Assembly (NCBI GenBank): GCA_963768165.1
Contig: CAVYHJ010000026.1
Location: 435,337 to 499,336, forward strand
Source: an uncultured bacterium
Lineage (GTDB): Bacteria > UBP4 > UBA4092
DNA length: 64,000 bases
Direction of reading: 5' to 3'
The translations under genes and the position numbers were made by a program. Positions 1-64,000 of the stretch are shown one piece after another. The first letter of the stretch is position 1; every line of letters begins with the position of its first letter. The notes beneath the pieces were generated by a model. That model made no database searches. It was given only the letters and a program-made list of their open reading frames with translations, and was not told where the DNA came from.

Positions 1-563
1 TCTTCGTATTCCCTCAGGGTTTCAACCAGTTCCTTAGTCTCTAATACCCCATTCCGAATAAAATATCGGCTTTTATGAGTTCCAAACAATTTCATTACCA
101 AATCAATCATGTGCACAAGAGAGGAGTGAGAAGATTCTTCCGGAGGAGGCGTTAAACTAAATACGGGAATTAAGGATAAGTCAGGTAACAGGTGAGCTTT
201 TATGTTGGGTATAATAGATTCGTTATACAAAGTACAGGTATCTAAATAATGTTTTCCCGGCTTGTGTAAAGTTGTCCCGCTGCTATGAAATACTTTTTCA
301 GCCCGCTCAATAGGAAAACAAGCGAGGTCACATTCTTTAAAAGCGGATGTTGGTACTGCGGGGATATGTTTCCAAGAATGAATAGTATCGGGAGTTTTCC
401 CTTTATCAATACAATATTGCTTATAAGGGATATTATGCATAAATTGATATTCGAATAAATCCAACGCTAATTGGTTAAATACATGATTGTCTTTAGGAGC
501 GTTAATGCCTTCTTCGATTAAACTTATGATTTCATCATCTAAATCTTCAGCAGTTTTCATGGT
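1..563 (-). CDS. N-terminal part of a LuxE-like acyl-protein synthetase family protein; the gene continues past the window start. The ATG at 561-563 on the minus strand gives MKTAEDLDDEIISLIEEG...
   Basis: Manual reverse translation gives ...HIPAVPTSAFKECDLACFPIERAEKVFHSSGTTLHKPGKHYLD..., which resembles the LuxE IPVFPTSVFK / SSGTNG region. It is absent from the ORF track because it runs off the window edge. Confidence 0.4.
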
Positions 564-1922
564 TTAGTATTTCAATTTCTTAAAACAGTTTTCAAGAACA
601 GCTATAGAATAATCAATCTGTTCTTTTTTAACTGTTAAAGGCGGTGTGATACATAAGATATTACCACACTCTCCGGAAGTCAAAAGGATGATACCTTGTT
701 TTAAGGCTGATTTTATTATTTGAACCGCTGTTTTGCTATTGAGTTTCTTGGACTTCTTATCTTTCACTAATTCTATGCCAATCATCAATCCTTTTCCACG
801 AACATTACCGATTATATCAAATTGGTTTTGTAAAGAAAGTAATCTTTCCAAGAAATATTGACCCAATTGATAAGAACGTTCACAAAGTTTCTTTTTCTCA
901 ATTTCTTCAATAGCTGATAACGCCATCGCGCAACCCAACGGATTACCAAGAAATGTGCTGGTATGAATGGCTTCTCCTTTGGATTTCCTCCATTTTTGCA
1001 TGATAGACCTTTTTCCGATACAAGCAGAAATAGGAAAACCGTTTGCCATTCCTTTCCCAAGGCATAATAAATCAGGAACAATGTTTTCATATTCGGAGGC
1101 AAACATTTTCCCGGTTCTGCCAAATCCTGTGTAGACTTCATCAAGTATCAATATAAGATTCCATTCCCGACAAAAGGCTTCGAGTACAACAAGAAATCCA
1201 TCGGGCGGAATAATTACTCCTCCTCGTCCCTGAATCGGTTCTGCAATAACCGCTCCAATAGGATATTTACTTTTTAATTGTCGTCTTGTAGTATTTTCCA
1301 AATTATCCCAAAGCCGATTCAGTAATTCTTTATCGGATAATGAATCTTTGTAATGATTCGGGTAGGGGAGATGGACAGTATGTTTGGCTAATTGCTTTAA
1401 GAATGGCTCTTTAAAATCATGCCGCGCGGTTAAGCCCAATGTTCCATAAGTAAGACCATGATACGCTCCCTCAAAAGCAATCACTCCGGGTTTTCGGGTT
1501 ACCATCATAGCTGTCTTGAGAGCGGATTCTACAGCCTCTGAACCGGAACTTGAGAAGATTACTTGTTGTAAATTACCCGGAGTAATCTCTGCTAATTTCT
1601 TTGCTAATTTAACTTTTAAATCGGTCGGGTGAACATCCCCCATTCCGTGAGATAATTTTTGTAATTGTTTATTCGCTGCTTTGATTATGCGAGGATTGGA
1701 ATGACCGCAATTGGCGACTCCAAACGCTGCCGTCAGATCAATATAGGTATTCCCATCCACATCTTCGATATTACTTCCAGAACCTTTTTCCCAGAATATG
1801 GGGGAATCCTTATCGGAATAAGTAATTTGGGGACATTCGTATTTTTCCAATTCCCTCATCCAGCGTTTTGAATTGGGACCGGGAATCCTGGTTTTTCTCT
1901 GAGGACATGGATTGAAGGGCAT
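564..1922 (-). CDS. Class III PLP-dependent aminotransferase (GabT / acetylornithine aminotransferase-like)
   Basis: 452 aa. Motifs SGSEAVESALK, ILDEVYTGFGRTGKMFA (PLP lysine region) and GKGMANGFP are typical of aminotransferase class III. Confidence 0.85.
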   Translation of the reverse strand: MPFNPCPQRKTRIPGPNSKRWMRELEKYECPQITYSDKDSPIFWEKGSGSNIEDVDGNTYIDLTAAFGVANCGHSNPRIIKAANKQLQKLSHGMGDVHPTDLKVKLAKKLAEITPGNLQQVIFSSSGSEAVESALKTAMMVTRKPGVIAFEGAYHGLTYGTLGLTARHDFKEPFLKQLAKHTVHLPYPNHYKDSLSDKELLNRLWDNLENTTRRQLKSKYPIGAVIAEPIQGRGGVIIPPDGFLVVLEAFCREWNLILILDEVYTGFGRTGKMFASEYENIVPDLLCLGKGMANGFPISACIGKRSIMQKWRKSKGEAIHTSTFLGNPLGCAMALSAIEEIEKKKLCERSYQLGQYFLERLLSLQNQFDIIGNVRGKGLMIGIELVKDKKSKKLNSKTAVQIIKSALKQGIILLTSGECGNILCITPPLTVKKEQIDYSIAVLENCFKKLKY

Positions 1923-1928
1923 AATTAG

Positions 1929-2897
1929 TTAAAGTTCGGATGTAAATTGATGACCTATCTCTACTCGATAACCATTAGCAAAATCCAGTGCAGACATTGT
2001 TTTCTTTCCTTCCGGTTGGACAGATTTTAGAATCAATATGTCTTGTCCAGTAGAAACATAGATACCTGGCTTATTTCCTTTCTCAATAGAGATTATTGTT
2101 CCCGATGCTTTGTTGGTAGTAGAAAGATTTCCGACATTGGATTCGATGATTCTAATTCTACGACCTTTATAAAAGGTGAAAGCGCCGGGATCAGGATGAA
2201 GTCCACGAATTAGATTAGATATTTCTACGGCAGATTTTGACCAGTTAATTTTCCCATGTTCGGTAGTTACCTTGGGTGCATAGGTGGCTTGTGCATTATT
2301 TTGCGGGGTACGTGGTGCCGTTCCATTTTCAATGGCTTGAATAGTTTTGATTAATAAGGAGGCACCTAATTTAGATAACTTAGATTCCAGTGTTCCGCGG
2401 GTATCTGTAGAGTCAATGGGAATTTTGTCTTGAAAAATAATATCGCCCTCATCCATCTTTTCATTTAAGAACATGGTTGTGACTCCAGTGTCGGTCTCGC
2501 CATTAATGATTGCCCAGGCAGAAGGTGCGGCACCGCGATATTTTGGCAATAAGGATGAATGGACATTGATACATCCGTATTTAGGGATATTCAATAGGGC
2601 AGGGGGAAGAATTTGTCCGAAGGCGACCACTACAATAAGTTCCGGTTCCAATAAGGTTTTGATTTGCTCAATGAAATAGGGGTCTTGGCGAATAGAAACG
2701 GGTGTATAAACAGGATAGCCTATTGTTTCTGCTAATTGTTTAATAGGGCTGGGTGCGAGTTGTTTTCCCCGACCCTTTGGTTTATCCGGTTGAGTTACTA
2801 CTCCGACAATAGTATATTTTGCCTCCAAAAGTGCCTGCAAGGAAGGCACGGCAAAATCAGGAGTTCCCATGAAAAGAATACGCATAGAGGATTTCAA
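1929..2897 (-). CDS. fmt: Methionyl-tRNA formyltransferase
   Basis: MRILFMGTPDFAVPSLQAL..., an N-terminal formyltransferase domain (HSSLLPKYRGAAP) and a C-terminal Fmt domain. It is adjacent to def in the conserved def-fmt arrangement. Confidence 0.9.
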   Translation of the reverse strand: MKSSMRILFMGTPDFAVPSLQALLEAKYTIVGVVTQPDKPKGRGKQLAPSPIKQLAETIGYPVYTPVSIRQDPYFIEQIKTLLEPELIVVVAFGQILPPALLNIPKYGCINVHSSLLPKYRGAAPSAWAIINGETDTGVTTMFLNEKMDEGDIIFQDKIPIDSTDTRGTLESKLSKLGASLLIKTIQAIENGTAPRTPQNNAQATYAPKVTTEHGKINWSKSAVEISNLIRGLHPDPGAFTFYKGRRIRIIESNVGNLSTTNKASGTIISIEKGNKPGIYVSTGQDILILKSVQPEGKKTMSALDFANGYRVEIGHQFTSEL

Positions 2898-3439
2898 CGA
2901 ACCGAAACGGGTTTCTTTTTTAGTAAAGATTGAGTTTCTTTTTTCAATTTACGCAAACGTCCGGCGATGAGATTTTTCTCCAACCGGGACATTCGTTCAG
3001 TGTATAAGATACCATCCAAATGGTCCATTTCATGTTGGATAATACGAGCCAACATATCATTAGTTTCCAATATAAATTCCTTGCCGTTACGATCCAAGGC
3101 ACGGATTTTAACAGATTTAGGACGTTCTATATTCACTTCGATATCCGGAAAACTGAGGCATCCTTCTTTTAAAATCACGGTTTCGGGTGACTTGTGCAAA
3201 AATTCAGGATTAATGAGAATGAGCAATTCCTTTTTTAACTGGCCACGAGTAGGGTCTATTATCGTAATCCGTTTTGTCACGCCGACTTGTGGTGCCGCGA
3301 GTCCAACTCCGTCTTCGTAATAGGCTGTTTCAATCAAGCTATCTATTAAATTAGTAATCTCCGGCGTAATCTCACCCACAGGTTCACAAGGCGTTTCCAA
3401 TACCGGATCACCATAATATCGTAAGGGTAATAGACTCAT
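2894..3439 (-). CDS. def: Peptide deformylase
   Basis: GVGLAAPQVG, EGCLSFP and HEMDHLDG are the three deformylase motifs. Its stop overlaps the fmt start by 4 nt. Confidence 0.9.
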   Translation of the reverse strand: MSLLPLRYYGDPVLETPCEPVGEITPEITNLIDSLIETAYYEDGVGLAAPQVGVTKRITIIDPTRGQLKKELLILINPEFLHKSPETVILKEGCLSFPDIEVNIERPKSVKIRALDRNGKEFILETNDMLARIIQHEMDHLDGILYTERMSRLEKNLIAGRLRKLKKETQSLLKKKPVSVR

Positions 3440-3487
3440 AAGGATGATTTTAGTTTAGCAGATTTATAAATAATTAGTCAAAAAATA

Positions 3488-3516
3488 TTGACAATTATTG
3501 AATTATGTTTTATAAA
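3488..3516 (+). promoter_or_regulatory. Sigma-70-like promoter: TTGACA at 3488-3493, a 17-nt spacer, then TATAAA at 3511-3516
   Basis: Near-consensus -35 and -10 elements with ideal 17-nt spacing lie immediately upstream of the HNH gene. The predicted transcription start falls at about 3522-3524, at or next to the ATG codons at 3521 and 3527, so the mRNA may be leaderless. Confidence 0.45.
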
Positions 3517-3526
3517 ACATATGCTT

Positions 3527-4162
3527 ATGCAAGATGAATTATTCGATAAAAGTAAAGAGAAGATTAAAGTTATTAAAGGAGGTGCATTTTCTATTGAAAA
3601 GCAAATCAATTATCGCTATCCAGAGTTGGGTGTTAAAGGTTTTCTGCAAAAATATTATGTTGAAGAAAAATTATCCCCAGATGAGATTTGTAAAGTTGTT
3701 GGATTTGGTTCTCAAAAAGCATGGATAAATATGGCTCATAAATACGGCTTTGCTAGAACAAGAAGTGAAGCACAACGACTTAAATGGTCTACTGATAGAG
3801 GGAAACGTCATTTAGAGAAATTAAAACCACATTTAGAATTGGTAACAGGACATGGTATAAGGGAATCTTTATCACCAAGACTTAGATGGGAAATTCTTGA
3901 AAAGTATGAATTTACCTGCCAAAAATGTGGAAGAATGCCACCGGAAGTAGTAATAGAGGTTGAGCATATAAAGCCAGTTAGAGATAAAGGACTTACCGAT
4001 TCATCAAATTTAACTATTCTATGTGATGAATGTAATATTGGGAAATATCAGAGTGAAAAGCATAGAAAACTAGAAAGAGCAAAGAAGATAGAGAACGCAA
4101 GAGAAATTTATAAAAAAAGACTTTTGGAAACTTATAATTATAAAGTTGATGGGAAAGAATAG
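3527..4162 (+). CDS. HNH endonuclease domain protein with an unknown N-terminal domain plus a C-terminal HNH motif
   Basis: The C-terminal region CQKCGRMPPEVVIEVEHIKPVRDKGLTDSSNLTILCDECN fits the HNH (C-X2-C...H...N...C-X2-C) pattern. The ORF-track start at 3488 coincides with the -35 hexamer, so the real start is more likely the ATG at 3521 or 3527. Confidence 0.6.
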   Translation: MQDELFDKSKEKIKVIKGGAFSIEKQINYRYPELGVKGFLQKYYVEEKLSPDEICKVVGFGSQKAWINMAHKYGFARTRSEAQRLKWSTDRGKRHLEKLKPHLELVTGHGIRESLSPRLRWEILEKYEFTCQKCGRMPPEVVIEVEHIKPVRDKGLTDSSNLTILCDECNIGKYQSEKHRKLERAKKIENAREIYKKRLLETYNYKVDGKE

Positions 4163-4388
4163 ATAATCACTTTATTTCATTTTAAATCCGCTGTTTCATG
4201 CAAATTCTACCAACTTTAACGTAATTAAATGCCTTATTAATAACCTGTGCAAAATTTATATTATTGTATTTATTCATGTTATGATAATTCTAGGTTAGTT
4301 GCTATTATTTCGTTAAAGAGTTATTTAACGAAATAATTGGTGTGTATAAATTTGACTTTTTCATGTACCCTAAGTATACTTTATCATT

Positions 4389-5279
4389 ATGGCGCGTGGA
4401 TTATTGTCTTCCATAAATGAGTTCTTGTCCTATTTACAAGTCGAAAGGAACCTATCTCCACGATCTGTTGCGGGATATTCACATGATTTGATGAAAGTGA
4501 CATCATTTCTTTTAACTAAATATGGTAAAGAACCATTATTAAATGATATTACAACCGCAGATATAAGAGATTTTCTTGCTTATATGCAAATAAAACGAAA
4601 AGTTAGGAGTCACACACTATCTCGAAAAATATCCTGTCTACGCACATTTTTCGCATTTCTAATGATGCAAAAGTACCTTTCATCAAACCCAATGGATACT
4701 ATACAGACCCCAAAATTAGCTAAAAAATTGCCAATTTATCTTACAGAAACTGAACTACAGCGTTTACTTGGTATGCCAAATAGAGAGAAAACATCGGGAA
4801 AACGTGATTTTGCAATATTGATGCTATTTAGCTATACAGGAATGAGACTTAGTGAATTGACATCATTAAACTTGGATAGTATCAATGAAAGTAATAAATT
4901 CCTTCGAGTTATGGGAAAAGGCTCGAAAGAACGGATGATTCCACTAATTTTACCTGTTATTGAAGCATTGAACGAATATATTGACGTTCGATACATGACC
5001 GAAGATAAAGCTCTTTTTTTAAGTAATCGTAATACTAGAATCACAAATCGAATGGTAGAATTTATTGTTGATAAATATCGTGCAATGGCCGGTATCCCTC
5101 GTGAGAAATTCAGTCCACACAAGTTACGGCATACATTTGCGACTTTACTTCATAGCAAAGACGTGGATATATTGGATATACAGGCGTTGTTGGGGCATAG
5201 TTCCATAGCGACAACGCAGATTTATACCCATACCAACCCCAAGCGTCTTCAGAAAGCAGTTGAGAAGTTAATGGAGTGA
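4389..5279 (+). CDS. xerC: Tyrosine site-specific recombinase, XerC/XerD family
   Basis: N-terminal SAM-like domain (LSYLQVERNLSPRSVAGYSHDL) and a C-terminal catalytic region (HKLRHTFATLL...LLGHSSIATTQIYTH) with the R..HxxR..Y signature. Confidence 0.85.
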   Translation: MARGLLSSINEFLSYLQVERNLSPRSVAGYSHDLMKVTSFLLTKYGKEPLLNDITTADIRDFLAYMQIKRKVRSHTLSRKISCLRTFFAFLMMQKYLSSNPMDTIQTPKLAKKLPIYLTETELQRLLGMPNREKTSGKRDFAILMLFSYTGMRLSELTSLNLDSINESNKFLRVMGKGSKERMIPLILPVIEALNEYIDVRYMTEDKALFLSNRNTRITNRMVEFIVDKYRAMAGIPREKFSPHKLRHTFATLLHSKDVDILDIQALLGHSSIATTQIYTHTNPKRLQKAVEKLME

Positions 5280-5285
5280 AAATGT

Positions 5286-5327
5286 GGGGTTGCAATGAAC
5301 GAGATCGGTCTCGTTCATTGCAACCCC
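5286..5327. terminator. Perfect 19-bp inverted repeat (GGGGTTGCAATGAACGAGA-tcgg-TCTCGTTCATTGCAACCCC) between convergent genes, likely a bidirectional intrinsic terminator
   Basis: The palindrome is read directly from the sequence. It lies between the xerC stop at 5279 and the stop of the convergent yjbQ-like gene at 5373. Confidence 0.5.
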
Positions 5328-5372
5328 AGTATTCCTTCTCTTTAAAACCGGATTTTCATACAAATTTGTGGG

Positions 5373-5792
5373 CTATTGACCGATGAGTTGGACGGCAAGT
5401 TGGCGGGAACGAGGACGATTGTCGTAGTCTATAAAAACGACTTGTTGCCAGGTGCCGAGGATTAATTTAGCATTTTCAAAGGGAACATTGAGGGATGGAC
5501 CTGTGAGGGAGGCACGGAGATGGGAATGGCCGTTATCATCGTGCCAAGTTTGGTTATGGGCAGCGTTTTTATTGAAAGGGATGATTTTATCCAAAAGTTC
5601 TTTCATATCTTTGACCAGTCCCGGTTCATATTCAATAGTGGTGAGCGCGCCAGTTGACCCAATCACGAAGACCAGCATTTGCCCTTGGGACAATTTAGTT
5701 TTGCTGAGAACTTGTTGCAGGATATGGGTAATATCAATGATATCGGTATTTCCTTTAGTATGTATTTCTATTCGTTCGGTAATGATTTCCAT
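5373..5792 (-). CDS. yjbQ: YjbQ/UPF0047 family protein (secondary thiamine-phosphate synthase-like)
   Basis: 139 aa whose overall pattern (IIDITHIL...GALTTIEYEPGL..DMKELLDKIIP...HNQTWHDDNGHSHLRASLTGPSLNVP) matches the YjbQ family. Confidence 0.75.
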   Translation of the reverse strand: MEIITERIEIHTKGNTDIIDITHILQQVLSKTKLSQGQMLVFVIGSTGALTTIEYEPGLVKDMKELLDKIIPFNKNAAHNQTWHDDNGHSHLRASLTGPSLNVPFENAKLILGTWQQVVFIDYDNRPRSRQLAVQLIGQ

Positions 5793-5818
5793 AAGATAAA
5801 ACTCCCCTGCCCTATTAT

Positions 5819-7123
5819 TTATTGTGGTTCTAGAACAACGCCCGGAACAAAGGTATTATGAAGATACAACCGGTCAATCATAGCTGTCAAGACAGTGCTG
5901 AGTTTGAATATGTTGGTAAATTGGGCGTGGAGAATGAAACGTTGTTCCACCATTCTGATAGCTTCTTGAATATCTTCGATATTGACCTGCGTCCGGCCAT
6001 TCTGATGCGCCTGTAATTTTGCCGACCATTTCATGAATCCGTACAAGACCAAGAGGGTTTGGTACCCACGGAAAACCCCGTGCATAGGAGTCAAGGTTTT
6101 GCGGAATAAAACATGAATCCAGTATTCCCGAAGGAAATGGTCTATATCCTGGTTGTTGGTCATGAAACGTATTTTCTTGATTTGCTCAATATCAAAGGGC
6201 TCCTTTTGAGTAATGAAATCGGGTACGATTCCCCTACCCTTGCGGAACTTGAAATAATTGCCATAGAGATTAAAAAGCAGAGCGAAACGAGAAGATTGTT
6301 TTTTCGAGAGTTGCAACCAGGTATAAAATGGCGCAAGATACGTGAGGGTAGAGTTTTTCGGATAACCGATATTTTCCGCAATGGCAAAGACCCGGCGATA
6401 GTTATCTTGTTTTAATTTTTCCAATCCACCTTGCAAGGTTTCTTTGGGAGTTTCGTTGGATTTTTTAGCAGTTTCTTCCACTTGTTTCAAGGTGATACAG
6501 ACGCTATTGAAAATACTTCCTGCGATGAGTGCCAACGGGAAAGAAAATTGTTGCTGATTAAATATGGCAAGTAATCCTTCTTCCACCCACTTATATTCTT
6601 TCCAGGAAATATCGAGAAGAGAGAAAAGATTTATCGAGTCAGGGATTCGACGAACGCGATAACTGCCGGAGAGGACTTCGAGGATTTCCGGTTTCTGCTC
6701 AGACAATGATTTCCCTTTATGCGAACGAACAGCGGTACACGCAAAGGAAAGACCAACGTTGACTCCGTCGGGCGTTTCCACGAAATAATACGGGAATTCC
6801 TTACAGACCTGCGGTTTTTCACGATAGCCGAGATGGTTGTGAATTCCACATTTGGCGTCTTTGGTCAGGAAGACACATTCCCCGCAGGAGTTGCGTTCAA
6901 AGGTAATCATTTCTCCGCTGGGTAGAGGAGTATCGAGTTTTTTAAATTTCTCGCCTTGACCAAGAACGGGGTCATATTTTACCCAATCAATATCCTGCAA
7001 TTTGGCATAGGAAACGGTGTCCACACCGATTAACCAGTCATTACGACAACAGGCGCCGGAGTTTTGGCAGGTGTAGACGACATTATCGGCGAGTATAAGA
7101 TTTTTTTTGGTATCGTCCTGCAT
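5819..7123 (-). CDS. Hypothetical protein with an N-terminal YkgJ/UPF0153-type Cys cluster (CxxCxxCC), followed by about 300 aa of unknown function
   Basis: Motifs CQNSGACCRND and CGECVFLTKDAKCGIH. The C-terminal two thirds match nothing I recognise. Confidence 0.55.
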   Translation of the reverse strand: MQDDTKKNLILADNVVYTCQNSGACCRNDWLIGVDTVSYAKLQDIDWVKYDPVLGQGEKFKKLDTPLPSGEMITFERNSCGECVFLTKDAKCGIHNHLGYREKPQVCKEFPYYFVETPDGVNVGLSFACTAVRSHKGKSLSEQKPEILEVLSGSYRVRRIPDSINLFSLLDISWKEYKWVEEGLLAIFNQQQFSFPLALIAGSIFNSVCITLKQVEETAKKSNETPKETLQGGLEKLKQDNYRRVFAIAENIGYPKNSTLTYLAPFYTWLQLSKKQSSRFALLFNLYGNYFKFRKGRGIVPDFITQKEPFDIEQIKKIRFMTNNQDIDHFLREYWIHVLFRKTLTPMHGVFRGYQTLLVLYGFMKWSAKLQAHQNGRTQVNIEDIQEAIRMVEQRFILHAQFTNIFKLSTVLTAMIDRLYLHNTFVPGVVLEPQ

Positions 7124-7507
7124 GGTTTAACCCTAAAGGTTTTAGACAATCATACCTTGTTTCAATAAAATAGAGAATACCTTATTCCTATTCTTTTCAA
7201 TTCAATGTCGTAGATCCATTTGTCCTGGCTCTTCTAATCTATGATGGCCGTCTAGGGAAAAACCATTTCTATTTATTGTGGTCACAGATTTTCTAAAATG
7301 TCAAAAGAAATTATTAATCTACCTATGTATTAGAAAATCAAGTTGTCAAGATAAAAATGATTAAAAGTTGCAAATTTTAGTTTATCATTTGAGACTTTTA
7401 AAAAATCATTATTGATAACTTGGATAAGTTTGTATTTGACAGATAAAATGGTCTATGAGAAAATCACTTTCCAATGTATTATCCAAATTTTCAGGGGAGG
7501 TAAATCC

Positions 7508-9577
7508 ATGTCCAAGATATTGCATATCGTCTCGTATTTAAAGAAATCTCTGCTTTTTAGTTTATTAGGTATTGCCTGCCTTCTCTTATTCGATTCCACA
7601 TTTGCTGTAGGAGAAGTTCAAGAATCGCTTCACAAAGAAATAGATGCGGCGATCGCCAAGGTGAAACCCGCGCTGGTGCGGATTTTCGTGGTGTCCACGG
7701 ATTATAGCGAAGGGCGCGAAATTAAATTTGAAGAATCCGGCAGCGGCGTTATCATTTCCAAAGACGGTTATATTATCACCAATCATCATGTTGCTGGCCA
7801 CGCGACCCGCTTGGTTTGTACCCTCGCCAATAAAGAAGAAGTGGACGCAGAACTCATTGGAACCGATCCCCTGGCGGATATTTCCATTATCAAAATAAAA
7901 TCCAATGGGAAAAAAGAATACCCCTATGCGGTATTTGGAGATTCGTCAAAAGCAAAAGTTGGCGATGATGTTTTGGCGATGGGAAGCCCGTTGGCACTCT
8001 CTCAATCTGTCACTCTAGGAATTATCAGCAACACGGAAATGGTCATGCCCAAATTTCTCTGGCCTTTTGAACGGTTCAAATTGGACGGTGAAGATGTCGG
8101 TTCCATTGTCCGCTGGATTGGACATGATGCCGCTATCTATCCCGGAAATTCCGGCGGGCCGTTGGTTAATCTTAAGGGAGAAATTATCGGGATTAATGAG
8201 ATTGATTTAGGCTTGAGTGGTGCTATTCCCGGCAATCTTGCCAAAGAAGTTGCCGATGAATTGATTAAAAATAAAAAAGTTTCCCGCAGTTGGATTGGGA
8301 TTGAAATCCAACCCCAATTCAAATATGCCAATCCTAAAAATGGAATCCTGATTAGCGGAACTATCAGCAATTCTCCGGGCGCCAAAGCGGGGTTTCAATC
8401 AGGCGATGTGTTGATTAAATTGGATGGCAAGGAAGTCAACGCGCGATTTGATGAAGAAATTCCTTTGTTCAACCGCATGGTCGCGGATATTCCTATTGGG
8501 AAAACAATTGATGCCGTAGTCTTGCGTGACGGTAAAGAAGTCAATTTGAAAGTTACTACTATGGAACGGGCGGCAATACGTCCCAAAGAAGTTGAATTAA
8601 ACCAATGGGGAATTACCGTTCGCAATATTTCCCTCCTCGCTGCCAAGGAGATGAAACGTAAAGACCAAAATGGTGTATTGGTCACATCTATCCGTCCCGG
8701 AGGTCCTGCCGGAGAATCCAAACCCATTATTGACGAAAGAGACATTATCGTCAAAGTAAACGGAGAACCAATCAATAATGTGAAAGACCTGACGGCATTG
8801 ACGGAAAAAGTTACTCAAGGGAAGAGAGAACCGACTCCAGTCATAGTCGAATACGACCGGAAATCTGAAAAATATCTAACCGTTGTCAAAGTTGGAATTA
8901 AAGAACTTGAAGACCCCGGATTGGAAGTTAAAAAAGCCTGGCTGCCCGTCGCCATGCAAGTTATTACCCGCGATATGGCGGAACAATTGGGAATCCCTGA
9001 CCAGACTGGTGTCCGTGTGACTCAAGTTTATCCCAATAGCACGGCGGAAAAAGCGGGATTGAAAGTCGGCGACCTGATTGTCGGATTGGATGGAGAAAAG
9101 ATTGCCGCTTCCCAGCCGGAAGATTATGAAGTGTTGCCGACCATGATCCGGCAATATAAGGTTGGCGCGACGGCAGGGTTAACAATCCTGCGCGGAAAAG
9201 ATCAATTAAAAATTCCTGTGGAATTGGTGCGTGCCCCCAAACTCGAACGAGAAATGAAAAAATATAAGGATGAAAATTTTGAGTTTACCGTGCGCGACGT
9301 CGCGTTCCTTGATAAAGCCGAAGAAGAATGGAAAGAAGATCAGTCCGGAGTTATCGCCACGGAAGTCAAAGAAGGCGGATGGGCGGCATTGGGCCATCTC
9401 GCCGTAGACGATTTGATTTTGGAAGTTAACAATCAAAAAATTACGGATGTACTCTCGCTGGAAAAACAAATGAAACAAATTTCATCGGACAAACCAAAAT
9501 CGGTTATAATAAAAGCCTTACGGGGAATCCATACAGTCTTTATTGAATTGGAACCCACGTGGGACAAAACCAAATAA
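7508..9577 (+). CDS. htrA: HtrA/DegP-family serine endoprotease with an extended multi-PDZ C-terminal region
   Basis: Strong SD (AGGGGAGG) before the ATG at 7508 and an N-terminal signal/TM segment. Catalytic motifs TNHHVAG, DIS(I)IKI and GNSGGPLVN are present, followed by at least three PDZ-like segments (GAKAGFQSGDVLIKLDGKEV, GPAGESKP..DIIVKVNGEPI, AEKAGLKVGDLIVGLDGEKI, LAVDDLILEVNNQKI). The ORF-track start at 7412 looks like an upstream extension. Confidence 0.85.
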   Translation: MSKILHIVSYLKKSLLFSLLGIACLLLFDSTFAVGEVQESLHKEIDAAIAKVKPALVRIFVVSTDYSEGREIKFEESGSGVIISKDGYIITNHHVAGHATRLVCTLANKEEVDAELIGTDPLADISIIKIKSNGKKEYPYAVFGDSSKAKVGDDVLAMGSPLALSQSVTLGIISNTEMVMPKFLWPFERFKLDGEDVGSIVRWIGHDAAIYPGNSGGPLVNLKGEIIGINEIDLGLSGAIPGNLAKEVADELIKNKKVSRSWIGIEIQPQFKYANPKNGILISGTISNSPGAKAGFQSGDVLIKLDGKEVNARFDEEIPLFNRMVADIPIGKTIDAVVLRDGKEVNLKVTTMERAAIRPKEVELNQWGITVRNISLLAAKEMKRKDQNGVLVTSIRPGGPAGESKPIIDERDIIVKVNGEPINNVKDLTALTEKVTQGKREPTPVIVEYDRKSEKYLTVVKVGIKELEDPGLEVKKAWLPVAMQVITRDMAEQLGIPDQTGVRVTQVYPNSTAEKAGLKVGDLIVGLDGEKIAASQPEDYEVLPTMIRQYKVGATAGLTILRGKDQLKIPVELVRAPKLEREMKKYKDENFEFTVRDVAFLDKAEEEWKEDQSGVIATEVKEGGWAALGHLAVDDLILEVNNQKITDVLSLEKQMKQISSDKPKSVIIKALRGIHTVFIELEPTWDKTK

Positions 9578-9589
9578 AGGAGGAGTACC

Positions 9590-10453
9590 ATGAAATCAGT
9601 AATTCGTAATATTATATTACTTGCCAGTACAGCTATTTTGTGTACGGCATCCACGATTCAAGCCGACGAAGGTGCGGTTGCCGGCCGGGATATTTTATCC
9701 AAATATCAAAATGCGGTATTAACCGTCAAATTGGTTATTAAACAAGGGATGTCATTCGGGGGGCGCGATGCCAATAAAAGTGAATCCAAATCCGAAGCCA
9801 CCGGAACGGTGATTGATCCTTCCGGACTTACGGTCATATCATTGACTGCTACAGACCCCAGTGGATTACTTGGAGATTTGATGGGAGGCAGCGATGACGA
9901 AGATATGAAATTAAAAATAGAATCGGAAGTTACAGATGTTAAACTGATTTTGCCGGATGCGACAGAAGTCCCTGCCAAGATTGTGTTGCGCGACAAGGAT
10001 TTGGATTTAGCCTTTATCCGTCCAGTGGATAAGCCTACCAAACCGCTTACTTATATTGACCTGGCGAATGATAGTAAACCTAAGATTCTCGATGAACTGA
10101 TTGTCCTCAATCGTCTGGGTAAAGTCGCCAATCGTGCTCCAGCGGTCTCCTTGGACCGTGTGGAATCTATGATTGAAAAACCTCGTACCTTCTATGTCCC
10201 CGGCCGTGGAACTTCTTCTGGTGGATTAGGTTCGCCTGTTTTTACTTATGATGGAAAATTGGTCGGTCTTCAACTCCTGCGGAGTATCAAAACAGACGGA
10301 CGTCCTGATTTTGGGTCTTTATTATCCGGAATTGGCGGATTGGGAATTATGCCAGTGGTGTTACCTGCAGCGGATATCGCTGAAGCAGCTAAACAAGCAC
10401 CGGAAGTCAGTAAAGTAGAGACTCCCAAACCTGAAGAAAAGAAAACTAAATAA
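9590..10453 (+). CDS. Secreted trypsin-fold protein related to HtrA that lacks the catalytic His (putative pseudo-protease), with a Lys-rich C-terminal tail
   Basis: SD AAGGAGG, signal peptide (ILLASTAILCTAS), and a GTVIDPSGLTVIS segment with no His where TNxHV is expected. The Asp motif DLDLAFIRP and a Ser-region remnant GTSSGGLGSPVF are retained. Its start lies 13 nt after the htrA stop. Confidence 0.5.
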   Translation: MKSVIRNIILLASTAILCTASTIQADEGAVAGRDILSKYQNAVLTVKLVIKQGMSFGGRDANKSESKSEATGTVIDPSGLTVISLTATDPSGLLGDLMGGSDDEDMKLKIESEVTDVKLILPDATEVPAKIVLRDKDLDLAFIRPVDKPTKPLTYIDLANDSKPKILDELIVLNRLGKVANRAPAVSLDRVESMIEKPRTFYVPGRGTSSGGLGSPVFTYDGKLVGLQLLRSIKTDGRPDFGSLLSGIGGLGIMPVVLPAADIAEAAKQAPEVSKVETPKPEEKKTK

Positions 10454-10482
10454 TCTCTCAAACTTCACTTTGATTTAATAGT

Positions 10483-10510
10483 TGAGGGCATAGAATGCTA
10501 TGCCCTCACT
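10483..10510 (+). terminator. Stem-loop GAGGGCATAG-aatg-CTATGCCCTC downstream of the htrA pair
   Basis: 10-bp perfect stem read from the sequence. It is followed by an AT-rich stretch. Confidence 0.45.
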
Positions 10511-10642
10511 GAGCTTTGTATGTTCGTACAAAGTTTATAATACTAATGAATTCAATTGTATAAAAAACTTCTCCATATTTCCAAGAATCATATCTCAAAA
10601 CTGTGGTAAGATTACTACAATTCCGGTTTATTTGAAAAAGCT

Positions 10643-11401
10643 ATGCCGATAGCGATTGTAAAAAAGAAAGAACGATTGGATAAATTATTGATGGATTTAG
10701 GGTTGGTGGAATCCCGCACCAAAGCCCAAGCCGTGATTTTAAGCGGAACCGTTTATGTAAACGGGCAAAAAGCGGATAAACCAGGACATTTAATCCATCC
10801 TGAATTACCCATTGAAATCAAAGAAAATACTCTCCCTTATGTCAGCCGGGGAGGATTGAAACTGGTATCTGCATTGGAGAAATTTAATATAACTCCAATG
10901 GATTGGGTTTGTGTAGATATTGGCGCCTCGACCGGCGGGTTTACGGATTGCCTGTTACAGCATGGCGCAAAAAAAGTATATGCTATTGATGTGGGGTATG
11001 GCCAATTGGATATGAAATTACGCAAGGATTTGCGAGTGGTTATGATGGAGAAAGTGAACGCAAGATATTTAAGTCCATCAGATTTTTCCGAACCGGCAGA
11101 TTTGGTCACTATAGATGTGTCTTTTATTTCCTTAAAGCATATTCTTCCCGCGGCAAAAGAATTATTAAAGAATACCGGGCAATTATTGGCTCTAGTTAAA
11201 CCGCAGTTCGAAGCGGGGAGAAAAGAAATCGCCAAAGGCGGCGTGGTGAAAGACCCAAAAGTTCGGGAAAAATGTGTACAAGATGTTATAGAATTTGCCG
11301 GAAATAGTGGATTTCAAATCAATTATACGACGGAATCTCCTGTGCACGGTCCGGCGGGCAATATTGAATATTTTCTGTGGGCAGCAAAGAAAATCAGTTA
11401 A
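10643..11401 (+). CDS. tlyA: TlyA-family rRNA 2'-O-methyltransferase (hemolysin A-like)
   Basis: N-terminal S4 domain (RLDKLLMDLGLVESRTKAQ), then an FtsJ-like SAM motif VDIGASTGGFTD. Confidence 0.85.
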   Translation: MPIAIVKKKERLDKLLMDLGLVESRTKAQAVILSGTVYVNGQKADKPGHLIHPELPIEIKENTLPYVSRGGLKLVSALEKFNITPMDWVCVDIGASTGGFTDCLLQHGAKKVYAIDVGYGQLDMKLRKDLRVVMMEKVNARYLSPSDFSEPADLVTIDVSFISLKHILPAAKELLKNTGQLLALVKPQFEAGRKEIAKGGVVKDPKVREKCVQDVIEFAGNSGFQINYTTESPVHGPAGNIEYFLWAAKKIS

Positions 11402-11413
11402 GATTAAAAATAT

Positions 11414-12322
11414 ATGACAAATAAATCGAAGAAAAAAATACAACGAGTAGGAATCATCGCCAATTTAAAAAAGCCCATGGCATTGGAAGAAGTAAAAAAA
11501 CTTTGCCAATGGCTTTCCCGTCATCATTATTCTTATATTTTATTGGAAGAATTGGCAAAGACTTTACAAAAACCCTCCCGTCAAGTTCCTTTATCGAAGA
11601 TGGCACAAAACTGCCAGTTGATGATAGTCCTAGGTGGTGACGGAACATTGTTATGGGGCGCCAGAGCCGGGGCGTATGGGAAAAATCCTGTATTGGGCGT
11701 GAATTTGGGTTCCCTTGGATTTCTAGCCGGGGTCTCAATCAACGAGTTATATCCGACTCTTGAGAAAATTATGAATGACCAATTTGTCACGGAGAAGCGG
11801 ATTATGCTGGAAGCGCAAGTATGGCGATTAAAGAACAAGTCAGGAACTTCGAAATCCAGGATAATCGTTTGGAAACAGGCGGCGTTAAACGATGCTGTTA
11901 TTACCAAAGAGACCTTGGCACGGATGGTCCAATTGCGAATTAGAGTTAATACCCGACTGGTCACAGAATATCGCGCCGACGGAATCATCATTGCGACGCC
12001 AACCGGTTCTACGGCTCATTCGTTATCCGCAGGAGGTCCGATTGTCCACCCGGCGATGGACGCATTAATTCTCACTCCCATCTGTCCGCACACTTTCAGT
12101 AACCGTCCGTTAATTATTACAGGTTCTGATGAGTTATCTGTGGAAGTTTTGACGTCACATCAAAACACATATTTAACCTTAGATGGACAGGAAGGTGTTT
12201 CGTTAGAACCGGGAGACATTGTAAAACTGCACCGGTCTTCCAAATCCATTTATTTGATTAACTGTCCCACGCGGGATTATTACCAAGTGTTGCACACGAA
12301 ATTGCACTGGGGACAGAGATAG
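11414..12322 (+). CDS. nadK: NAD(+) kinase
   Basis: GGDGTLL, NDAVI and DGIIIATPTGSTAHSLSAGGP are diagnostic NadK motifs. Confidence 0.9.
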   Translation: MTNKSKKKIQRVGIIANLKKPMALEEVKKLCQWLSRHHYSYILLEELAKTLQKPSRQVPLSKMAQNCQLMIVLGGDGTLLWGARAGAYGKNPVLGVNLGSLGFLAGVSINELYPTLEKIMNDQFVTEKRIMLEAQVWRLKNKSGTSKSRIIVWKQAALNDAVITKETLARMVQLRIRVNTRLVTEYRADGIIIATPTGSTAHSLSAGGPIVHPAMDALILTPICPHTFSNRPLIITGSDELSVEVLTSHQNTYLTLDGQEGVSLEPGDIVKLHRSSKSIYLINCPTRDYYQVLHTKLHWGQR

Positions 12323-12343
12323 TGTCTTTCTTAAGAACTCATC

Positions 12344-14167
12344 ATGAGAATTAAAACCAAATTAATTATTGCGTTTTTGGTGGTAGGAATCGTCCCGATG
12401 CTGACCGCTGTCCCCTTATCTATTTTCTTCATTAACTTGAAATTAAACCAAAACAATACAGAGAGGCTGAAAGATGCCTTGGAACTGGTTAAATCCCGGG
12501 AAGAACAATCTCTTTCGCGAACTGCATTTGCCGCCGAGAAACTGGCCAATGACAAAGAATTTCAGGAAAAACTCGCCGATTTTGAAAAAACCGTAATCAA
12601 CTTACAGGAGCTTATGAAAGAAGCAAATACACCACCCGATATTTTGCAACAATATAAATCATCGGCAGAGACCACCTTTCAAGAAATTCGGAGAAGAATG
12701 AATGAAATTGGGAGCGATTTTAAAGCTATTGATTATGGTATCAGCGTTCTTCAAACTATTGACCGAGACCAGTTATTGACTTATGTTGGCAATTCGACTG
12801 AATTAAGTAAAAAGAAAAATCCTATTTGGCAAGGGTATACCTTGGAAACCAGCGAGAGCAGTGAAATTGATATTCTGGCAACATCTATAGATAAAATAGA
12901 ATACCAGGGATTTATTTTAGGAGGTACATTCGCCGGGATCCCTCTCAAAAAAAGCCTAGTGGATGTCATTAATGATTATTACCCAGGTGTCTATGCGGCT
13001 ATCTTATTACCCAACTTTGACTATCCCAAAGACGATCCTGAAAATGTCCGGCTTTACAACACCATCTTCAAGGAGGGAAAATCCTTTTCCAGCAAAAGAA
13101 TTATTCGTAGCCGGATACCATATCAAGCCCAATGTTTTCCTTTAACCGACTCACATAACAAAGTTTTGGCGGGTATTATCATTGGATTCCAATTGTCCAC
13201 TGTGACTGACGTTTGGAACCAATATAAAACTATATTTTACGGACTAATGGTGGCGGTTATTAGCGTTCTGGCGGTCATTCTGGGATACCTTATTGCCCGA
13301 GGGATATCCAATCCTATTCGGAGATTGGTGGGAGGAGTGGAGCAAATTTCCAAAGGAAATTTGGACCACCAAATTCGGGTACGATCTCACGATGAAATAC
13401 GTGATTTGTCCACAGCTATTAACCGGATGGCTGAAGAATTGAAACAAAAAAAGGAAATTGAATCCCAGATTTACACACAAGATAAATTAGCTTCTCTCGG
13501 CCAGTTAACCGCAGGCATCGCCCATGAAATTCGGAATCCATTGGGGTCTATCAAATCCTATGCAGGTATCCTTCGGGATACATTGTTGAAAAACGGAAAA
13601 GAAAGGGAAATCGCGCAAATTATCAGCGATCAAGTAGACCGCTTAAATACATTTATTACTGACTTCTTAAATTTTGCGAAAACCCAAGAACCTAAAATTG
13701 TTTCTACTTCTCTGGGAGTTATTTTTGACCGGACAATTAAACTAGTGCAGACTCAATATTCCAAAGAAAAATATACGATTGAATTTTTACCACAATGCCG
13801 GGATGGGAATATTGAGGTTGACCCCCAACAAATTCAACAGGTCTTTTTAAATTTAATTATTAATGCCTGCCAGGCTATGCCTTACGGCGGGCGGTTAAAA
13901 ATCTATTATGCACCCAATACAGAAAAAAAATTGTTCCAAATTTCATTTGAAGATGAGGGGAAAGGGATATCAGAGGAAGATTTAACAAAAATATTCAGAC
14001 CTTTTTTTACTACCCGCCAGGAGGGCACCGGTCTGGGTTTATGGATTGTACAACAAATTGTCGCGCGGCATAATGGACAGATGGAAGTAAAAAGTTCAGT
14101 AGGAAAAGGAACAACGATTACAGTATATTTACCGATGGAAGATTCCAAGCTGGATAAGGTGAAATAA
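12344..14167 (+). CDS. Sensor histidine kinase (two TM helices, periplasmic domain, HAMP, HisKA, HATPase)
   Basis: H-box GIAHEIRNPL, HAMP region (PIRRLVGGVEQISKGNLDHQIRV), and N/G boxes (LNLIINACQAM, GTGLGLWIV). Confidence 0.85.
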   Translation: MRIKTKLIIAFLVVGIVPMLTAVPLSIFFINLKLNQNNTERLKDALELVKSREEQSLSRTAFAAEKLANDKEFQEKLADFEKTVINLQELMKEANTPPDILQQYKSSAETTFQEIRRRMNEIGSDFKAIDYGISVLQTIDRDQLLTYVGNSTELSKKKNPIWQGYTLETSESSEIDILATSIDKIEYQGFILGGTFAGIPLKKSLVDVINDYYPGVYAAILLPNFDYPKDDPENVRLYNTIFKEGKSFSSKRIIRSRIPYQAQCFPLTDSHNKVLAGIIIGFQLSTVTDVWNQYKTIFYGLMVAVISVLAVILGYLIARGISNPIRRLVGGVEQISKGNLDHQIRVRSHDEIRDLSTAINRMAEELKQKKEIESQIYTQDKLASLGQLTAGIAHEIRNPLGSIKSYAGILRDTLLKNGKEREIAQIISDQVDRLNTFITDFLNFAKTQEPKIVSTSLGVIFDRTIKLVQTQYSKEKYTIEFLPQCRDGNIEVDPQQIQQVFLNLIINACQAMPYGGRLKIYYAPNTEKKLFQISFEDEGKGISEEDLTKIFRPFFTTRQEGTGLGLWIVQQIVARHNGQMEVKSSVGKGTTITVYLPMEDSKLDKVK

Positions 14168-14168
14168 T

Positions 14169-15587
14169 ATGGCGCGTATTCTCGTAGTAGACGATGAACA
14201 GCATCTTTGTGGTGCATTAAAACTTTTATTGGAATTAGAAGGATACGAAGTAATGACAGCCAATGACGGTCTTTCCGCATTGGATATTGTTGGCAACCAA
14301 AAAATTGATTTGGTCATCACGGACGTACGCATGCCACGTATGGATGGGATGCAGCTCCTTAAAAAAGTGCATCAAACCAATCCACTGATTCCCGTGATTG
14401 TCATGACCGCTTATGCCAATTTAAAAGATGGAATTCAAGCCATGAAAGACGGAGCATATCACTATTTGATGAAACCGTTTGAAAATGACGAAGTGAAATT
14501 ACAAGTTAAAAAATCATTGGAGGAACTGCGCCTCCGGTCGGAACTGGCTTATCTACGTGATGAACTTGACCAGCGATATCCTTTTAAAAATATCATCGGA
14601 CATAGTGAGGCTATGTTACAAGTGTTTGAATTAATTCGCCGGGTGGCTCCTTCCAAAAGCACGGTCTTAATCACTGGAGAAAGCGGAACAGGGAAAGAAT
14701 TGGTCGCTCGTGCGATTCATGACAACAGCCCCCGCCGAGACAAGGCTATGATTAAAGTAAATTGTGTCGCTATTCCGGATACATTGTTGGAAAGCGAATT
14801 ATTCGGCCATGTAAAAGGCGCCTTCACGGATGCAACATATACCAAACCGGGAAAATTTGAACTGTCCGAAGGAGGGACCATCTTCTTGGATGAAATCGGG
14901 GATATGAGTCTTGCCCTCCAGGGAAAAATATTACGGGTATTGCAGGAGAGAGAATACGAACCTGTGGGTGGAACAGCTACAAAGCAAGTTGACATCCGGG
15001 TTATCGCGGCCACCAACCGGCCGTTAAAAAGGCTAGTTCAGGAAAATCAATTTAGGGAAGATTTGTATTTTCGTTTAAATGTAGTTCCTATTAACGTTCC
15101 ACCATTACGAAATCGCAAAGAGGATATTCCAGAATTAGTACAGTTCTTCTTACAAAAGGATACCCGGGAAACAGGGAAAAGAATTGAAAAAATAAATCCA
15201 GATGCACTCTTCTTTTTAAAAGAATATACCTATCCAGGTAATGTCCGGGAATTGGAAAATATGATTGAAAGGGCTGTAGTATTGTGTCAAAAATCGGAAT
15301 TGGATATACAGGATTTTCAATTCAGTGTAGCGGATACTCCGCGGACACAGCCCATTCAAGAACCCCTCCCAACCCTATCCTATCGCGAAGCCAAACAGGT
15401 CGTGTTAGAAAATTTCGAACGAAAATTCTTTATGGATGCCCTGACATTCGCCCGAGGAAACATATCCAAAGCGGCAGAACATATAGGGATGCACCGAAAA
15501 AACTTTTATGAAAAGCTAAATCAGTATAAAATTAATACTCAAGATTTTGTTCGGACGGAGGAGGATTTAAAACAGAATGAAGAATAA
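14169..15587 (+). CDS. Sigma-54-dependent Fis-family response regulator (NtrC-like)
   Basis: Receiver domain (ILVVDDE...DLVITDVRMP), AAA+ sigma-54 activator motifs GESGTGKE, ESELFGH and GAFTDA, and a C-terminal HTH. It starts 2 nt after the kinase stop. Confidence 0.9.
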   Translation: MARILVVDDEQHLCGALKLLLELEGYEVMTANDGLSALDIVGNQKIDLVITDVRMPRMDGMQLLKKVHQTNPLIPVIVMTAYANLKDGIQAMKDGAYHYLMKPFENDEVKLQVKKSLEELRLRSELAYLRDELDQRYPFKNIIGHSEAMLQVFELIRRVAPSKSTVLITGESGTGKELVARAIHDNSPRRDKAMIKVNCVAIPDTLLESELFGHVKGAFTDATYTKPGKFELSEGGTIFLDEIGDMSLALQGKILRVLQEREYEPVGGTATKQVDIRVIAATNRPLKRLVQENQFREDLYFRLNVVPINVPPLRNRKEDIPELVQFFLQKDTRETGKRIEKINPDALFFLKEYTYPGNVRELENMIERAVVLCQKSELDIQDFQFSVADTPRTQPIQEPLPTLSYREAKQVVLENFERKFFMDALTFARGNISKAAEHIGMHRKNFYEKLNQYKINTQDFVRTEEDLKQNEE

Positions 15588-16554
15588 ATTTGGAAAGAAA
15601 AGTATCTATCCTTTTTTTTACGGATTATTGTTTGTAACATGCCTATGTCGCGTATACGCTGCATCGGATATCGTCGCCAAAGTTGGAGGAGAAATAATCA
15701 CTCGCGCTGAACTATTATCAGAAATGTCGTCTTCCATCCATGCCACGGACACTATAGGTGGGGATTTAAAAAGTGCCAAGCAAAATGTCCTGAATAATAT
15801 GATTGAACTGAAAATATTGTTATTGGAAGCGACAGCGGAAAAAATTACTGTGGATTCCAAGACAGTTGAACTGTCTTATCAATATGAGACGACAGCAGCC
15901 GGCAGTGAAGATAAATTCAAAAAGAAATTGAAATTGATGGGTGAAACCGATAAACAGTTCCGTCAGAATTTAACCAATTCAATAAAGATTCAAACCATGT
16001 TGCGACTAAACGTCGATGCGCATCTCAAACCTATTTCACTAGAGGAGGCGGAAAACTTTTATCAGGAACACAAATCTGAATTCACTACAGGGGAACAGGT
16101 TCGTTTTCGTTATATTTACATTTCAACAACCCGTGAAACTACCGCGGAAGATAAATCTAAAAAATTAATCAAAGCACAAAAGGCACTGGAGCTTATCAAA
16201 GCAGGTGAAGCGTTTCCCAAAATTGTGCAAGATTATTCTGAAGGTAATGCAACTGGATTCGGTGGAGATATCGGGCGGTATGTTCGACCCGGAGAATTAT
16301 ACAATTTACCGGAAGTTGAAAAAGCCGTATTTTCCATGGACAGCGGGAAAACCAGCAACTTAATTCCCACGAAATACGGTTATTATATTGTTCAAATTAT
16401 AGATAAAGAAAAGGGTCATCTGCGTAGTTTTGAACAAGTAAAAACAGAAATATTGGAAAAACTGGAAAAAGAAAAAGCGGAAAGCCGGTATTACGAGTGG
16501 TTTAACGGAATTAAAACCAAATATGCAATAGAATTATACACTGAAAATTTATAA
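15577..16554 (+). CDS. Peptidyl-prolyl cis-trans isomerase, SurA/PrsA-like, with a parvulin (PpiC) domain
   Basis: Signal peptide, SurA-like N-domain, parvulin segment (FRYIYIS...GFGGDIGRYVRPGELYNLPEVEKAVFSM..GYYIVQII). SD GGAGGAG upstream. Its start overlaps the regulator stop. Confidence 0.7.
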   Translation: MKNKFGKKSIYPFFYGLLFVTCLCRVYAASDIVAKVGGEIITRAELLSEMSSSIHATDTIGGDLKSAKQNVLNNMIELKILLLEATAEKITVDSKTVELSYQYETTAAGSEDKFKKKLKLMGETDKQFRQNLTNSIKIQTMLRLNVDAHLKPISLEEAENFYQEHKSEFTTGEQVRFRYIYISTTRETTAEDKSKKLIKAQKALELIKAGEAFPKIVQDYSEGNATGFGGDIGRYVRPGELYNLPEVEKAVFSMDSGKTSNLIPTKYGYYIVQIIDKEKGHLRSFEQVKTEILEKLEKEKAESRYYEWFNGIKTKYAIELYTENL

Positions 16555-16572
16555 CCATTACGGAGATATTAA

Positions 16573-18675
16573 TTGAGTATGCGAAATTTTTTATTGGAAA
16601 TTGGTTCAGAAGAAATTCCTGCAGGATATATTACTCCCGCACTGGAACAAATGAGACTAAACACCGAAAAATGGTTTCAGGAAAATCAAATGCGCTATCA
16701 TTTTGTAAGTGCCTATGCGACTCCCCGCCGGTTGACCCTTTTTATTTCTGATCTTTCTGAAAAACAGGATGTATCTGAAAAACTGGTTTTGGGTCCCTCC
16801 GCACGAATTTCTTATGATACAGAAGGCAATTTAACCAAAGCCGGATTAGGATTTGCAAAATCACAAAACGTTGAGGTATCTCAATTATTCAAACAAACTA
16901 CCGAAAAAGGAGATTATCTTGCGGTCAATAAAACTATAGGTGGAGAAAAAACTGAAAACTTACTTCCTGCTTTTTCCAAAGAATTAATTTCCAAAATATC
17001 ATTCCCTAAATCTATGTACTGGGAAAAATCTCAATTTCGTTATGCCCGGCCTATTCGGTGGATTGTTAGCCTTTGGGGAGAAGAAATTATTCCATTTGAA
17101 ATCGCGGACGTAAAAAGTGACAGAAACTCCTATGGACATCCCATTCGGTCTTCCCATAAAATCCCTCTGGAAAAAGCCGACCTGCAAGAGTATAAAGAAA
17201 AACTCCGTAATGCGTATGTAATCGTAGACCCGCAAGAACGTAAAACAACTATCTCGGGAAAACTGGCACAATTTGGAACAGACGATAAAGACCCGCAATT
17301 ACTGGAAACAGTCACATATCTCGTGGAGAGCCCTTCGATGATTCAAGGCTATTTCAATCCGGAACTTCTGTATTTACCTCCGGAAGTACTTATTACTTCG
17401 ATGAAGCATCATCAGAAGTATTTTCCAGTTATCTCATCGGGCAAATTACAATCCCATTTTTTGTCAATACACAATTCGGCTGCAATTGCTGAACCTAATA
17501 TTAAAATTGGAAATGAACGCGTTCTTCAAGCCCGATTATCTGACGCACAATTTTTCTGGAAAGAAGATACCAAAACTCCTTTAATTGATAAAAACAAAAA
17601 GTTGAGTGGATTGCTCTTTCAAGCCAAGCTGGGAAATTATGATAAAAAAGTCGAACGCATCATGGATTTATCCGATTTTCTGGCTACGCAACTTACGTTT
17701 CCCGACTCCGACAAAAAACATGTACGTCGAACGGCGGAATTATGCAAGTCGGATCTTATCACCGAGATGGTAAAAGAATTCCCTGAACTGCAAGGAGTCA
17801 TGGGTAAATGGTATGCTCAGGAAATGAAAGAAGATAAAGCCGTTTGTCAGGCAATTGAAGATCACTATTTACCCAAAGGTGGTGATTCAGCTCTGCCTTC
17901 AAATAATATTGGCGCTGTTGTGAGTCTTGCAGATAAACTAGACACGATTGTAGGATGTTTTGGTGCGGGACTAATTCCGACCGGTTCAGAAGACCCCTTT
18001 GCTCTGCGACGCGCGGGGAATGGAATTATTCGAATTGTTTTAGCCCATCTTGACTGGTCATTTTCTTTAAAAGAACTACTGGAACGTTCTATATCATTGT
18101 ATCAATCAACAGTAGGAATTAATGCGGAATCAGCTTTATTACCTGTACATGAATTCTTAGCATTAAGATTTAAAGGTATATTAGAGATTGAAATTAAAGG
18201 AATTCGTTACGATACGATAGATGCTGTAATAGCCGCTAATTTTAACGATATTAACGATTCCGCAAGAAGAGCATTTGATTTACATGGATTACGTTTAGTT
18301 CCAGATATTATTCCATTCACAATTACTTTTAAAAGAGTGTCAAATATATTGAAACAAGCAAGAGAAAAGTTTAAAGAACAAACCTTTGGAACACCTGACA
18401 AAAAACTTTACAAGGAAGAAATCGAAAAAGTATTGGATATTGAGTTTAATAACATAATTGGTTTTATAAATCAAAGAAAAAATGAAAAAGACTATAAACG
18501 AATATTATTAGCTGTTTCAGGGCTAAGACCTTATGTTGATCAATTTTTTGATAAAGTCATGGTCATGGTAGAAAATCAATTGATAAGAAGAAATCGTTTG
18601 GCCCTGCTTGAAATGTTAGAAAGAGAAATTAGTCCAATTGCAGATTTTTCTCAATTGGTTGTCGAGGAACAATGA
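16573..18675 (+). CDS. glyS: Glycine--tRNA ligase beta subunit
   Basis: MRNFLLEIGSEEIPAGY... is the typical GlyS N-terminus, and the approximately 700 aa length fits. The start is either TTG 16573 or ATG 16579. No glyQ lies upstream. Confidence 0.88.
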   Translation: MSMRNFLLEIGSEEIPAGYITPALEQMRLNTEKWFQENQMRYHFVSAYATPRRLTLFISDLSEKQDVSEKLVLGPSARISYDTEGNLTKAGLGFAKSQNVEVSQLFKQTTEKGDYLAVNKTIGGEKTENLLPAFSKELISKISFPKSMYWEKSQFRYARPIRWIVSLWGEEIIPFEIADVKSDRNSYGHPIRSSHKIPLEKADLQEYKEKLRNAYVIVDPQERKTTISGKLAQFGTDDKDPQLLETVTYLVESPSMIQGYFNPELLYLPPEVLITSMKHHQKYFPVISSGKLQSHFLSIHNSAAIAEPNIKIGNERVLQARLSDAQFFWKEDTKTPLIDKNKKLSGLLFQAKLGNYDKKVERIMDLSDFLATQLTFPDSDKKHVRRTAELCKSDLITEMVKEFPELQGVMGKWYAQEMKEDKAVCQAIEDHYLPKGGDSALPSNNIGAVVSLADKLDTIVGCFGAGLIPTGSEDPFALRRAGNGIIRIVLAHLDWSFSLKELLERSISLYQSTVGINAESALLPVHEFLALRFKGILEIEIKGIRYDTIDAVIAANFNDINDSARRAFDLHGLRLVPDIIPFTITFKRVSNILKQAREKFKEQTFGTPDKKLYKEEIEKVLDIEFNNIIGFINQRKNEKDYKRILLAVSGLRPYVDQFFDKVMVMVENQLIRRNRLALLEMLEREISPIADFSQLVVEEQ

Positions 18676-20393
18676 GTTCGTCATGGGTCATTCCCTCATT
18701 CGATAACCGAGCCGTTGATGATTTAACTCATAGTCTCAACATCACCCCTACCCTCGCCCGTCTGTTACTTCATCGCGGTTTGCAAACACCCTTGGAAGCG
18801 AGTCATTTCTTGAATCCAGACCTATCCATGTTGCACGACCCCTTTCTATTTCATCAAATGGAAACAGCCGTAACCCGAGTAAAACAAGCGATTCAAAACA
18901 AAGAACGCATTATGATTCATGGGGATTACGATGTGGATGGTATCACTGCCAGTGCTATTTTGTCTCATACCTTGTCACAATATACAAACAATCTTTTGAC
19001 ATATATACCGCATCGAATTAATCAGGGATACGGATTAAAACAAGACGCGCTGGATTTGGCACAACAGGAAAAAATTAGTCTTATCATTACAGTGGATTGC
19101 GGAATAACGGCAATTCAAGAAATAAAATCTGCGCGGGAGATGGGAATTGATGTCATCATCACCGACCATCATTTGTTCCAAGATCCGCTCCCCGATGCCG
19201 TTGCCATTATTCACCCGACACAACCGGAGGAAACCTACCCCTATACTCATCTCAGTGGCTCCGGGGTCGCCTATAAATTTGCGCAAGCCATTGAACAAAG
19301 ATTTCAGGTCTCGAACCCTGGGCATCATCCTATTACGGATGATTTATTAGATCTTGCCGCGATGGGCACGTTGAGCGATATTGTATTACTCAATGGGGAA
19401 AACCGTGTAATTGCCAAGTATGGATTAGCACAACTTGCCAAATCCAAACGTCTCGGTTTGATATCGTTACTGGAGAGGACTAAATTAACCAACAAATTTT
19501 TAGAATCTTGGCATATTGGTTTTATCTTGGGTCCACGCATCAACGCCGCAGGCCGATTGGGTGATGCAGATAAGGCGTTGCGGCTTTTATTGACCGACTC
19601 CAAAGACGAAGCGGACGATATTACCGAAACTCTTGAAAAATATAATAAAGAACGCCAGCGAGTGGAATCTGAGGTTTATGAACAGGCGGAACAATTGGTT
19701 CATTCCCAAATCAATTTGAATAAAGAGACGATTATCGTCTTGGCAAATCCCAACTGGCACATCGGTGTTCTAGGAATCGTGTGTTCCAAGTTGGTGGAAG
19801 AATTTGAACGGCCCGTTATCCTCATAGGGCTGAATGGAGAACAGGGTAAAGGTTCTGGTCGCAGTGTGGATGGATTTAACATCGTAGCCGCCTTGGAATT
19901 TTGTGCTGATACACTACTGAACTTTGGCGGGCATGAAATGGCTTGCGGAGTAACTATTGAACCCAATCAGGTGATGAATTTCCGCGAAAAAATCAATCAA
20001 TACGCTGACCAAACTAGAGACTCCAGACTCCAGACCAGTGAATTGTTATCCATTGACACGGAAATCCGGTTATCCGACTTGACAGAATCTTTTTTAGACA
20101 GCCTTCATCTTCTCGCGCCCCACGGTCCGGGAAATCCCAAACCCCTGTTTCTCGTGCGAAATGTCACAACCGAAGGTCCTCCGCGAATTATTAAAGACAC
20201 TCATCTCAAACTGCGTATCCGAGACGGTAATTGTCGCGCCGAAGGAATGTGGTTTGGCAATGCTGATAAAGCCGACCTCTTCACCCTCAATACCAAAACC
20301 TGGGACCTTGCCTGCCATGCCCGACTCAATGATTATAACGGTATCCAATCTATCGAATTGCAAATCAAAGACGTCCGCCCGGCTCAAAGATAA
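18672..20393 (+). CDS. recJ: Single-stranded-DNA-specific exonuclease RecJ
   Basis: DHH family motifs (HGDYDVDGITASAIL, ITDHH) plus a DHHA1 domain. It overlaps the glyS stop by 4 nt. Confidence 0.9.
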   Translation: MSSSWVIPSFDNRAVDDLTHSLNITPTLARLLLHRGLQTPLEASHFLNPDLSMLHDPFLFHQMETAVTRVKQAIQNKERIMIHGDYDVDGITASAILSHTLSQYTNNLLTYIPHRINQGYGLKQDALDLAQQEKISLIITVDCGITAIQEIKSAREMGIDVIITDHHLFQDPLPDAVAIIHPTQPEETYPYTHLSGSGVAYKFAQAIEQRFQVSNPGHHPITDDLLDLAAMGTLSDIVLLNGENRVIAKYGLAQLAKSKRLGLISLLERTKLTNKFLESWHIGFILGPRINAAGRLGDADKALRLLLTDSKDEADDITETLEKYNKERQRVESEVYEQAEQLVHSQINLNKETIIVLANPNWHIGVLGIVCSKLVEEFERPVILIGLNGEQGKGSGRSVDGFNIVAALEFCADTLLNFGGHEMACGVTIEPNQVMNFREKINQYADQTRDSRLQTSELLSIDTEIRLSDLTESFLDSLHLLAPHGPGNPKPLFLVRNVTTEGPPRIIKDTHLKLRIRDGNCRAEGMWFGNADKADLFTLNTKTWDLACHARLNDYNGIQSIELQIKDVRPAQR

Positions 20394-20552
20394 AGGCAAA
20401 AACAATTTACAGAAAACTGATTCATTTTCTTCAATTCTTGATTTTTCAAGAAATGTTGATGACAAGTTTCAAGGGAATGATAACGCCGGCGGTCTGTCAT
20501 TCTCAACTGGAAAATCCAGAAAACCAAAGATACTGAATTCCTTTAACCTTTT

Positions 20553-21539
20553 TTATCGATTCAGGGCGTTCATGGCGGCGTCGGGGTAACGGTTACCAGA
20601 CGCAAGACCGGGAGGAAGGGATTCATTAATACGTTTTAAATCTTCTTTTGTCAATTGGATATTCGCCGCGCCTATGTTTTCTTCCAGATAGTTCATGCGT
20701 TTAGTTCCGGGGATGGGGACGATGTCATTGCCTTGGGCGAGAACCCAGGCGAGTGCTAGTTGCGAAGGTTTACATTTTTTCTCTGTGGCGATTTCTTCAA
20801 TCTTCTTGACCAAGTCAAGATTTTTTTGGAAGTTATCACCTTGGAATCGCGGGGAATTGGGACGATAATCTTTCTCTCCAAAATCAGAGGCTGTTTTAAA
20901 CCGTCCTGTCAGAAATCCCCGTCCCAAGGGACTATAGGCGACTAACCCAATTCCCAATCCCCGACAGGTCGAGAGAATTTCTTTTTCGGGGTCACGGGAC
21001 CATAAGGAATATTCGGTTTGGAGAGCGGAAATGGGATGAATTTTTTGTGCCCGTCGAAGGGTTTGCGGACTCGCTTCGGACATACCGAGATATTTCACTT
21101 TACCTTGTTTAACTAGTTCCGTCATCGCGCCGATAGTATCTTCAATGGGGGTATTGGGGTCAACACGATGTTGGTAATACAAATCTATTACATCTACTCC
21201 TAACCGTTTCAAGCTTGTGTCACAACAAGATTTCACATATTCCGGTTTCCCATTCACGCCTAGAAAACTTCCGTCTTTCCCGCGTACATTGCCAAATTTA
21301 GTGGCTAAGATAACTTTATCACGACGATCCCGAATAGCTTTGCCGACGAGTTCCTCATTTTTCCCAACACCATACATATCGGCTGTGTCAAGGAAATTAA
21401 TTCCCAGTTCGAGAGCATGGTGAATGACCTTGATGGATTCGTTGTCGTCGTGGAGTCCATAGAATTCAGACATACCCATACAACCTAATCCCAAGGCAGA
21501 TACAGATAACCCACTTTTACCCAAGTGCCTTTTTTGCAT
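20553..21539 (-). CDS. Aldo/keto reductase family oxidoreductase
   Basis: [24 protein letters not shown]..., the typical AKR N-terminus, plus a DTADMYG motif. Confidence 0.9.
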
Positions 21540-21556
21540 AATGAAATCTCCTTTGA

Positions 21557-21940
21557 TTATTTAGTTAGTGATTCAGGGGGTTGAATTTCACGGACGACAA
21601 CCAACATTCTTTTACACCATTCCGCTTTACAATTCATCATGGCGGATAAATCACTGTCCTTTTCCTGGATGGTAATATCAAGAGAAAAGGTTTTGATGGT
21701 ATAGTCCCGTTGTATCGGAGTGGCAATTTCCGTGGCAGTATTCTGATAAATCCCGCTGGCATTGATGGAGTAATTATAAACATCCGGTCGAAGGTCTTTA
21801 TTAATCCGATGTTTATCATCCAATTTCCCGTCAACAGAAAGCCCTAATTTTTCTTTGATGGCAGCTATCGGGTCGAGTAATCCCCACCGGGAGTAAATGT
21901 CATGTGTATCAGCAGCAACACGTTTGATTCCTATTTTCAT
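21557..21940 (-). CDS. Hypothetical protein (127 aa) with no recognisable domain
   Basis: ORF only, co-directional and tightly spaced between the helicase and the AKR gene. Confidence 0.35.
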
Positions 21941-21978
21941 GAATTAAATCCTCATGTTTATTTTAGCATCTTACTGGA

Positions 21979-24270
21979 TTATTCCTTAACTAGCAATCGA
22001 TTTAATAATTCCAAGGTCTTCATTTTACCTGATTTTCCAATTTCATTGACAGGACCGACACACGAAGGGCAACCGGATTCACAACCGCATTGGGTCAACA
22101 TTTCGTAGGCTGATTTCATAAGCAGACCATGAATATCGTAAAGTTTTTCGGACATACCCGTTCCGCCCGGGTATCGGTCATAAATATAAATGGTGGGCAA
22201 TTCGGTGAATGGGGAACGAACTTGCGCGACGGTACGAATATCTTTGGGGTCGCACATAAGATAAATTGGCGCAATATTTTCAAGCAAATTCGCTGTTCCC
22301 AGCAAACCTATTTGAATATCCTCCGGTTTAAATTGAGTTACCAACTGAGAGGACAAACTCAACCAATACGCGGTCGTGTCCAATTCCTGTTCCGGTAGAT
22401 GCACTTTCCCCCAGCCTACATTTTCATGGGTATGGAATTTAATTTTTTTAAACATGGTAGTGAGACGATTAATCCTCACTTCTCCCAAATGTTTTTGAGC
22501 ACTGGCTACATTCAAAGATTTCAAATCATCGAGGACATTAATTTTTACTTCGTCCTGCGCGTCGGTATAATAATCTACTTTTACGGGTTTGGCGTAAGCG
22601 CGCTTGCCGTCCCAATCCAATTCCATGATTTGATATTGTTCACTTTCATGCAGATAGATAGCATCTTTATGAATCAATTGAGGGGCACTAAAGGCGTCTA
22701 CTTCACCGATAACCCGATTCTTATCTTTCATATCGAGAATCACAAAATTTTCGGTTGCCGCGGAGCGCAAACTGATATCTTCTGCCGGAAAAGAATCCTT
22801 CATCCAATAATATTTTCCATTGGTAAATCGTAAGATGTTGGCTTCTACGAGATAGTTCAATAATTCCTGAGTGGTCGCAATACCGAATTTCTCCGTATCT
22901 GAAAAGGGCAACTCGAAAGCGGCACATTTAAGATGGTTCACGAGAATGACGAGATTATCCGGATTGATTAATCCCATTTCAGGTGATTTCCCAAAAAAGT
23001 ACTCCGGATGAGTCATGAGAAATTGATCCAGCGGACTACTGGTGGCGACAAGGAATGCAGCGGAGACATTAATCTTTCGTCCCGCCCTACCCGCTTGCTG
23101 CCAAGTACTAGCGATAGTGCCAGGATAACCGACCATGACGCAAGATTCTAATGCGCCAATATCTATTCCCAGTTCCAAGGCATTGGTGCTGACGACTCCC
23201 AATACTACACCGTCACGCAATCCTTTCTCAATTTCCCGGCGTTGTAATGGGAGATACCCCCCACGATAACCTCGTATGCAGTCTTTTGATTTACCTTTAG
23301 TTACGATAGATTCCTTCAAGTAAGTCACAAGGACTTCTGTGGATACTCGACTTCGTGCAAAAACAATAGTTTGAATCCCATTTTTAATTAAATTAGCGGC
23401 AATCTTGGAGGATTCATTCAATGAACTTTTACGAATTCCCAATTCCTGATTAATGACCGGAGGGTTATAAAATATAATATGTTTTTCACCGGAAGGAGCG
23501 CCATTTTTATTAATCAATGCAACATCTTCTTCAATCAATTTTTTTGCCAGTTCATCCGGATTAGCAATGGTTGCAGAACAACAAATAAATTGAGGATTGG
23601 AACCGTAGAATTGGCAGATTCGTTTTAGACGGCGAATTACGTTTGCCAAATGACTTCCGAAAACTCCGCGATAATGATGTACTTCATCAATCACGACATA
23701 TTTCAAATTTTCAAATAATTTATTCCATTCCGTGTGATGGGGAAGAATGCCGGAGTGAAGCATATCAGGATTGGTGACCACAATATGTCCGGCGGTGCGG
23801 ATGGCTTTGCGCGCGGTACGTGGTGTGTCGCCATCATAAGTATAAGTCTTGATATCCACTTTCATGTCAGTAATCAAATCATGTAATTCAGCAACTTGAT
23901 CCTGCGAAAGAGCTTTCGTTGGAAATAAATAAATGGCTCTGGAACTTGGGTCGGATAGAATAGTGTTCACTACTGGCAGGTTATAACACAAGGTTTTTCC
24001 AGATGCCGTGGGAGTAACGATGACCACATTTTTCTTTTGCAAGATAGTATCAATGGCTAGGGATTGATGAGTATATAATTTGTGAATTCCCCTATTTTGA
24101 ATCGCTGTAATCAAATTAGAATTCAATGCTTTAGGGAATTCACCATAGTCCGGAGGGCGAGGTGGAAGAATTTTCCATTCTGTCACACAAGAACGAAACT
24201 GTTTGTCGTTTTGTAAATTTTCCAATAATTGCGCAAGATTCATAGATTTAACTTTCACCTCACTCCCCAT
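21979..24270 (-). CDS. DEAD/DEAH-box helicase with a C-terminal DUF1998-type zinc-binding domain (MrfA/YprA-like)
   Basis: Walker A VIVTPTASGKT, DEVH box, helicase C motifs, and a C-terminal CGCESGCPSC Cys cluster. The alternative start at 24243 (MNLAQLL...) would leave the C-rich hairpin repeat outside the CDS. Confidence 0.8.
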   Translation of the reverse strand: MGSEVKVKSMNLAQLLENLQNDKQFRSCVTEWKILPPRPPDYGEFPKALNSNLITAIQNRGIHKLYTHQSLAIDTILQKKNVVIVTPTASGKTLCYNLPVVNTILSDPSSRAIYLFPTKALSQDQVAELHDLITDMKVDIKTYTYDGDTPRTARKAIRTAGHIVVTNPDMLHSGILPHHTEWNKLFENLKYVVIDEVHHYRGVFGSHLANVIRRLKRICQFYGSNPQFICCSATIANPDELAKKLIEEDVALINKNGAPSGEKHIIFYNPPVINQELGIRKSSLNESSKIAANLIKNGIQTIVFARSRVSTEVLVTYLKESIVTKGKSKDCIRGYRGGYLPLQRREIEKGLRDGVVLGVVSTNALELGIDIGALESCVMVGYPGTIASTWQQAGRAGRKINVSAAFLVATSSPLDQFLMTHPEYFFGKSPEMGLINPDNLVILVNHLKCAAFELPFSDTEKFGIATTQELLNYLVEANILRFTNGKYYWMKDSFPAEDISLRSAATENFVILDMKDKNRVIGEVDAFSAPQLIHKDAIYLHESEQYQIMELDWDGKRAYAKPVKVDYYTDAQDEVKINVLDDLKSLNVASAQKHLGEVRINRLTTMFKKIKFHTHENVGWGKVHLPEQELDTTAYWLSLSSQLVTQFKPEDIQIGLLGTANLLENIAPIYLMCDPKDIRTVAQVRSPFTELPTIYIYDRYPGGTGMSEKLYDIHGLLMKSAYEMLTQCGCESGCPSCVGPVNEIGKSGKMKTLELLNRLLVKE

Positions 24271-24294
24271 CCCCTCTTTTTGGTAAGGAGAGGG
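24263..24294. repeat. C-rich hairpin repeat, copy A (CTCCCCATCCCCTCT-loop-GGAGAGGG)
   Basis: Motif shared with the copies at 27343-27370 and 52260-52290. Confidence 0.5.
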
Positions 24295-24306
24295 AAGAAG
24301 AAAGGT

Positions 24307-25992
24307 TTATACCTTGGAATAGTTTTTTCTTATATCTTCTGCCTTTCTAACCGCTGCCTCAAGAACCATCTGAGGTGTACGAAAACACAGCGAAACAAAA
24401 CAAGTGACCACCGCACCCACCAGAGCGTACCAGGTAAATTCTATCTGTGGTAACCATGACGGAAACATTAATTTTGCACCGGCGGGGGTGAATATATTAA
24501 GAAAATCATTAATCCTTCCACTCAGAAATAATACCACGAAAAGTCCGGCTATGATGGCCAATACATTACCTGCATCGGAGCCTCTCGTTTTGGTAAACAT
24601 ACCCGTTAAAAACACACCCAACATAGGGCCCAAGATATATCCGGCAATTCCCAAGGCGATGGGGATAATCGTGATAGCCGGGTTTTTCACGTTCACATAG
24701 GCGAACGCAATGGCAATAATAATCATTAGAACCGCAAAAATTGTAGTAAATACACGCGCGGCAAAAACATAATGACTGTCTTTCTTGTGAGAGGCGAAGT
24801 AGGGAATATACCAATCGTTGGTCGCGGTAGTTGCCAGAGCGTTTAAGGCAGCGCTCAAGGAACCCATCGCCGTTGCAAACACCCCCGCTAACACAAAACC
24901 CCGTATGACCACCGGCATAACATTGAGAATATACACTCCGAAGACATCGTTGTTTTTTAAAGGTTTTAACTGAGGGTTCAAATCATAAAAGGCAATCAAG
25001 AGAACACCGATAAAGGTAAAACAAAAAGCAATGGGAACATCCATAAACGCCGCGGTAATCAGTGACCGCCTACTTTTTTTATAATCTTTGGCTGTCAGCA
25101 TACGTTGTACCATATCCTGGTCAGTACCAAAAGCAGCCATGTTCGCAAAGGTCGTAGCGATAATCGCTGCAGGAAGAGTATATTTGTTTTCCAGCATAAT
25201 TTTAAAAACCTCCCAAAATCTGCTGGTTGGTTTCACGGTTTCAAATCCCGTTAGAAAATATCCTTTGGTAGTGGTCATTTCCGGAACATGTTGCGCGAGT
25301 ATGGAAAATCCATGCATAATACTTCCCGCCCCGATGTGATAGAGAATGGTTCCAATAGTGATTAAAGCGCTGCCAAACATCAAACTTGCCTGAATGAGAT
25401 CTGTCCAAATAACGGCTTTGATTCCTCCCAGTGCCGTATAAATACAGGTAATGATGGTTAAAATAATAATAGCCCACGCATACGGCACCCAGGTATCCAA
25501 GTGATGAAATGAGACAGGTTCCTGCAAAACGAACAGACGCCACGCCAGAACCAGAACCAAGGAAGGGATATATAAGCGCACGCCGGATGCCAAAACTCGC
25601 ATTAATAAAAATAGCGCGGAAACCATGTTTTTGGTTTTGATTCCAAAGCGGACCAGCAGATAATCATAGACGGTGTACACTCGATAGATATAATAAGGTT
25701 TTAAGAAATATCGTCCAATGATAATACGCCCAAGGATTACACCCATAGTCAGTTGGACATAAATCACACCCCGAGTTGCAAATCCTTCTGCGGGTGCTCC
25801 AATGAAAGTTGCGGCACTGGTTTCCGCCGCGATAATCGAGGCCATGACCGCCCACCAGGGTATTTTTCGACCACCAAGAGCATAATCTTCCAGGGTATTT
25901 TCTTTTCGGCCCATATAGAGACCGATGGCGGTGATAGTGACAAAATAAAAAATGATGATGAAACCGTCAATTAATAAGGGTGAGGTTCCCAT
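24307..25992 (-). CDS. Sodium:solute symporter (SSF) family transporter
   Basis: 561 aa with about 13-14 predicted TM helices and the SSF-like pattern (GGRKIPWWAVMASIIA...). Confidence 0.75.
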   Translation of the reverse strand: MGTSPLLIDGFIIIFYFVTITAIGLYMGRKENTLEDYALGGRKIPWWAVMASIIAAETSAATFIGAPAEGFATRGVIYVQLTMGVILGRIIIGRYFLKPYYIYRVYTVYDYLLVRFGIKTKNMVSALFLLMRVLASGVRLYIPSLVLVLAWRLFVLQEPVSFHHLDTWVPYAWAIIILTIITCIYTALGGIKAVIWTDLIQASLMFGSALITIGTILYHIGAGSIMHGFSILAQHVPEMTTTKGYFLTGFETVKPTSRFWEVFKIMLENKYTLPAAIIATTFANMAAFGTDQDMVQRMLTAKDYKKSRRSLITAAFMDVPIAFCFTFIGVLLIAFYDLNPQLKPLKNNDVFGVYILNVMPVVIRGFVLAGVFATAMGSLSAALNALATTATNDWYIPYFASHKKDSHYVFAARVFTTIFAVLMIIIAIAFAYVNVKNPAITIIPIALGIAGYILGPMLGVFLTGMFTKTRGSDAGNVLAIIAGLFVVLFLSGRINDFLNIFTPAGAKLMFPSWLPQIEFTWYALVGAVVTCFVSLCFRTPQMVLEAAVRKAEDIRKNYSKV

Positions 25993-26004
25993 AAATATTA
26001 TTTA

Positions 26005-26772
26005 TCACTGTTGGTTATGGATGTGTAATGACCTGAACCGTATCAGAACTCCCACGGAAAAGGCAAAGAGAAAAATACTGATGAGCTGTGCCATGGTAAA
26101 TTGATAAAACGTCCAATCCTGTCCCGGTTCGCGAAATATGTCAATGATAAACCGTACCACGGAATAAACAATCAGATATGTCCAGAAAGTTTCTCCATCA
26201 AATTTCTTTCGCTTGTTCAAGGAAATCAGTAACGCGAAAATGAGCAATGCAAAAATGGATTGATAGATTTGGGTGGGATGCCGGTAAACCGGATTCGTTT
26301 GCAATATTCCATCCAAATAGCGAAATTTTACCGCCCACGGAATGAAATGTGGATTAACTTGCCTTCCATAACAGCACCCATTCATAAAACAACCCCATCG
26401 TCCGATGAATTCTCCCAAAGCCACTGCCGGCATGATGATATCGGCAACTTTCCAGATAGGTAAATGGTTGCGACGGAGAAACCAATATCCCATGAGACAT
26501 GCCAAAATCAATCCGCCATACGAACTAAACCCGCTGCGGGAAAAAATAATATCGCTAAGATGTCCTTTAAATTCATCCAGGTAACTGAGAACATAAAGTA
26601 TTCTTCCGCCGACAATGGCGGAAACCATAATCCAGATGGAAAGATCTAAAATTTTATCAGGATCAATTCCCTGTCGATTTGAGTCATACCATGCCCAAAG
26701 AGTGCTGGCCGAAAATGCCAGCGCTAACATCACGCCATACCAATGAATCGGACCGTATAATATTGGTTGCAT
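26005..26772 (-). CDS. lgt: Prolipoprotein diacylglyceryl transferase
   Basis: MQPILYGPIHWYGVMLALAF..., GGRILYVL and the Lgt signature region GRWGCFMNGCCYG. Confidence 0.9.
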   Translation of the reverse strand: MQPILYGPIHWYGVMLALAFSASTLWAWYDSNRQGIDPDKILDLSIWIMVSAIVGGRILYVLSYLDEFKGHLSDIIFSRSGFSSYGGLILACLMGYWFLRRNHLPIWKVADIIMPAVALGEFIGRWGCFMNGCCYGRQVNPHFIPWAVKFRYLDGILQTNPVYRHPTQIYQSIFALLIFALLISLNKRKKFDGETFWTYLIVYSVVRFIIDIFREPGQDWTFYQFTMAQLISIFLFAFSVGVLIRFRSLHIHNQQ

Positions 26773-26773
26773 A

Positions 26774-27319
26774 TTAAGTTTCCGGTCTCCGGTCTGTGGT
26801 CTCCAATTTTGACTTTTGAACTTCAGGATTTACAGGTTCAGAGGTACCTTTCTTGTTTTCTGTTAAAGAGAGATACAAAAGCAATACTCCAACTCCAATA
26901 CAAATGAAACTGTCAGCAACATTAAAAGTCGGCCAGTGATAAATTTCTTTCCAATGAAAATCTATAAAATCGACCACCCGTCCATGCCTCAACCGGTCAA
27001 GCAGATTTCCCGTGGCACCTCCGAAAATAAAAGCCAATCCGGTAAGGGCTAATTTTGACAAATCTTTGGATCGAAACAAATAAATCAAAATCGCCGCCAG
27101 AGCAATAATCGTTACGATGATAAAGAATTTCTGTTGGTTGGGAAATAAACTAAAAGCCGCTCCCGTATTGGTCGCATAGGTAATATCCACCCAATGATTT
27201 CCGCTGGTTAGATATTCCCGCGTGGAAAGAAAATGTTCCTGAACATATTGCAGAATGAGAAATTTGGTTGCTTGATCCAGAGCCAACACACACAAAGCAA
27301 TCACACAAAAATAAATCAA
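26774..27319 (-). CDS. lspA: Lipoprotein signal peptidase II
   Basis: LDQATKFL, NTGAAFS and FNVADSFICIGVGVLL motifs. TTG start with a GGAGAA SD. It starts 2 nt after the lgt end. Confidence 0.88.
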   Translation of the reverse strand: MIYFCVIALCVLALDQATKFLILQYVQEHFLSTREYLTSGNHWVDITYATNTGAAFSLFPNQQKFFIIVTIIALAAILIYLFRSKDLSKLALTGLAFIFGGATGNLLDRLRHGRVVDFIDFHWKEIYHWPTFNVADSFICIGVGVLLLYLSLTENKKGTSEPVNPEVQKSKLETTDRRPET

Positions 27320-27342
27320 AAGTTCTCCTCTTTATTCCCTTA

Positions 27343-27370
27343 CCCCATCCCTCTCCCACTGGGGGAGAGA
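27343..27370. repeat. C-rich hairpin repeat, copy B (CCCCATCCCTCTCCC-actg-GGGGAGAG)
   Basis: Same motif family as copies A and C. It lies between ileS and lspA. Confidence 0.5.
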
Positions 27371-27380
27371 CAGATAAGGG

Positions 27381-30179
27381 TTACTTTTCCAATTCCATCA
27401 CTACCGGTATACACCGTTCGCACAATGTTGGATGAGCGGCATTCTCCCCTACCCGTTCACTATAATTCCAACACCGGTCGCATTTTTTGCCTAAGGCAAC
27501 AACCACGCCAATTTCCAGTCCTTCAATTTTATCACTTTTATGCGATGCCAAGGTGTCGGATGGAATATTTTCTACCAGACTTACCTGGGAAACAATGAAC
27601 AGTGCCGGGAAATCATTTATAAATTTCTTTAACAAGCCATTTTCCGCCGCATTGTTCCATAACAACAGAATTCGCGCATCCAAGGGATGTCCTATTTTCT
27701 TTTCTTTTCGCGCGAACTCCAATGCTTTGGTCACTTCCTCGCGCAAGATTAATAATATCTCCCATTCTTTTTCAATACTCTCATCCACCCATGCCGCGTT
27801 GACTTTGGGGAAATCCGCCAAATGGACACTGGATTCCGGTTGATGCAAATGCACCCAGATTTCATCCGATGTATAGGGCATTTGCGGAGCCATGAGTCTC
27901 GTCAATGTATTAGCGATTTCAAACATCACCGTTTGTCCGGCGCGTCTGCTGTTGGAATTCTTAGCAAAGGTATATAACCGATCTTTCAATATATCCAAAT
28001 ATATTGAACTCATGTCCACTACCAAAAAGTTGTATATCTTGGAATAGACCCGATGAAAATCGAATGCATCATACGCATCGGTACATTCCGAGATTAATCG
28101 CTGTAAGCGGTGTAATGCCCATTTATCAATCGGTAATAACTTTTCATAAGGTACGGTATTTTCCCCTGAATCAAAATCCGAAAGATTACCCAGTAAAAAC
28201 CGTGCCGTGTTTCTATATTTGAAATAGGCATCCGCGATGGGTTCAATAATCTTATCGGACAGGCGAACGTCAGTCGTAAAATCTACGGAGGAGAACCAGA
28301 GCCGTAACACATCAGCACCATATTTTTGAATTATCTGTTCCGGCGCGATAACATTCCCAATAGATTTGGACATCTTTTTTCCTTCGGCATCCAGTATCAA
28401 TCCATGCGTAGCGCAACTGCGATAAGGTGCCTTCTCTTCAAGCGCCACGGAGGGTAATAAGGAAACCTGAAACCAACCGCGATGTTGATCCCCTGCTTCT
28501 AAATATATGTCCGCAGGAAAACTTAAATCGTTTCTTTGCTGCAACACCGCTGACCAGCTACAACCGGAATCGAACCACACATCTAAAATGTCCTGTTCTT
28601 TTTTAAGTTCCGCATTACCGCACTTGGGACATTTGATTTCACCGGGAAATAATTGTGATAAGTCGGAAGAGAACCAGACATCCACGCCATGTTGCCGTAC
28701 TTGATTAAGTAATGAATCGTAGTGATCTAATGGCAGCCAACCGTGGTCGCATTTCGCGCAATACAAAGATGGAATCGGCACACCCCACGCGCGTTGACGT
28801 GAAACACACCAATCGGGACGACTACTCACCAAATTAAAAATCTTGTCATGTCCCCAGTCAGGAATCCATTTCACAGAATCAATTTGTTTCAAGGTACGTT
28901 GGCGCAAGTCTTTGTTATCCACATTTAAAAACCACTGGCGGGTCGCCCGGAATATCAACGGTTTCCTACAACGCCAACAATGGGGATACGAATGGGTTAA
29001 CTTATCGGAATGAAGTAGTGCACCTTTCTGTTTCAAAAATTCTACAATCAACGGGTTGGCTTTAAAGACATACTGTCCTTCCCATTGGCCTGCATCTTTG
29101 GTAAATATTCCTCTTTCATTAACGGGACAAAACGGTTCCAAACCATATTTCTGACCTACCACATAGTCATCCTGTCCATGACCGGGAGCGGTATGTACAC
29201 AACCCGTACCGGTATCCAATTTTACAAATTCCGCATTCATAATCAAGGAATCTTTGTCATTCAAAGGATTCACTGCTTTCAATTTCTCTAGCTTGGCACC
29301 TTTAAACGTCGCACCAATCTGATACTCTTTAATGTCGCAAGTCTTCATCACCTGCTCTACTAACTCTTTAGCAATAATCAGGTATTCTTCGCCCACATTG
29401 ACTATGGAATAATCAAAAGTCGGGTGAACAGTAATTCCTAAATTGGCAGGTAATGTCCAAGGAGTTGTTGTCCAAATAACAAGATAAACATGACCACCCC
29501 CAACCCTCTCCTTAATTAAGGCGGGGGGATTGAGGAGTTCAAACTTTACATAAATCGAAGGCGATTGATCCTCTTCGTATTCTAATTCTGCTTCTGCCAA
29601 TGCCGTCTGACATTCTGTGCACCATAATATTGGCTTTAACCCGTGATAGATATAATCTTCATTTGCCAATTTACCGAACACTTCCAGAATCTTCGCTTCA
29701 TATTCCGGATGCATGGTTAAATAGGAATTATCAAAATCGCCCAAAACTCCCAACCGTTGGAACTGTTCACTCTGCAATTTCTGATATTTAGTAGCATACT
29801 CCCGGCATAATTTGCGTAACTCGACTTGGGTGACTTCCATCTTCTTATTGCGCAATTGTTTTACAACTTGATGTTCAATAGGCATTCCGTGACAATCCCA
29901 ACCGGGGACATAAGGCGCATCAAATCCTTGCATGGTCTTATATTTCATGATCATATCTTTGAGAACTTTATTGAACGCCGTTCCCAAATGCACATCCCCA
30001 TTCGCATAGGGCGGACCGTCATGCAAGATATATTTCTTCGCTCCTTTACGCTTATCCCGTAAAAGATGGTACAACTTCATTTCCTGCCACTTCTTCAGCA
30101 TTACCGGTTCCCGCTGAGACAGATTGGCTTTCATGGGAAATTCCGTCTTTGGTAAATTTAATGTATTTTTATAATCCAT
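27381..30179 (-). CDS. ileS: Isoleucine--tRNA ligase
   Basis: HIGH-like motif (PYANGDVHLGTAFNK), KMSKS, a CP1 editing domain and a C-terminal zinc finger (CDRCWNY...CERC). 932 aa. Confidence 0.95.
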   Translation of the reverse strand: MDYKNTLNLPKTEFPMKANLSQREPVMLKKWQEMKLYHLLRDKRKGAKKYILHDGPPYANGDVHLGTAFNKVLKDMIMKYKTMQGFDAPYVPGWDCHGMPIEHQVVKQLRNKKMEVTQVELRKLCREYATKYQKLQSEQFQRLGVLGDFDNSYLTMHPEYEAKILEVFGKLANEDYIYHGLKPILWCTECQTALAEAELEYEEDQSPSIYVKFELLNPPALIKERVGGGHVYLVIWTTTPWTLPANLGITVHPTFDYSIVNVGEEYLIIAKELVEQVMKTCDIKEYQIGATFKGAKLEKLKAVNPLNDKDSLIMNAEFVKLDTGTGCVHTAPGHGQDDYVVGQKYGLEPFCPVNERGIFTKDAGQWEGQYVFKANPLIVEFLKQKGALLHSDKLTHSYPHCWRCRKPLIFRATRQWFLNVDNKDLRQRTLKQIDSVKWIPDWGHDKIFNLVSSRPDWCVSRQRAWGVPIPSLYCAKCDHGWLPLDHYDSLLNQVRQHGVDVWFSSDLSQLFPGEIKCPKCGNAELKKEQDILDVWFDSGCSWSAVLQQRNDLSFPADIYLEAGDQHRGWFQVSLLPSVALEEKAPYRSCATHGLILDAEGKKMSKSIGNVIAPEQIIQKYGADVLRLWFSSVDFTTDVRLSDKIIEPIADAYFKYRNTARFLLGNLSDFDSGENTVPYEKLLPIDKWALHRLQRLISECTDAYDAFDFHRVYSKIYNFLVVDMSSIYLDILKDRLYTFAKNSNSRRAGQTVMFEIANTLTRLMAPQMPYTSDEIWVHLHQPESSVHLADFPKVNAAWVDESIEKEWEILLILREEVTKALEFARKEKKIGHPLDARILLLWNNAAENGLLKKFINDFPALFIVSQVSLVENIPSDTLASHKSDKIEGLEIGVVVALGKKCDRCWNYSERVGENAAHPTLCERCIPVVMELEK

Positions 30180-30298
30180 AAGAACTCATAAACATAGGAT
30201 ATAGGAATTAGGAGATAGGAGTTAGGTAAAAAAACACCTTAATCTTAAATCCAGAAATGCTAAATTTCTCTTAATACGATAGCAAACTTAACAACATA

Positions 30299-30333
30299 GT
30301 TTCAAGTTTCAAGTTTCAGGTCTCAAGTTGGGA
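30299..30333. repeat. Tandem heptamer repeat (AGTTTCA AGTTTCA AGTTTCA GGTCTCA AGTTGGG)
   Basis: Read directly from the sequence. It is related to the AGTTTCTAG / AGTTCCTAG repeats at 34972, 36288 and 45365. Confidence 0.55.
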
Positions 30334-30388
30334 GAATGGAAAGGGGTTAAATAAGTAGGGGTGTTGAGAAATCTTTTAAAGAAAACCT

Positions 30389-31564
30389 CTACTCGCTACG
30401 TCCGGAGGCCTTGCGGAGTTCTTCCATGTCCGTTTGGTCCACCGTGCGACCAAGCGTCTGACACTTTTTCGCGTCTGCCCAAGCCTTGTCGTAGTCCCCC
30501 TTGGTGATGTAAGCGCAGCAGCGGTACTTGTAGAGCAAGCCTTCTCTTGGATCCAACTCCATAGCCTTTGACCAATCTGCAATAGCCTTGTCGTAGTCCC
30601 TCTTGGCGTTGTAAGCAAGACCACGGTACTCGTAGGGGATAGAAAAATCTGGCCGCAACTCTATAACCTTTGACCAATCGGTAATCGCCTTGTCATAATC
30701 CTTTTTTCCGTAGTAAGAAAAGCCGCGATTATGGTAAGCATCATAATCATTCGGATCCAACTCGATGGCCTTAGAGCAATCGGCAATACCTTTTCCGAAA
30801 TCACCTTTCTCGTTAAAGGCTCTGCCCCGGTAGGAGTAAGCTTCGGCCAAAGTCGGGTCCAACTCGATAGCTTTTGAGCAGTCAGCAATAGCCTTGTCAT
30901 AATCGCGTATATCTGGTCTGAATGCTGTCTCCGCCTGCCAGAGATAAGTCATGGCCTCGCGCTGGAGGCGAATTGTAAAACCCCCAAACTGCCATCCGCC
31001 CGTTTCACCTTCTAGTCCGGCATCGGTCAGGCGGAGTTTCAGTGAACCTTCCGAACCCCTGAAGAACCAAAGGACATCACCTGTCGCAGCCCAATTTGAT
31101 CCTCCGGTTGGGCTCATCACAATAGGGTAGACTACATTACTATCCTTCTTTAGTTGAGAGTTGGAAACCAGTTCTCCTGTGAACGTTTGTTTCTCTTTAG
31201 GCTTATCAGGGCAGGTTACTTCTGCGCGAATCAGAACCCCCTTTTGTTCAGTGAAGACCAGATGAAGGCGACACCGCATGTCCCCCCTAGCGATTGTGCC
31301 GATATAACTTGTGCCCGGAACGGTTGCCAGACAAAGTTTCTGAAATGCCACCTTTTCTTCTGCTTTTCGCTGTTCCTGTTCTTTTCTTTGCTGCTCTTGA
31401 AACACTAGATTACTACTGGTCCCCTGTTGCGTACTGTAAGAAGTTTGAGAATGCTTGGAAACAGTAGATCGACCTAGTAACGAAATGATTCCCAAAACCA
31501 CGAGAACGAACCCTAACCGGTGCAGTACTTTAGCCAGGCCTACAGGTGGAATTTCCTGTGACAT
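30389..31564 (-). CDS. Membrane-anchored TPR-repeat protein (N-terminal TM, an unknown beta-rich domain, then at least 5 TPR units)
   Basis: Repeated TPR units (AIADCSKAIELDP..., AITDWSKVIELRP..., AIADWSKAMELDP...). GC content is visibly higher than in the flanking genes. Confidence 0.6.
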   Translation of the reverse strand: MSQEIPPVGLAKVLHRLGFVLVVLGIISLLGRSTVSKHSQTSYSTQQGTSSNLVFQEQQRKEQEQRKAEEKVAFQKLCLATVPGTSYIGTIARGDMRCRLHLVFTEQKGVLIRAEVTCPDKPKEKQTFTGELVSNSQLKKDSNVVYPIVMSPTGGSNWAATGDVLWFFRGSEGSLKLRLTDAGLEGETGGWQFGGFTIRLQREAMTYLWQAETAFRPDIRDYDKAIADCSKAIELDPTLAEAYSYRGRAFNEKGDFGKGIADCSKAIELDPNDYDAYHNRGFSYYGKKDYDKAITDWSKVIELRPDFSIPYEYRGLAYNAKRDYDKAIADWSKAMELDPREGLLYKYRCCAYITKGDYDKAWADAKKCQTLGRTVDQTDMEELRKASGRSE

Positions 31565-31582
31565 AGACGATGTCTCCTATCA

Positions 31583-32419
31583 TTAGCGATTCAATATCTT
31601 CAAGATGGCCTCGATTGTTCCTGCGGACAAGTTCCCTCTCAACTCATTGATCTTCTTTTGGATATCGCCACGATTAAGTTGAACAATCTCGAGAGACGCT
31701 TCTGGTGACAAGCCCAACTCCTCGAGTTCTTTGGTTCGCTCTTTGAGCGCGGTCATTTTCACCTTTTCTGCAATCATCTTGCTTGTTTCTGTAACACTCA
31801 ATTCAGCAGCACGTGCGAGACCACCTAGAGGTTTTATAGTACCGATGTTCAAGCGATTGAGTATTATCCCTAGGGATGGAATGAGCTGCGTACCATTGCC
31901 CGACCGAATTCTTCCAATAAGTTGATTTTCGTCATCCGCAGAAATCTGCGCAGGCAAACCGGCAATATCTCGAATAACAGCGACTGTCGCTTCGTCCTTT
32001 GCTGACAGAATATCACCCCAAGTATTACCGGGCGACCGTGCCCATTCCCGCAAACGTTGACTGATAAGGTCCTCTAAGACTTTTCGTACTCCCTCTTCAC
32101 CTCCATTGTTCAGATATTCGATAGCGTAATCTTCGCTTGGAGTCCAAGTTGTTGCCACAGTAACTTCCAACTCTGCGTTATCATGTGCCCTTACACTCTG
32201 AGGAGACAAGTCCTGATGAACTTTGGTTATGTTAATAGGAATTGCACCGAAAACGACTGGATAAAAAGGGAACAACCTATAGCCTTCTCTCTTGATTTGC
32301 CTCGTTCGCTTTCCGAAGAAAGTTACAACAGCAACCTGTGGAGGGTCGGCAGGAATTCGACGTAGTGAGGTCGCAAGGAAAACAAGGACGAAACCAATCA
32401 AAATAATAATCCATTCCAT
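31583..32419 (-). CDS. SPFH/band-7 (stomatin/prohibitin-like) domain membrane protein
   Basis: N-terminal TM (MEWIIILIGFVLVFL), an SPFH-like core (QVAVVTFFGKRTRQIKREGYRLFPFYPVV...) and a C-terminal coiled-coil. Confidence 0.6.
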   Translation of the reverse strand: MEWIIILIGFVLVFLATSLRRIPADPPQVAVVTFFGKRTRQIKREGYRLFPFYPVVFGAIPINITKVHQDLSPQSVRAHDNAELEVTVATTWTPSEDYAIEYLNNGGEEGVRKVLEDLISQRLREWARSPGNTWGDILSAKDEATVAVIRDIAGLPAQISADDENQLIGRIRSGNGTQLIPSLGIILNRLNIGTIKPLGGLARAAELSVTETSKMIAEKVKMTALKERTKELEELGLSPEASLEIVQLNRGDIQKKINELRGNLSAGTIEAILKILNR

Positions 32420-32423
32420 ATGT

Positions 32424-32618
32424 CTATCCCTCCATCAATGACACTATCGAAGAACCACCCAGCAAAGCTATTATATAATCCACACTGTATGAACTACCCC
32501 AAGTCGAGTCACCTTTTTTTGAACAACCTAACAGATAAACAATAACGCCGCTCAAAAACACAGATGCAATTATTACAACTAAAACAGTCGCACATGATTT
32601 CTTTGATGACACATTCAT
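32424..32618 (-). CDS. Small (64 aa) membrane protein or lipoprotein, possibly the first gene of the SPFH-TPR operon
   Basis: Hydrophobic segment VLVVIIASVFLSGVIVYLLGC. It ends 4 nt before the SPFH gene start. Confidence 0.3.
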   Translation of the reverse strand: MNVSSKKSCATVLVVIIASVFLSGVIVYLLGCSKKGDSTWGSSYSVDYIIALLGGSSIVSLMEG

Positions 32619-33023
32619 TTCTGCACTCCCGTTCTGAAAACTAGATTTACAATATTAAGAATGATTTGCACATAACTTATCGAAATATTTCAAACGCACT
32701 AATATTAGTATTCCATTTGCATCTTTGTCAAGTACAAGAAAGACTGGATTCCCGGTCCGATAAAAAGAATCAGGACTCAAAAGGATACTTTCGCGGGAAT
32801 GACGGGATGGGGAAGAAAAGCGAGATCACCACGCTTCACTCGTGACGACAAGATGCTGGATTTTCTATCACAGTTGAGAATGACTCGAAGGAAAGGTTAA
32901 CAAGAGGAAGCTAATGGGACTACTGGTCGGAAAGTCGATAATGTTTCTATTGACTCATTCTTAGAGATAATGTACCATATATAAGTTAGGTTGATAATAA
33001 AATATAATAGAAAGGAGGCAAGC

Positions 33024-33500
33024 ATGGTAACAAGTAGATATCGGAGGCCGGGGAATAAGGTGCCAGAGGTGTATCGAGGGAAGGCGCTGGAGGAGCGGAT
33101 TCGGAGGGCTTTGGAGAGTATGTATTCGTCGGATAAAAAAACGGTAGGGACGAAGGACGTACGGCGGTTCTTAAGGGGATTTTCAGAACCGGGGATAGGA
33201 GTGGAGTTGGTATTGATTGTGGAGAAAAGTCCATTGAATTCAGTGTGGGCGCGGGGAAGATGCGGGGATAAGATATATTCGTACATAGGGAAAACGGGTA
33301 CTCAGTATGTGAAAGAGTATAAGAAACCGCGTAATCCCCGAACAATTGCTCAGCAAGAACAGAGGATGAAGTATAAGGAAGCGGTGGGGATGTGGAGAGT
33401 ATTGCCGGAGAGTGAGAAAGAGGTTTATCGCCAGAAGGCGGTAAATTTGCCAATGACGGGGTATAACCTGTTTATAAGAAGTTATTTGAAAACAACTTAA
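33024..33500 (+). CDS. Hypothetical basic protein (158 aa) with strongly purine-skewed codon usage
   Basis: SD GAAAGGAGG 7 nt before the ATG at 33024. The coding strand is very G+A rich, unlike the rest of the window. The ORF-track start at 32991 seems a less likely extension. Confidence 0.5.
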   Translation: MVTSRYRRPGNKVPEVYRGKALEERIRRALESMYSSDKKTVGTKDVRRFLRGFSEPGIGVELVLIVEKSPLNSVWARGRCGDKIYSYIGKTGTQYVKEYKKPRNPRTIAQQEQRMKYKEAVGMWRVLPESEKEVYRQKAVNLPMTGYNLFIRSYLKTT

Positions 33501-33592
33501 TTACTCCGATATGCACGATTATATTGGTTATAGTAAGTGAAGTTGCCAGAGTGATAACGAGAGATTCTTCACCCTAAAGAGCAGGGTTCAGA

Positions 33593-34645
33593 ATGGGATT
33601 AATAGTAAAAAGGTATTGCTGGGAATGTATACCGATCCATAACTGGTGCGGTATTATCGGTAGTATTTATGAGAGCGGTTATAAATGGAGGTACGATGCG
33701 TTTAAAAAACACTGTCCCCAATGTGATTCTGCGCAGGTTAAAAAGAATGGAAGAAGTCGTCATGGGAAGCAAAGATGGCTGTGTAAAAGATGTGGTACGA
33801 CGTATGGATGGAAGAATGTCGCGAGTAAGTTCCTTCGACAAAAGATATGGTTTAAACGCTGGATTATCGAAGGATATACGCTACGGCAATTATCCGCGCA
33901 GAGTGGTCATAGTCGCTATTATGTACGGCAGACGGTGCGGTATTGGTTGGAGCGGGCTCCGGTAGAAAGCCTATCCGTTTCAGAATGTCGGTATGTCTTA
34001 CTGGATGGAACGTTTTTGGAAAATCGCCGGGGTCTGTTGAGTGTCATGCACGCTCCGGAGTATAGAGTCTTTTATAGTGCCTATGGTCTGAGCGAAGGCC
34101 TCCGGGATGTAACCCGATTTTGTACATTTCTGCGGGATCAGGGACTTTGTCCGATTAGCGCGACCATTGATGGGAACCCGCATTTGACAAGGGTTTTAAA
34201 GACTCTTTGGCCACAGATCTTCATTCAACGTTGTTTGGTTCATGTGCAACGTCAAGGATTGAGTTGGTGTCGTCGGAATCCCAAGAGAACCGATGCCAAA
34301 CATCTTCGGCAGATTTTTCTCCAAGTGATGTCCATTCGTTCTTTGCAACAAAAAGAGGATTTCCCGGGTCAGATTCAACAATGGGAAGAACGCTTTGGTC
34401 AAGCCATCCATCAAGCCCCGGAATCCGGCTGGGTCTTTAGTGATCTTAAACGGGCACGGAGTATGTTGCTTTCCGCTCTGCCGAATATGTTCTATTATTT
34501 TCAAGACCCTCTCATCCCAACCTCCACGAATGCGTTGGAAGGATATTATTCTCGTCTCAAGCAAAGATATCGGCAACATCGAGGACTCGCAAAGCGTTTC
34601 CGAAAGACCTATTTCCAATGGTATACTTATTTATGTCCCAAGTAA
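33593..34645 (+). CDS. Putative DDE transposase with an N-terminal zinc-ribbon (IS1/IS1595-like; family not resolved)
   Basis: N-terminal CPQCDS...KKNGRSRHGKQRWLCKRCGTTY zinc-ribbon resembling IS1 InsA or the IS1595 Zn_Tnp domain. Candidate D-D-E residues are LLDGTF, TIDGNP and NALEGYYSRLKQRYRQHR (E with a downstream K/R). It shares the purine-rich composition of the preceding gene. Confidence 0.55.
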   Translation: MGLIVKRYCWECIPIHNWCGIIGSIYESGYKWRYDAFKKHCPQCDSAQVKKNGRSRHGKQRWLCKRCGTTYGWKNVASKFLRQKIWFKRWIIEGYTLRQLSAQSGHSRYYVRQTVRYWLERAPVESLSVSECRYVLLDGTFLENRRGLLSVMHAPEYRVFYSAYGLSEGLRDVTRFCTFLRDQGLCPISATIDGNPHLTRVLKTLWPQIFIQRCLVHVQRQGLSWCRRNPKRTDAKHLRQIFLQVMSIRSLQQKEDFPGQIQQWEERFGQAIHQAPESGWVFSDLKRARSMLLSALPNMFYYFQDPLIPTSTNALEGYYSRLKQRYRQHRGLAKRFRKTYFQWYTYLCPK

Positions 34646-34971
34646 TCTTTGAAAAACATTTTTTCTATCTAATTAGCAATACCTTTTTGCTATTAATCCC
34701 AGAATGACAGAGTAGAGCGAGATTGCTTTGGTTGTAAAGAACACTCCCTCGCAATGACAAAAAGGGAGTAGGACAAGTTGTAATTTACCCACCTTTTTTA
34801 ACGTATTTTTTCCATTTTTATAGCAAGCCTGGATAAGAGTTGCTTTTTTCAATTCTTATCTAACTCCGTACTATCTCCGTATTGTCTTCGTACTTGCTCC
34901 GTTTCAGGTTCGTTGGTTATCCAGTATTGGTTTGGAATTCATTCGAGTGTTATCCGGGGACAATAACAAAA

Positions 34972-35003
34972 CAGTTCCGAGTTTCTAGTTTCTAGTTCCT
35001 AGT
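34972..35003. repeat. Tandem heptamer repeat (GTTCCGAG TTTCTAG TTTCTAG TTCCTAG TT)
   Basis: Read directly from the sequence. Same family as the repeats at 36288-36328 and 45365-45397 (reverse complement). Confidence 0.6.
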
Positions 35004-35270
35004 TAAAAGAAGAAAAGAAATTACTCCCCTTTTTCCTCAATTGAGAACGAATTATCTCAATTGATTTATTTATGATAATATAAAGGAAAATGTTAAATGG
35101 TTAAATAAAGGAAGGCGTCGGGAAAGAAAAGAGCTCATTCCCGACGCAGATAAACGCTCAAGTTCCCGATGCATCTTCAAATGGGCTAAAGCCCAACGAA
35201 CCGTACACTAAAGTGTCGTAGAAGGTGAAGCCCTCGACTAAAGTCGGGTAGAACACGAAGATTCAAAACG

Positions 35271-36284
35271 ATGGTAATACAACCCAAGAAAATCACATTG
35301 TTAGGCACAGGGAGTTGGGGATTGGCGTTGGGGAGGTTATTGGCCAATAAAGGATTCCCCATTACTATGTGGGATAAGGACACTCCCGCTCTGGAGATTC
35401 TGCGCAAGACTCACAAACATCCCAAATTATTGCCCTGGCTTACCCTACCCGATTCGATAAGCATAGTAGATGAAGTCCGAGAAGCTGTCGAAAATGCCGA
35501 TTTTATTATTCTGACCGTACCGTCTCATGCCGTGAGACCTGTCACGTTAGAAATCTCCCGTTTCATTCCCCCAAATGCCATTATCGTGAATTGTGCCAAA
35601 GGGTTGGAACCGGATTCCATGAAGACGATGACGGAAGTCTTGAAAGACACCTTGGTGATGACTCCTGGTGACAATATCACCGTCCTGTCCGGACCCAGTC
35701 ATGCGGAGGAAGTCAGTAAAGATTTGCCGACAACGGTGACGGTCAGCGGAAGTGGCAAGGAAAATTTAGTCAAGGTGCAGGAATTATTCATGTCTCCCCG
35801 GTTTCGCGTTTATACCAATACAGACTTAATCGGTGTGGAAATGGGGGGTGCGTTAAAAAATGTCATCGCGATCGCTGCCGGTGCCTGTGACGGCATGGGG
35901 TTTGGCGATAATACCAAAGCGGCGCTCATCACGCGAGGGTTGGCAGAAATGATGCGATTAGGAGTCAAACGCGGCGCTCATCCGGCGACTTTCTCCGGCT
36001 TGGCCGGATTGGGTGATTTGGTAGTGACCTGCGCCAGCCGGCATTCCCGGAATCGGAAATTCGGTGAACTCCTTGCTCAAGGGTACACTGCCGATAAAGC
36101 TTTGGAAGAAATCGGTATGGTGGTGGAAGGCGTAAAAACTACGGAAGCCGCTTATAAACTGGCAAAAAAATATGCAGTGGAAATGCCCATTACCCAGGAA
36201 GTCTATTCCGCGCTCTACCAAAATAAATCTCCTCAGCAGGCCGTTTTGGATTTAATGACCCGTGACCCGAAAGCGGAAATATAA
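35271..36284 (+). CDS. gpsA: NAD(P)H-dependent glycerol-3-phosphate dehydrogenase
   Basis: ITLLGTGSWGLALGRLLANKG Rossmann motif and typical GpsA length with conserved core (GLEPDS, NTDLIGVE). Confidence 0.9.
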   Translation: MVIQPKKITLLGTGSWGLALGRLLANKGFPITMWDKDTPALEILRKTHKHPKLLPWLTLPDSISIVDEVREAVENADFIILTVPSHAVRPVTLEISRFIPPNAIIVNCAKGLEPDSMKTMTEVLKDTLVMTPGDNITVLSGPSHAEEVSKDLPTTVTVSGSGKENLVKVQELFMSPRFRVYTNTDLIGVEMGGALKNVIAIAAGACDGMGFGDNTKAALITRGLAEMMRLGVKRGAHPATFSGLAGLGDLVVTCASRHSRNRKFGELLAQGYTADKALEEIGMVVEGVKTTEAAYKLAKKYAVEMPITQEVYSALYQNKSPQQAVLDLMTRDPKAEI

Positions 36285-36287
36285 AAA

Positions 36288-36328
36288 AAGTTTCTGGTTC
36301 CGAGTTCCTAGTTTCTAGTTCCTCGATT
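36288..36328. repeat. Tandem heptamer repeat (AAGTTTCTGGTTCCGAGTTCCTAGTTTCTAGTTCCTCGATT)
   Basis: Same AGTTYCTAG family. It lies between the convergent gpsA and ugd genes. Confidence 0.6.
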
Positions 36329-36331
36329 ATC

Positions 36332-37621
36332 TTACCGGCCTATGGAGTAATATTCAAACCCCAGCGCTTCCATTTGTTCGGGATCATATAAATTGCGCCC
36401 GTCAAAAACCAACGGTCGTCTCATGATTTCTCGAATCTTTTTAAGGTTTAATAATTTAAACTCATTCCATTCCGTGACAACAACGAGGGCATCGCAGCCT
36501 TTTGCCATTTCATAAGAACTCTTGCAATAGTCCAGCTTCGGAAAAACCTTTTTAGTATTTTCCATGGCGATTGGATCATACGTTTTGATATTTACTTTTT
36601 CATCCAATAAAAGACGAATAATCTCCAATGATTTCGCATCCCGAATATCATCGGTATTGGGTTTAAAAGCCAATCCCAGAATCCCAAAGGTTTTCCCCTT
36701 AAGCGGTTTGGCAACATCTTTCATACGGTTCACAAAATTCTCCACGCGCCTTTTATTTATTTCAATCACCGATTTTAATAGTTTGAAATCCTCCCCATAT
36801 TTCGCGGCAGTATGAATTAATGAATCGGTATCTTTCGGAAAGCAGGACCCGCCAAAACCCAGCCCGGCTTGGAGAAATGCCGACCCGATTCGGGAATCAT
36901 AACCCATTCCCTTGATTACATGCGAGACATCCGCGCCGGCTTTTTCGCACACATTGGCAATGGCATTAATAAATGAGATTTTCGTTGCCAGAAATGCATT
37001 GCTGGCATATTTGATTAATTCCGCCGAATTAACATCCGTGATTAACATGGGCCGTTCCAGCGGAGCGTAGAGTTCCAGTAATTTCATGGCTACATGTTTA
37101 TTGGGAGCACCGATTACGATTCGTTCCGGGTAAAAAGTATCGTTGATGGCGGAACCTTCTCTCAAAAATTCGGGATTGGAAACTACATCAAAATCAATAT
37201 TTTGCCGTTTGTTGGTTTCAATAATATTTCGCACCAAGTCTCCCGTACCGACAGGGACGGTGCTTTTATTCACAATCACTTTATACCGGTCAATGGATCT
37301 GGCAATTTCCTTGGCGGCAGTAGAAACGTAGGATAAATCCGTTTCTCCGTTGGGTTTTGGAGGAGTACCCACACAAATAAAAATAACATCGGATTTTTTT
37401 ACTCCCTCCGAAATTTTTGTTGTGAAAGTCATCCGCCGGTCATTTTTATTACGATTGACCATCTCTTCAAGCCCGGGTTCATAAATCGGCATGACCCCTT
37501 TATTAAGCATATCCACTTTTTCTTTTTCTTTATCTACGCAAACAACTTCATTACCCAGGTCGGCAAATACCGCTCCAGTAACCAACCCTACATATCCGGT
37601 TCCTATGACACAAACATTCAT
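36332..37621 (-). CDS. ugd: UDP-glucose 6-dehydrogenase (nucleotide-sugar dehydrogenase family)
   Basis: MNVCVIGTGYVGLVTGAVFADLGNEVVCVD, a catalytic Cys region (GFGGSCFPKD) and a C-terminal UDP-binding domain. Confidence 0.88.
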   Translation of the reverse strand: MNVCVIGTGYVGLVTGAVFADLGNEVVCVDKEKEKVDMLNKGVMPIYEPGLEEMVNRNKNDRRMTFTTKISEGVKKSDVIFICVGTPPKPNGETDLSYVSTAAKEIARSIDRYKVIVNKSTVPVGTGDLVRNIIETNKRQNIDFDVVSNPEFLREGSAINDTFYPERIVIGAPNKHVAMKLLELYAPLERPMLITDVNSAELIKYASNAFLATKISFINAIANVCEKAGADVSHVIKGMGYDSRIGSAFLQAGLGFGGSCFPKDTDSLIHTAAKYGEDFKLLKSVIEINKRRVENFVNRMKDVAKPLKGKTFGILGLAFKPNTDDIRDAKSLEIIRLLLDEKVNIKTYDPIAMENTKKVFPKLDYCKSSYEMAKGCDALVVVTEWNEFKLLNLKKIREIMRRPLVFDGRNLYDPEQMEALGFEYYSIGR

Positions 37622-37638
37622 TTTCTTCTCCTTAAAAT

Positions 37639-38571
37639 TTATTTAACTGCGGTTTTAAACCATGCGACAGTTTTTTCTAATCCCTCATCAAGTGAAATTT
37701 TAGGTTCCCACTTCAATTTTTCTTTCGCTAGACTGATATCCGGCTGACGCTGTTTGGGATCATCCACAGGCAAAGGTTTGAAGACAATTTTACTGGGTGT
37801 TCCCGTCAAGGCTTTAATCTTTTTCGCAAAATCGAGAATCGTCATTTCCGCCGGATTTCCCAAATTCACCGGCAAATGATATTCCACCTTCAACAACCGG
37901 AAAATCCCTTCTACCAAATCAGATACATAACAAAAACTTCTGGTTTGTTTTCCGTTCCCATAAACGGTCAGTGGTTTTTTCTTAATCGCCTGTACCATGA
38001 AATTGGGTACGACACGCCCATCATTTAACCGCATGCGCGGTCCAAAGGTATTAAAGATACGGATAATTCTGGTATTCACTTTGTGATACCGATGGTATGC
38101 CATGGTGATGGCCTCAGAAAATCGTTTTGCTTCGTCATAACATCCACGAGGGCCAATTGTATTAACATTCCCCCAATAGCTTTCTTTTTGTGGATGTTCC
38201 AGCGGATCGCCGTATATTTCAGACGTGGATGCCATCATAAAGACCGCATTTTTCACTTTTGCCAACCCCAACATGTTATGTGTACCCAAAGAGCCCACTT
38301 TCAAGGTCGGGATTGGATGTTCCAGATAATCGATGGGACTGGCGGGAGACGCAAAATCAAGAATATAATCTATTTTCCCGGGAATCTTTAATTCCTTACA
38401 AATATTATGTTTGATGAATTTGAATTTCGCAGATTTAATAGATGCGATATTATCCATTGATCCGGTAATCAAATTATCTACGGCAATCACCTGATGTCCT
38501 TCTGCAATCAGCCGTTCGCATAAATGGGAGCCGATAAATCCAGCCCCTCCTGTTACAATTGTCCTCGGCAT
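37639..38571 (-). CDS. uxs: UDP-glucuronate decarboxylase (UDP-xylose synthase-like SDR)
   Basis: [20 protein letters not shown] and YDEAKR motifs typical of UXS. It lies immediately downstream of ugd. Confidence 0.8.
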
Positions 38572-38583
38572 AGTACTCCTTTT

Positions 38584-39447
38584 TTATTTAGTATCGTGAC
38601 GTATCTGAATTCCCTCAAAATCAAATTTGAATGGAATCACCTGGCAAACGTTTTCCAGTTCATGAGAGATACGCCTTTTATCTCCAACAAACAGAAGGCA
38701 GCCTCCTCCTCCAGCGCCAGTCGCTTTTCCGGCAATTGCTCCTGTCTTACAAGCTCGTTTAAAAATATCCTCAATCCGTGGGTTTGTGACACCCTTACCT
38801 ATTTTCTTTTGTCCTTCCCAATTCTGATTCATTAAATTGGCAAATAAACGCAAATTCCCTTTTTCCAATGCACCGGCCATTTTCTGTGCGGCGTCACGAA
38901 TTTGAATTAGTCCTTCAATAGTTTTTTTATTTTTATTTTTAAAATTCCGCATGACTTCTGTGACAATATTACTCGAAGATCGGCTTTTTCCGGTATAACA
39001 CAAAACCAAATGCTCTTCGAATTGGTGTAGAAAAGATTTCGTTAACTTAATGGGATGTACTTCCACCTTATCCATGTGAAACGTCATATAATTAATCCCG
39101 CCAAACGCCGCGGCATACTGATCTTGGCGTCCCCCGGATATTCCAAGCAATTTCTCCAACCAATATGATTTTCCCGCCACATCAGCAACATTCAAATCAT
39201 TATTGATTAATTTCAACCAAACAATATTCATAGCGGCGGATGTGCCCAAACCGGAAGAAGCTGGAATATCGCTACGATACTCCACACCTATTTTATCTTC
39301 CTTATCAATAATAATTTTCCCTTCTACATATTTATTAATCGCAGCATTTACGACGGTTCCCCCTTCTTCATCCGAATATGGAGGGACATCGGTCCACCCA
39401 CCGGCAAAATCAATACGCACCGGTGCCCGTACCATCGTAACACTCAT
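38584..39447 (-). CDS. GHMP-family sugar kinase (HddA / fucokinase / glucuronokinase-like)
   Basis: VRAPVRIDFAGGWTDVPPY N-terminal motif and a GHMP ATP-binding motif (PASSGLGTSAA). Confidence 0.65.
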   Translation of the reverse strand: MSVTMVRAPVRIDFAGGWTDVPPYSDEEGGTVVNAAINKYVEGKIIIDKEDKIGVEYRSDIPASSGLGTSAAMNIVWLKLINNDLNVADVAGKSYWLEKLLGISGGRQDQYAAAFGGINYMTFHMDKVEVHPIKLTKSFLHQFEEHLVLCYTGKSRSSSNIVTEVMRNFKNKNKKTIEGLIQIRDAAQKMAGALEKGNLRLFANLMNQNWEGQKKIGKGVTNPRIEDIFKRACKTGAIAGKATGAGGGGCLLFVGDKRRISHELENVCQVIPFKFDFEGIQIRHDTK

Positions 39448-39475
39448 TGATATACCTTTTTCATTAACATTAAAC

Positions 39476-40315
39476 TTACTTGATTAGCATTCCCGCGTAA
39501 CCATTAACCTGGGAATAATCTCCGGTGACATCGCCGCTAGTTACATATTTTACCAATTCAGCACTGGACGCCCCTAATTCTTTCGCCGCTAATAACAGGG
39601 TCATTACTCCATTCATCCCACAATACGACAATCCAAATCGTTTAATCCCCTTGGTTAATTCTTCTGTCTCCAGGTGTGCGATATCATTAATTACTTTTTG
39701 ATCCTTCCGGTTGGCCATTTCCTGAGTCAAATCCTGGGATAAATCGCTTGTCGCCACTATCACTACTCTTCGATCAAATGAATGAATAGAACGCACAATC
39801 GCCTTGCTTAATTCTTCACACAACGCAATATTGATACGGGTGGGCAATAATATGGGAATTATCTTGAAACTTTTTCTTGCAAAATATTGCATGACCGGTA
39901 ATTGTACTTCAATGGAATGTTCCTTTTCATGAGGATGCGGGTCATCGGACATATTTTTCATAGACGCTTTAATGTCCTGCACCAGTCGTTGATTAATCTC
40001 CAAATCTCCCAAGGGTGTTTTCCATATCCCGCGTGGAAAAATAGCTGCTTGCCCGGTTTTTTGCGTATGTATGGGGCCAAGAATGATAAAATCATCCGGG
40101 GTTTCAACTTTTCGATACGTTTCCACGAGAACTTTCCCACACCAGTCGTATCCCGCATGAGGAGTCAATACGCCCATGACCGGTTCGGGAAAAACTTTGG
40201 AAACGGGAGACAACTGTTGAATTAATTCACGTATCTTTTCCGCAGATCCCGGATAGAAATGTCCCGCTACAACCGGATGACGAATAATCATTTCAGAAAC
40301 ACTGCTTTCTTCCAT
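39476..40315 (-). CDS. MEMO1-family protein (AmmeMemoRadiSam system protein B homolog)
   Basis: N-terminal IRHPVVAGHFYPGSAEKIRELI (Memo AGxFYP motif) and a LTPHAGYDW His motif. Confidence 0.7.
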   Translation of the reverse strand: MEESSVSEMIIRHPVVAGHFYPGSAEKIRELIQQLSPVSKVFPEPVMGVLTPHAGYDWCGKVLVETYRKVETPDDFIILGPIHTQKTGQAAIFPRGIWKTPLGDLEINQRLVQDIKASMKNMSDDPHPHEKEHSIEVQLPVMQYFARKSFKIIPILLPTRINIALCEELSKAIVRSIHSFDRRVVIVATSDLSQDLTQEMANRKDQKVINDIAHLETEELTKGIKRFGLSYCGMNGVMTLLLAAKELGASSAELVKYVTSGDVTGDYSQVNGYAGMLIK

Positions 40316-40395
40316 AAAAATAGATTTCAGATTTAAGGTTTCAGTTTTTTCCTGAACGCTGGAACCTGTTTTCTTACATTTTTACTTACATTATA

Positions 40396-40623
40396 TCACT
40401 GGGACTGTGCCGGAGGCGGGGTACTTGGTTCGGGCGCTGTATCCGTATGTTTTGAAATTTTCATGCTAATCATACCCAAGATAATCACAACTAATATAAA
40501 TATCACCGCACAAACGGTTTTTAGAGGAATTGTTTTCCCTTCCAGACGAGTTTCCCACAACCGGCCAGCATAAAAGCCGACTAAAAAAAGTACTACTCCG
40601 CTAACGACATAATAGAGAAGCAT
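40396..40623 (-). CDS. Small membrane protein (75 aa, two hydrophobic segments, Pro-rich tail)
   Basis: ORF with a TM-like segment (VVSGVVLFLVGFYAG). It sits inside a co-directional cluster. Confidence 0.3.
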   Translation of the reverse strand: MLLYYVVSGVVLFLVGFYAGRLWETRLEGKTIPLKTVCAVIFILVVIILGMISMKISKHTDTAPEPSTPPPAQSQ

Positions 40624-40653
40624 GGTTTTTAGAGAACCACTTCCTCCTCTTGT

Positions 40654-40878
40654 TTACATACACCCACAACTACCACCGCAGCAGCCTCCTCCGCCCGTGG
40701 AAGACGGGCTGGAGCTAGGAATTCCATTGGATTTACCAATTCCAAAAGCGGATAATTGGATTTCCACTTTGGGACTACTGCACGTCGGACAAACAACACA
40801 TTCCTTGTCTTCCGAAGTAAATACCAGTTTTTCAAAATTTCGATTACAATCGCTACATTGAAACTCAAAAAGGGGCAT
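40654..40878 (-). CDS. FmdB-family zinc-ribbon protein with a Gly/Cys-rich C-terminal tail
   Basis: MPLFEFQCSDCNRNFE...CVVCPTCSS is a CxxC...CxxC zinc ribbon. The tail is GGGGCCGGSCGCM. Confidence 0.6.
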   Translation of the reverse strand: MPLFEFQCSDCNRNFEKLVFTSEDKECVVCPTCSSPKVEIQLSAFGIGKSNGIPSSSPSSTGGGGCCGGSCGCM

Positions 40879-40941
40879 AATCTCTCCTTTCTATTGGAAG
40901 ATTTATACTATCTATTCTATTGATTTCTGTCAAGTTAGTGG

Positions 40942-41994
40942 TCAGACAATATATTGGGAGAAGGCGTCTTTATTGATAGCATACTCATAAGCATCCTGCC
41001 CACGAATTTTATTGACCATAATCAAATTTTTCAGACATTGGTCAAGGGTTTGCATCCCCATTTTTCCACTGGTCTGAATTAAAGAAGGTATTTGATGAGT
41101 TTTGCCTTCGCGGACTAATGCCCGAACCGCGATTGTACCGAACATAATTTCCAGAGCGCAAACCCGACCGCTTCCATCCAATGTCGGTACGAGTGCCTGA
41201 CAAAGAACTCCAGCGAGACTATTCCCCAACTGTGTTCGAATCTGCGATTGTTGATGGGGTGGAAAAATATCAATAATGCGGTCCACCGTTGTTGCCGCCG
41301 AATTGGTATGCAATGTTGCAAATACCAAATGACCGGTTTCTGCTGCCGTAATCGCCAATTGAGTGGTTTCCAAATCTCGCATTTCACCTACCAGAATAAT
41401 ATCAGGATCCTCACGTAGAGCGGAACGCAGCGCATTGGCAAAAGAATGGGTATGCGCGACGATTTCTCTTTGGTTGATCATGCAATTTTTATTCCCATGA
41501 ACAAATTCAATAGGGTCTTCGATAGTAATAATATGTTCATTGCGATGGATATTGAGATTGTCAATGAGAGCTGCCAAAGTTGTAGATTTGCCCGACCCTG
41601 TTGGACCCGTCACCAATACGAGACCGCGTTTTAAACGGTTCAATTCAAGAATAGAATCCGGTAATCCTAAATCGTGAACAGACTTGATCTTGGTGGGGAT
41701 GACTCGAAATACGGCACCTTCTCCTCTGCGCTGGTTAAAGACATTGACTCTAAATCGGGATAATCCTTGCAATTCCAGAGAAAAATCTATTTCCAGTTGT
41801 TCTTGAAACCGTGCTTTTTGCTCATCCGTTAATATATCATAAAGCATGGTATGGACTTCTTCGCGAGAAACAGCCGCATCCGTTACAGGCTGCAATTGTC
41901 CATTAATACGTAACATCGCCGGAGCACCCGAGGAAATATGCAAATCGGACGCATTTTGTTCAATCGTCATTTGTAATAATGTTGTTATATCCAT
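40942..41994 (-). CDS. pilT: Type IV pilus retraction ATPase PilT
   Basis: Walker A LVLVTGPTGSGKSTT, an Asp box, Walker B (IILVGEMRD) and a His box. Length 350 aa. Confidence 0.9.
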   Translation of the reverse strand: MDITTLLQMTIEQNASDLHISSGAPAMLRINGQLQPVTDAAVSREEVHTMLYDILTDEQKARFQEQLEIDFSLELQGLSRFRVNVFNQRRGEGAVFRVIPTKIKSVHDLGLPDSILELNRLKRGLVLVTGPTGSGKSTTLAALIDNLNIHRNEHIITIEDPIEFVHGNKNCMINQREIVAHTHSFANALRSALREDPDIILVGEMRDLETTQLAITAAETGHLVFATLHTNSAATTVDRIIDIFPPHQQSQIRTQLGNSLAGVLCQALVPTLDGSGRVCALEIMFGTIAVRALVREGKTHQIPSLIQTSGKMGMQTLDQCLKNLIMVNKIRGQDAYEYAINKDAFSQYIV

Positions 41995-42012
41995 ATATAC
42001 GCTTTAAACCGG

Positions 42013-43647
42013 TTAGATTTCCAATTCACCAAATTTTTGATAAATTTCCTCCATGCTAATTATTCCTTTTTGGGCATTTTCTATGGATTGACGAATTATA
42101 GGATCAAATCCCTCTTTTTCAGACATCTTCAAAATTATATCCACATCTTTTCCCGTTCCCAAAAGTTTTTTAACAGGTTTTGCCGGGATAAAAATCTCCA
42201 AAATATTTTGGTATCCAATATATCCCGTTTGGTCGCATTTAGCGCATCCGGTTGAATGATAATAAGATTTCTTAGCCGCCTTTTTTGTTGATTTCTCTGT
42301 AGGTTGTTTCGTTGAATTCAGAATCCTACAAGAAGGACACAAAGACTGAAATTGTGCACCCGCTATGATGGAGAGTAGATACGATTTTAATACAGATGGT
42401 TTTATATTCCGGTTTTGTAAACAAATTAATGTTTCGTTCACAGATAAATAAGGCAATGTACCAATAATTAATTTTTCACGGACACTGGCATCAAACACGG
42501 TTCCCAATAAATCTTCCGAATCCGCCAAATCCACCATTAAAACATCCCCTCCTAAAATCAGTGACTGGTGAAAAATTTCTTTCAATGCTATCCCTTGCAT
42601 TTTTTCCTGGGACAATTGGATATAACGGTCATCGGTAATGGTGAATGTCTTTTCAATCGTAATAATTTTACGCTTTTCATTTTGAATCCCTTGCAACAAC
42701 ATATAGGCTAACCGGGTTCTCAACCAATCCGATTTACTGGAAATCAAAATAACACCACCTGTCCGGGACAACTGTAAAAGAACTCTCTGAAATAAAGGGC
42801 CCAAGGCTTGTTCATCCAATGAAACCGGGGAATTTATTGTTTGGTGGATTCGTAAGGTTAATAATTCACCTCTTGCCGTTATCAAAACGACCCCTTCAAG
42901 TTGTATTGTATTTTGACCCGTATGGAAAGCTATGGTACCTGATTGAAAAACGTGTTGTTTGGTAAAATCAAACTGAAAGACAATTTTTACACGAGAAAGT
43001 AACGCAAGATAAATTTCTTGAGAGAGCGATTCTTTTGGTACCAACTGCTTTTCGATCCGATATCGAATACGGACATCTTTTCCGGTTGGTTCGAAATGAA
43101 TTTCATCGGCCTCAAATGTTATCGCATCTTCGATATATTTCCTGAAAAAATCCAAAGAACCGGGATGTGTTAAATGCGTATAGGATACTGCCGATTCCGA
43201 AGGTCTTAGGGAAAGAGTTCCGAATATAGACTCTAAAACCTGCTGTATATTACTGGGACGGGCAAGAGCAGGCCGGATTTTACATTTCGTGATAGATTCC
43301 AAATCTGCGATGGTTTTGCTGTCCGTGGGGTCGGACATCACAACAGTCAACTCGTCATCAACGCGAATTAACGGCAAGACATTATAACTCACCAAAACTT
43401 CTTGGGGAATGGACTTCACCAGATCAAGATCAATCATATCCAAGTTTAAATGGACATAGGGCATATCCAATTGTTGGCTGAGGATAAAGTTTAAATCATC
43501 TTCAGAAATCCAGTGATTCTGGATTAAAATCGTTCCCAAGCGCTGTTTGGTGCTTTTTTGTTCCTGGAGCGCGTGTTCCAACTGGTCGGTGGAAATCAAA
43601 TGACGATCGAGTAGAATTTCCCCCAGTTTGGAAACATGCTTTTTCAT
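42013..43647 (-). CDS. GspE/PilB-like protein with an MshEN-type N-terminal domain (two tandem 24-aa c-di-GMP-binding-like motifs) and a degenerate ATPase core lacking Walker A (putative pseudo-ATPase)
   Basis: KLGEILLDRHLISTDQLEHALQEQ-kstkq-RLGTILIQNHWISEDDLNFILSQQ matches the MshEN RLGxxLLxxGxIxxxxLxxALxxQ consensus twice. An ASDIHFEP-like segment (ADEIHFEPTGKDVRIRYRI) is retained. The Walker A position reads GGVILISSKSD instead of GPTGSGKT. A C-terminal tetracysteine (CPSCR...CAKCDQTGY) is retained. Confidence 0.7.
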   Translation of the reverse strand: MKKHVSKLGEILLDRHLISTDQLEHALQEQKSTKQRLGTILIQNHWISEDDLNFILSQQLDMPYVHLNLDMIDLDLVKSIPQEVLVSYNVLPLIRVDDELTVVMSDPTDSKTIADLESITKCKIRPALARPSNIQQVLESIFGTLSLRPSESAVSYTHLTHPGSLDFFRKYIEDAITFEADEIHFEPTGKDVRIRYRIEKQLVPKESLSQEIYLALLSRVKIVFQFDFTKQHVFQSGTIAFHTGQNTIQLEGVVLITARGELLTLRIHQTINSPVSLDEQALGPLFQRVLLQLSRTGGVILISSKSDWLRTRLAYMLLQGIQNEKRKIITIEKTFTITDDRYIQLSQEKMQGIALKEIFHQSLILGGDVLMVDLADSEDLLGTVFDASVREKLIIGTLPYLSVNETLICLQNRNIKPSVLKSYLLSIIAGAQFQSLCPSCRILNSTKQPTEKSTKKAAKKSYYHSTGCAKCDQTGYIGYQNILEIFIPAKPVKKLLGTGKDVDIILKMSEKEGFDPIIRQSIENAQKGIISMEEIYQKFGELEI

Positions 43648-43679
43648 AGACGTTTTTTAATCATGTAGCCAATTAACTA

Positions 43680-44396
43680 TTAAACCATCTCGGATTCTGT
43701 CTCGCTCACATATAGAATGCGGGAACAATCTTCACATCGAACAATACGTTCTTGCTTGTGGACTTCGTTAATGACCTGTGGCGGGAGAGTCATAGAACAA
43801 CCCTGGCAAACATTTCCCCGGATAGGCACCAGTGCCGAACCAGACCATTTCAACGAAATCCGGTTATAGGTTTTCAAGAGATTGGGTTCAATCGCGTCCG
43901 AGAGAGAGCTACGCTTGGTTTCTGCCTCTTTGAGTAAAGATTCTAATCGTGCCATCTCCATCTTAAATCTTTGTTCTGTCTCTGCAAACCGGACTTTTTC
44001 CTGTTGGACAACCACTTTTATCCGGGTGGCCTCCTCTTTGGATTTATCGATTGCTTCCATAATTTCTAAAAGAGCATCCTCCAGTTTGGATTTCTTCGAC
44101 TTAGCATCCTCAATTTCATGCTGCATCGCTTTATACTGTTCGTTGGTTTTCACTGAATATAACTGCGAACCTAACTTCTGGATTTCCTCTTCCCGCGTTT
44201 TCAAATCCAGTTCTTTCGCATGGCGCTCTTTTATAGCCACTTCCGATTTCCCAACCAAGTCTTTTTCCTGGGCGAGAGCGGTGGTAAGTTTGCTTTGGTG
44301 CATTTCCAATTGACGGGGAATATCTCCCAATTCCGCCTTTATTCGTAAAATATGGTTATCCAGTTCCTGTAATTCTAACAACTGTTTTAAATACAT
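43680..44396 (-). CDS. COG1579-like zinc-ribbon protein with a long coiled-coil
   Basis: Coiled-coil through most of its length, and a C-terminal CQGCSMTLPP...RCEDCSRILY zinc ribbon. Confidence 0.55.
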   Translation of the reverse strand: MYLKQLLELQELDNHILRIKAELGDIPRQLEMHQSKLTTALAQEKDLVGKSEVAIKERHAKELDLKTREEEIQKLGSQLYSVKTNEQYKAMQHEIEDAKSKKSKLEDALLEIMEAIDKSKEEATRIKVVVQQEKVRFAETEQRFKMEMARLESLLKEAETKRSSLSDAIEPNLLKTYNRISLKWSGSALVPIRGNVCQGCSMTLPPQVINEVHKQERIVRCEDCSRILYVSETESEMV

Positions 44397-44581
44397 AATT
44401 TCAAAAAATTACCTATTTCCTTTCATTTAATAGCCTTTAATTTATACCATTCTTAGACGAATTAGTCAAAAAAATTATGCGGGCTTGTTTGGGAATGCCT
44501 TTTGTGTTCAACCAATTATGGTAATATCAAGTATATAGTAGTGATGGTTTTTATCGTTTATTTGTTATTGGAGGAATTCTT

Positions 44582-45364
44582 ATGAATCCCGTCAAATATT
44601 TTTCGAAAAAAAATAGCTCTCTCCAAAATAAAGGAGAAGATCACCGGTCGAATATATCTGAGTTCCGTGTTCTCGAGAACAGCGAGAGCATAAATCTTAA
44701 ATCTAAAATATGCATTCTCCTATTTTCTGTTTTTGTGTTTACAATAGCAACCTTCGCCTTTTCTTCACAACCAGAGACTATAAACGAGAAACCAGAAACT
44801 GTTAAATACGACCTTGCTTTACAACGGGATATCTATCGCTATACCAATTACACCGGTTCTCGGGCTCTTTCCAAATTAATCCTGTTGGATGTCCAGGACA
44901 GTCGGTCATCGCAAGAAAAAAATGGCGGATTACTCCAAGACCAAACTACCGACAAGGATTGGAAAAGACCTCTCCCCATTATGCTTTCCGACTTATTTAC
45001 CACCGAAATGCAACGCGCCAGTCTCATTAAATTAATTCCAGCAACATCCGATAATCTGGACTATCGTCTTACCTTAAAAATTATCTCCCTGTATGCTGGA
45101 ACAAAAGAAAATAGCTCAAACTCCGGGATCAAACATTGGTTTGCACCCCGCATCGCCCACGGTTACGCTGATCTCCAAATCATCCTCTCCGATAAATCCG
45201 GTAAGGAAATCTCCAATACCGATTTTATCGCCAATGCTCAGCAGGAACTCGGTCGATTCTCCAATAACCACCTTGCTGCCGTTAAAGTCCTCGGTCTGGC
45301 TCTCCGCGAGTCCATCGCTTCTTTCCTACAAGACTTGGATTCCCGTCTCCAATTACCCAAATAA
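44582..45364 (+). CDS. Hypothetical membrane/secreted protein (260 aa)
   Basis: N-terminal hydrophobic segment ICILLFSVFVFTIATFAFS. No recognisable domain. Confidence 0.4.
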   Translation: MNPVKYFSKKNSSLQNKGEDHRSNISEFRVLENSESINLKSKICILLFSVFVFTIATFAFSSQPETINEKPETVKYDLALQRDIYRYTNYTGSRALSKLILLDVQDSRSSQEKNGGLLQDQTTDKDWKRPLPIMLSDLFTTEMQRASLIKLIPATSDNLDYRLTLKIISLYAGTKENSSNSGIKHWFAPRIAHGYADLQIILSDKSGKEISNTDFIANAQQELGRFSNNHLAAVKVLGLALRESIASFLQDLDSRLQLPK

Positions 45365-45397
45365 TTAACTAGGAACTAGAAACTAGGAACTTGGGAC
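45365..45397. repeat. Tandem heptamer repeat, reverse orientation (TTAACTAGGAACTAGAAACTAGGAACTTGGGAC)
   Basis: Reverse complement of the GTTCCTAGTTTCTAGTTCCTAG family. Confidence 0.6.
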
Positions 45398-47886
45398 TAT
45401 ATAATATCGGCATGAGTCGTCCTGTAGTTGTTTTTACTTTATGTTATATATTGGGAATTTTGCTTACGAGTTTTTTCCAAATTTCCACAGGTCTTCTTTT
45501 CTCGATTCTTTTCATAATTATTTGCATTTCTATCTTGATTCATTCCTATGCAAAGAAAATTAATTCTGTTCTATTAATCCTTTCATTTATTGTATTGGGA
45601 TTATTTCGCACCGCACAAGTGGGAGAAATATCTACCCACCAATTATTGGGAATGGAACAATACTCCAACGAACATGAATTTGTGTTCACCGGTCGTATCG
45701 TGGGTAATCCATTTTTATCATCACAACAAATTTCTTACATCGTTGACCATATAGCGATTCAAACGTCCAATGGGTTTGAACCGGTCAGTGGGAAATTATT
45801 GGTTAATCTTAAAAACAACGTATCCAATCAATATTTTTTATATAATGACCCCATTTTCGCCATGGGACAAATTCAAATTCCTCCCCTCCCTAGAAATCCT
45901 GGAGGATTTAATTACCGCGAATATCTGGTACGGCATGGAATTTACGGAATCGTCTATCTTAAAACCAATCGGATTTTTCTCGATACAAATATGCCTGAAT
46001 CGAACTTTGCTCATATCCTGAATCTGATTCCTCATTGTGGTTCAGAGATTCGTTATGAAATTGTTACAATAAACAATAAACTCATTCCAACTCCTTTCGC
46101 TGCTCTTGCCAACGGTATTTTTCTCGGTCTCCAATCCGATATACCCGATGAGATAAAGGATATTTATCGTAAAGCAGGGATATATCATCTGCTGGTTGTG
46201 AGCGGAGGACATGTATGGATGATGGGACTATTGGCTTTCGTCCTATTTCGCTCATTTTGTTTTAAACGTCGCTCCTCTGCAATCTTCACGATTCCCATCA
46301 TTCTATTCTACGGCTTCATCGCGGGATTCTCTCCACCGGTAACCCGTGCCGTTATTATGGCAGTCATCATATTATTGGGTTTAATTCTCCGTCGGGATAC
46401 CCAAGTCATTAACAGCCTCTCTCTTGCGGCCTGCATCATTTTACTTTTAAATCCCTACGAACTTTTTGATTCCAGTTTTCAATTTTCCTATCTGGCAGTG
46501 TTAGGAATTGCGACTCTAAGCCCGATACTGGAATCCATTTATCCCTTGAGAAGACCGCAAATTCTCATGAGGATTATCTACTGCACCCTGAGCGCTTTTA
46601 TTACTCTGATACCATTAATGGCAAAATACTTCAACCTTATACCCGTTTATTCGATGTTAACAAATATCGTGAACGCCCCATTAATTTCAATTTCTTTGCC
46701 CGCCTCTTTCTTAACAGGAATATCGTATCCCCTCTCACCCAATCTCGCTCAATTTATTGCCAATACCAATTGGCTTATCTTACGAGTCCTAACTAAAACC
46801 ACGGAATATATCGTCAATTCATCCGGTGCTTATATTATTGTTCCCAGTTGGCCTTTATGGCGAATATTGGTATATTACTTTTTTCTTCTTTGCTTTATCT
46901 ACGCTTTTAATCCCTTACAAGATCCTCCCGATTACCGTTTTCGGAAACACTGGCTCTATGCCGTTATGGTCTATTGTATTTTGTGGATTTTCATTCCTGT
47001 ATCATGGAATCACCATTCGGAACTCAAGGTCACATTTTTGGATGTAGATCAGGGAGATTGTATTGTCCTGGAATTTCCCAACGGAAAATCTGCACTGGTT
47101 GACGGTGGAGGTCGGGAACCGCTGGATCATGGCAAACGGGATATTCTCCCCTATTTATTTTCACACGGGATTACTCATGTTGACATGATAGTATTTACCC
47201 ATCCCGACAGTGACCATGCTGGAGGGTTGATTAGTGTTCTCGAAAGAGTCCCCGTTAATTTGGTTTTAGTAAACGGTTGGCCGGAAGCGAAAGAAAAACA
47301 ATATCTCCACGCCCTGAGCCTTGTCCAATCAAAAAATATTCCTTGCCAGATTGTTCATCGCGGACAAGAAATTCCCGATTTTGAACCCTGTCGAATTGAA
47401 GTTCTCAATCCACCTGAGTCCTTTCTCACTGGAACACCAGCGGACGATAATAATAACGGAATCGTGTTACGAGTCTCCTACGGCGATTATCAATTTCTCT
47501 TAACCGCTGATATCCAATCCGAAGCAGAACTAGATATGTTGAATGCCAACGTCCCACTAAATTCCACGATATTAAAAGTTGGACATCACGGGTCGAAAGC
47601 ATCCAGCACAGAGGCCTTTTTGGAGAAGGTCCATCCGTTGTTTGCTGTTATACAAGTTGGCAAACATAACCATTTCGGTCATCCCTCCCCACAAACACTG
47701 AACCGCTTAAATCAATTTCATATTCAAATCTACCGCAACGACCAAGACGGTGCAATAATTGCGAAGACAGATGGGAAAGTTTTACAGACTACTTCCATGG
47801 AAAAAGAATATGCTAATGCAAGGTCCGATATAACTGCAGAACCCGACTATGAATCTATTATTTCTCCAGATGAAGCTATACAATAA
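45391..47886 (+). CDS. comEC: DNA internalization competence protein ComEC/Rec2 with a C-terminal metallo-beta-lactamase domain
   Basis: A multi-TM competence domain and an MBL motif (FTHPDSDHAGG, KVGHHGS). The start is more likely the ATG at 45412, because 45391 overlaps the repeat. Confidence 0.85.
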   Translation: MGLYNIGMSRPVVVFTLCYILGILLTSFFQISTGLLFSILFIIICISILIHSYAKKINSVLLILSFIVLGLFRTAQVGEISTHQLLGMEQYSNEHEFVFTGRIVGNPFLSSQQISYIVDHIAIQTSNGFEPVSGKLLVNLKNNVSNQYFLYNDPIFAMGQIQIPPLPRNPGGFNYREYLVRHGIYGIVYLKTNRIFLDTNMPESNFAHILNLIPHCGSEIRYEIVTINNKLIPTPFAALANGIFLGLQSDIPDEIKDIYRKAGIYHLLVVSGGHVWMMGLLAFVLFRSFCFKRRSSAIFTIPIILFYGFIAGFSPPVTRAVIMAVIILLGLILRRDTQVINSLSLAACIILLLNPYELFDSSFQFSYLAVLGIATLSPILESIYPLRRPQILMRIIYCTLSAFITLIPLMAKYFNLIPVYSMLTNIVNAPLISISLPASFLTGISYPLSPNLAQFIANTNWLILRVLTKTTEYIVNSSGAYIIVPSWPLWRILVYYFFLLCFIYAFNPLQDPPDYRFRKHWLYAVMVYCILWIFIPVSWNHHSELKVTFLDVDQGDCIVLEFPNGKSALVDGGGREPLDHGKRDILPYLFSHGITHVDMIVFTHPDSDHAGGLISVLERVPVNLVLVNGWPEAKEKQYLHALSLVQSKNIPCQIVHRGQEIPDFEPCRIEVLNPPESFLTGTPADDNNNGIVLRVSYGDYQFLLTADIQSEAELDMLNANVPLNSTILKVGHHGSKASSTEAFLEKVHPLFAVIQVGKHNHFGHPSPQTLNRLNQFHIQIYRNDQDGAIIAKTDGKVLQTTSMEKEYANARSDITAEPDYESIISPDEAIQ

Positions 47887-48162
47887 TAAACGATGAATCG
47901 TTCTCTCTCTTTCGCTATATTTACCTTCTTCCCGGCAATCTTCACCCAATTCGCCAGTGCAATCTTAATCTCGATTTGCCTGCTCTTTTTAATTTTTGAT
48001 AGGAAATTCATAATACAAAACCTAACACCTCATAATATACTCTCCATAGGACTTACTTAAACATATACTTCTTTTGGAAATATACTTCAGTAATAGCTTT
48101 ATTTTTATGAGTAATTTTATAAAATGATTTCAAGATTCCAATAAAAAGCAGATTATGCGACA

Positions 48163-48672
48163 ATGATGAAAAGGTCAAGCCAATATAATTCTCAAACAAA
48201 GGCGGTGATTACAATGAAAAATAAATTTTTATTTTTTATATTGGGTATATTGACAATGATGTTTATTTATGGATTTACCCAGACGTCTCCTGTTTCCAAA
48301 ACAAAGGATACTAATTCAAACAATAATAATACGGCTACATCGGGAAACAGTATTTCTACAACAACTTCAAAACCCTTAATGAAAGCAAATTCTAATAAAA
48401 CCAGTGAGATAGATTCATTAAAGGCAGCGATTACTGAAATCAAATCTCAGGTTGGAGATATTAAATCACAATTGGACGAAATTCAATCTACAGTTCAGAA
48501 TATCAAATCCGATACTAAGAATATTAATGATGATAACCAAGCCGAATCCAAAGTGATGGGGGGATTTATCACGGACATGGAAGATATGAAAATGACAGTA
48601 GACACTATGACCGAAAGCCAGGAGGCTATAAAATCCAGTGTGGAAAATGTTGAGAAAAGAATCACGAGATAA
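48163..48672 (+). CDS. Hypothetical membrane-anchored coiled-coil protein
   Basis: TM (FLFFILGILTMMFIYGF), then Asn/Thr-rich linker and a heptad-like coiled coil (IKSQVGDIKSQLDEIQSTVQNIKSD). The start may be the ATG at about 48214. Confidence 0.4.
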   Translation: MMKRSSQYNSQTKAVITMKNKFLFFILGILTMMFIYGFTQTSPVSKTKDTNSNNNNTATSGNSISTTTSKPLMKANSNKTSEIDSLKAAITEIKSQVGDIKSQLDEIQSTVQNIKSDTKNINDDNQAESKVMGGFITDMEDMKMTVDTMTESQEAIKSSVENVEKRITR

Positions 48673-49044
48673 GAGATCTTGACGTTATAAATTAGAAATT
48701 CATGGCATCCCCCATAAATTTTGGTTATCATTCATAAAATTAATTTTACGAAACCTGTAACACTTATTGAGGATTTTTCGGCAAATGCCGAAATTTCAGG
48801 TCATTGATTTTATTGGAGATAAATTATTAACATTTGTTAATAATTATTTCATCATTCCCATGAAATGGTAGGCGTATCAAAATAATACACGAGACGAACC
48901 AGTCCATATTTTGTCCGGTGTTCGAGCGGAATTGAAAATAACAATTCCGCTTGGAAGCCATATATAGGATGGATGAGGTGATGTTATTTGACATGGTTTG
49001 GGGATGGGTGATACCCTAGTAAGATTAACCTTTTGAGGAGATTT

Positions 49045-49803
49045 ATGCTGGCTAAACGTATAATTCCATGTCTGGATGTGAAAGACGGGCGAGTCGTTAA
49101 AGGTGTTAATTTTGTCAATTTACGCGACGCGGGCGACCCCGTAGAGATCGCTGCAGCGTACGATGAGGAGGGCGCGGACGAATTGACGTTTCTAGATATT
49201 ACGGCTTCGCATGAAAAGCGTGACATTATCATTGATGTGGTATATCGCACAGCAGAGAAAGCGTTTATGCCGGTGACGGTGGGCGGTGGAATTAGAACCA
49301 TTGACGATATTCGGAATTTGTTGAATGCCGGAGCGGATAAAGTTTCAGTTAACACAGCGGCAGTGGACAATCCAGAATTTCTGAAACAGGCAGCGGATAA
49401 ATTCGGAGCGCAATGTATTGTTGTCGCTATTGATGCCAAGAAGACCAGCGAAAATCAATGGGAAGTTTTTACACATGGTGGTAGAAAACCTACGGGGTTG
49501 GATGCCGTTGAATGGGCTAAGAAAATGGAGTCTTACGGTGCGGGAGAGATATTGTTGACCAGTATGGACAGAGATGGAACGAAAGATGGGTATGATATCC
49601 CATTGACCCGGACAATTTCGGAGAATGTGAATATTCCCGTGATTGCCTCCGGCGGTGCGGGGAATTTGGAGCATTTGTATGATGCCTTGACGGAAGGAAA
49701 AGCCGACGCGGCATTATGCGCTTCGATTTTTCATTACCGGGAATATACAATTCATCAAGCAAAGGAATATTTACAGAAGAAAGGCGTGCCGATTCGATTA
49801 TAA
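49045..49803 (+). CDS. hisF: Imidazole glycerol phosphate synthase, cyclase subunit
   Basis: [20 protein letters not shown]..., a (beta/alpha)8 HisF pattern. SD GAGGAG 4 nt upstream. Confidence 0.9.
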
Positions 49804-49815
49804 AAAGGGATTATT

Positions 49816-50202
49816 ATGGAAGAGATTATAAAACAATTAAAATTTGATAAAGATGGATTGATTTGCGCGGTCGTGCAGGATTATAAGAATGACGAAATCC
49901 TGATGGTTGCGTGGATGAATAAAGAATCCTTTACAGAGACCTTGGAAACCGGAAAAGTGTGTTATTGGTCGAGGTCGAGGAGGGAACTTTGGCGAAAAGG
50001 CGAGACTTCGGGACATCGCCAAATGGTTAAATCGGTACAGATTGACTGTGATGGTGATGCGGTGCTGATAAAAGTTGATCAAATTGGCGGTGCGTGTCAC
50101 ACCGGTTACCGATCTTGTTTTTATCGCAAGGTCAAAGGTAACAAAGAATTTGAAATTGTGGGAGAAAAAATATTTGATGAAAAAGAAGTTTATAAGAGAT
50201 AA
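49816..50202 (+). CDS. hisI: Phosphoribosyl-AMP cyclohydrolase
   Basis: [28 protein letters not shown]...[12 protein letters not shown], the HisI signature. Confidence 0.85.
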
Positions 50203-50205
50203 ATT

Positions 50206-51684
50206 ATGATTCAACCGTCATTAAAAGAGTTTAAAGAGAAAACAAAGAAGTATAATTTAATTCCGGTCTACCGGGAAATCCTGGCGGATTTGGATACGCC
50301 GGTTTCCGCGTTTCGGAAAATAGACCGTTCGAAATATGCCTATCTATTGGAAAGTGTGGAAGGCGGGGAGCAGATTGCACGATATTCGTTCCTCGGCTCA
50401 AACCCTTCGATTATTTTTCAAAGTAAAGGGCATACTATAAAAATTTCGCGGGATGGAAAACTCGAAAAGAAAGAAAAAATCAAAGATCCACTGGAAGAAT
50501 TAAAACGATTATTGAAAGATTATATAGTATACCGTGATCCGAATTTGCCACGGTTTTTCGGGGGCGCTGTGGGGTACCTGAGTTACGACATGGTGCGGTT
50601 CATGGAAAAATTACCGGATAAGAATCCTGATGATTTGAATTTGCCGGATATGTATTTCATGTTGACGGACACAATACTGGTTTTTGATCACGTCCGGCAT
50701 AAAATTAAAGTGGTGTCCAACGCGCATGTAGAAAAAGGAAAAGCGGAACAAGCGTACAAAAAAGCAGTTGCGAAAATTGAGACATTAATTAAAGTTTTAA
50801 ATTCGTCAAAATCAACCGCACCTGCAAAAGTGAAGAAGATAGCAAATCGCAAAATTACGTCGAATTTCAAACAACAAGAGTTTGAGAAAGCAGTCACAGG
50901 AGCAAAGGAATATATTAAGGCTGGAGATGTTTTCCAAGTGGTATTGTCGCAGAGATTCCAAACACCAATTTCCGCAACTTCTTTTGATATTTACCGCTCC
51001 TTACGCTCTGTCAACCCGTCACCGTATATGTTCTATTTGAAGTTTGATGATTTCAAGTTAGTAGGTTCATCACCGGAAATTTTGGTGCGGCAAGAAGACG
51101 GAAAAGTGCAATTGCGTCCCATTGCCGGAACACGTCCTCGCGGAAAAACCGCGGAAGAAGATGCGGCATTGATTAAGGATTTATTGGCAGACCCCAAAGA
51201 GCGGGCGGAGCATTTAATGCTGGTAGACTTGGGTCGAAATGATGTAGGTCGAGTCAGTCAATACGGATCGGTACATGTAACGGATTTGATGATCATTGAA
51301 AAATATTCCCACGTGTTGCATATCGTCTCGAATGTGGAAGGTAAATTACAAAAAGATAAAGATACTTTTGATGTTTTGCGTGCGTCATTTCCGCATGGGA
51401 CAGTAACAGGTGCGCCCAAGATACGTTCCATGGAAATTATTGATAAACTGGAACCCACGCGGCGAGGACCTTATGCAGGTACGGCAGGATATTTCAGTTT
51501 TTCCGGTAATCTGGATTCGTGTATTATATTGCGAACAATTGTAATTAAAGGCAAAACCGCGTATGTTCAAGCGGGCGCGGGAATTGTCGCAGATTCCGTA
51601 CCGGCGAATGAATATCAGGAAACGGTTAATAAAGCCAAAGGTATGTTTCGCGCTATCGAAATGGCAGAAGATGGACTGGAGTAA
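50206..51684 (+). CDS. trpE: Anthranilate synthase component I
   Basis: LLESVEGGE, GAVGYLSYD and a chorismate-binding C-domain (GTVTGAPKIRSMEII). Confidence 0.9.
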   Translation: MIQPSLKEFKEKTKKYNLIPVYREILADLDTPVSAFRKIDRSKYAYLLESVEGGEQIARYSFLGSNPSIIFQSKGHTIKISRDGKLEKKEKIKDPLEELKRLLKDYIVYRDPNLPRFFGGAVGYLSYDMVRFMEKLPDKNPDDLNLPDMYFMLTDTILVFDHVRHKIKVVSNAHVEKGKAEQAYKKAVAKIETLIKVLNSSKSTAPAKVKKIANRKITSNFKQQEFEKAVTGAKEYIKAGDVFQVVLSQRFQTPISATSFDIYRSLRSVNPSPYMFYLKFDDFKLVGSSPEILVRQEDGKVQLRPIAGTRPRGKTAEEDAALIKDLLADPKERAEHLMLVDLGRNDVGRVSQYGSVHVTDLMIIEKYSHVLHIVSNVEGKLQKDKDTFDVLRASFPHGTVTGAPKIRSMEIIDKLEPTRRGPYAGTAGYFSFSGNLDSCIILRTIVIKGKTAYVQAGAGIVADSVPANEYQETVNKAKGMFRAIEMAEDGLE

Positions 51685-51687
51685 ATT

Positions 51688-52254
51688 ATGATTTTAATGA
51701 TTGATAATTATGACAGTTTTACCTATAACCTTGTCCAATATCTCGGCGAGATGGGTGAAGAATTGAAGATTTATCGCAATGACCAGATTACGATTGAGGA
51801 AATTAAGAAATTAAAACCGGATAAGATTGTGATTTCACCGGGTCCCTGTACTCCGCATGAAGCTGGAATTTCCAATGATATTATTCGAGACCTGGGTTCA
51901 CAAATTCCGCTTTTGGGCGTTTGCCTCGGACACCAATGCATTGGCGAAGTATTCGGTGGAATTGTGAAACGCAATTACCGTTTGATGCATGGGAAAACAA
52001 GCCCGATTCATCATAATAAACAAGGAATTTTTAAAGGATTGGATGATCCATTTGATGCGACTCGGTATCATTCATTGGTGATTGAGCGGGAAACATTTCC
52101 TGATGTTTTGGAGATTACGGCGTGGACGGATGAACAGGAAATCATGGGAGTCCGACATAAAAAATATCCTATCTACGGAGTCCAATTTCATCCTGAGTCT
52201 ATTTTGACAGGACCGGGGAAAAAGATACTAAAAAACTTTCTGGAAGTTAAATAA
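51688..52254 (+). CDS. trpG: Anthranilate synthase component II / glutamine amidotransferase (TrpG/PabA type)
   Basis: MILMIDNYDSFTYNLVQYL..., GVCLGHQ catalytic Cys and the HPES motif. Confidence 0.85.
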   Translation: MILMIDNYDSFTYNLVQYLGEMGEELKIYRNDQITIEEIKKLKPDKIVISPGPCTPHEAGISNDIIRDLGSQIPLLGVCLGHQCIGEVFGGIVKRNYRLMHGKTSPIHHNKQGIFKGLDDPFDATRYHSLVIERETFPDVLEITAWTDEQEIMGVRHKKYPIYGVQFHPESILTGPGKKILKNFLEVK

Positions 52255-52259
52255 CCTAA

Positions 52260-52290
52260 CCCCCTTCCCCTCTCCTTGGTAGGAGAGAGG
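52260..52290. repeat. C-rich hairpin repeat, copy C (CCCCCTTCCCCTCTCC-ttggt-AGGAGAGAGG) between trpG and trpD
   Basis: 10-bp stem. Same motif family as copies A and B. Confidence 0.5.
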
Positions 52291-52308
52291 AAAAACAGAG
52301 ACCTATTT

Positions 52309-53322
52309 ATGATAAAAGAAGCGATTGCTAAGGTGGTGGAACAAAAAAATCTGACGCTGGAGGAAGCGCGTCAGACGATGGAAGAAATCATGTCCGGGCA
52401 ATGCACCGACGCGCAAATCGCTTCCTTTGTGACGGCGCTTCGCATGAAAGGCGAAACCGTGGAAGAAATCACGGGTTGTGCCATGGTCATGCGCGAGAAA
52501 GTCACTCGGATTCAATCTAAACATAAATTATTTGTAGATACCTGTGGAACGGGTGGAGACCGCAAGGGGACATTCAATGTTTCGACATGTGCCGCATTTG
52601 TGGTAGCGGGCGCGGGTGTGCCGGTGGCGAAGCATGGAAATCGTGCGGCGACCAGTTCCTGCGGGAGCGCTGATGTTCTGAAGGTTCTCGGCGTGAAGAT
52701 TGATTGCGACCCATCCGTGACGGAACGTTGTCTCAATGAAATCGGGATCTGTTTTCTTTTTGCCCCGCAGTACCATGGCTCAATGAAATTCGCTCTTCCT
52801 ACTCGTCAACAAATCGGAATTCGCACGTTGTTCAATATCATGGGACCCTTGACCAATCCGGCAGGGGCGCCCTGCCAAGCGTTTGGGGTATATAATCCTG
52901 ACCTTGCCGATATTATGATTCAGGTTCTTAAGAACCTGGGTTCCCATCATGCCCTAGCCTGTCACGGGATTGACGGATTGGATGAAATCACCATTTCCGG
53001 CGACACCAAAGTCGTGGAACTAAAAAATGGCAAAATTATGGATTATTATATCGAACCGAAAGATTTTGGTTTTCCGACAGCAAAATTGGAAGAAATTCAT
53101 GGCGGGACGCCAGAGGATAACGCACAAATGATTGTCGATATCTTATCTGGCAAAGATGGAGCACGTCGTCATATTGTCCTGATGAACGCCGGTGCTGCTA
53201 TCCTTGCGACCGATGTCGCAGAAACTCTTTCCGATGGTGTCATTAAAGCCGCCAAATCGCTCGATTCGGGTGCGGCAAAACAAAAGTTGGAAGAGCTAAA
53301 AAAGCTTTCTAATTCCAACTAA
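52309..53322 (+). CDS. trpD: Anthranilate phosphoribosyltransferase
   Basis: CGTGGD, a KHGNRA motif and a typical TrpD fold. The ORF-track TTG start at 52276 lies inside the hairpin, so the ATG at 52309 is preferred. Confidence 0.9.
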   Translation: MIKEAIAKVVEQKNLTLEEARQTMEEIMSGQCTDAQIASFVTALRMKGETVEEITGCAMVMREKVTRIQSKHKLFVDTCGTGGDRKGTFNVSTCAAFVVAGAGVPVAKHGNRAATSSCGSADVLKVLGVKIDCDPSVTERCLNEIGICFLFAPQYHGSMKFALPTRQQIGIRTLFNIMGPLTNPAGAPCQAFGVYNPDLADIMIQVLKNLGSHHALACHGIDGLDEITISGDTKVVELKNGKIMDYYIEPKDFGFPTAKLEEIHGGTPEDNAQMIVDILSGKDGARRHIVLMNAGAAILATDVAETLSDGVIKAAKSLDSGAAKQKLEELKKLSNSN

Positions 53323-53334
53323 ATGAATTTATAA

Positions 53335-54462
53335 TTAATGTTCGGGAAGAGCGCTAACAACCTTAAGCAAGTCCTCTTCCATATTGTAATAATGCGGAGA
53401 AATGCGTAACCTATCGGTTCGGACAGATGTATAGATTTTGTTGTCTTTAAGTAATTTATACAAATCTTTTGAGGGATATTTCTGGCTGTAACAACAGACA
53501 ATTCCAGACCATTCGTTTTCACCACGCGGGCTATGGGTCACATACCCTTTCTTTTCCAATTCGGTAATTAAAAAATCAGTGAGCGTTTTGATTCTGGTTT
53601 GTATTTCGGTGATTCCATTTTCAAATAAAAACTCGAATGCGGCAGAGGCTCCGGCAATCCCGGTGAAATTTAACATGGCATATTCCAGTCGGCGCGCGTC
53701 GGGCAACAGGGTCAGGTTATAATCCAAATAATTTTCTGCATCTATCACACTGTCCGCACCCACATACCAAAGTTTCAATTTATCCAGCAGTTCTTTCTTG
53801 CAATAAAATAAACCCACGCCACAAGGTCCGAGAAGCCATTTGTGCATTCCCGCAGTCACGGCATCCACATGAAATTCTTCTGCATTAAATTCCAGCACAC
53901 CTAAACCTTGAATCGCATCCACCATAAATATAATATCTTTTTGTTTGCAGAATTCTCCGATAGCTTTTAGATTATTACGATAACCACTGGCGAATTCTAC
54001 AAAACTGACAGAGATAATCCGCGTTCGGTCATTCACTTGAGAAACGATATCGTTCAATTCGATTTTCCCATTGCGTTCTTTCACCATGCGAATTTCTATC
54101 CCGCGGGAAGCCTGATTGAGCCAGGGATAAACATTGGCAGGATATTCGGCATTGGTAATGACGACATTCTCCCCGGGAACCCAAGGGAAACCGTTGGCGA
54201 GTACATTCACCGCCTCCGTGGTATTTTTCATAATAGCGACATCCACAGTCGGGACATGGATTAATTGGGCAAAAGCCTTGCGGGTATTTTTACAGCTCTC
54301 CATCCATTGACTATAATGGACACTGCCAAATTCACAAACATCGAGAATATTTTGCGCCATTTTATCGGCGACATAAGAAGAAATGGGTGACGTACCGGCG
54401 TGATTTAAAAAAAGGATATTTCTTAAAACAGGAAATTGGCTACGAATTTTATCAATATTCAT
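53335..54462 (-). CDS. Class V aminotransferase-fold PLP enzyme (cysteine desulfurase / isopenicillin-N epimerase-like)
   Basis: FLNHAGTSP N-terminal motif and a GMHKWLLGP PLP-lysine region. Confidence 0.7.
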   Translation of the reverse strand: MNIDKIRSQFPVLRNILFLNHAGTSPISSYVADKMAQNILDVCEFGSVHYSQWMESCKNTRKAFAQLIHVPTVDVAIMKNTTEAVNVLANGFPWVPGENVVITNAEYPANVYPWLNQASRGIEIRMVKERNGKIELNDIVSQVNDRTRIISVSFVEFASGYRNNLKAIGEFCKQKDIIFMVDAIQGLGVLEFNAEEFHVDAVTAGMHKWLLGPCGVGLFYCKKELLDKLKLWYVGADSVIDAENYLDYNLTLLPDARRLEYAMLNFTGIAGASAAFEFLFENGITEIQTRIKTLTDFLITELEKKGYVTHSPRGENEWSGIVCCYSQKYPSKDLYKLLKDNKIYTSVRTDRLRISPHYYNMEEDLLKVVSALPEH

Positions 54463-54506
54463 CCATATCAGTTTACCGAGGAAGAGGATTGATGTAAAGG
54501 GGATAT

Positions 54507-54770
54507 CTACGTGATTGAGCGGTTTATCCCCAAGGAACGAATTGCTTTCTTCCCTATGGCATCATGTTTCCATAGGCATGACAGGGAACAAAAAAACAAT
54601 CCGGGATAATGAGCCGAAGACATCTCCGCATGGTCCTTATTACAATGGGCACAATGGGTTACTTTCTTTACTGGAATTTTCGCGTCCATGTAATAAACCA
54701 CTTTTTCATCAACTAAACGTACAGCCATATCCTCTTCCTCCTTCGATAGGAATATAGGGGCAATCTGCAT
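54507..54770 (-). CDS. Small hypothetical Cys/His-containing protein
   Basis: ORF with HCAHCNKDH...CSLSC. No known family recognised. Confidence 0.3.
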   Translation of the reverse strand: MQIAPIFLSKEEEDMAVRLVDEKVVYYMDAKIPVKKVTHCAHCNKDHAEMSSAHYPGLFFCSLSCLWKHDAIGKKAIRSLGINRSIT

Positions 54771-55088
54771 GCCGTTTTATATAAAAAATTAGAACATTGA
54801 TAAAATTAGACTTGGGCGGTTTCTATAAAAAGAAAAACAAGGTTTGTAAATAACCCTAAACAGTTATGTTCAGGTAATCATACAAATATGTTGAATATGG
54901 TTTTCCCCCCAGCCTTTTTCAATGAATTGGAATTTGAGATTTTTTGTGGTATGACATTACGTAGATCTAGACATTTGACAAGATATCATTCCACTTAGAC
55001 GATTCTATATTATTCTTTATAGATTGTTCTTGTAATTTAGACCTTTTGATACGTTATATTCACGTTTCATACGTCCGGGTATGATAAG

Positions 55089-55799
55089 ATGGATAGATTA
55101 AAAATTGGAGAAAATAACGTGCAAATCTTTAAAAAACTGCTGGTTGTTCTATTCCTTTTGATGATCTGGAATAGAAGTGGTTATGGATCTGTACCCACCA
55201 GCAAAGTAATTAACGGAATCCGCGACCGTTTTGAGCAGATGGATGATTTTCAAGCGGCGATCGTCCAATCCAATATAGATGCCAAGGGAAATAAAACTGT
55301 TTATACGGGTGAAATTTGCTTTAAAAAACCGCAAAAAATCCGCCTGGCGTATTTTGACAAGAAATCGGTTAACCCTTCACAGATAGCGATTGCGAACGAT
55401 TCTACGATATGGGTGTATACAGCGGAATTGAAACAAATCACCCAACAAAAATTGGATTACAAGATCTTGCCTTTGCCGCTTTTGGTATTGGGCGGTGCGA
55501 CAAGGATAGATGAGCATTTCCGGGAAAAAAACTATATCAAACCGATTGAACGGGTCATTCTCAAAGGTGTAGAGACATTTCAGATTATTGTGAAACCCAA
55601 AACGAAAAATCCGGAGTTTTCCCAAGAGACGTTATGGGTGGAGACCAAGACCTATTTACCGGTTAAAGCAGAAATCACGGATACATTGGGGAATACCGCG
55701 ATTGTGGAATTCAGTGACAAGAGAAGTAATCAGGATTTGCCAGATTCCTTATTCATCATGGAGAAAAAAGACGGGGTTTCATGGGTGGATATCGATTAG
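55089..55799 (+). CDS. LolA-like outer-membrane lipoprotein carrier/sorting protein
   Basis: Signal peptide and a LolA-like core (DRFEQMDDFQAAIVQSNIDAKGNKTVYTGEICFKKPQKIRLAY). An alternative GTG start at about 55128 is possible. Confidence 0.55.
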   Translation: MDRLKIGENNVQIFKKLLVVLFLLMIWNRSGYGSVPTSKVINGIRDRFEQMDDFQAAIVQSNIDAKGNKTVYTGEICFKKPQKIRLAYFDKKSVNPSQIAIANDSTIWVYTAELKQITQQKLDYKILPLPLLVLGGATRIDEHFREKNYIKPIERVILKGVETFQIIVKPKTKNPEFSQETLWVETKTYLPVKAEITDTLGNTAIVEFSDKRSNQDLPDSLFIMEKKDGVSWVDID

Positions 55800-55815
55800 G
55801 AGTTAGGAATTAATT

Positions 55816-57156
55816 ATGAATGAAAAATTTGGTGTCGTCAGTTTGGGTTGTCCCAAAAATTTAGTGGACACGGAAGTGACTATTGGGTTATTGGAACAAG
55901 TAGGTTATGTGATGACGCAACAATTAGAAGATGCCAAAATTTTGTTGGTAAATACCTGCAGTTTCATTGATAAATCCAAAAAAGAATCCGTGGAAACGAT
56001 TCTGGAAATGGCGCAATTGAAAAAGTCGGGTTCCTGTGAAAAACTTCTGGTTTTAGGTTGTTTACCGCAATTATATAAGGGAGACCTTGCCCAGGAAATT
56101 CCAGAAGTAGACGCAGTCGTAGGAACCGGCGAATTCCATCGGGTTGTGGATATACTGAATGATGTAGAAAAAGGCAACCGGGTGGAAACAGTACACAAAC
56201 CTGTGTATGTATATGACCATGTTGTCCCGCGCCATCTTTGCACTTTATCTCATACGGCTTATGTCAAAATCTCGGAAGGATGCGATCATGTTTGTTCCTT
56301 TTGTATTATTCCGCGACTTCGTGGGAAACAACGTTCCCGCCTGATGGATTCCATTGTTACAGAATCCCAACAACTGGCAGAAAAAGGAGTTAAAGAAATA
56401 AATTTAATCGCACAGGATTTAACGGATTATGGGAAAGACATTTATGGCGAACACCGGCTGGTTGAATTATTACATCAATTAGCGGATATCAAACCTTTAA
56501 AATGGATTCGATTGATGTATACCTATCCATCGCTGGTGACGGATGAATTGATTGAAACAATTGCTTCCAGAAAAAGAATTTGTAAATATATAGACGTTCC
56601 CTTGCAACATATTAGCGATGATTTATTGAAAACTATGCGACGTCATGTCACAGGAGAACAAATACGGACACTAATCAAAAGATTACGCAAAAGAGTACCG
56701 GGAATCGCCATCCGCACAACCTTTATCGTGGGGTATCCGGGAGAGACAGAAGAACATTTCAAAGAGTTGGTGGATTTTGTGGAAGAATCTGAATTTGATC
56801 GGATGGGTGTGTTTACCTACAGCCATGAAGAAAACACGCTCGCGTATCGCTTGGAATCCCAAATCCCACAAAAAATTAAAGAAAGAAGATTAAAGAAGAT
56901 CATGCAAGTGCAGCAGAAGATCGTTCATCAAAAGCATGCCGGAATGATTGGACAAGAGGTGGAAGTATTGGTTGACGCAAAATCTCAAAACAAATTGGGC
57001 GATTTTATCAGTCGCTTCTCCCAGCAAGCGCCGGATATTGACGGGGTCATATATTTAAAACAAACCAAACAACACGTTATCACTCCGGGTCAGATTGTGA
57101 AAGCACGTATTCTTTCTTCGTTGGGCTATGACCTGATGGCTGAGGTTATCGCGTGA
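55816..57156 (+). CDS. rimO: Ribosomal protein S12 methylthiotransferase RimO (MTTase family: radical SAM plus TRAM)
   Basis: N-terminal MTTase domain (GVVSLGCPKNLVDTE), a radical-SAM CxxxCxxC (CDHVCSFC) and a C-terminal TRAM domain. Confidence 0.8.
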   Translation: MNEKFGVVSLGCPKNLVDTEVTIGLLEQVGYVMTQQLEDAKILLVNTCSFIDKSKKESVETILEMAQLKKSGSCEKLLVLGCLPQLYKGDLAQEIPEVDAVVGTGEFHRVVDILNDVEKGNRVETVHKPVYVYDHVVPRHLCTLSHTAYVKISEGCDHVCSFCIIPRLRGKQRSRLMDSIVTESQQLAEKGVKEINLIAQDLTDYGKDIYGEHRLVELLHQLADIKPLKWIRLMYTYPSLVTDELIETIASRKRICKYIDVPLQHISDDLLKTMRRHVTGEQIRTLIKRLRKRVPGIAIRTTFIVGYPGETEEHFKELVDFVEESEFDRMGVFTYSHEENTLAYRLESQIPQKIKERRLKKIMQVQQKIVHQKHAGMIGQEVEVLVDAKSQNKLGDFISRFSQQAPDIDGVIYLKQTKQHVITPGQIVKARILSSLGYDLMAEVIA

Positions 57157-57776
57157 ATTTAGCCAATAAGCTGACTCTCAGCCGGATTATCGCCGTCCCT
57201 TTTGTCATGGCGGCATTATTAATGGATAACGTGGCGTATAATCTTGAATTGGATATCCCACGCGTTCTTATCTTCAGTAAATATCTTGCCTTGGTGATTT
57301 TCATTGCCGCCACTATTACTGACTTGTATGACGGAAAAATCGCACGGCAACGTAAACTAATTACGCCATTCGGCAGTTTTTTTGATCCAATTGCGGATAA
57401 ACTTTTAGTCAGTGCCGTATTGATTTGTTTTGTGGAAATGCACCTTATGCCGGCATGGATGGTGATTATTATTATTTTCCGGGAATTTATCATCACTGGA
57501 TTGCGGGTGCTGGCTGTGCGTAAAGGTGTTGATATCCCTGCCGGACCCCTCGGAAAATATAAAACCGTATCGCAAATGGTTATGATAATTTCGTTATTAA
57601 TTTATATCGCGTATCGGGCAACAATGGGACAACCCATCAAAGCTTTATCTATTCTGAGTTCGCGTCTTGAAATGGCGCTTTATATCTTGATGCTCTGGGC
57701 GGTGATCACAAGCCTCATTTCCGGTTACAGTTATGTAAAAGACCATTGGGATTTAATAATCGAAGGGGCAAAATAG
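57153..57776 (+). CDS. pgsA: CDP-diacylglycerol--glycerol-3-phosphate 3-phosphatidyltransferase
   Basis: CDP-alcohol phosphatidyltransferase motif (DGKIARQRKLITPFGSFFDPIADKL). GTG start overlapping the rimO stop. Confidence 0.82.
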   Translation: MNLANKLTLSRIIAVPFVMAALLMDNVAYNLELDIPRVLIFSKYLALVIFIAATITDLYDGKIARQRKLITPFGSFFDPIADKLLVSAVLICFVEMHLMPAWMVIIIIFREFIITGLRVLAVRKGVDIPAGPLGKYKTVSQMVMIISLLIYIAYRATMGQPIKALSILSSRLEMALYILMLWAVITSLISGYSYVKDHWDLIIEGAK

Positions 57777-57784
57777 TTCGACCG

Positions 57785-58252
57785 ATGTCGCAGGCTTGGC
57801 GTAATTTTACAATTAAATTTCTGGCTACAGGCGCTGGAACCGGATACACACCAGTTGTTCCGGGAACCTTCGGTACCTTGATGGGAGTGGTCATTTTCAT
57901 GGCGATGATTCAGTTTCCCCGGTGGTTATTGTTTGTGACAATTTTAGGTTTAATCGCCATCGGAATCTGGGTTTCGGATGAAGCCGAAAAACTATTTCAA
58001 AAAAAAGATCCATCGTTTGTCGTTATTGACGAAGTCATCGGTATACTGGTCACTATGCTTTTTTTACCGTTTCAGGTAAAATACGTGCTGATGGCGTTTA
58101 TATCATTTCGGATTATGGATATTCTCAAACCCTACCCTGCCCGAAAATTGGAAGCGATTCACGGAGGAATGGGAATCGTAATTGATGATATTATCGCCGG
58201 AATTTATGCAGGGCTGGCAATTTTATTATGCATTTATATTATTAGAATTTAA
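57785..58252 (+). CDS. pgpA: Phosphatidylglycerophosphatase A
   Basis: GAGTGYTPVVPGTFGTLMGVV and the IDEVIG motif. The ORF-track start at 57746 overlaps pgsA, so the ATG at 57785 is preferred. Confidence 0.8.
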   Translation: MSQAWRNFTIKFLATGAGTGYTPVVPGTFGTLMGVVIFMAMIQFPRWLLFVTILGLIAIGIWVSDEAEKLFQKKDPSFVVIDEVIGILVTMLFLPFQVKYVLMAFISFRIMDILKPYPARKLEAIHGGMGIVIDDIIAGIYAGLAILLCIYIIRI

Positions 58253-58276
58253 CAACAAAAAAGGAGATTTTTTAGA

Positions 58277-60121
58277 ATGAGATTTTATCTTCAAAAGATA
58301 CGCACATTATTTTGTTTCATCGCTTGTTCACTGTTTATTTTTTCGATTGGGTTTGGGGATGTCATCTATCTTAAGAATGGGCGAAAAGTGACTGGGGATA
58401 TTGTGTCAGAAACTGAAACCTTGATTTCAGTAAAAACCATTCTCGGACGGGTGGTTGTGAAACAAAAAGATATTGTAAAAATTCAACGGGAAGAGGCGGA
58501 AACTAATCATGTACGAAACGGCGATTATCTCGTAAATCGGGGAGAATTTAACGCAGCTGTTGGAGAATATGAAGCCGCTTTGCGTCTGGATCCTACCAAC
58601 TCGGATGTGGCTCTCAAATTATCCGACGCGAAACAAAAAGCAGCACAGGCAGTCTCTGCGATTATGGCACCGGATTTCGCCAAAGCAGACGATTTCATGA
58701 GCAAAGGATTTTACAATTCCGCTATTCGAGAATACAGAACCGTCGCAAAACAACATGAAGATAATCCCACTTATGATACGGAAGCGAATATAAAAATAAA
58801 AAACTTGGCCAATATTATGGTAACTAAAGCGGAAGATTTGGCTAGCCGACAGGATTACAATAAGGCCTTTGAAATTTACCAGCAATCCACTGCCATTCTT
58901 CCTTCCGACCTGGCCGAATTTACCAAAGAAAAATATGATGGTGCGTTATCATCTTTTTTTGCGGATGCAGACAAGGCGTATGATAAGCAACAATATGCCT
59001 CGGCAGTTCTGGCTTATAATAAAGCCGCTACAAACTATCCGGGAGAATTCGTACGACAAGCGGTCAGTGACCGGATTAGCCGGATTTCTGTTGACTTGAC
59101 ATATAAAGCACCAGTGGAAGATGTTTCACAATATCTTTGTCGCGCTCAATTTGTTTCGGATCCCGAAGTAGTGGCACGGCTGGGAAATGCACCGGGGAAT
59201 TTCCAGAATATGGAATATGTGCTAGACAATACTTATCGTGTAACGGGAATTGCAGAAAACGGGAATATTGATATGGACTGGACAGTAAATAAAACCTCCT
59301 TTACTATACTCGACGCTCAGGGGCAGAAACAAACAATTCCGGTTTTATTCGCTGAATCACAAAATATTACTCCGGGTTATGGTTTTTCCTACTTGACTAA
59401 AAAAATGGAAAGTGGAGAAATAACCCCACTGGGTTATTTCTCTAAACCTATTGATTTGGCAAAAATTATACACAGTAAAGGACTCACCGGTGAACGTATG
59501 GACCAGAATTCGTTTACTGGTACTATTTTCTTGCTTTCCAGATTTCCTGTCGTACAACCTAAAAAAGTTAAAGTGGGAGATACTTGGACTGAACAGGTTA
59601 ATGAAAAAAGAAACATTGGCCCATTGGAACTGAATACAGTAGGCGAGATCAATTATACATTATCCAGTTTCGAAATTATGCAGGGTCGGGATTGCGCCAA
59701 GCTGGCTATAAATATGAAGATGACACATACCCTGAAGGGAACTATTGGAGGATTAAGCGGACAACAACAAAATGTAGACGTTACATTAGATTCTCCCTTT
59801 AGTGGATTTTGTTACATTGACCATTTTCAAAAAAAATTGGTCCAGTATGACGTAACTGGAGAAGTAAAGATGAAAGGACAGATTCTTGGAATTCAATCTG
59901 TTATTCCTCAAGGTATCATGCCGGGACTGGGTACAAGACGTGGAGGTGGAGAAGGGGGAGGATTAGGGGGAGGTATTCTCGCCCCTCAAGTACAATCTCA
60001 ACAAGAATTGCCTGAGGTCTCCATCAAGGTTGTACTCCAACGAGACTTACTGGAAGCAAACGGTGAGACGGGAACTCCTTTTTCTGCACCAGTACCTGTG
60101 ACGCCGTTACTAAGCAAATAA
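58277..60121 (+). CDS. Hypothetical secreted protein with N-terminal TPR-like repeats and a C-terminal Gly-rich segment
   Basis: Signal peptide, TPR-like (AAVGEYEAALRLDPTNSD) and GLGTRRGGGEGGGLGGGILAP near the C-terminus. Confidence 0.45.
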   Translation: MRFYLQKIRTLFCFIACSLFIFSIGFGDVIYLKNGRKVTGDIVSETETLISVKTILGRVVVKQKDIVKIQREEAETNHVRNGDYLVNRGEFNAAVGEYEAALRLDPTNSDVALKLSDAKQKAAQAVSAIMAPDFAKADDFMSKGFYNSAIREYRTVAKQHEDNPTYDTEANIKIKNLANIMVTKAEDLASRQDYNKAFEIYQQSTAILPSDLAEFTKEKYDGALSSFFADADKAYDKQQYASAVLAYNKAATNYPGEFVRQAVSDRISRISVDLTYKAPVEDVSQYLCRAQFVSDPEVVARLGNAPGNFQNMEYVLDNTYRVTGIAENGNIDMDWTVNKTSFTILDAQGQKQTIPVLFAESQNITPGYGFSYLTKKMESGEITPLGYFSKPIDLAKIIHSKGLTGERMDQNSFTGTIFLLSRFPVVQPKKVKVGDTWTEQVNEKRNIGPLELNTVGEINYTLSSFEIMQGRDCAKLAINMKMTHTLKGTIGGLSGQQQNVDVTLDSPFSGFCYIDHFQKKLVQYDVTGEVKMKGQILGIQSVIPQGIMPGLGTRRGGGEGGGLGGGILAPQVQSQQELPEVSIKVVLQRDLLEANGETGTPFSAPVPVTPLLSK

Positions 60122-60141
60122 AATAATCTAAGATGTTTGTT

Positions 60142-62853
60142 TTAAGTTGTTAATTTTAAACTATTTTCAAGTGCTTCCCTCAATTGATTGGCATCTTGAT
60201 ACCGGTCAGTAGGCCTTTTTTCGATACATTTCATCACAATATCCTGCATGGGCTTGGATGCAGGCATAGGCACCGGAGGAACAACATGAATATGTTGATA
60301 CCCGATATTTCCCTTGGTGAACGGTACCTCGCCGGTTAATAACTCATACATCATAATCCCTACAGAGTATATATCTGACCGATGATCCACCACTAATCCC
60401 TGCGTCTGTTCCGGGGACATATAAACCGGAGTCCCCAGCAAGTCTGAAGTGAGGGTTAATTTCTGCTCGTTTTTCATTTTGGCAATTCCAAAATCCATAA
60501 CCTTCACCGTATGGGTCGAATCTATCATAATATTAGCGGGTTTAATATCTCTATGAACCACTCCTTGCTCGTGTGCCGCTTGCAGGGCAAGACAAACCTG
60601 ACAAATGATTTCGGCAACTTCTTTTTCAGGAATTTTCCCTTTTTCCCGCAACAATTGCCGTAAATTTTTCCCTGCGACATATTCCATGGAAATATATTGA
60701 TTTCCATCTTCCTCCACAATATCGTAGATACGAACAATATTGCGATGTACCAATTTTCTCGTTGACCGAACTTCCCGCAAGAAACGTTCTAAAATCTGAG
60801 GGTCCTCCGCTAAATTTTTGGGTAACATCTTTAACGCAACCATCTCATTGAGCACGGTATCCATGGCACAACACACAATTCCCATTCCGCCTCGCGCAAT
60901 TTCTTCGATAATCCGAAAGCGTGTTTTCGCCGTAGGTGCTGGTGTTTTTTGTAAGGAAGTTTTTTCCATTTGTGCTTCCATGGAGCGCATCTTGGTTTCC
61001 CGAAGGATCACACCAACATCCCGGAATTTGGCGTCTACTGCATATATCTTATCCAGTATTTCCATGGCTTTGTCATACTTCTCCGATTGGCGATATGCCT
61101 GGGCCAGAATATAAAGCACTTCCTTGGATTCCTCCGTCAACGGCAAATTCGCCAATGCCTCTGCAGCGATATCCAGTTTCTTCATGTGTAGAAAACAACG
61201 CGCCATTCCCAATTCGCTTTTTCCCTGGAAATCGCTATGCTTGGCGGATTGTTGATATTCCAGGATCGCATCCTGCCATAGCTGTTTGTCTTCGTATAAC
61301 CGGCCCAGGTTAAAATGGATTAACGGCGGGATATCTGCTCCACTTTGGATTAACGATTGATATAAAGCCATCAACGTTTGATTAACTTCCGCCACTGCGC
61401 CGTCTTTCTCATGAATCCATTCGAAATCATGGATGGCATCCATTAATTGATTGAATTGAAGATAAAGTTTTGCCCGGCGCATCCGCGCATCCCGGGAATT
61501 AGGTTGAAATTCCAAGACAATGGAAAACCCTTTGAGCACTCGTTGTAACATAGCCTCATCGGAACAATATTCAATAACCCGATCATAAGAAGATATGGCA
61601 TAATCCGCTTGTCGAGAAATACTATAGGCGTCTCCCAACAATAAGGGAATCCGAAGTTCAGCAGGATACCGTAATGCCAATTTCTCCAGTTCCGGAACCA
61701 CCATTTTCCAACTGTCCGGGGATAATTGTAATAATTTTTCTGCGGACTCAATTAGTGCATGAATATCCTGCCTTGCTAAATAAAATCGAAACATTTCTTC
61801 CCAAACAGGAACCAATTCATTATTCAATTCCAATGCCTTTTTATAAGTCTCAAATGCTTGTTTATCTTCTCGCCGCATTCCCGCATAAGCCCGTGCCAGA
61901 CCGATAATAAATTCCGGCTCTTCCGGTGATTGCATGCAAAGCCGGTCATAAATAGAACTGGATTCCTCCCATTGTCCTGTCTCCAAATATACCCCTGCCA
62001 ACAAACGCATTACATCATTGTCCATAATTCCGCGTTTGACAAGATATTGACAATGTTCTATACATTGCATTAATTTTCTCTGGCGAAGATAAGCCTTGCT
62101 TAATGCCATGCGGACGATAACCAAATCCGGTTTTTCTTTCAATGCCTGTTCATAAATAAAGCAGGCGTTTGAGTCAGTCCTTCCCTGCTCACTATAAAAA
62201 GACGACAATGCTAGGATCAACGTGGTATCTTGTGGAGCGGCGGCGAGTGCGGCCTGGTAAATATCCAACGCCGTGTTATCATGTCGCTGCATCTTTAAAA
62301 AACACTGCGCCAGATTCACGTAGGTCTCTGGAGAAGCATTTCCACGCGCCACCAAAGTTGTCAGGATGGATGTCGCTTTTTCCCATTCTTTCTGTTTGAT
62401 TAATGCATCACTCGTAATCTGGAGTACCACCGGATCTATCACTCCCAATTGAATTGCTTTTTGATAAACTTCAATAGCCTGTGAATCATCTTTACCTTTT
62501 AATGCGTAACATCTTGCCAATTGTTGAATGACAGAATTATCCGGTGACCCTTCTTTATAAATCTTTTCATAAAAAGTAACCGCTTCATTATCCGTCCTGT
62601 CGGCTTTCGCAAAAGCAGTTCCTACTTTTTGGGTCAATTGAGGGTTGGTGCGGATTTTCTGGCCGTATTGCGTTAACGCCGTGTCGAAATCTCCCTCTTC
62701 AATTAGTTTTTCCACACTCACCCTGGCTGGTAATTTCTTTTTCCGATGGATATAAATTAATATGTAAAATCCGGCTAAACAAACCAACAACAATATCCCC
62801 AGTAGTATCTGCGTAGAAGGTGTCGTTAGCCATGTCATAAAAGCCCAATTCAT
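60142..62853 (-). CDS. Membrane-anchored Ser/Thr protein kinase with an N-terminal TM, about 12 TPR repeats and a C-terminal Hanks-type kinase domain
   Basis: Kinase motifs GGMGIVCCA...VALK, HRDIKPANIMID, DFGIAK and GTPVYMSPE at the C-terminus. The TM is followed by HRKKK, so the bulk is cytoplasmic. Confidence 0.85.
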   Translation of the reverse strand: MNWAFMTWLTTPSTQILLGILLLVCLAGFYILIYIHRKKKLPARVSVEKLIEEGDFDTALTQYGQKIRTNPQLTQKVGTAFAKADRTDNEAVTFYEKIYKEGSPDNSVIQQLARCYALKGKDDSQAIEVYQKAIQLGVIDPVVLQITSDALIKQKEWEKATSILTTLVARGNASPETYVNLAQCFLKMQRHDNTALDIYQAALAAAPQDTTLILALSSFYSEQGRTDSNACFIYEQALKEKPDLVIVRMALSKAYLRQRKLMQCIEHCQYLVKRGIMDNDVMRLLAGVYLETGQWEESSSIYDRLCMQSPEEPEFIIGLARAYAGMRREDKQAFETYKKALELNNELVPVWEEMFRFYLARQDIHALIESAEKLLQLSPDSWKMVVPELEKLALRYPAELRIPLLLGDAYSISRQADYAISSYDRVIEYCSDEAMLQRVLKGFSIVLEFQPNSRDARMRRAKLYLQFNQLMDAIHDFEWIHEKDGAVAEVNQTLMALYQSLIQSGADIPPLIHFNLGRLYEDKQLWQDAILEYQQSAKHSDFQGKSELGMARCFLHMKKLDIAAEALANLPLTEESKEVLYILAQAYRQSEKYDKAMEILDKIYAVDAKFRDVGVILRETKMRSMEAQMEKTSLQKTPAPTAKTRFRIIEEIARGGMGIVCCAMDTVLNEMVALKMLPKNLAEDPQILERFLREVRSTRKLVHRNIVRIYDIVEEDGNQYISMEYVAGKNLRQLLREKGKIPEKEVAEIICQVCLALQAAHEQGVVHRDIKPANIMIDSTHTVKVMDFGIAKMKNEQKLTLTSDLLGTPVYMSPEQTQGLVVDHRSDIYSVGIMMYELLTGEVPFTKGNIGYQHIHVVPPVPMPASKPMQDIVMKCIEKRPTDRYQDANQLREALENSLKLTT

Positions 62854-62940
62854 AAATTTAGGATTTTATCATAATCTGCTTTCGGAAGATATTTTTTGAC
62901 TTCCCTCTGTGTCTCAAGTCTTTCATGGGATAATAAATGG

Positions 62941-63654
62941 ATGACACGAAAAAAGAAAAAATCCAAATCTTGGAAAAAAATTCTGTTTTGGGGATTGATT
63001 CTTTTCATCATCTATTTGTTGTTTGAGTTTTTAACCTTACCCAATGTTGGCTATTTAAAAACGCAAAACCCATCTAAAACGGCTCTCATGAACCAACGCA
63101 TTTGGGAACACCGTTGGCGATTCAAGCCGTATAAAATCTATCAAGTTTGGGTGCCTTATTCAAAAATCTCTCCGGTCTTGCGACATGCCGTCTTGATTGA
63201 TGAAGATGCTTCATTTTTCTCTCATGATGGATTCGATTATGAAGAAATCGAAAAAGCCATTAAAGAAGATTGGGAAAAAAAGAGTTTTGCTCGCGGTGCT
63301 AGTACCATCACGCAACAGTTGGCAAAGAATCTTTTTCTTTCTACATCCAAAAATCCTATTCGGAAAATTCAAGAAGTGATCCTGACCCGTCGGTTGGAAA
63401 AAGATTTGACAAAAAGACGGATTTTTGAACTCTACCTTAATGAAATCGAATGGGGAGATGGAATCTTTGGCTGTGAAGCGGCATCGCGTGCCTATTTCGG
63501 AAAATCCTGTTCAGAGTTAACCCCGATGGAAGCCGCCATGCTCTCTGCTGCTATTCCCAACCCTCTCTATGCTAATCCCAAAACTAATACCCGCACCTTC
63601 CGCTGGCGTACCAATCTTATCTTCAACCGCATGAAATCTCTTGGATGGGCATAG
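62941..63654 (+). CDS. mtgA: Monofunctional biosynthetic peptidoglycan transglycosylase (GT51)
   Basis: N-terminal TM, GT51 motifs (EDASFFSHDGFD, GASTITQQLAKNLFL, RKIQEVILTRRLE). The ORF-track start at 62896 is a TTG, and the ATG at 62941 is preferred. Confidence 0.8.
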   Translation: MTRKKKKSKSWKKILFWGLILFIIYLLFEFLTLPNVGYLKTQNPSKTALMNQRIWEHRWRFKPYKIYQVWVPYSKISPVLRHAVLIDEDASFFSHDGFDYEEIEKAIKEDWEKKSFARGASTITQQLAKNLFLSTSKNPIRKIQEVILTRRLEKDLTKRRIFELYLNEIEWGDGIFGCEAASRAYFGKSCSELTPMEAAMLSAAIPNPLYANPKTNTRTFRWRTNLIFNRMKSLGWA

Positions 63655-64000
63655 GCATATCCTATTAGAGCAAGTGTGTTATTTTGCCTGGCATCTACTA
63701 AATAGTCGTAATAACTCTAAAAGTACCCTGAAAAAGGCAAAAAGACCATACCATACTAAATTGGTTAGTAATCGGTTGTCCACTGGAGTTGAAGTGGAGT
63801 TAGTACGGAGACAGTGTGTAGCTGACTTTACACTTATTTATCCCATAATAGTAATTATTATTAGGATTTCTATGTCAAAATAATCACCTTCTATGACCTT
63901 TTGGTGCCGTGCCATCCCTATGTCACTCAGTACCTTCCCCTACCATTGGATACACTTATTATATTTTTCACCATTTCTTGGACGGAGCTATGGGAAAAAT

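Follow-up and report, generated by a model that had tools for sequence, protein, structure and literature searches.

Within the window (the whole 64 kb stretch of DNA that was analysed), an open reading frame at 42013..43647 starts with ATG and encodes a protein of 544 aa, referred to here as pseudo-PilB. It lies on the (-) strand, a detail that was missing from the original prediction. Its description as an MshEN domain joined to a catalytically degenerate PilB/GspE-type scaffold draws on the open reading frame, Pfam, an AF2 model and dN/dS. Pfam T2SSE (PF00437) matches aa 168-535 (E=1.6e-34, 119.7 bits, cutoff 24.9), and the segments ADEIHFEP, VRIRYRI and CPSC...CAKC are all found in the translation, in agreement with the earlier view that the protein beyond its N-terminus is a relative of GspE-type ATPases. 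Equivalog level is not reached. The score is 186.9 bits against the PilB model TIGR02538 (cutoff 675.65), and the protein also falls under other equivalog cutoffs at the GspE and TfpB level (TIGR02533, 140.8 versus 630.25; NF053534, 119 versus 850). As read from its sequence, the gene is a PilB/MshE-derived pseudo-ATPase with the full three-part architecture: MshEN/N1, N2D, and a RecA-like C-terminal domain with a zinc module.

The stop codon of pseudo-PilB is followed after 18 nt by the start of a PilT retraction ATPase on the same strand (40942..41994, (-)). This protein passes TIGR01420 (476.7 bits, cutoff 319.1) and has the boxes GPTGSGKS, TIEDPIEF, ILVGEMRD and TLHTN; together with the junction, these bear out the original placement of the gene directly upstream of an intact PilT. 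On the other side, 32 nt upstream of pseudo-PilB, lies a gene for a CT398/CdsZ-like protein with a coiled-coil hairpin and a zinc ribbon (43680..44396, (-); Pfam CT398_CC and Zn_ribbon_9), probably the first gene of the operon. It does not meet the CdsZ equivalog NF047363 (92.7 bits, cutoff 275), and only the domain architecture is shared. A gene of this type occurs at the same position in three related lineages (L006, L024 and L025), with 44% identity in L024.

Two divergent genes follow, and their membership of the module is uncertain. One encodes a conserved 260-aa protein of unknown function with a single N-terminal hydrophobic segment and no Pfam match (44582..45364, (+)), 43% identical to the L024 gene in the same position. 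The other encodes a ComEC DNA-uptake channel (45391..47886, (+); Pfam DUF4131, Competence and Lactamase_B), and comEC adjoins the module both in the window and in L024. Downstream genes on the same strand as the module include a GHMP kinase, an NAD-dependent epimerase and a UDP-glucose dehydrogenase. By Pfam, the window contains housekeeping genes, a sigma54 two-component system, ComEC, an IS element and a kinase. Pfam scans of ~46 open reading frames detected no pilins, pilC or pilMNOPQ in the 64 kb, and tblastn searches of the window with canonical PilBs matched only the pseudo-PilB gene and PilT. Among named organisms, the nearest IleRS matches reach just 51-53% identity (Nitrospirota, Desulfobacterota and NPL-UPA2), which places the source no more closely than an uncultivated diderm bacterium. 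No riboswitch or other known RNA reached the Rfam gathering threshold over all 64 kb. Promoter and terminator counts in 39400-45500 were not above those in shuffled sequence, hence uninformative, and no clear Shine-Dalgarno sequence was seen at the gene junctions.

The N-terminus of pseudo-PilB resembles a c-di-GMP sensor in considerable detail. The motif model and the sequence place c-di-GMP motif I, KLGEILLDRHLISTDQLEHALQEQ, at aa 7-30 (43558..43629, (-)) and motif II, RLGTILIQNHWISEDDLNFILSQQ, at aa 36-59 (43471..43542, (-)). The two 24-residue motifs with a 5-residue gap that had been reported are thus located, with KSTKQ as the spacer; the expression ‘tandem MshEN’ needs correction, as there is a single MshEN domain that contains two tandem motifs. 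The MshEN C-terminal subdomain, an alpha/beta module of the GspE-N1/PilB-N1 type, occupies aa 60-145 (43213..43470, (-)), as judged by the Pfam MshEN match over aa 60-144 and the N-domain model. Both profile models pass their curated cutoffs: Pfam MshEN (PF05157) with E=9e-19 and 67.7 bits (cutoff 23.1), and NCBIfam NF053729, ‘c-di-GMP_motif’, with 66.1 bits over aa 7-59 (cutoff 38). A DUF4388/PATAN match at aa 6-30 (E=0.054) was judged insignificant.

The ligand contacts of MshE are defined, for each motif, as (R/K/L)-L-G at positions 1-3, Leu17, Leu21 and Gln24 (PMC5013675, PMC11731258). Pseudo-PilB keeps all of them, as K7-L8-G9, L23, L27 and Q30 in motif I and as R36-L37-G38, L52, L56 and Q59 in motif II. 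G9 and G38 correspond to G11 and G40 of MshE, the mutation of which abolishes c-di-GMP binding. The Lys that opens motif I is compatible with nanomolar binding, as the GSPII-B domain of PilF, in which Lys also occurs at position 1 and Trp at position 11, binds c-di-GMP with a Kd of 6 nM (PMC11731258).

At motif position 10, where MshE has the turn glycines G18 and G47 that are described as required for helix turns, both motifs of pseudo-PilB have His (H16 and H45). These residues lie outside even the relaxed [GAS] of Wang et al. 2016, and the turn-residue criterion is not met. Across the pseudo-PilB family, this position is G, N, H or E. In the N-domain model (pLDDT 90.6), the four-helix bundle is still predicted at pLDDT >90 despite His16 and His45. 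The best PDB match of this model, found with Foldseek, is MshE with c-di-GMP (5htl_A/B; TM 0.83-0.86, rmsd 2.0 A), followed by PilF GSPII-B with c-di-GMP, and the matches include 8pdk and 7lkm (PilB-N with PilZ). GspE with GspL (4pht, 2bh1) matches the C-terminal subdomain only, and not significantly (Foldseek E 0.1-0.55). An N-domain that failed MshEN models and did not bind c-di-GMP would have refuted the original prediction; on the first point, the profile models are passed and the closest fold is 5htl. That pseudo-PilB binds c-di-GMP through MshEN is nevertheless an inference, with no binding data and with the turn Gly changed to His in both motifs.

The rest of the protein has lost the residues of a motor. 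The catalytic boxes were read from alignments (HMMER and MAFFT) with solved PilF/PilB and 15 canonical PilBs as references. All features given here are on the (-) strand. The N2D-like domain (aa 171-290, 42778..43137) has FTKQHVFQSGT in place of the ERRxPQDG(R) arginine motif. Walker A (42715..42738; regex and alignments) reads SKSDWLRT for GPTGSGK[ST], so that all P-loop glycines are replaced and bulky or charged residues (S, K, S, D, W, L) stand there, with Arg310-Thr311 at the positions of the Walker Lys-Thr. The Asp box (42637..42660) reads TIEKTFTI for TIEDPVEY. In Walker B (42517..42546), DVLMVDLADS stands for DVIMVGEIRD and the catalytic Glu is gone, and in the His box (42442..42480), REKLIIGTLPYLS stands for TGHLVLSTLHTND and both His are gone. 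The RYRI strand retains R195 and R197, and the tetracysteine (zinc) module CPSC...CAKC is likewise present (42235..42339, from sequence and alignments; C437, C440, C468 and C471).

These alignments demonstrate the loss of the catalytic motifs. The claim that Walker A had been lost was open to the objection of a mis-aligned, intact P-loop; neither GxxxxGK[ST] nor [AG]xxxxGK[ST] occurs anywhere in the protein by regex, SKSDWLRT aligns at the position in question, and sequence and profile alignments agree. The Asp and His boxes, which had been called unrecognisable, appear in HMMER alignments to T. thermophilus PilF and Geobacter PilB as TIEKTFT and GTLPYLS opposite TIEDPVE and ATLHTND, which upholds that statement. 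The same alignments set SKSDWLRT against GPTGSGKS/T and DVLMVDLAD against DIIMVGEIRD. With Walker A, the Asp box, Walker B, the His box and the N2D arginine motif all lost, the earlier pseudo-ATPase reading gains support. A protein without any of the determinants of nucleotide binding and hydrolysis cannot be a motor and, to the extent that sequence alone can tell, pseudo-PilB is not one; there are no protein data on ATP hydrolysis or hexamer formation.

The fold is retained. The AF2 model of the whole protein has a pLDDT of 83.7, and its top Foldseek matches are PilF, PilB and GspE (5tsh, 5oiu, 4ksr; TM up to 0.84). Structure prediction, which had been proposed as a check, thus returns a kept PilB-type fold with an N-domain that superposes on MshE. 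The gene is under purifying selection: comparison with the L006 orthologue (69% identity) gives a dN/dS of 0.13. In the same comparison, dN is 0.18 for the whole gene versus 0.06 for PilT, and it is 0.09-0.10 for MshEN and 0.20-0.23 for the ATPase-like part, which makes MshEN the most constrained part of the protein.

Pseudo-PilB belongs to a family. Among the best 150 matches of an exhaustive profile search, ~18 clusters at 50% identity are fully degenerate and ~10 are partly degenerate. All of these come from uncultivated bacteria and are annotated as ordinary ATPases (‘PilB’, ‘GspE/PulE family protein’, ‘TadA’ or ‘ATPase, T2SS/T4P/T4SS family’). The degenerate relatives share 27-32% identity with the query (200-250 bits), more than any canonical PilB does (~25%, ~170 bits). 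Pseudo members cluster in a neighbour-joining tree, possibly through long-branch attraction, and monophyly is only suggestive. Open frames are full-length in every pseudo-PilB lineage, and two relatives have a nearly complete P-loop in which Lys is changed to Arg (P0068, GPSGSGRT; P0060, GPARSGRT).

Conservation within the family is concentrated at the sensor. G9, G38 and L56 are invariant across 16 pseudo-PilBs, as are P81, P92, D106 and P107 of the MshEN C-terminal subdomain, and each of the four zinc-site Cys is retained in 95% of the 19 members compared. Mean pairwise identity of MshEN_N is 0.40 in pseudo-PilBs versus 0.31 in canonical PilBs, whereas that of the CTD core is 0.23 versus 0.60. 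The pseudo family thus conserves its sensor best and its motor core least, whereas canonical PilBs show the opposite. Full-text literature searches found no description of a PilB/GspE pseudo-ATPase (most subscription papers were outside their scope, and absence is not proof), and the family has apparently not been described so far.

Synteny with pilT is conserved across the family. A PilT-type gene lies directly downstream of pseudo-PilB in 11/12 lineages (10 intact, 1 degenerate), as opposed to 13/59 (22%) canonical PilBs, a strongly positive outcome for the co-occurrence with pilT that had been put forward as a check. The link is kept across 25-32% identity among pseudo lineages. The Fisher p of ~1e-5 is optimistic, because the 12 lineages are not phylogenetically independent, and the baseline consists of the canonical PilBs that made up most of the matches of a metagenome search with an 8-member family alignment. 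Moreover, adjacency of pilB and pilT is an ancestral operon order, present in 22% of canonical PilBs, so the synteny could partly be inheritance. The one exception is L110, in which radC, not pilT, follows pseudo-PilB; the degenerate PilT-like partner is that of L111. A PilU-like gene is also found at several loci (L001, L026 and L109), and in L013 a REC-PATAN regulator follows PilT. The L028 lineage also encodes an RR-GGDEF cyclase, GAF kinases and a second, canonical PilB, which indicates that pseudo-PilB can be accessory, not a replacement.

Pseudo-PilB shares with V. cholerae MshE, M. xanthus PilB and T. thermophilus PilF the order of MshEN, N2D and CTD with Cys4, a two-motif c-di-GMP site (including the Lys-first and Gly/x-Trp variants of PilF GSPII-B) and N-domain and core folds that superpose. 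Unlike these proteins, it lacks the catalytic boxes and the N2D arginine motif, its pattern of domain conservation is reversed, and it is paired with pilT without pilC or other pilus genes nearby. Another likeness is the engineered Walker-A variant K327A of M. xanthus PilB, which is motor-dead and nucleotide-free and acts as a dominant signalling protein (PMC5544727). Both are motor-dead PilBs that carry MshEN motifs, and the variant still has a signalling output. However, K327A is a laboratory point mutant, whereas the dead state of pseudo-PilB is natural, ancient, family-wide and far more extensive.

The logic of a degenerate sensor on a pilus motor is also known from FimX of Xanthomonas and Pseudomonas, whose GGDEF and EAL domains are catalytically degenerate and which senses c-di-GMP and regulates the type IV pilus motor by binding (PMC8389850, PMC11656802). 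The folds are unrelated, and FimX acts on PilB, and so on extension, via PilZ, whereas pseudo-PilB is a homologue of PilB in its own right and has its genetic link with PilT. PilU is reported to be a second protein of the hexameric ATPase family that is encoded beside pilT and whose function depends on PilT (PMC6762196). It differs from pseudo-PilB in being catalytically active, in belonging to the PilT clade and in having no MshEN. Partners with an ATPase fold and no motor activity organise or regulate the true motor in the archaellum (FlaH) and the Tad pilus (TadZ). These come from other ATPase families (KaiC/RecA-like and ParA/MinD-like, respectively) and have no c-di-GMP sensor.

So, what might an apparently motor-dead PilB homologue do beside PilT? 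We lean towards a c-di-GMP-responsive, non-motor regulator of PilT or the pilus machine, a reading that we hold to be rather probable; binding, partner and direction of regulation are inferred, and neither a pilus nor a canonical PilB is established in the source genome. Pseudo-PilB would be co-transcribed with the intact PilT and, in its subclade, also with the CT398/CdsZ-like coiled-coil zinc-ribbon protein. Its MshEN would bind c-di-GMP, and its PilB-like scaffold may dock on PilT or else on the cytoplasmic pilus platform, where PilB and PilT use the PilM/PilC site. The level of c-di-GMP would then gate either retraction by PilT or the access of motors, with pseudo-PilB as sensor and adaptor but no engine. 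The adaptor role in retraction is inferred from the synteny and the pattern of constraint, with no test of interaction.

Pseudo-PilB could instead be purely a signalling output protein, a counterpart in nature of the M. xanthus Walker-A mutant of PilB, which is permanently nucleotide-free. It would pass the c-di-GMP signal on to something other than the pilus, such as the synthesis of exopolysaccharide or envelope sugars, and its adjacency to PilT would merely survive from the ancestral operon. The M. xanthus mutant does signal EPS production independently of pilus assembly (PMC5544727), the sugar-related kinase, epimerase and dehydrogenase genes lie downstream on the same strand in the window, and the L111 partner is degenerate too, leaving a pair without any motor. 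The sugar-nucleotide genes are not conserved beside the pair in other lineages, however, and the PilT link persists in all but one lineage at such low identity. We regard this explanation as unlikely, if not to be dismissed. Conservation at the ligand contacts (G9, G38, L23 and L56 are the top-conserved residues of the family, not only those of the C-terminal subdomain) bears on another possibility, namely that the protein works without c-di-GMP as a structural or assembly part of a machine for competence or pili, such as a static PilT-recruiting ring, and that MshEN is kept as a platform-binding N1 domain. The same N1 domain in GspE/PilB binds GspL, PilM or PilZ, and fold matches include 7lkm and, for the C-terminal subdomain only and without significance, the GspE-GspL structures 4pht and 2bh1; His for the turn Gly in both motifs and comEC beside the module in the window and L024 would also fit. 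Yet the c-di-GMP motif model NF053729 scores well above its cutoff, and GspE N-domains that do not bind, such as that of XpsE (2d27), have changed several key residues where pseudo-PilB has changed none, so we consider a purely structural role improbable.

An atypical motor or nucleotide switch that still binds nucleotide, or slowly hydrolyses it, via a non-canonical site is very hard to reconcile with the replacement of every P-loop glycine and the absence of the catalytic Glu, both His, the Asp-box acids and the N2D ERRxPQDG; it can appeal only to Arg310-Thr311 at the Walker Lys-Thr positions, to P0068 and P0060 with their almost complete P-loops (Lys to Arg), and to the kept R195 and R197. 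As for a decaying, functionless pilB remnant, the loss of all catalytic motifs and a dN that exceeds that of PilT (0.18 > 0.06) are as expected, but full-length frames in every lineage, a dN/dS of 0.13, a family that still has its invariant sensor residues and Cys4 site at 25% identity, and a confident structure prediction effectively refute it.

Should pseudo-PilB indeed act as a c-di-GMP-responsive regulator beside PilT, a broader role can be imagined, which we put forward tentatively and think somewhat doubtful as a whole. Pseudo-PilBs may be widespread, unrecognised c-di-GMP receptors that serve as a clutch or brake on PilT, each a decoy with the shape of a motor that, in competition for the site at which motors dock, places retraction, and with it twitching, surface sensing and DNA uptake, under direct second-messenger control; the double pseudo-ATPase of the L111 type would be a pure signalling pair. 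Because databases name pseudo-PilBs as PilB/GspE-type ATPases, genome-based inferences of an extension motor are wrong where such a gene is the only PilB-like one. If the reading is correct, pseudo-PilB would be the first natural pseudoenzyme in the PilB/GspE motor family. The control of pilus retraction by c-di-GMP is poorly understood, and to our knowledge all of the receptors described (MshE, PilB, PilF and FimX-PilZ) have the extension motor as their target. A motor-dead PilB homologue tied to PilT would offer a testable route for c-di-GMP to reach the retraction side.

The pseudo-PilB open reading frame spans 42013-43647 on the minus strand (544 codons), and ADEIHFEP, VRIRYRI, GGVILISSKSD and CPSC...CAKC, the strings quoted in the original prediction, were each located within it. 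The two 24-residue c-di-GMP motifs occur as proposed, at residues 7-30 (motif I, KLGEILLDRHLISTDQLEHALQEQ) and 36-59 (motif II, RLGTILIQNHWISEDDLNFILSQQ), separated by the 5 residues KSTKQ. Profile searches support the anticipated domains far above chance: Pfam MshEN matches residues 60-144 (E = 9e-19), Pfam T2SSE matches residues 168-535 (E = 1.6e-34), and the NCBIfam domain model 'c-di-GMP_motif' (NF053729) matches residues 7-59 with 66.1 bits (cutoff 38). The PilB equivalog model scores only 187 bits against a cutoff of 676, the first sign, at the level of sequence, of an atypical ATPase half.

The P-loop is indeed lost. A pattern search of the entire protein found neither GxxxxGK[ST] nor [AG]xxxxGK[ST], and there is no hidden Walker A. 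The same substitutions emerge whether the protein is aligned with HMMER to solved PilF and PilB structures or with MAFFT to canonical PilBs: SKSDWLRT for Walker A (canonical GPTGSGK[ST]), DVLMVDLAD for Walker B (DVIMVGEIRD) and, for the Asp and His boxes that had appeared unrecognizable, TIEKTFT (TIEDPVE) and REKLIIGTLPYLS (canonical TGHLVLSTLHTND). Comparing columns against 15 canonical PilBs shows FTKQHVFQSGT in place of the N2D motif ERRxPQDG(R), a further loss; structural positions are kept, including the Cys4 zinc site, G260-E261, G298, E332, Q344, G475, G528 and E534. The AlphaFold2 model (40-sequence alignment) is confident (pLDDT 83.7), and the PDB structures that it matches best are PilF, Geobacter PilB and GspE (target-normalised TM ≤ 0.84, 21-22% identity). 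Given the missing boxes and the PilB-like model, alignment and prediction indicate a protein that folds like PilB and cannot act as a motor. What remains is a zinc-binding scaffold in the shape of PilB, with every catalytic residue gone.

In MshE, motif residue 1 stacks on the guanine of c-di-GMP, Leu2 and Gly3 contribute, the backbone amides of Gly3 and the following residue contact O6 and N7, Leu17 and Leu21 make hydrophobic triangles, and Gln24 binds the ribose-phosphate (PMC5013675). The equivalents in pseudo-PilB are K7-L8-G9, L23, L27 and Q30 in motif I and R36-L37-G38, L52, L56 and Q59 in motif II. Judged by residue identity alone, the sensor is complete, with each ligand-contact position retained in both motifs. 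[quoted passage not shown] (PMC11731258); Trp at position 11 is common to motif II and GSPII-B. The single deviation is at motif position 10, where His16 and His45 replace helix-turn glycines (MshE G18/G47) and fall outside the relaxed [GAS] of Wang et al.; pseudo-PilB passed the MshEN tests in all other respects. These residues shape the turns without touching the ligand, and a separate AF2 model of residues 1-145 (pLDDT 90.6) still predicts the four-helix bundle despite the histidines. Its top PDB matches are MshE with c-di-GMP (5htl, TM 0.83-0.86, rmsd 2.0 Å over 140 columns) and, next in rank, PilF GSPII-B in its c-di-GMP-bound form. With the contacts kept, the bundle predicted and these structural matches, c-di-GMP binding is likely, but not demonstrated.

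A word-indexed search recovered only two homologous proteins that also lack the catalytic boxes, P0002 (69% identity) and P0003 (31%); other matches were canonical. When 1.84 billion cluster representatives were searched exhaustively with HMMER, using a profile built from these two and the query, the top 150 included ~18 representatives with none of Walker A, Walker B or the His box, and ~10 more in which the P-loop is kept and the His box and Walker B Glu are lost. The degenerate relatives share 27-32% identity with the query (200-250 bits), versus ~25% (~170 bits) for the best canonical PilBs, and they group together in a neighbour-joining tree, for which long-branch attraction is possible. 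All are from uncultivated bacteria, with any taxon that is given being Armatimonadota, Limnocylindrales or just 'bacterium', and are labelled PilB, GspE/PulE, TadA, generic ATPase or hypothetical protein. In several, the P-loop is near-complete but has Arg for Lys (GPSGSGRT, GPARSGRT); Arg is the commonest residue at this position in the family, and the query likewise has Arg-Thr, which suggests gradual decay from an ancestor that was already hydrolysis-dead. In a high-GC lineage (contigs L049, L063 and L076), CGPRRSGCST stands where Walker A would be and the Cys4 zinc site is missing too; this lineage preserves both c-di-GMP motifs well, with PilT downstream.

The invariant columns of a 16-member alignment are G9, G38, L56, P81, P92, D106, P107, A175, E332, L410, L436 and G475. 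Seven of the 12 are within MshEN, including both glycines whose mutation in MshE abolishes binding. Mean pairwise identities in the pseudo family versus canonical PilBs are 0.40 versus 0.31 for MshEN_N, 0.34 versus 0.28 for MshEN_C, 0.22 versus 0.45 for N2D and 0.23 versus 0.60 for the CTD core, so the order of domain conservation is opposite in the two groups.

As originally noted, pseudo-PilB is immediately upstream of an intact PilT (40942-41994). It follows a CT398/CdsZ-like coiled-coil zinc-ribbon gene (43680-44396); all three are on the minus strand, with gaps of 32 and 18 nt in the order CdsZ-like gene, pseudo-PilB, PilT. A search of the 64-kb window found no further type IV pilus or secretion gene. 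The suggested co-occurrence analysis covered 12 pseudo-PilB lineages with downstream sequence. Intact PilT is directly downstream (2-334 nt) in ten of them, represented by the window and metagenomic contigs (window with L006; L001-4 with L007; L010, L011 and L013; L024; L025; L026; L028; L029, partial; L049, L063 and L076; and L109). PilT follows canonical PilB at 13 of 59 loci (22%) with enough downstream DNA in the same metagenome scan, against a PilT-type gene, intact or degenerate, after pseudo-PilB in 11 of 12 lineages (Fisher p ~ 1e-5, lineages not phylogenetically independent). In the other two lineages, radC is downstream (L110) or the PilT-like gene is itself degenerate (L111, Armatimonadota). 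At the genetic level, pseudo-PilB is tightly and conservedly coupled to PilT. At L111:125-2694, the PilT-like gene overlaps the pseudo-PilB stop by 4 nt and carries GPSGSGRT, TIEQPIEY, LLVSELPD and TALPTR, and in both partners the His box has Pro for His, as in the query (GTLPY); the pair therefore comprises two pseudo-ATPases.

The CdsZ-like gene is upstream only within the query's subclade (window, L006, L024 and L025). The window (43680-47886) and L024 (2002-8705; pseudo-PilB 32% identical) have in common a five-gene block of comEC, an unknown ~200-260-aa membrane protein (43% identity), then, transcribed divergently, a CdsZ-like gene (44%), pseudo-PilB and PilT; the shared block suggests a possible link to DNA uptake. 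The surroundings of pseudo-PilB and PilT at L028:4541-13596 include two histidine kinases with GAF domains, three response regulators, of which one is a diguanylate cyclase (RR-GGDEF), and another PilB. This second PilB is canonical (GPTGSGKT), and its N-terminus has no RLG c-di-GMP motifs, which hints that sensor and motor are divided between two PilB-type proteins. A REC + DUF4388 (PATAN) response regulator directly follows the linked PilT in L013 (12767-13939); in cyanobacteria, PATAN regulators are reported to make contact with pilus motors (bioRxiv 10.1101/2021.06.11.447907). Directly after PilT, in the window (40654-40878, minus strand) and in L006, is a 74-aa FmdB-type zinc-ribbon protein with an unusual Gly/Cys-rich C-terminal tail, GGGGCCGGSCGCM.

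Elsewhere in the window, an IS-like transposase (InsA zinc ribbon and Mutator-family domain; 33593-34645), an HNH endonuclease (3488-4162) and a separate XerC/D-type tyrosine recombinase (4389-5279), all on the plus strand, may be remnants of mobile elements in a region that otherwise carries housekeeping genes. Also encoded are a 903-aa protein (60142-62853, minus strand) with TPRs over most of its N-terminal part and a C-terminal Ser/Thr kinase, a sigma54-dependent two-component pair (12344-15587), and the diderm markers LolA, Lgt, LspA and a SurA-like protein. No named organism is closely related to the source: its IleRS reaches no more than 53% identity to sequences from named Nitrospirota, Desulfobacterota or NPL-UPA2.

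We infer that pseudo-PilB may bind c-di-GMP, dock on the motors' platform site or directly on PilT, and through docking gate retraction. Fold matches class the N1/MshEN_C subdomain of pseudo-PilB with the GspE-N1/PilB-N1 type, a binder of GspL, PilM or PilZ. An engineered Walker-A mutant of M. xanthus PilB is motor-dead with dominant signalling (PMC5544727), so apo PilB can have regulatory output. We also considered a pure signalling output without relation to PilT, a structural subunit independent of c-di-GMP, and a residual nucleotide switch. That the gene is a decaying relic is effectively excluded by its retained structural positions, the invariant sensor columns of the family and a dN/dS of 0.13 relative to the L006 orthologue (69% identity). 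The PilT value for this comparison is 0.046, and dS is ~1.36 for both genes, close to saturation. Within pseudo-PilB, dN is lowest in the MshEN part (0.09-0.10) and highest in the ATPase-like part (0.20-0.23). Pseudo-PilB is a functional gene, with purifying selection focused on the sensor.

By analogy, such a gated-retraction protein would work most like a fusion of two known themes, the c-di-GMP sensor of MshE/PilB/PilF and the degenerate-enzyme-as-receptor logic of FimX. Pseudo-PilB is a PilB homologue without the catalytic hallmarks of a PilB, and classifying it as a PilB or GspE ATPase would therefore be wrong. A full-text literature search found no description of a PilB/GspE pseudo-ATPase, a 2024 review on how PilB is regulated is silent on the subject, and the family appears unrecognised so far. 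For specialists this would be a moderate surprise. The family also brings the unresolved control of retraction by c-di-GMP within reach of testing, but its function is inferred and its carriers are all uncultivated.
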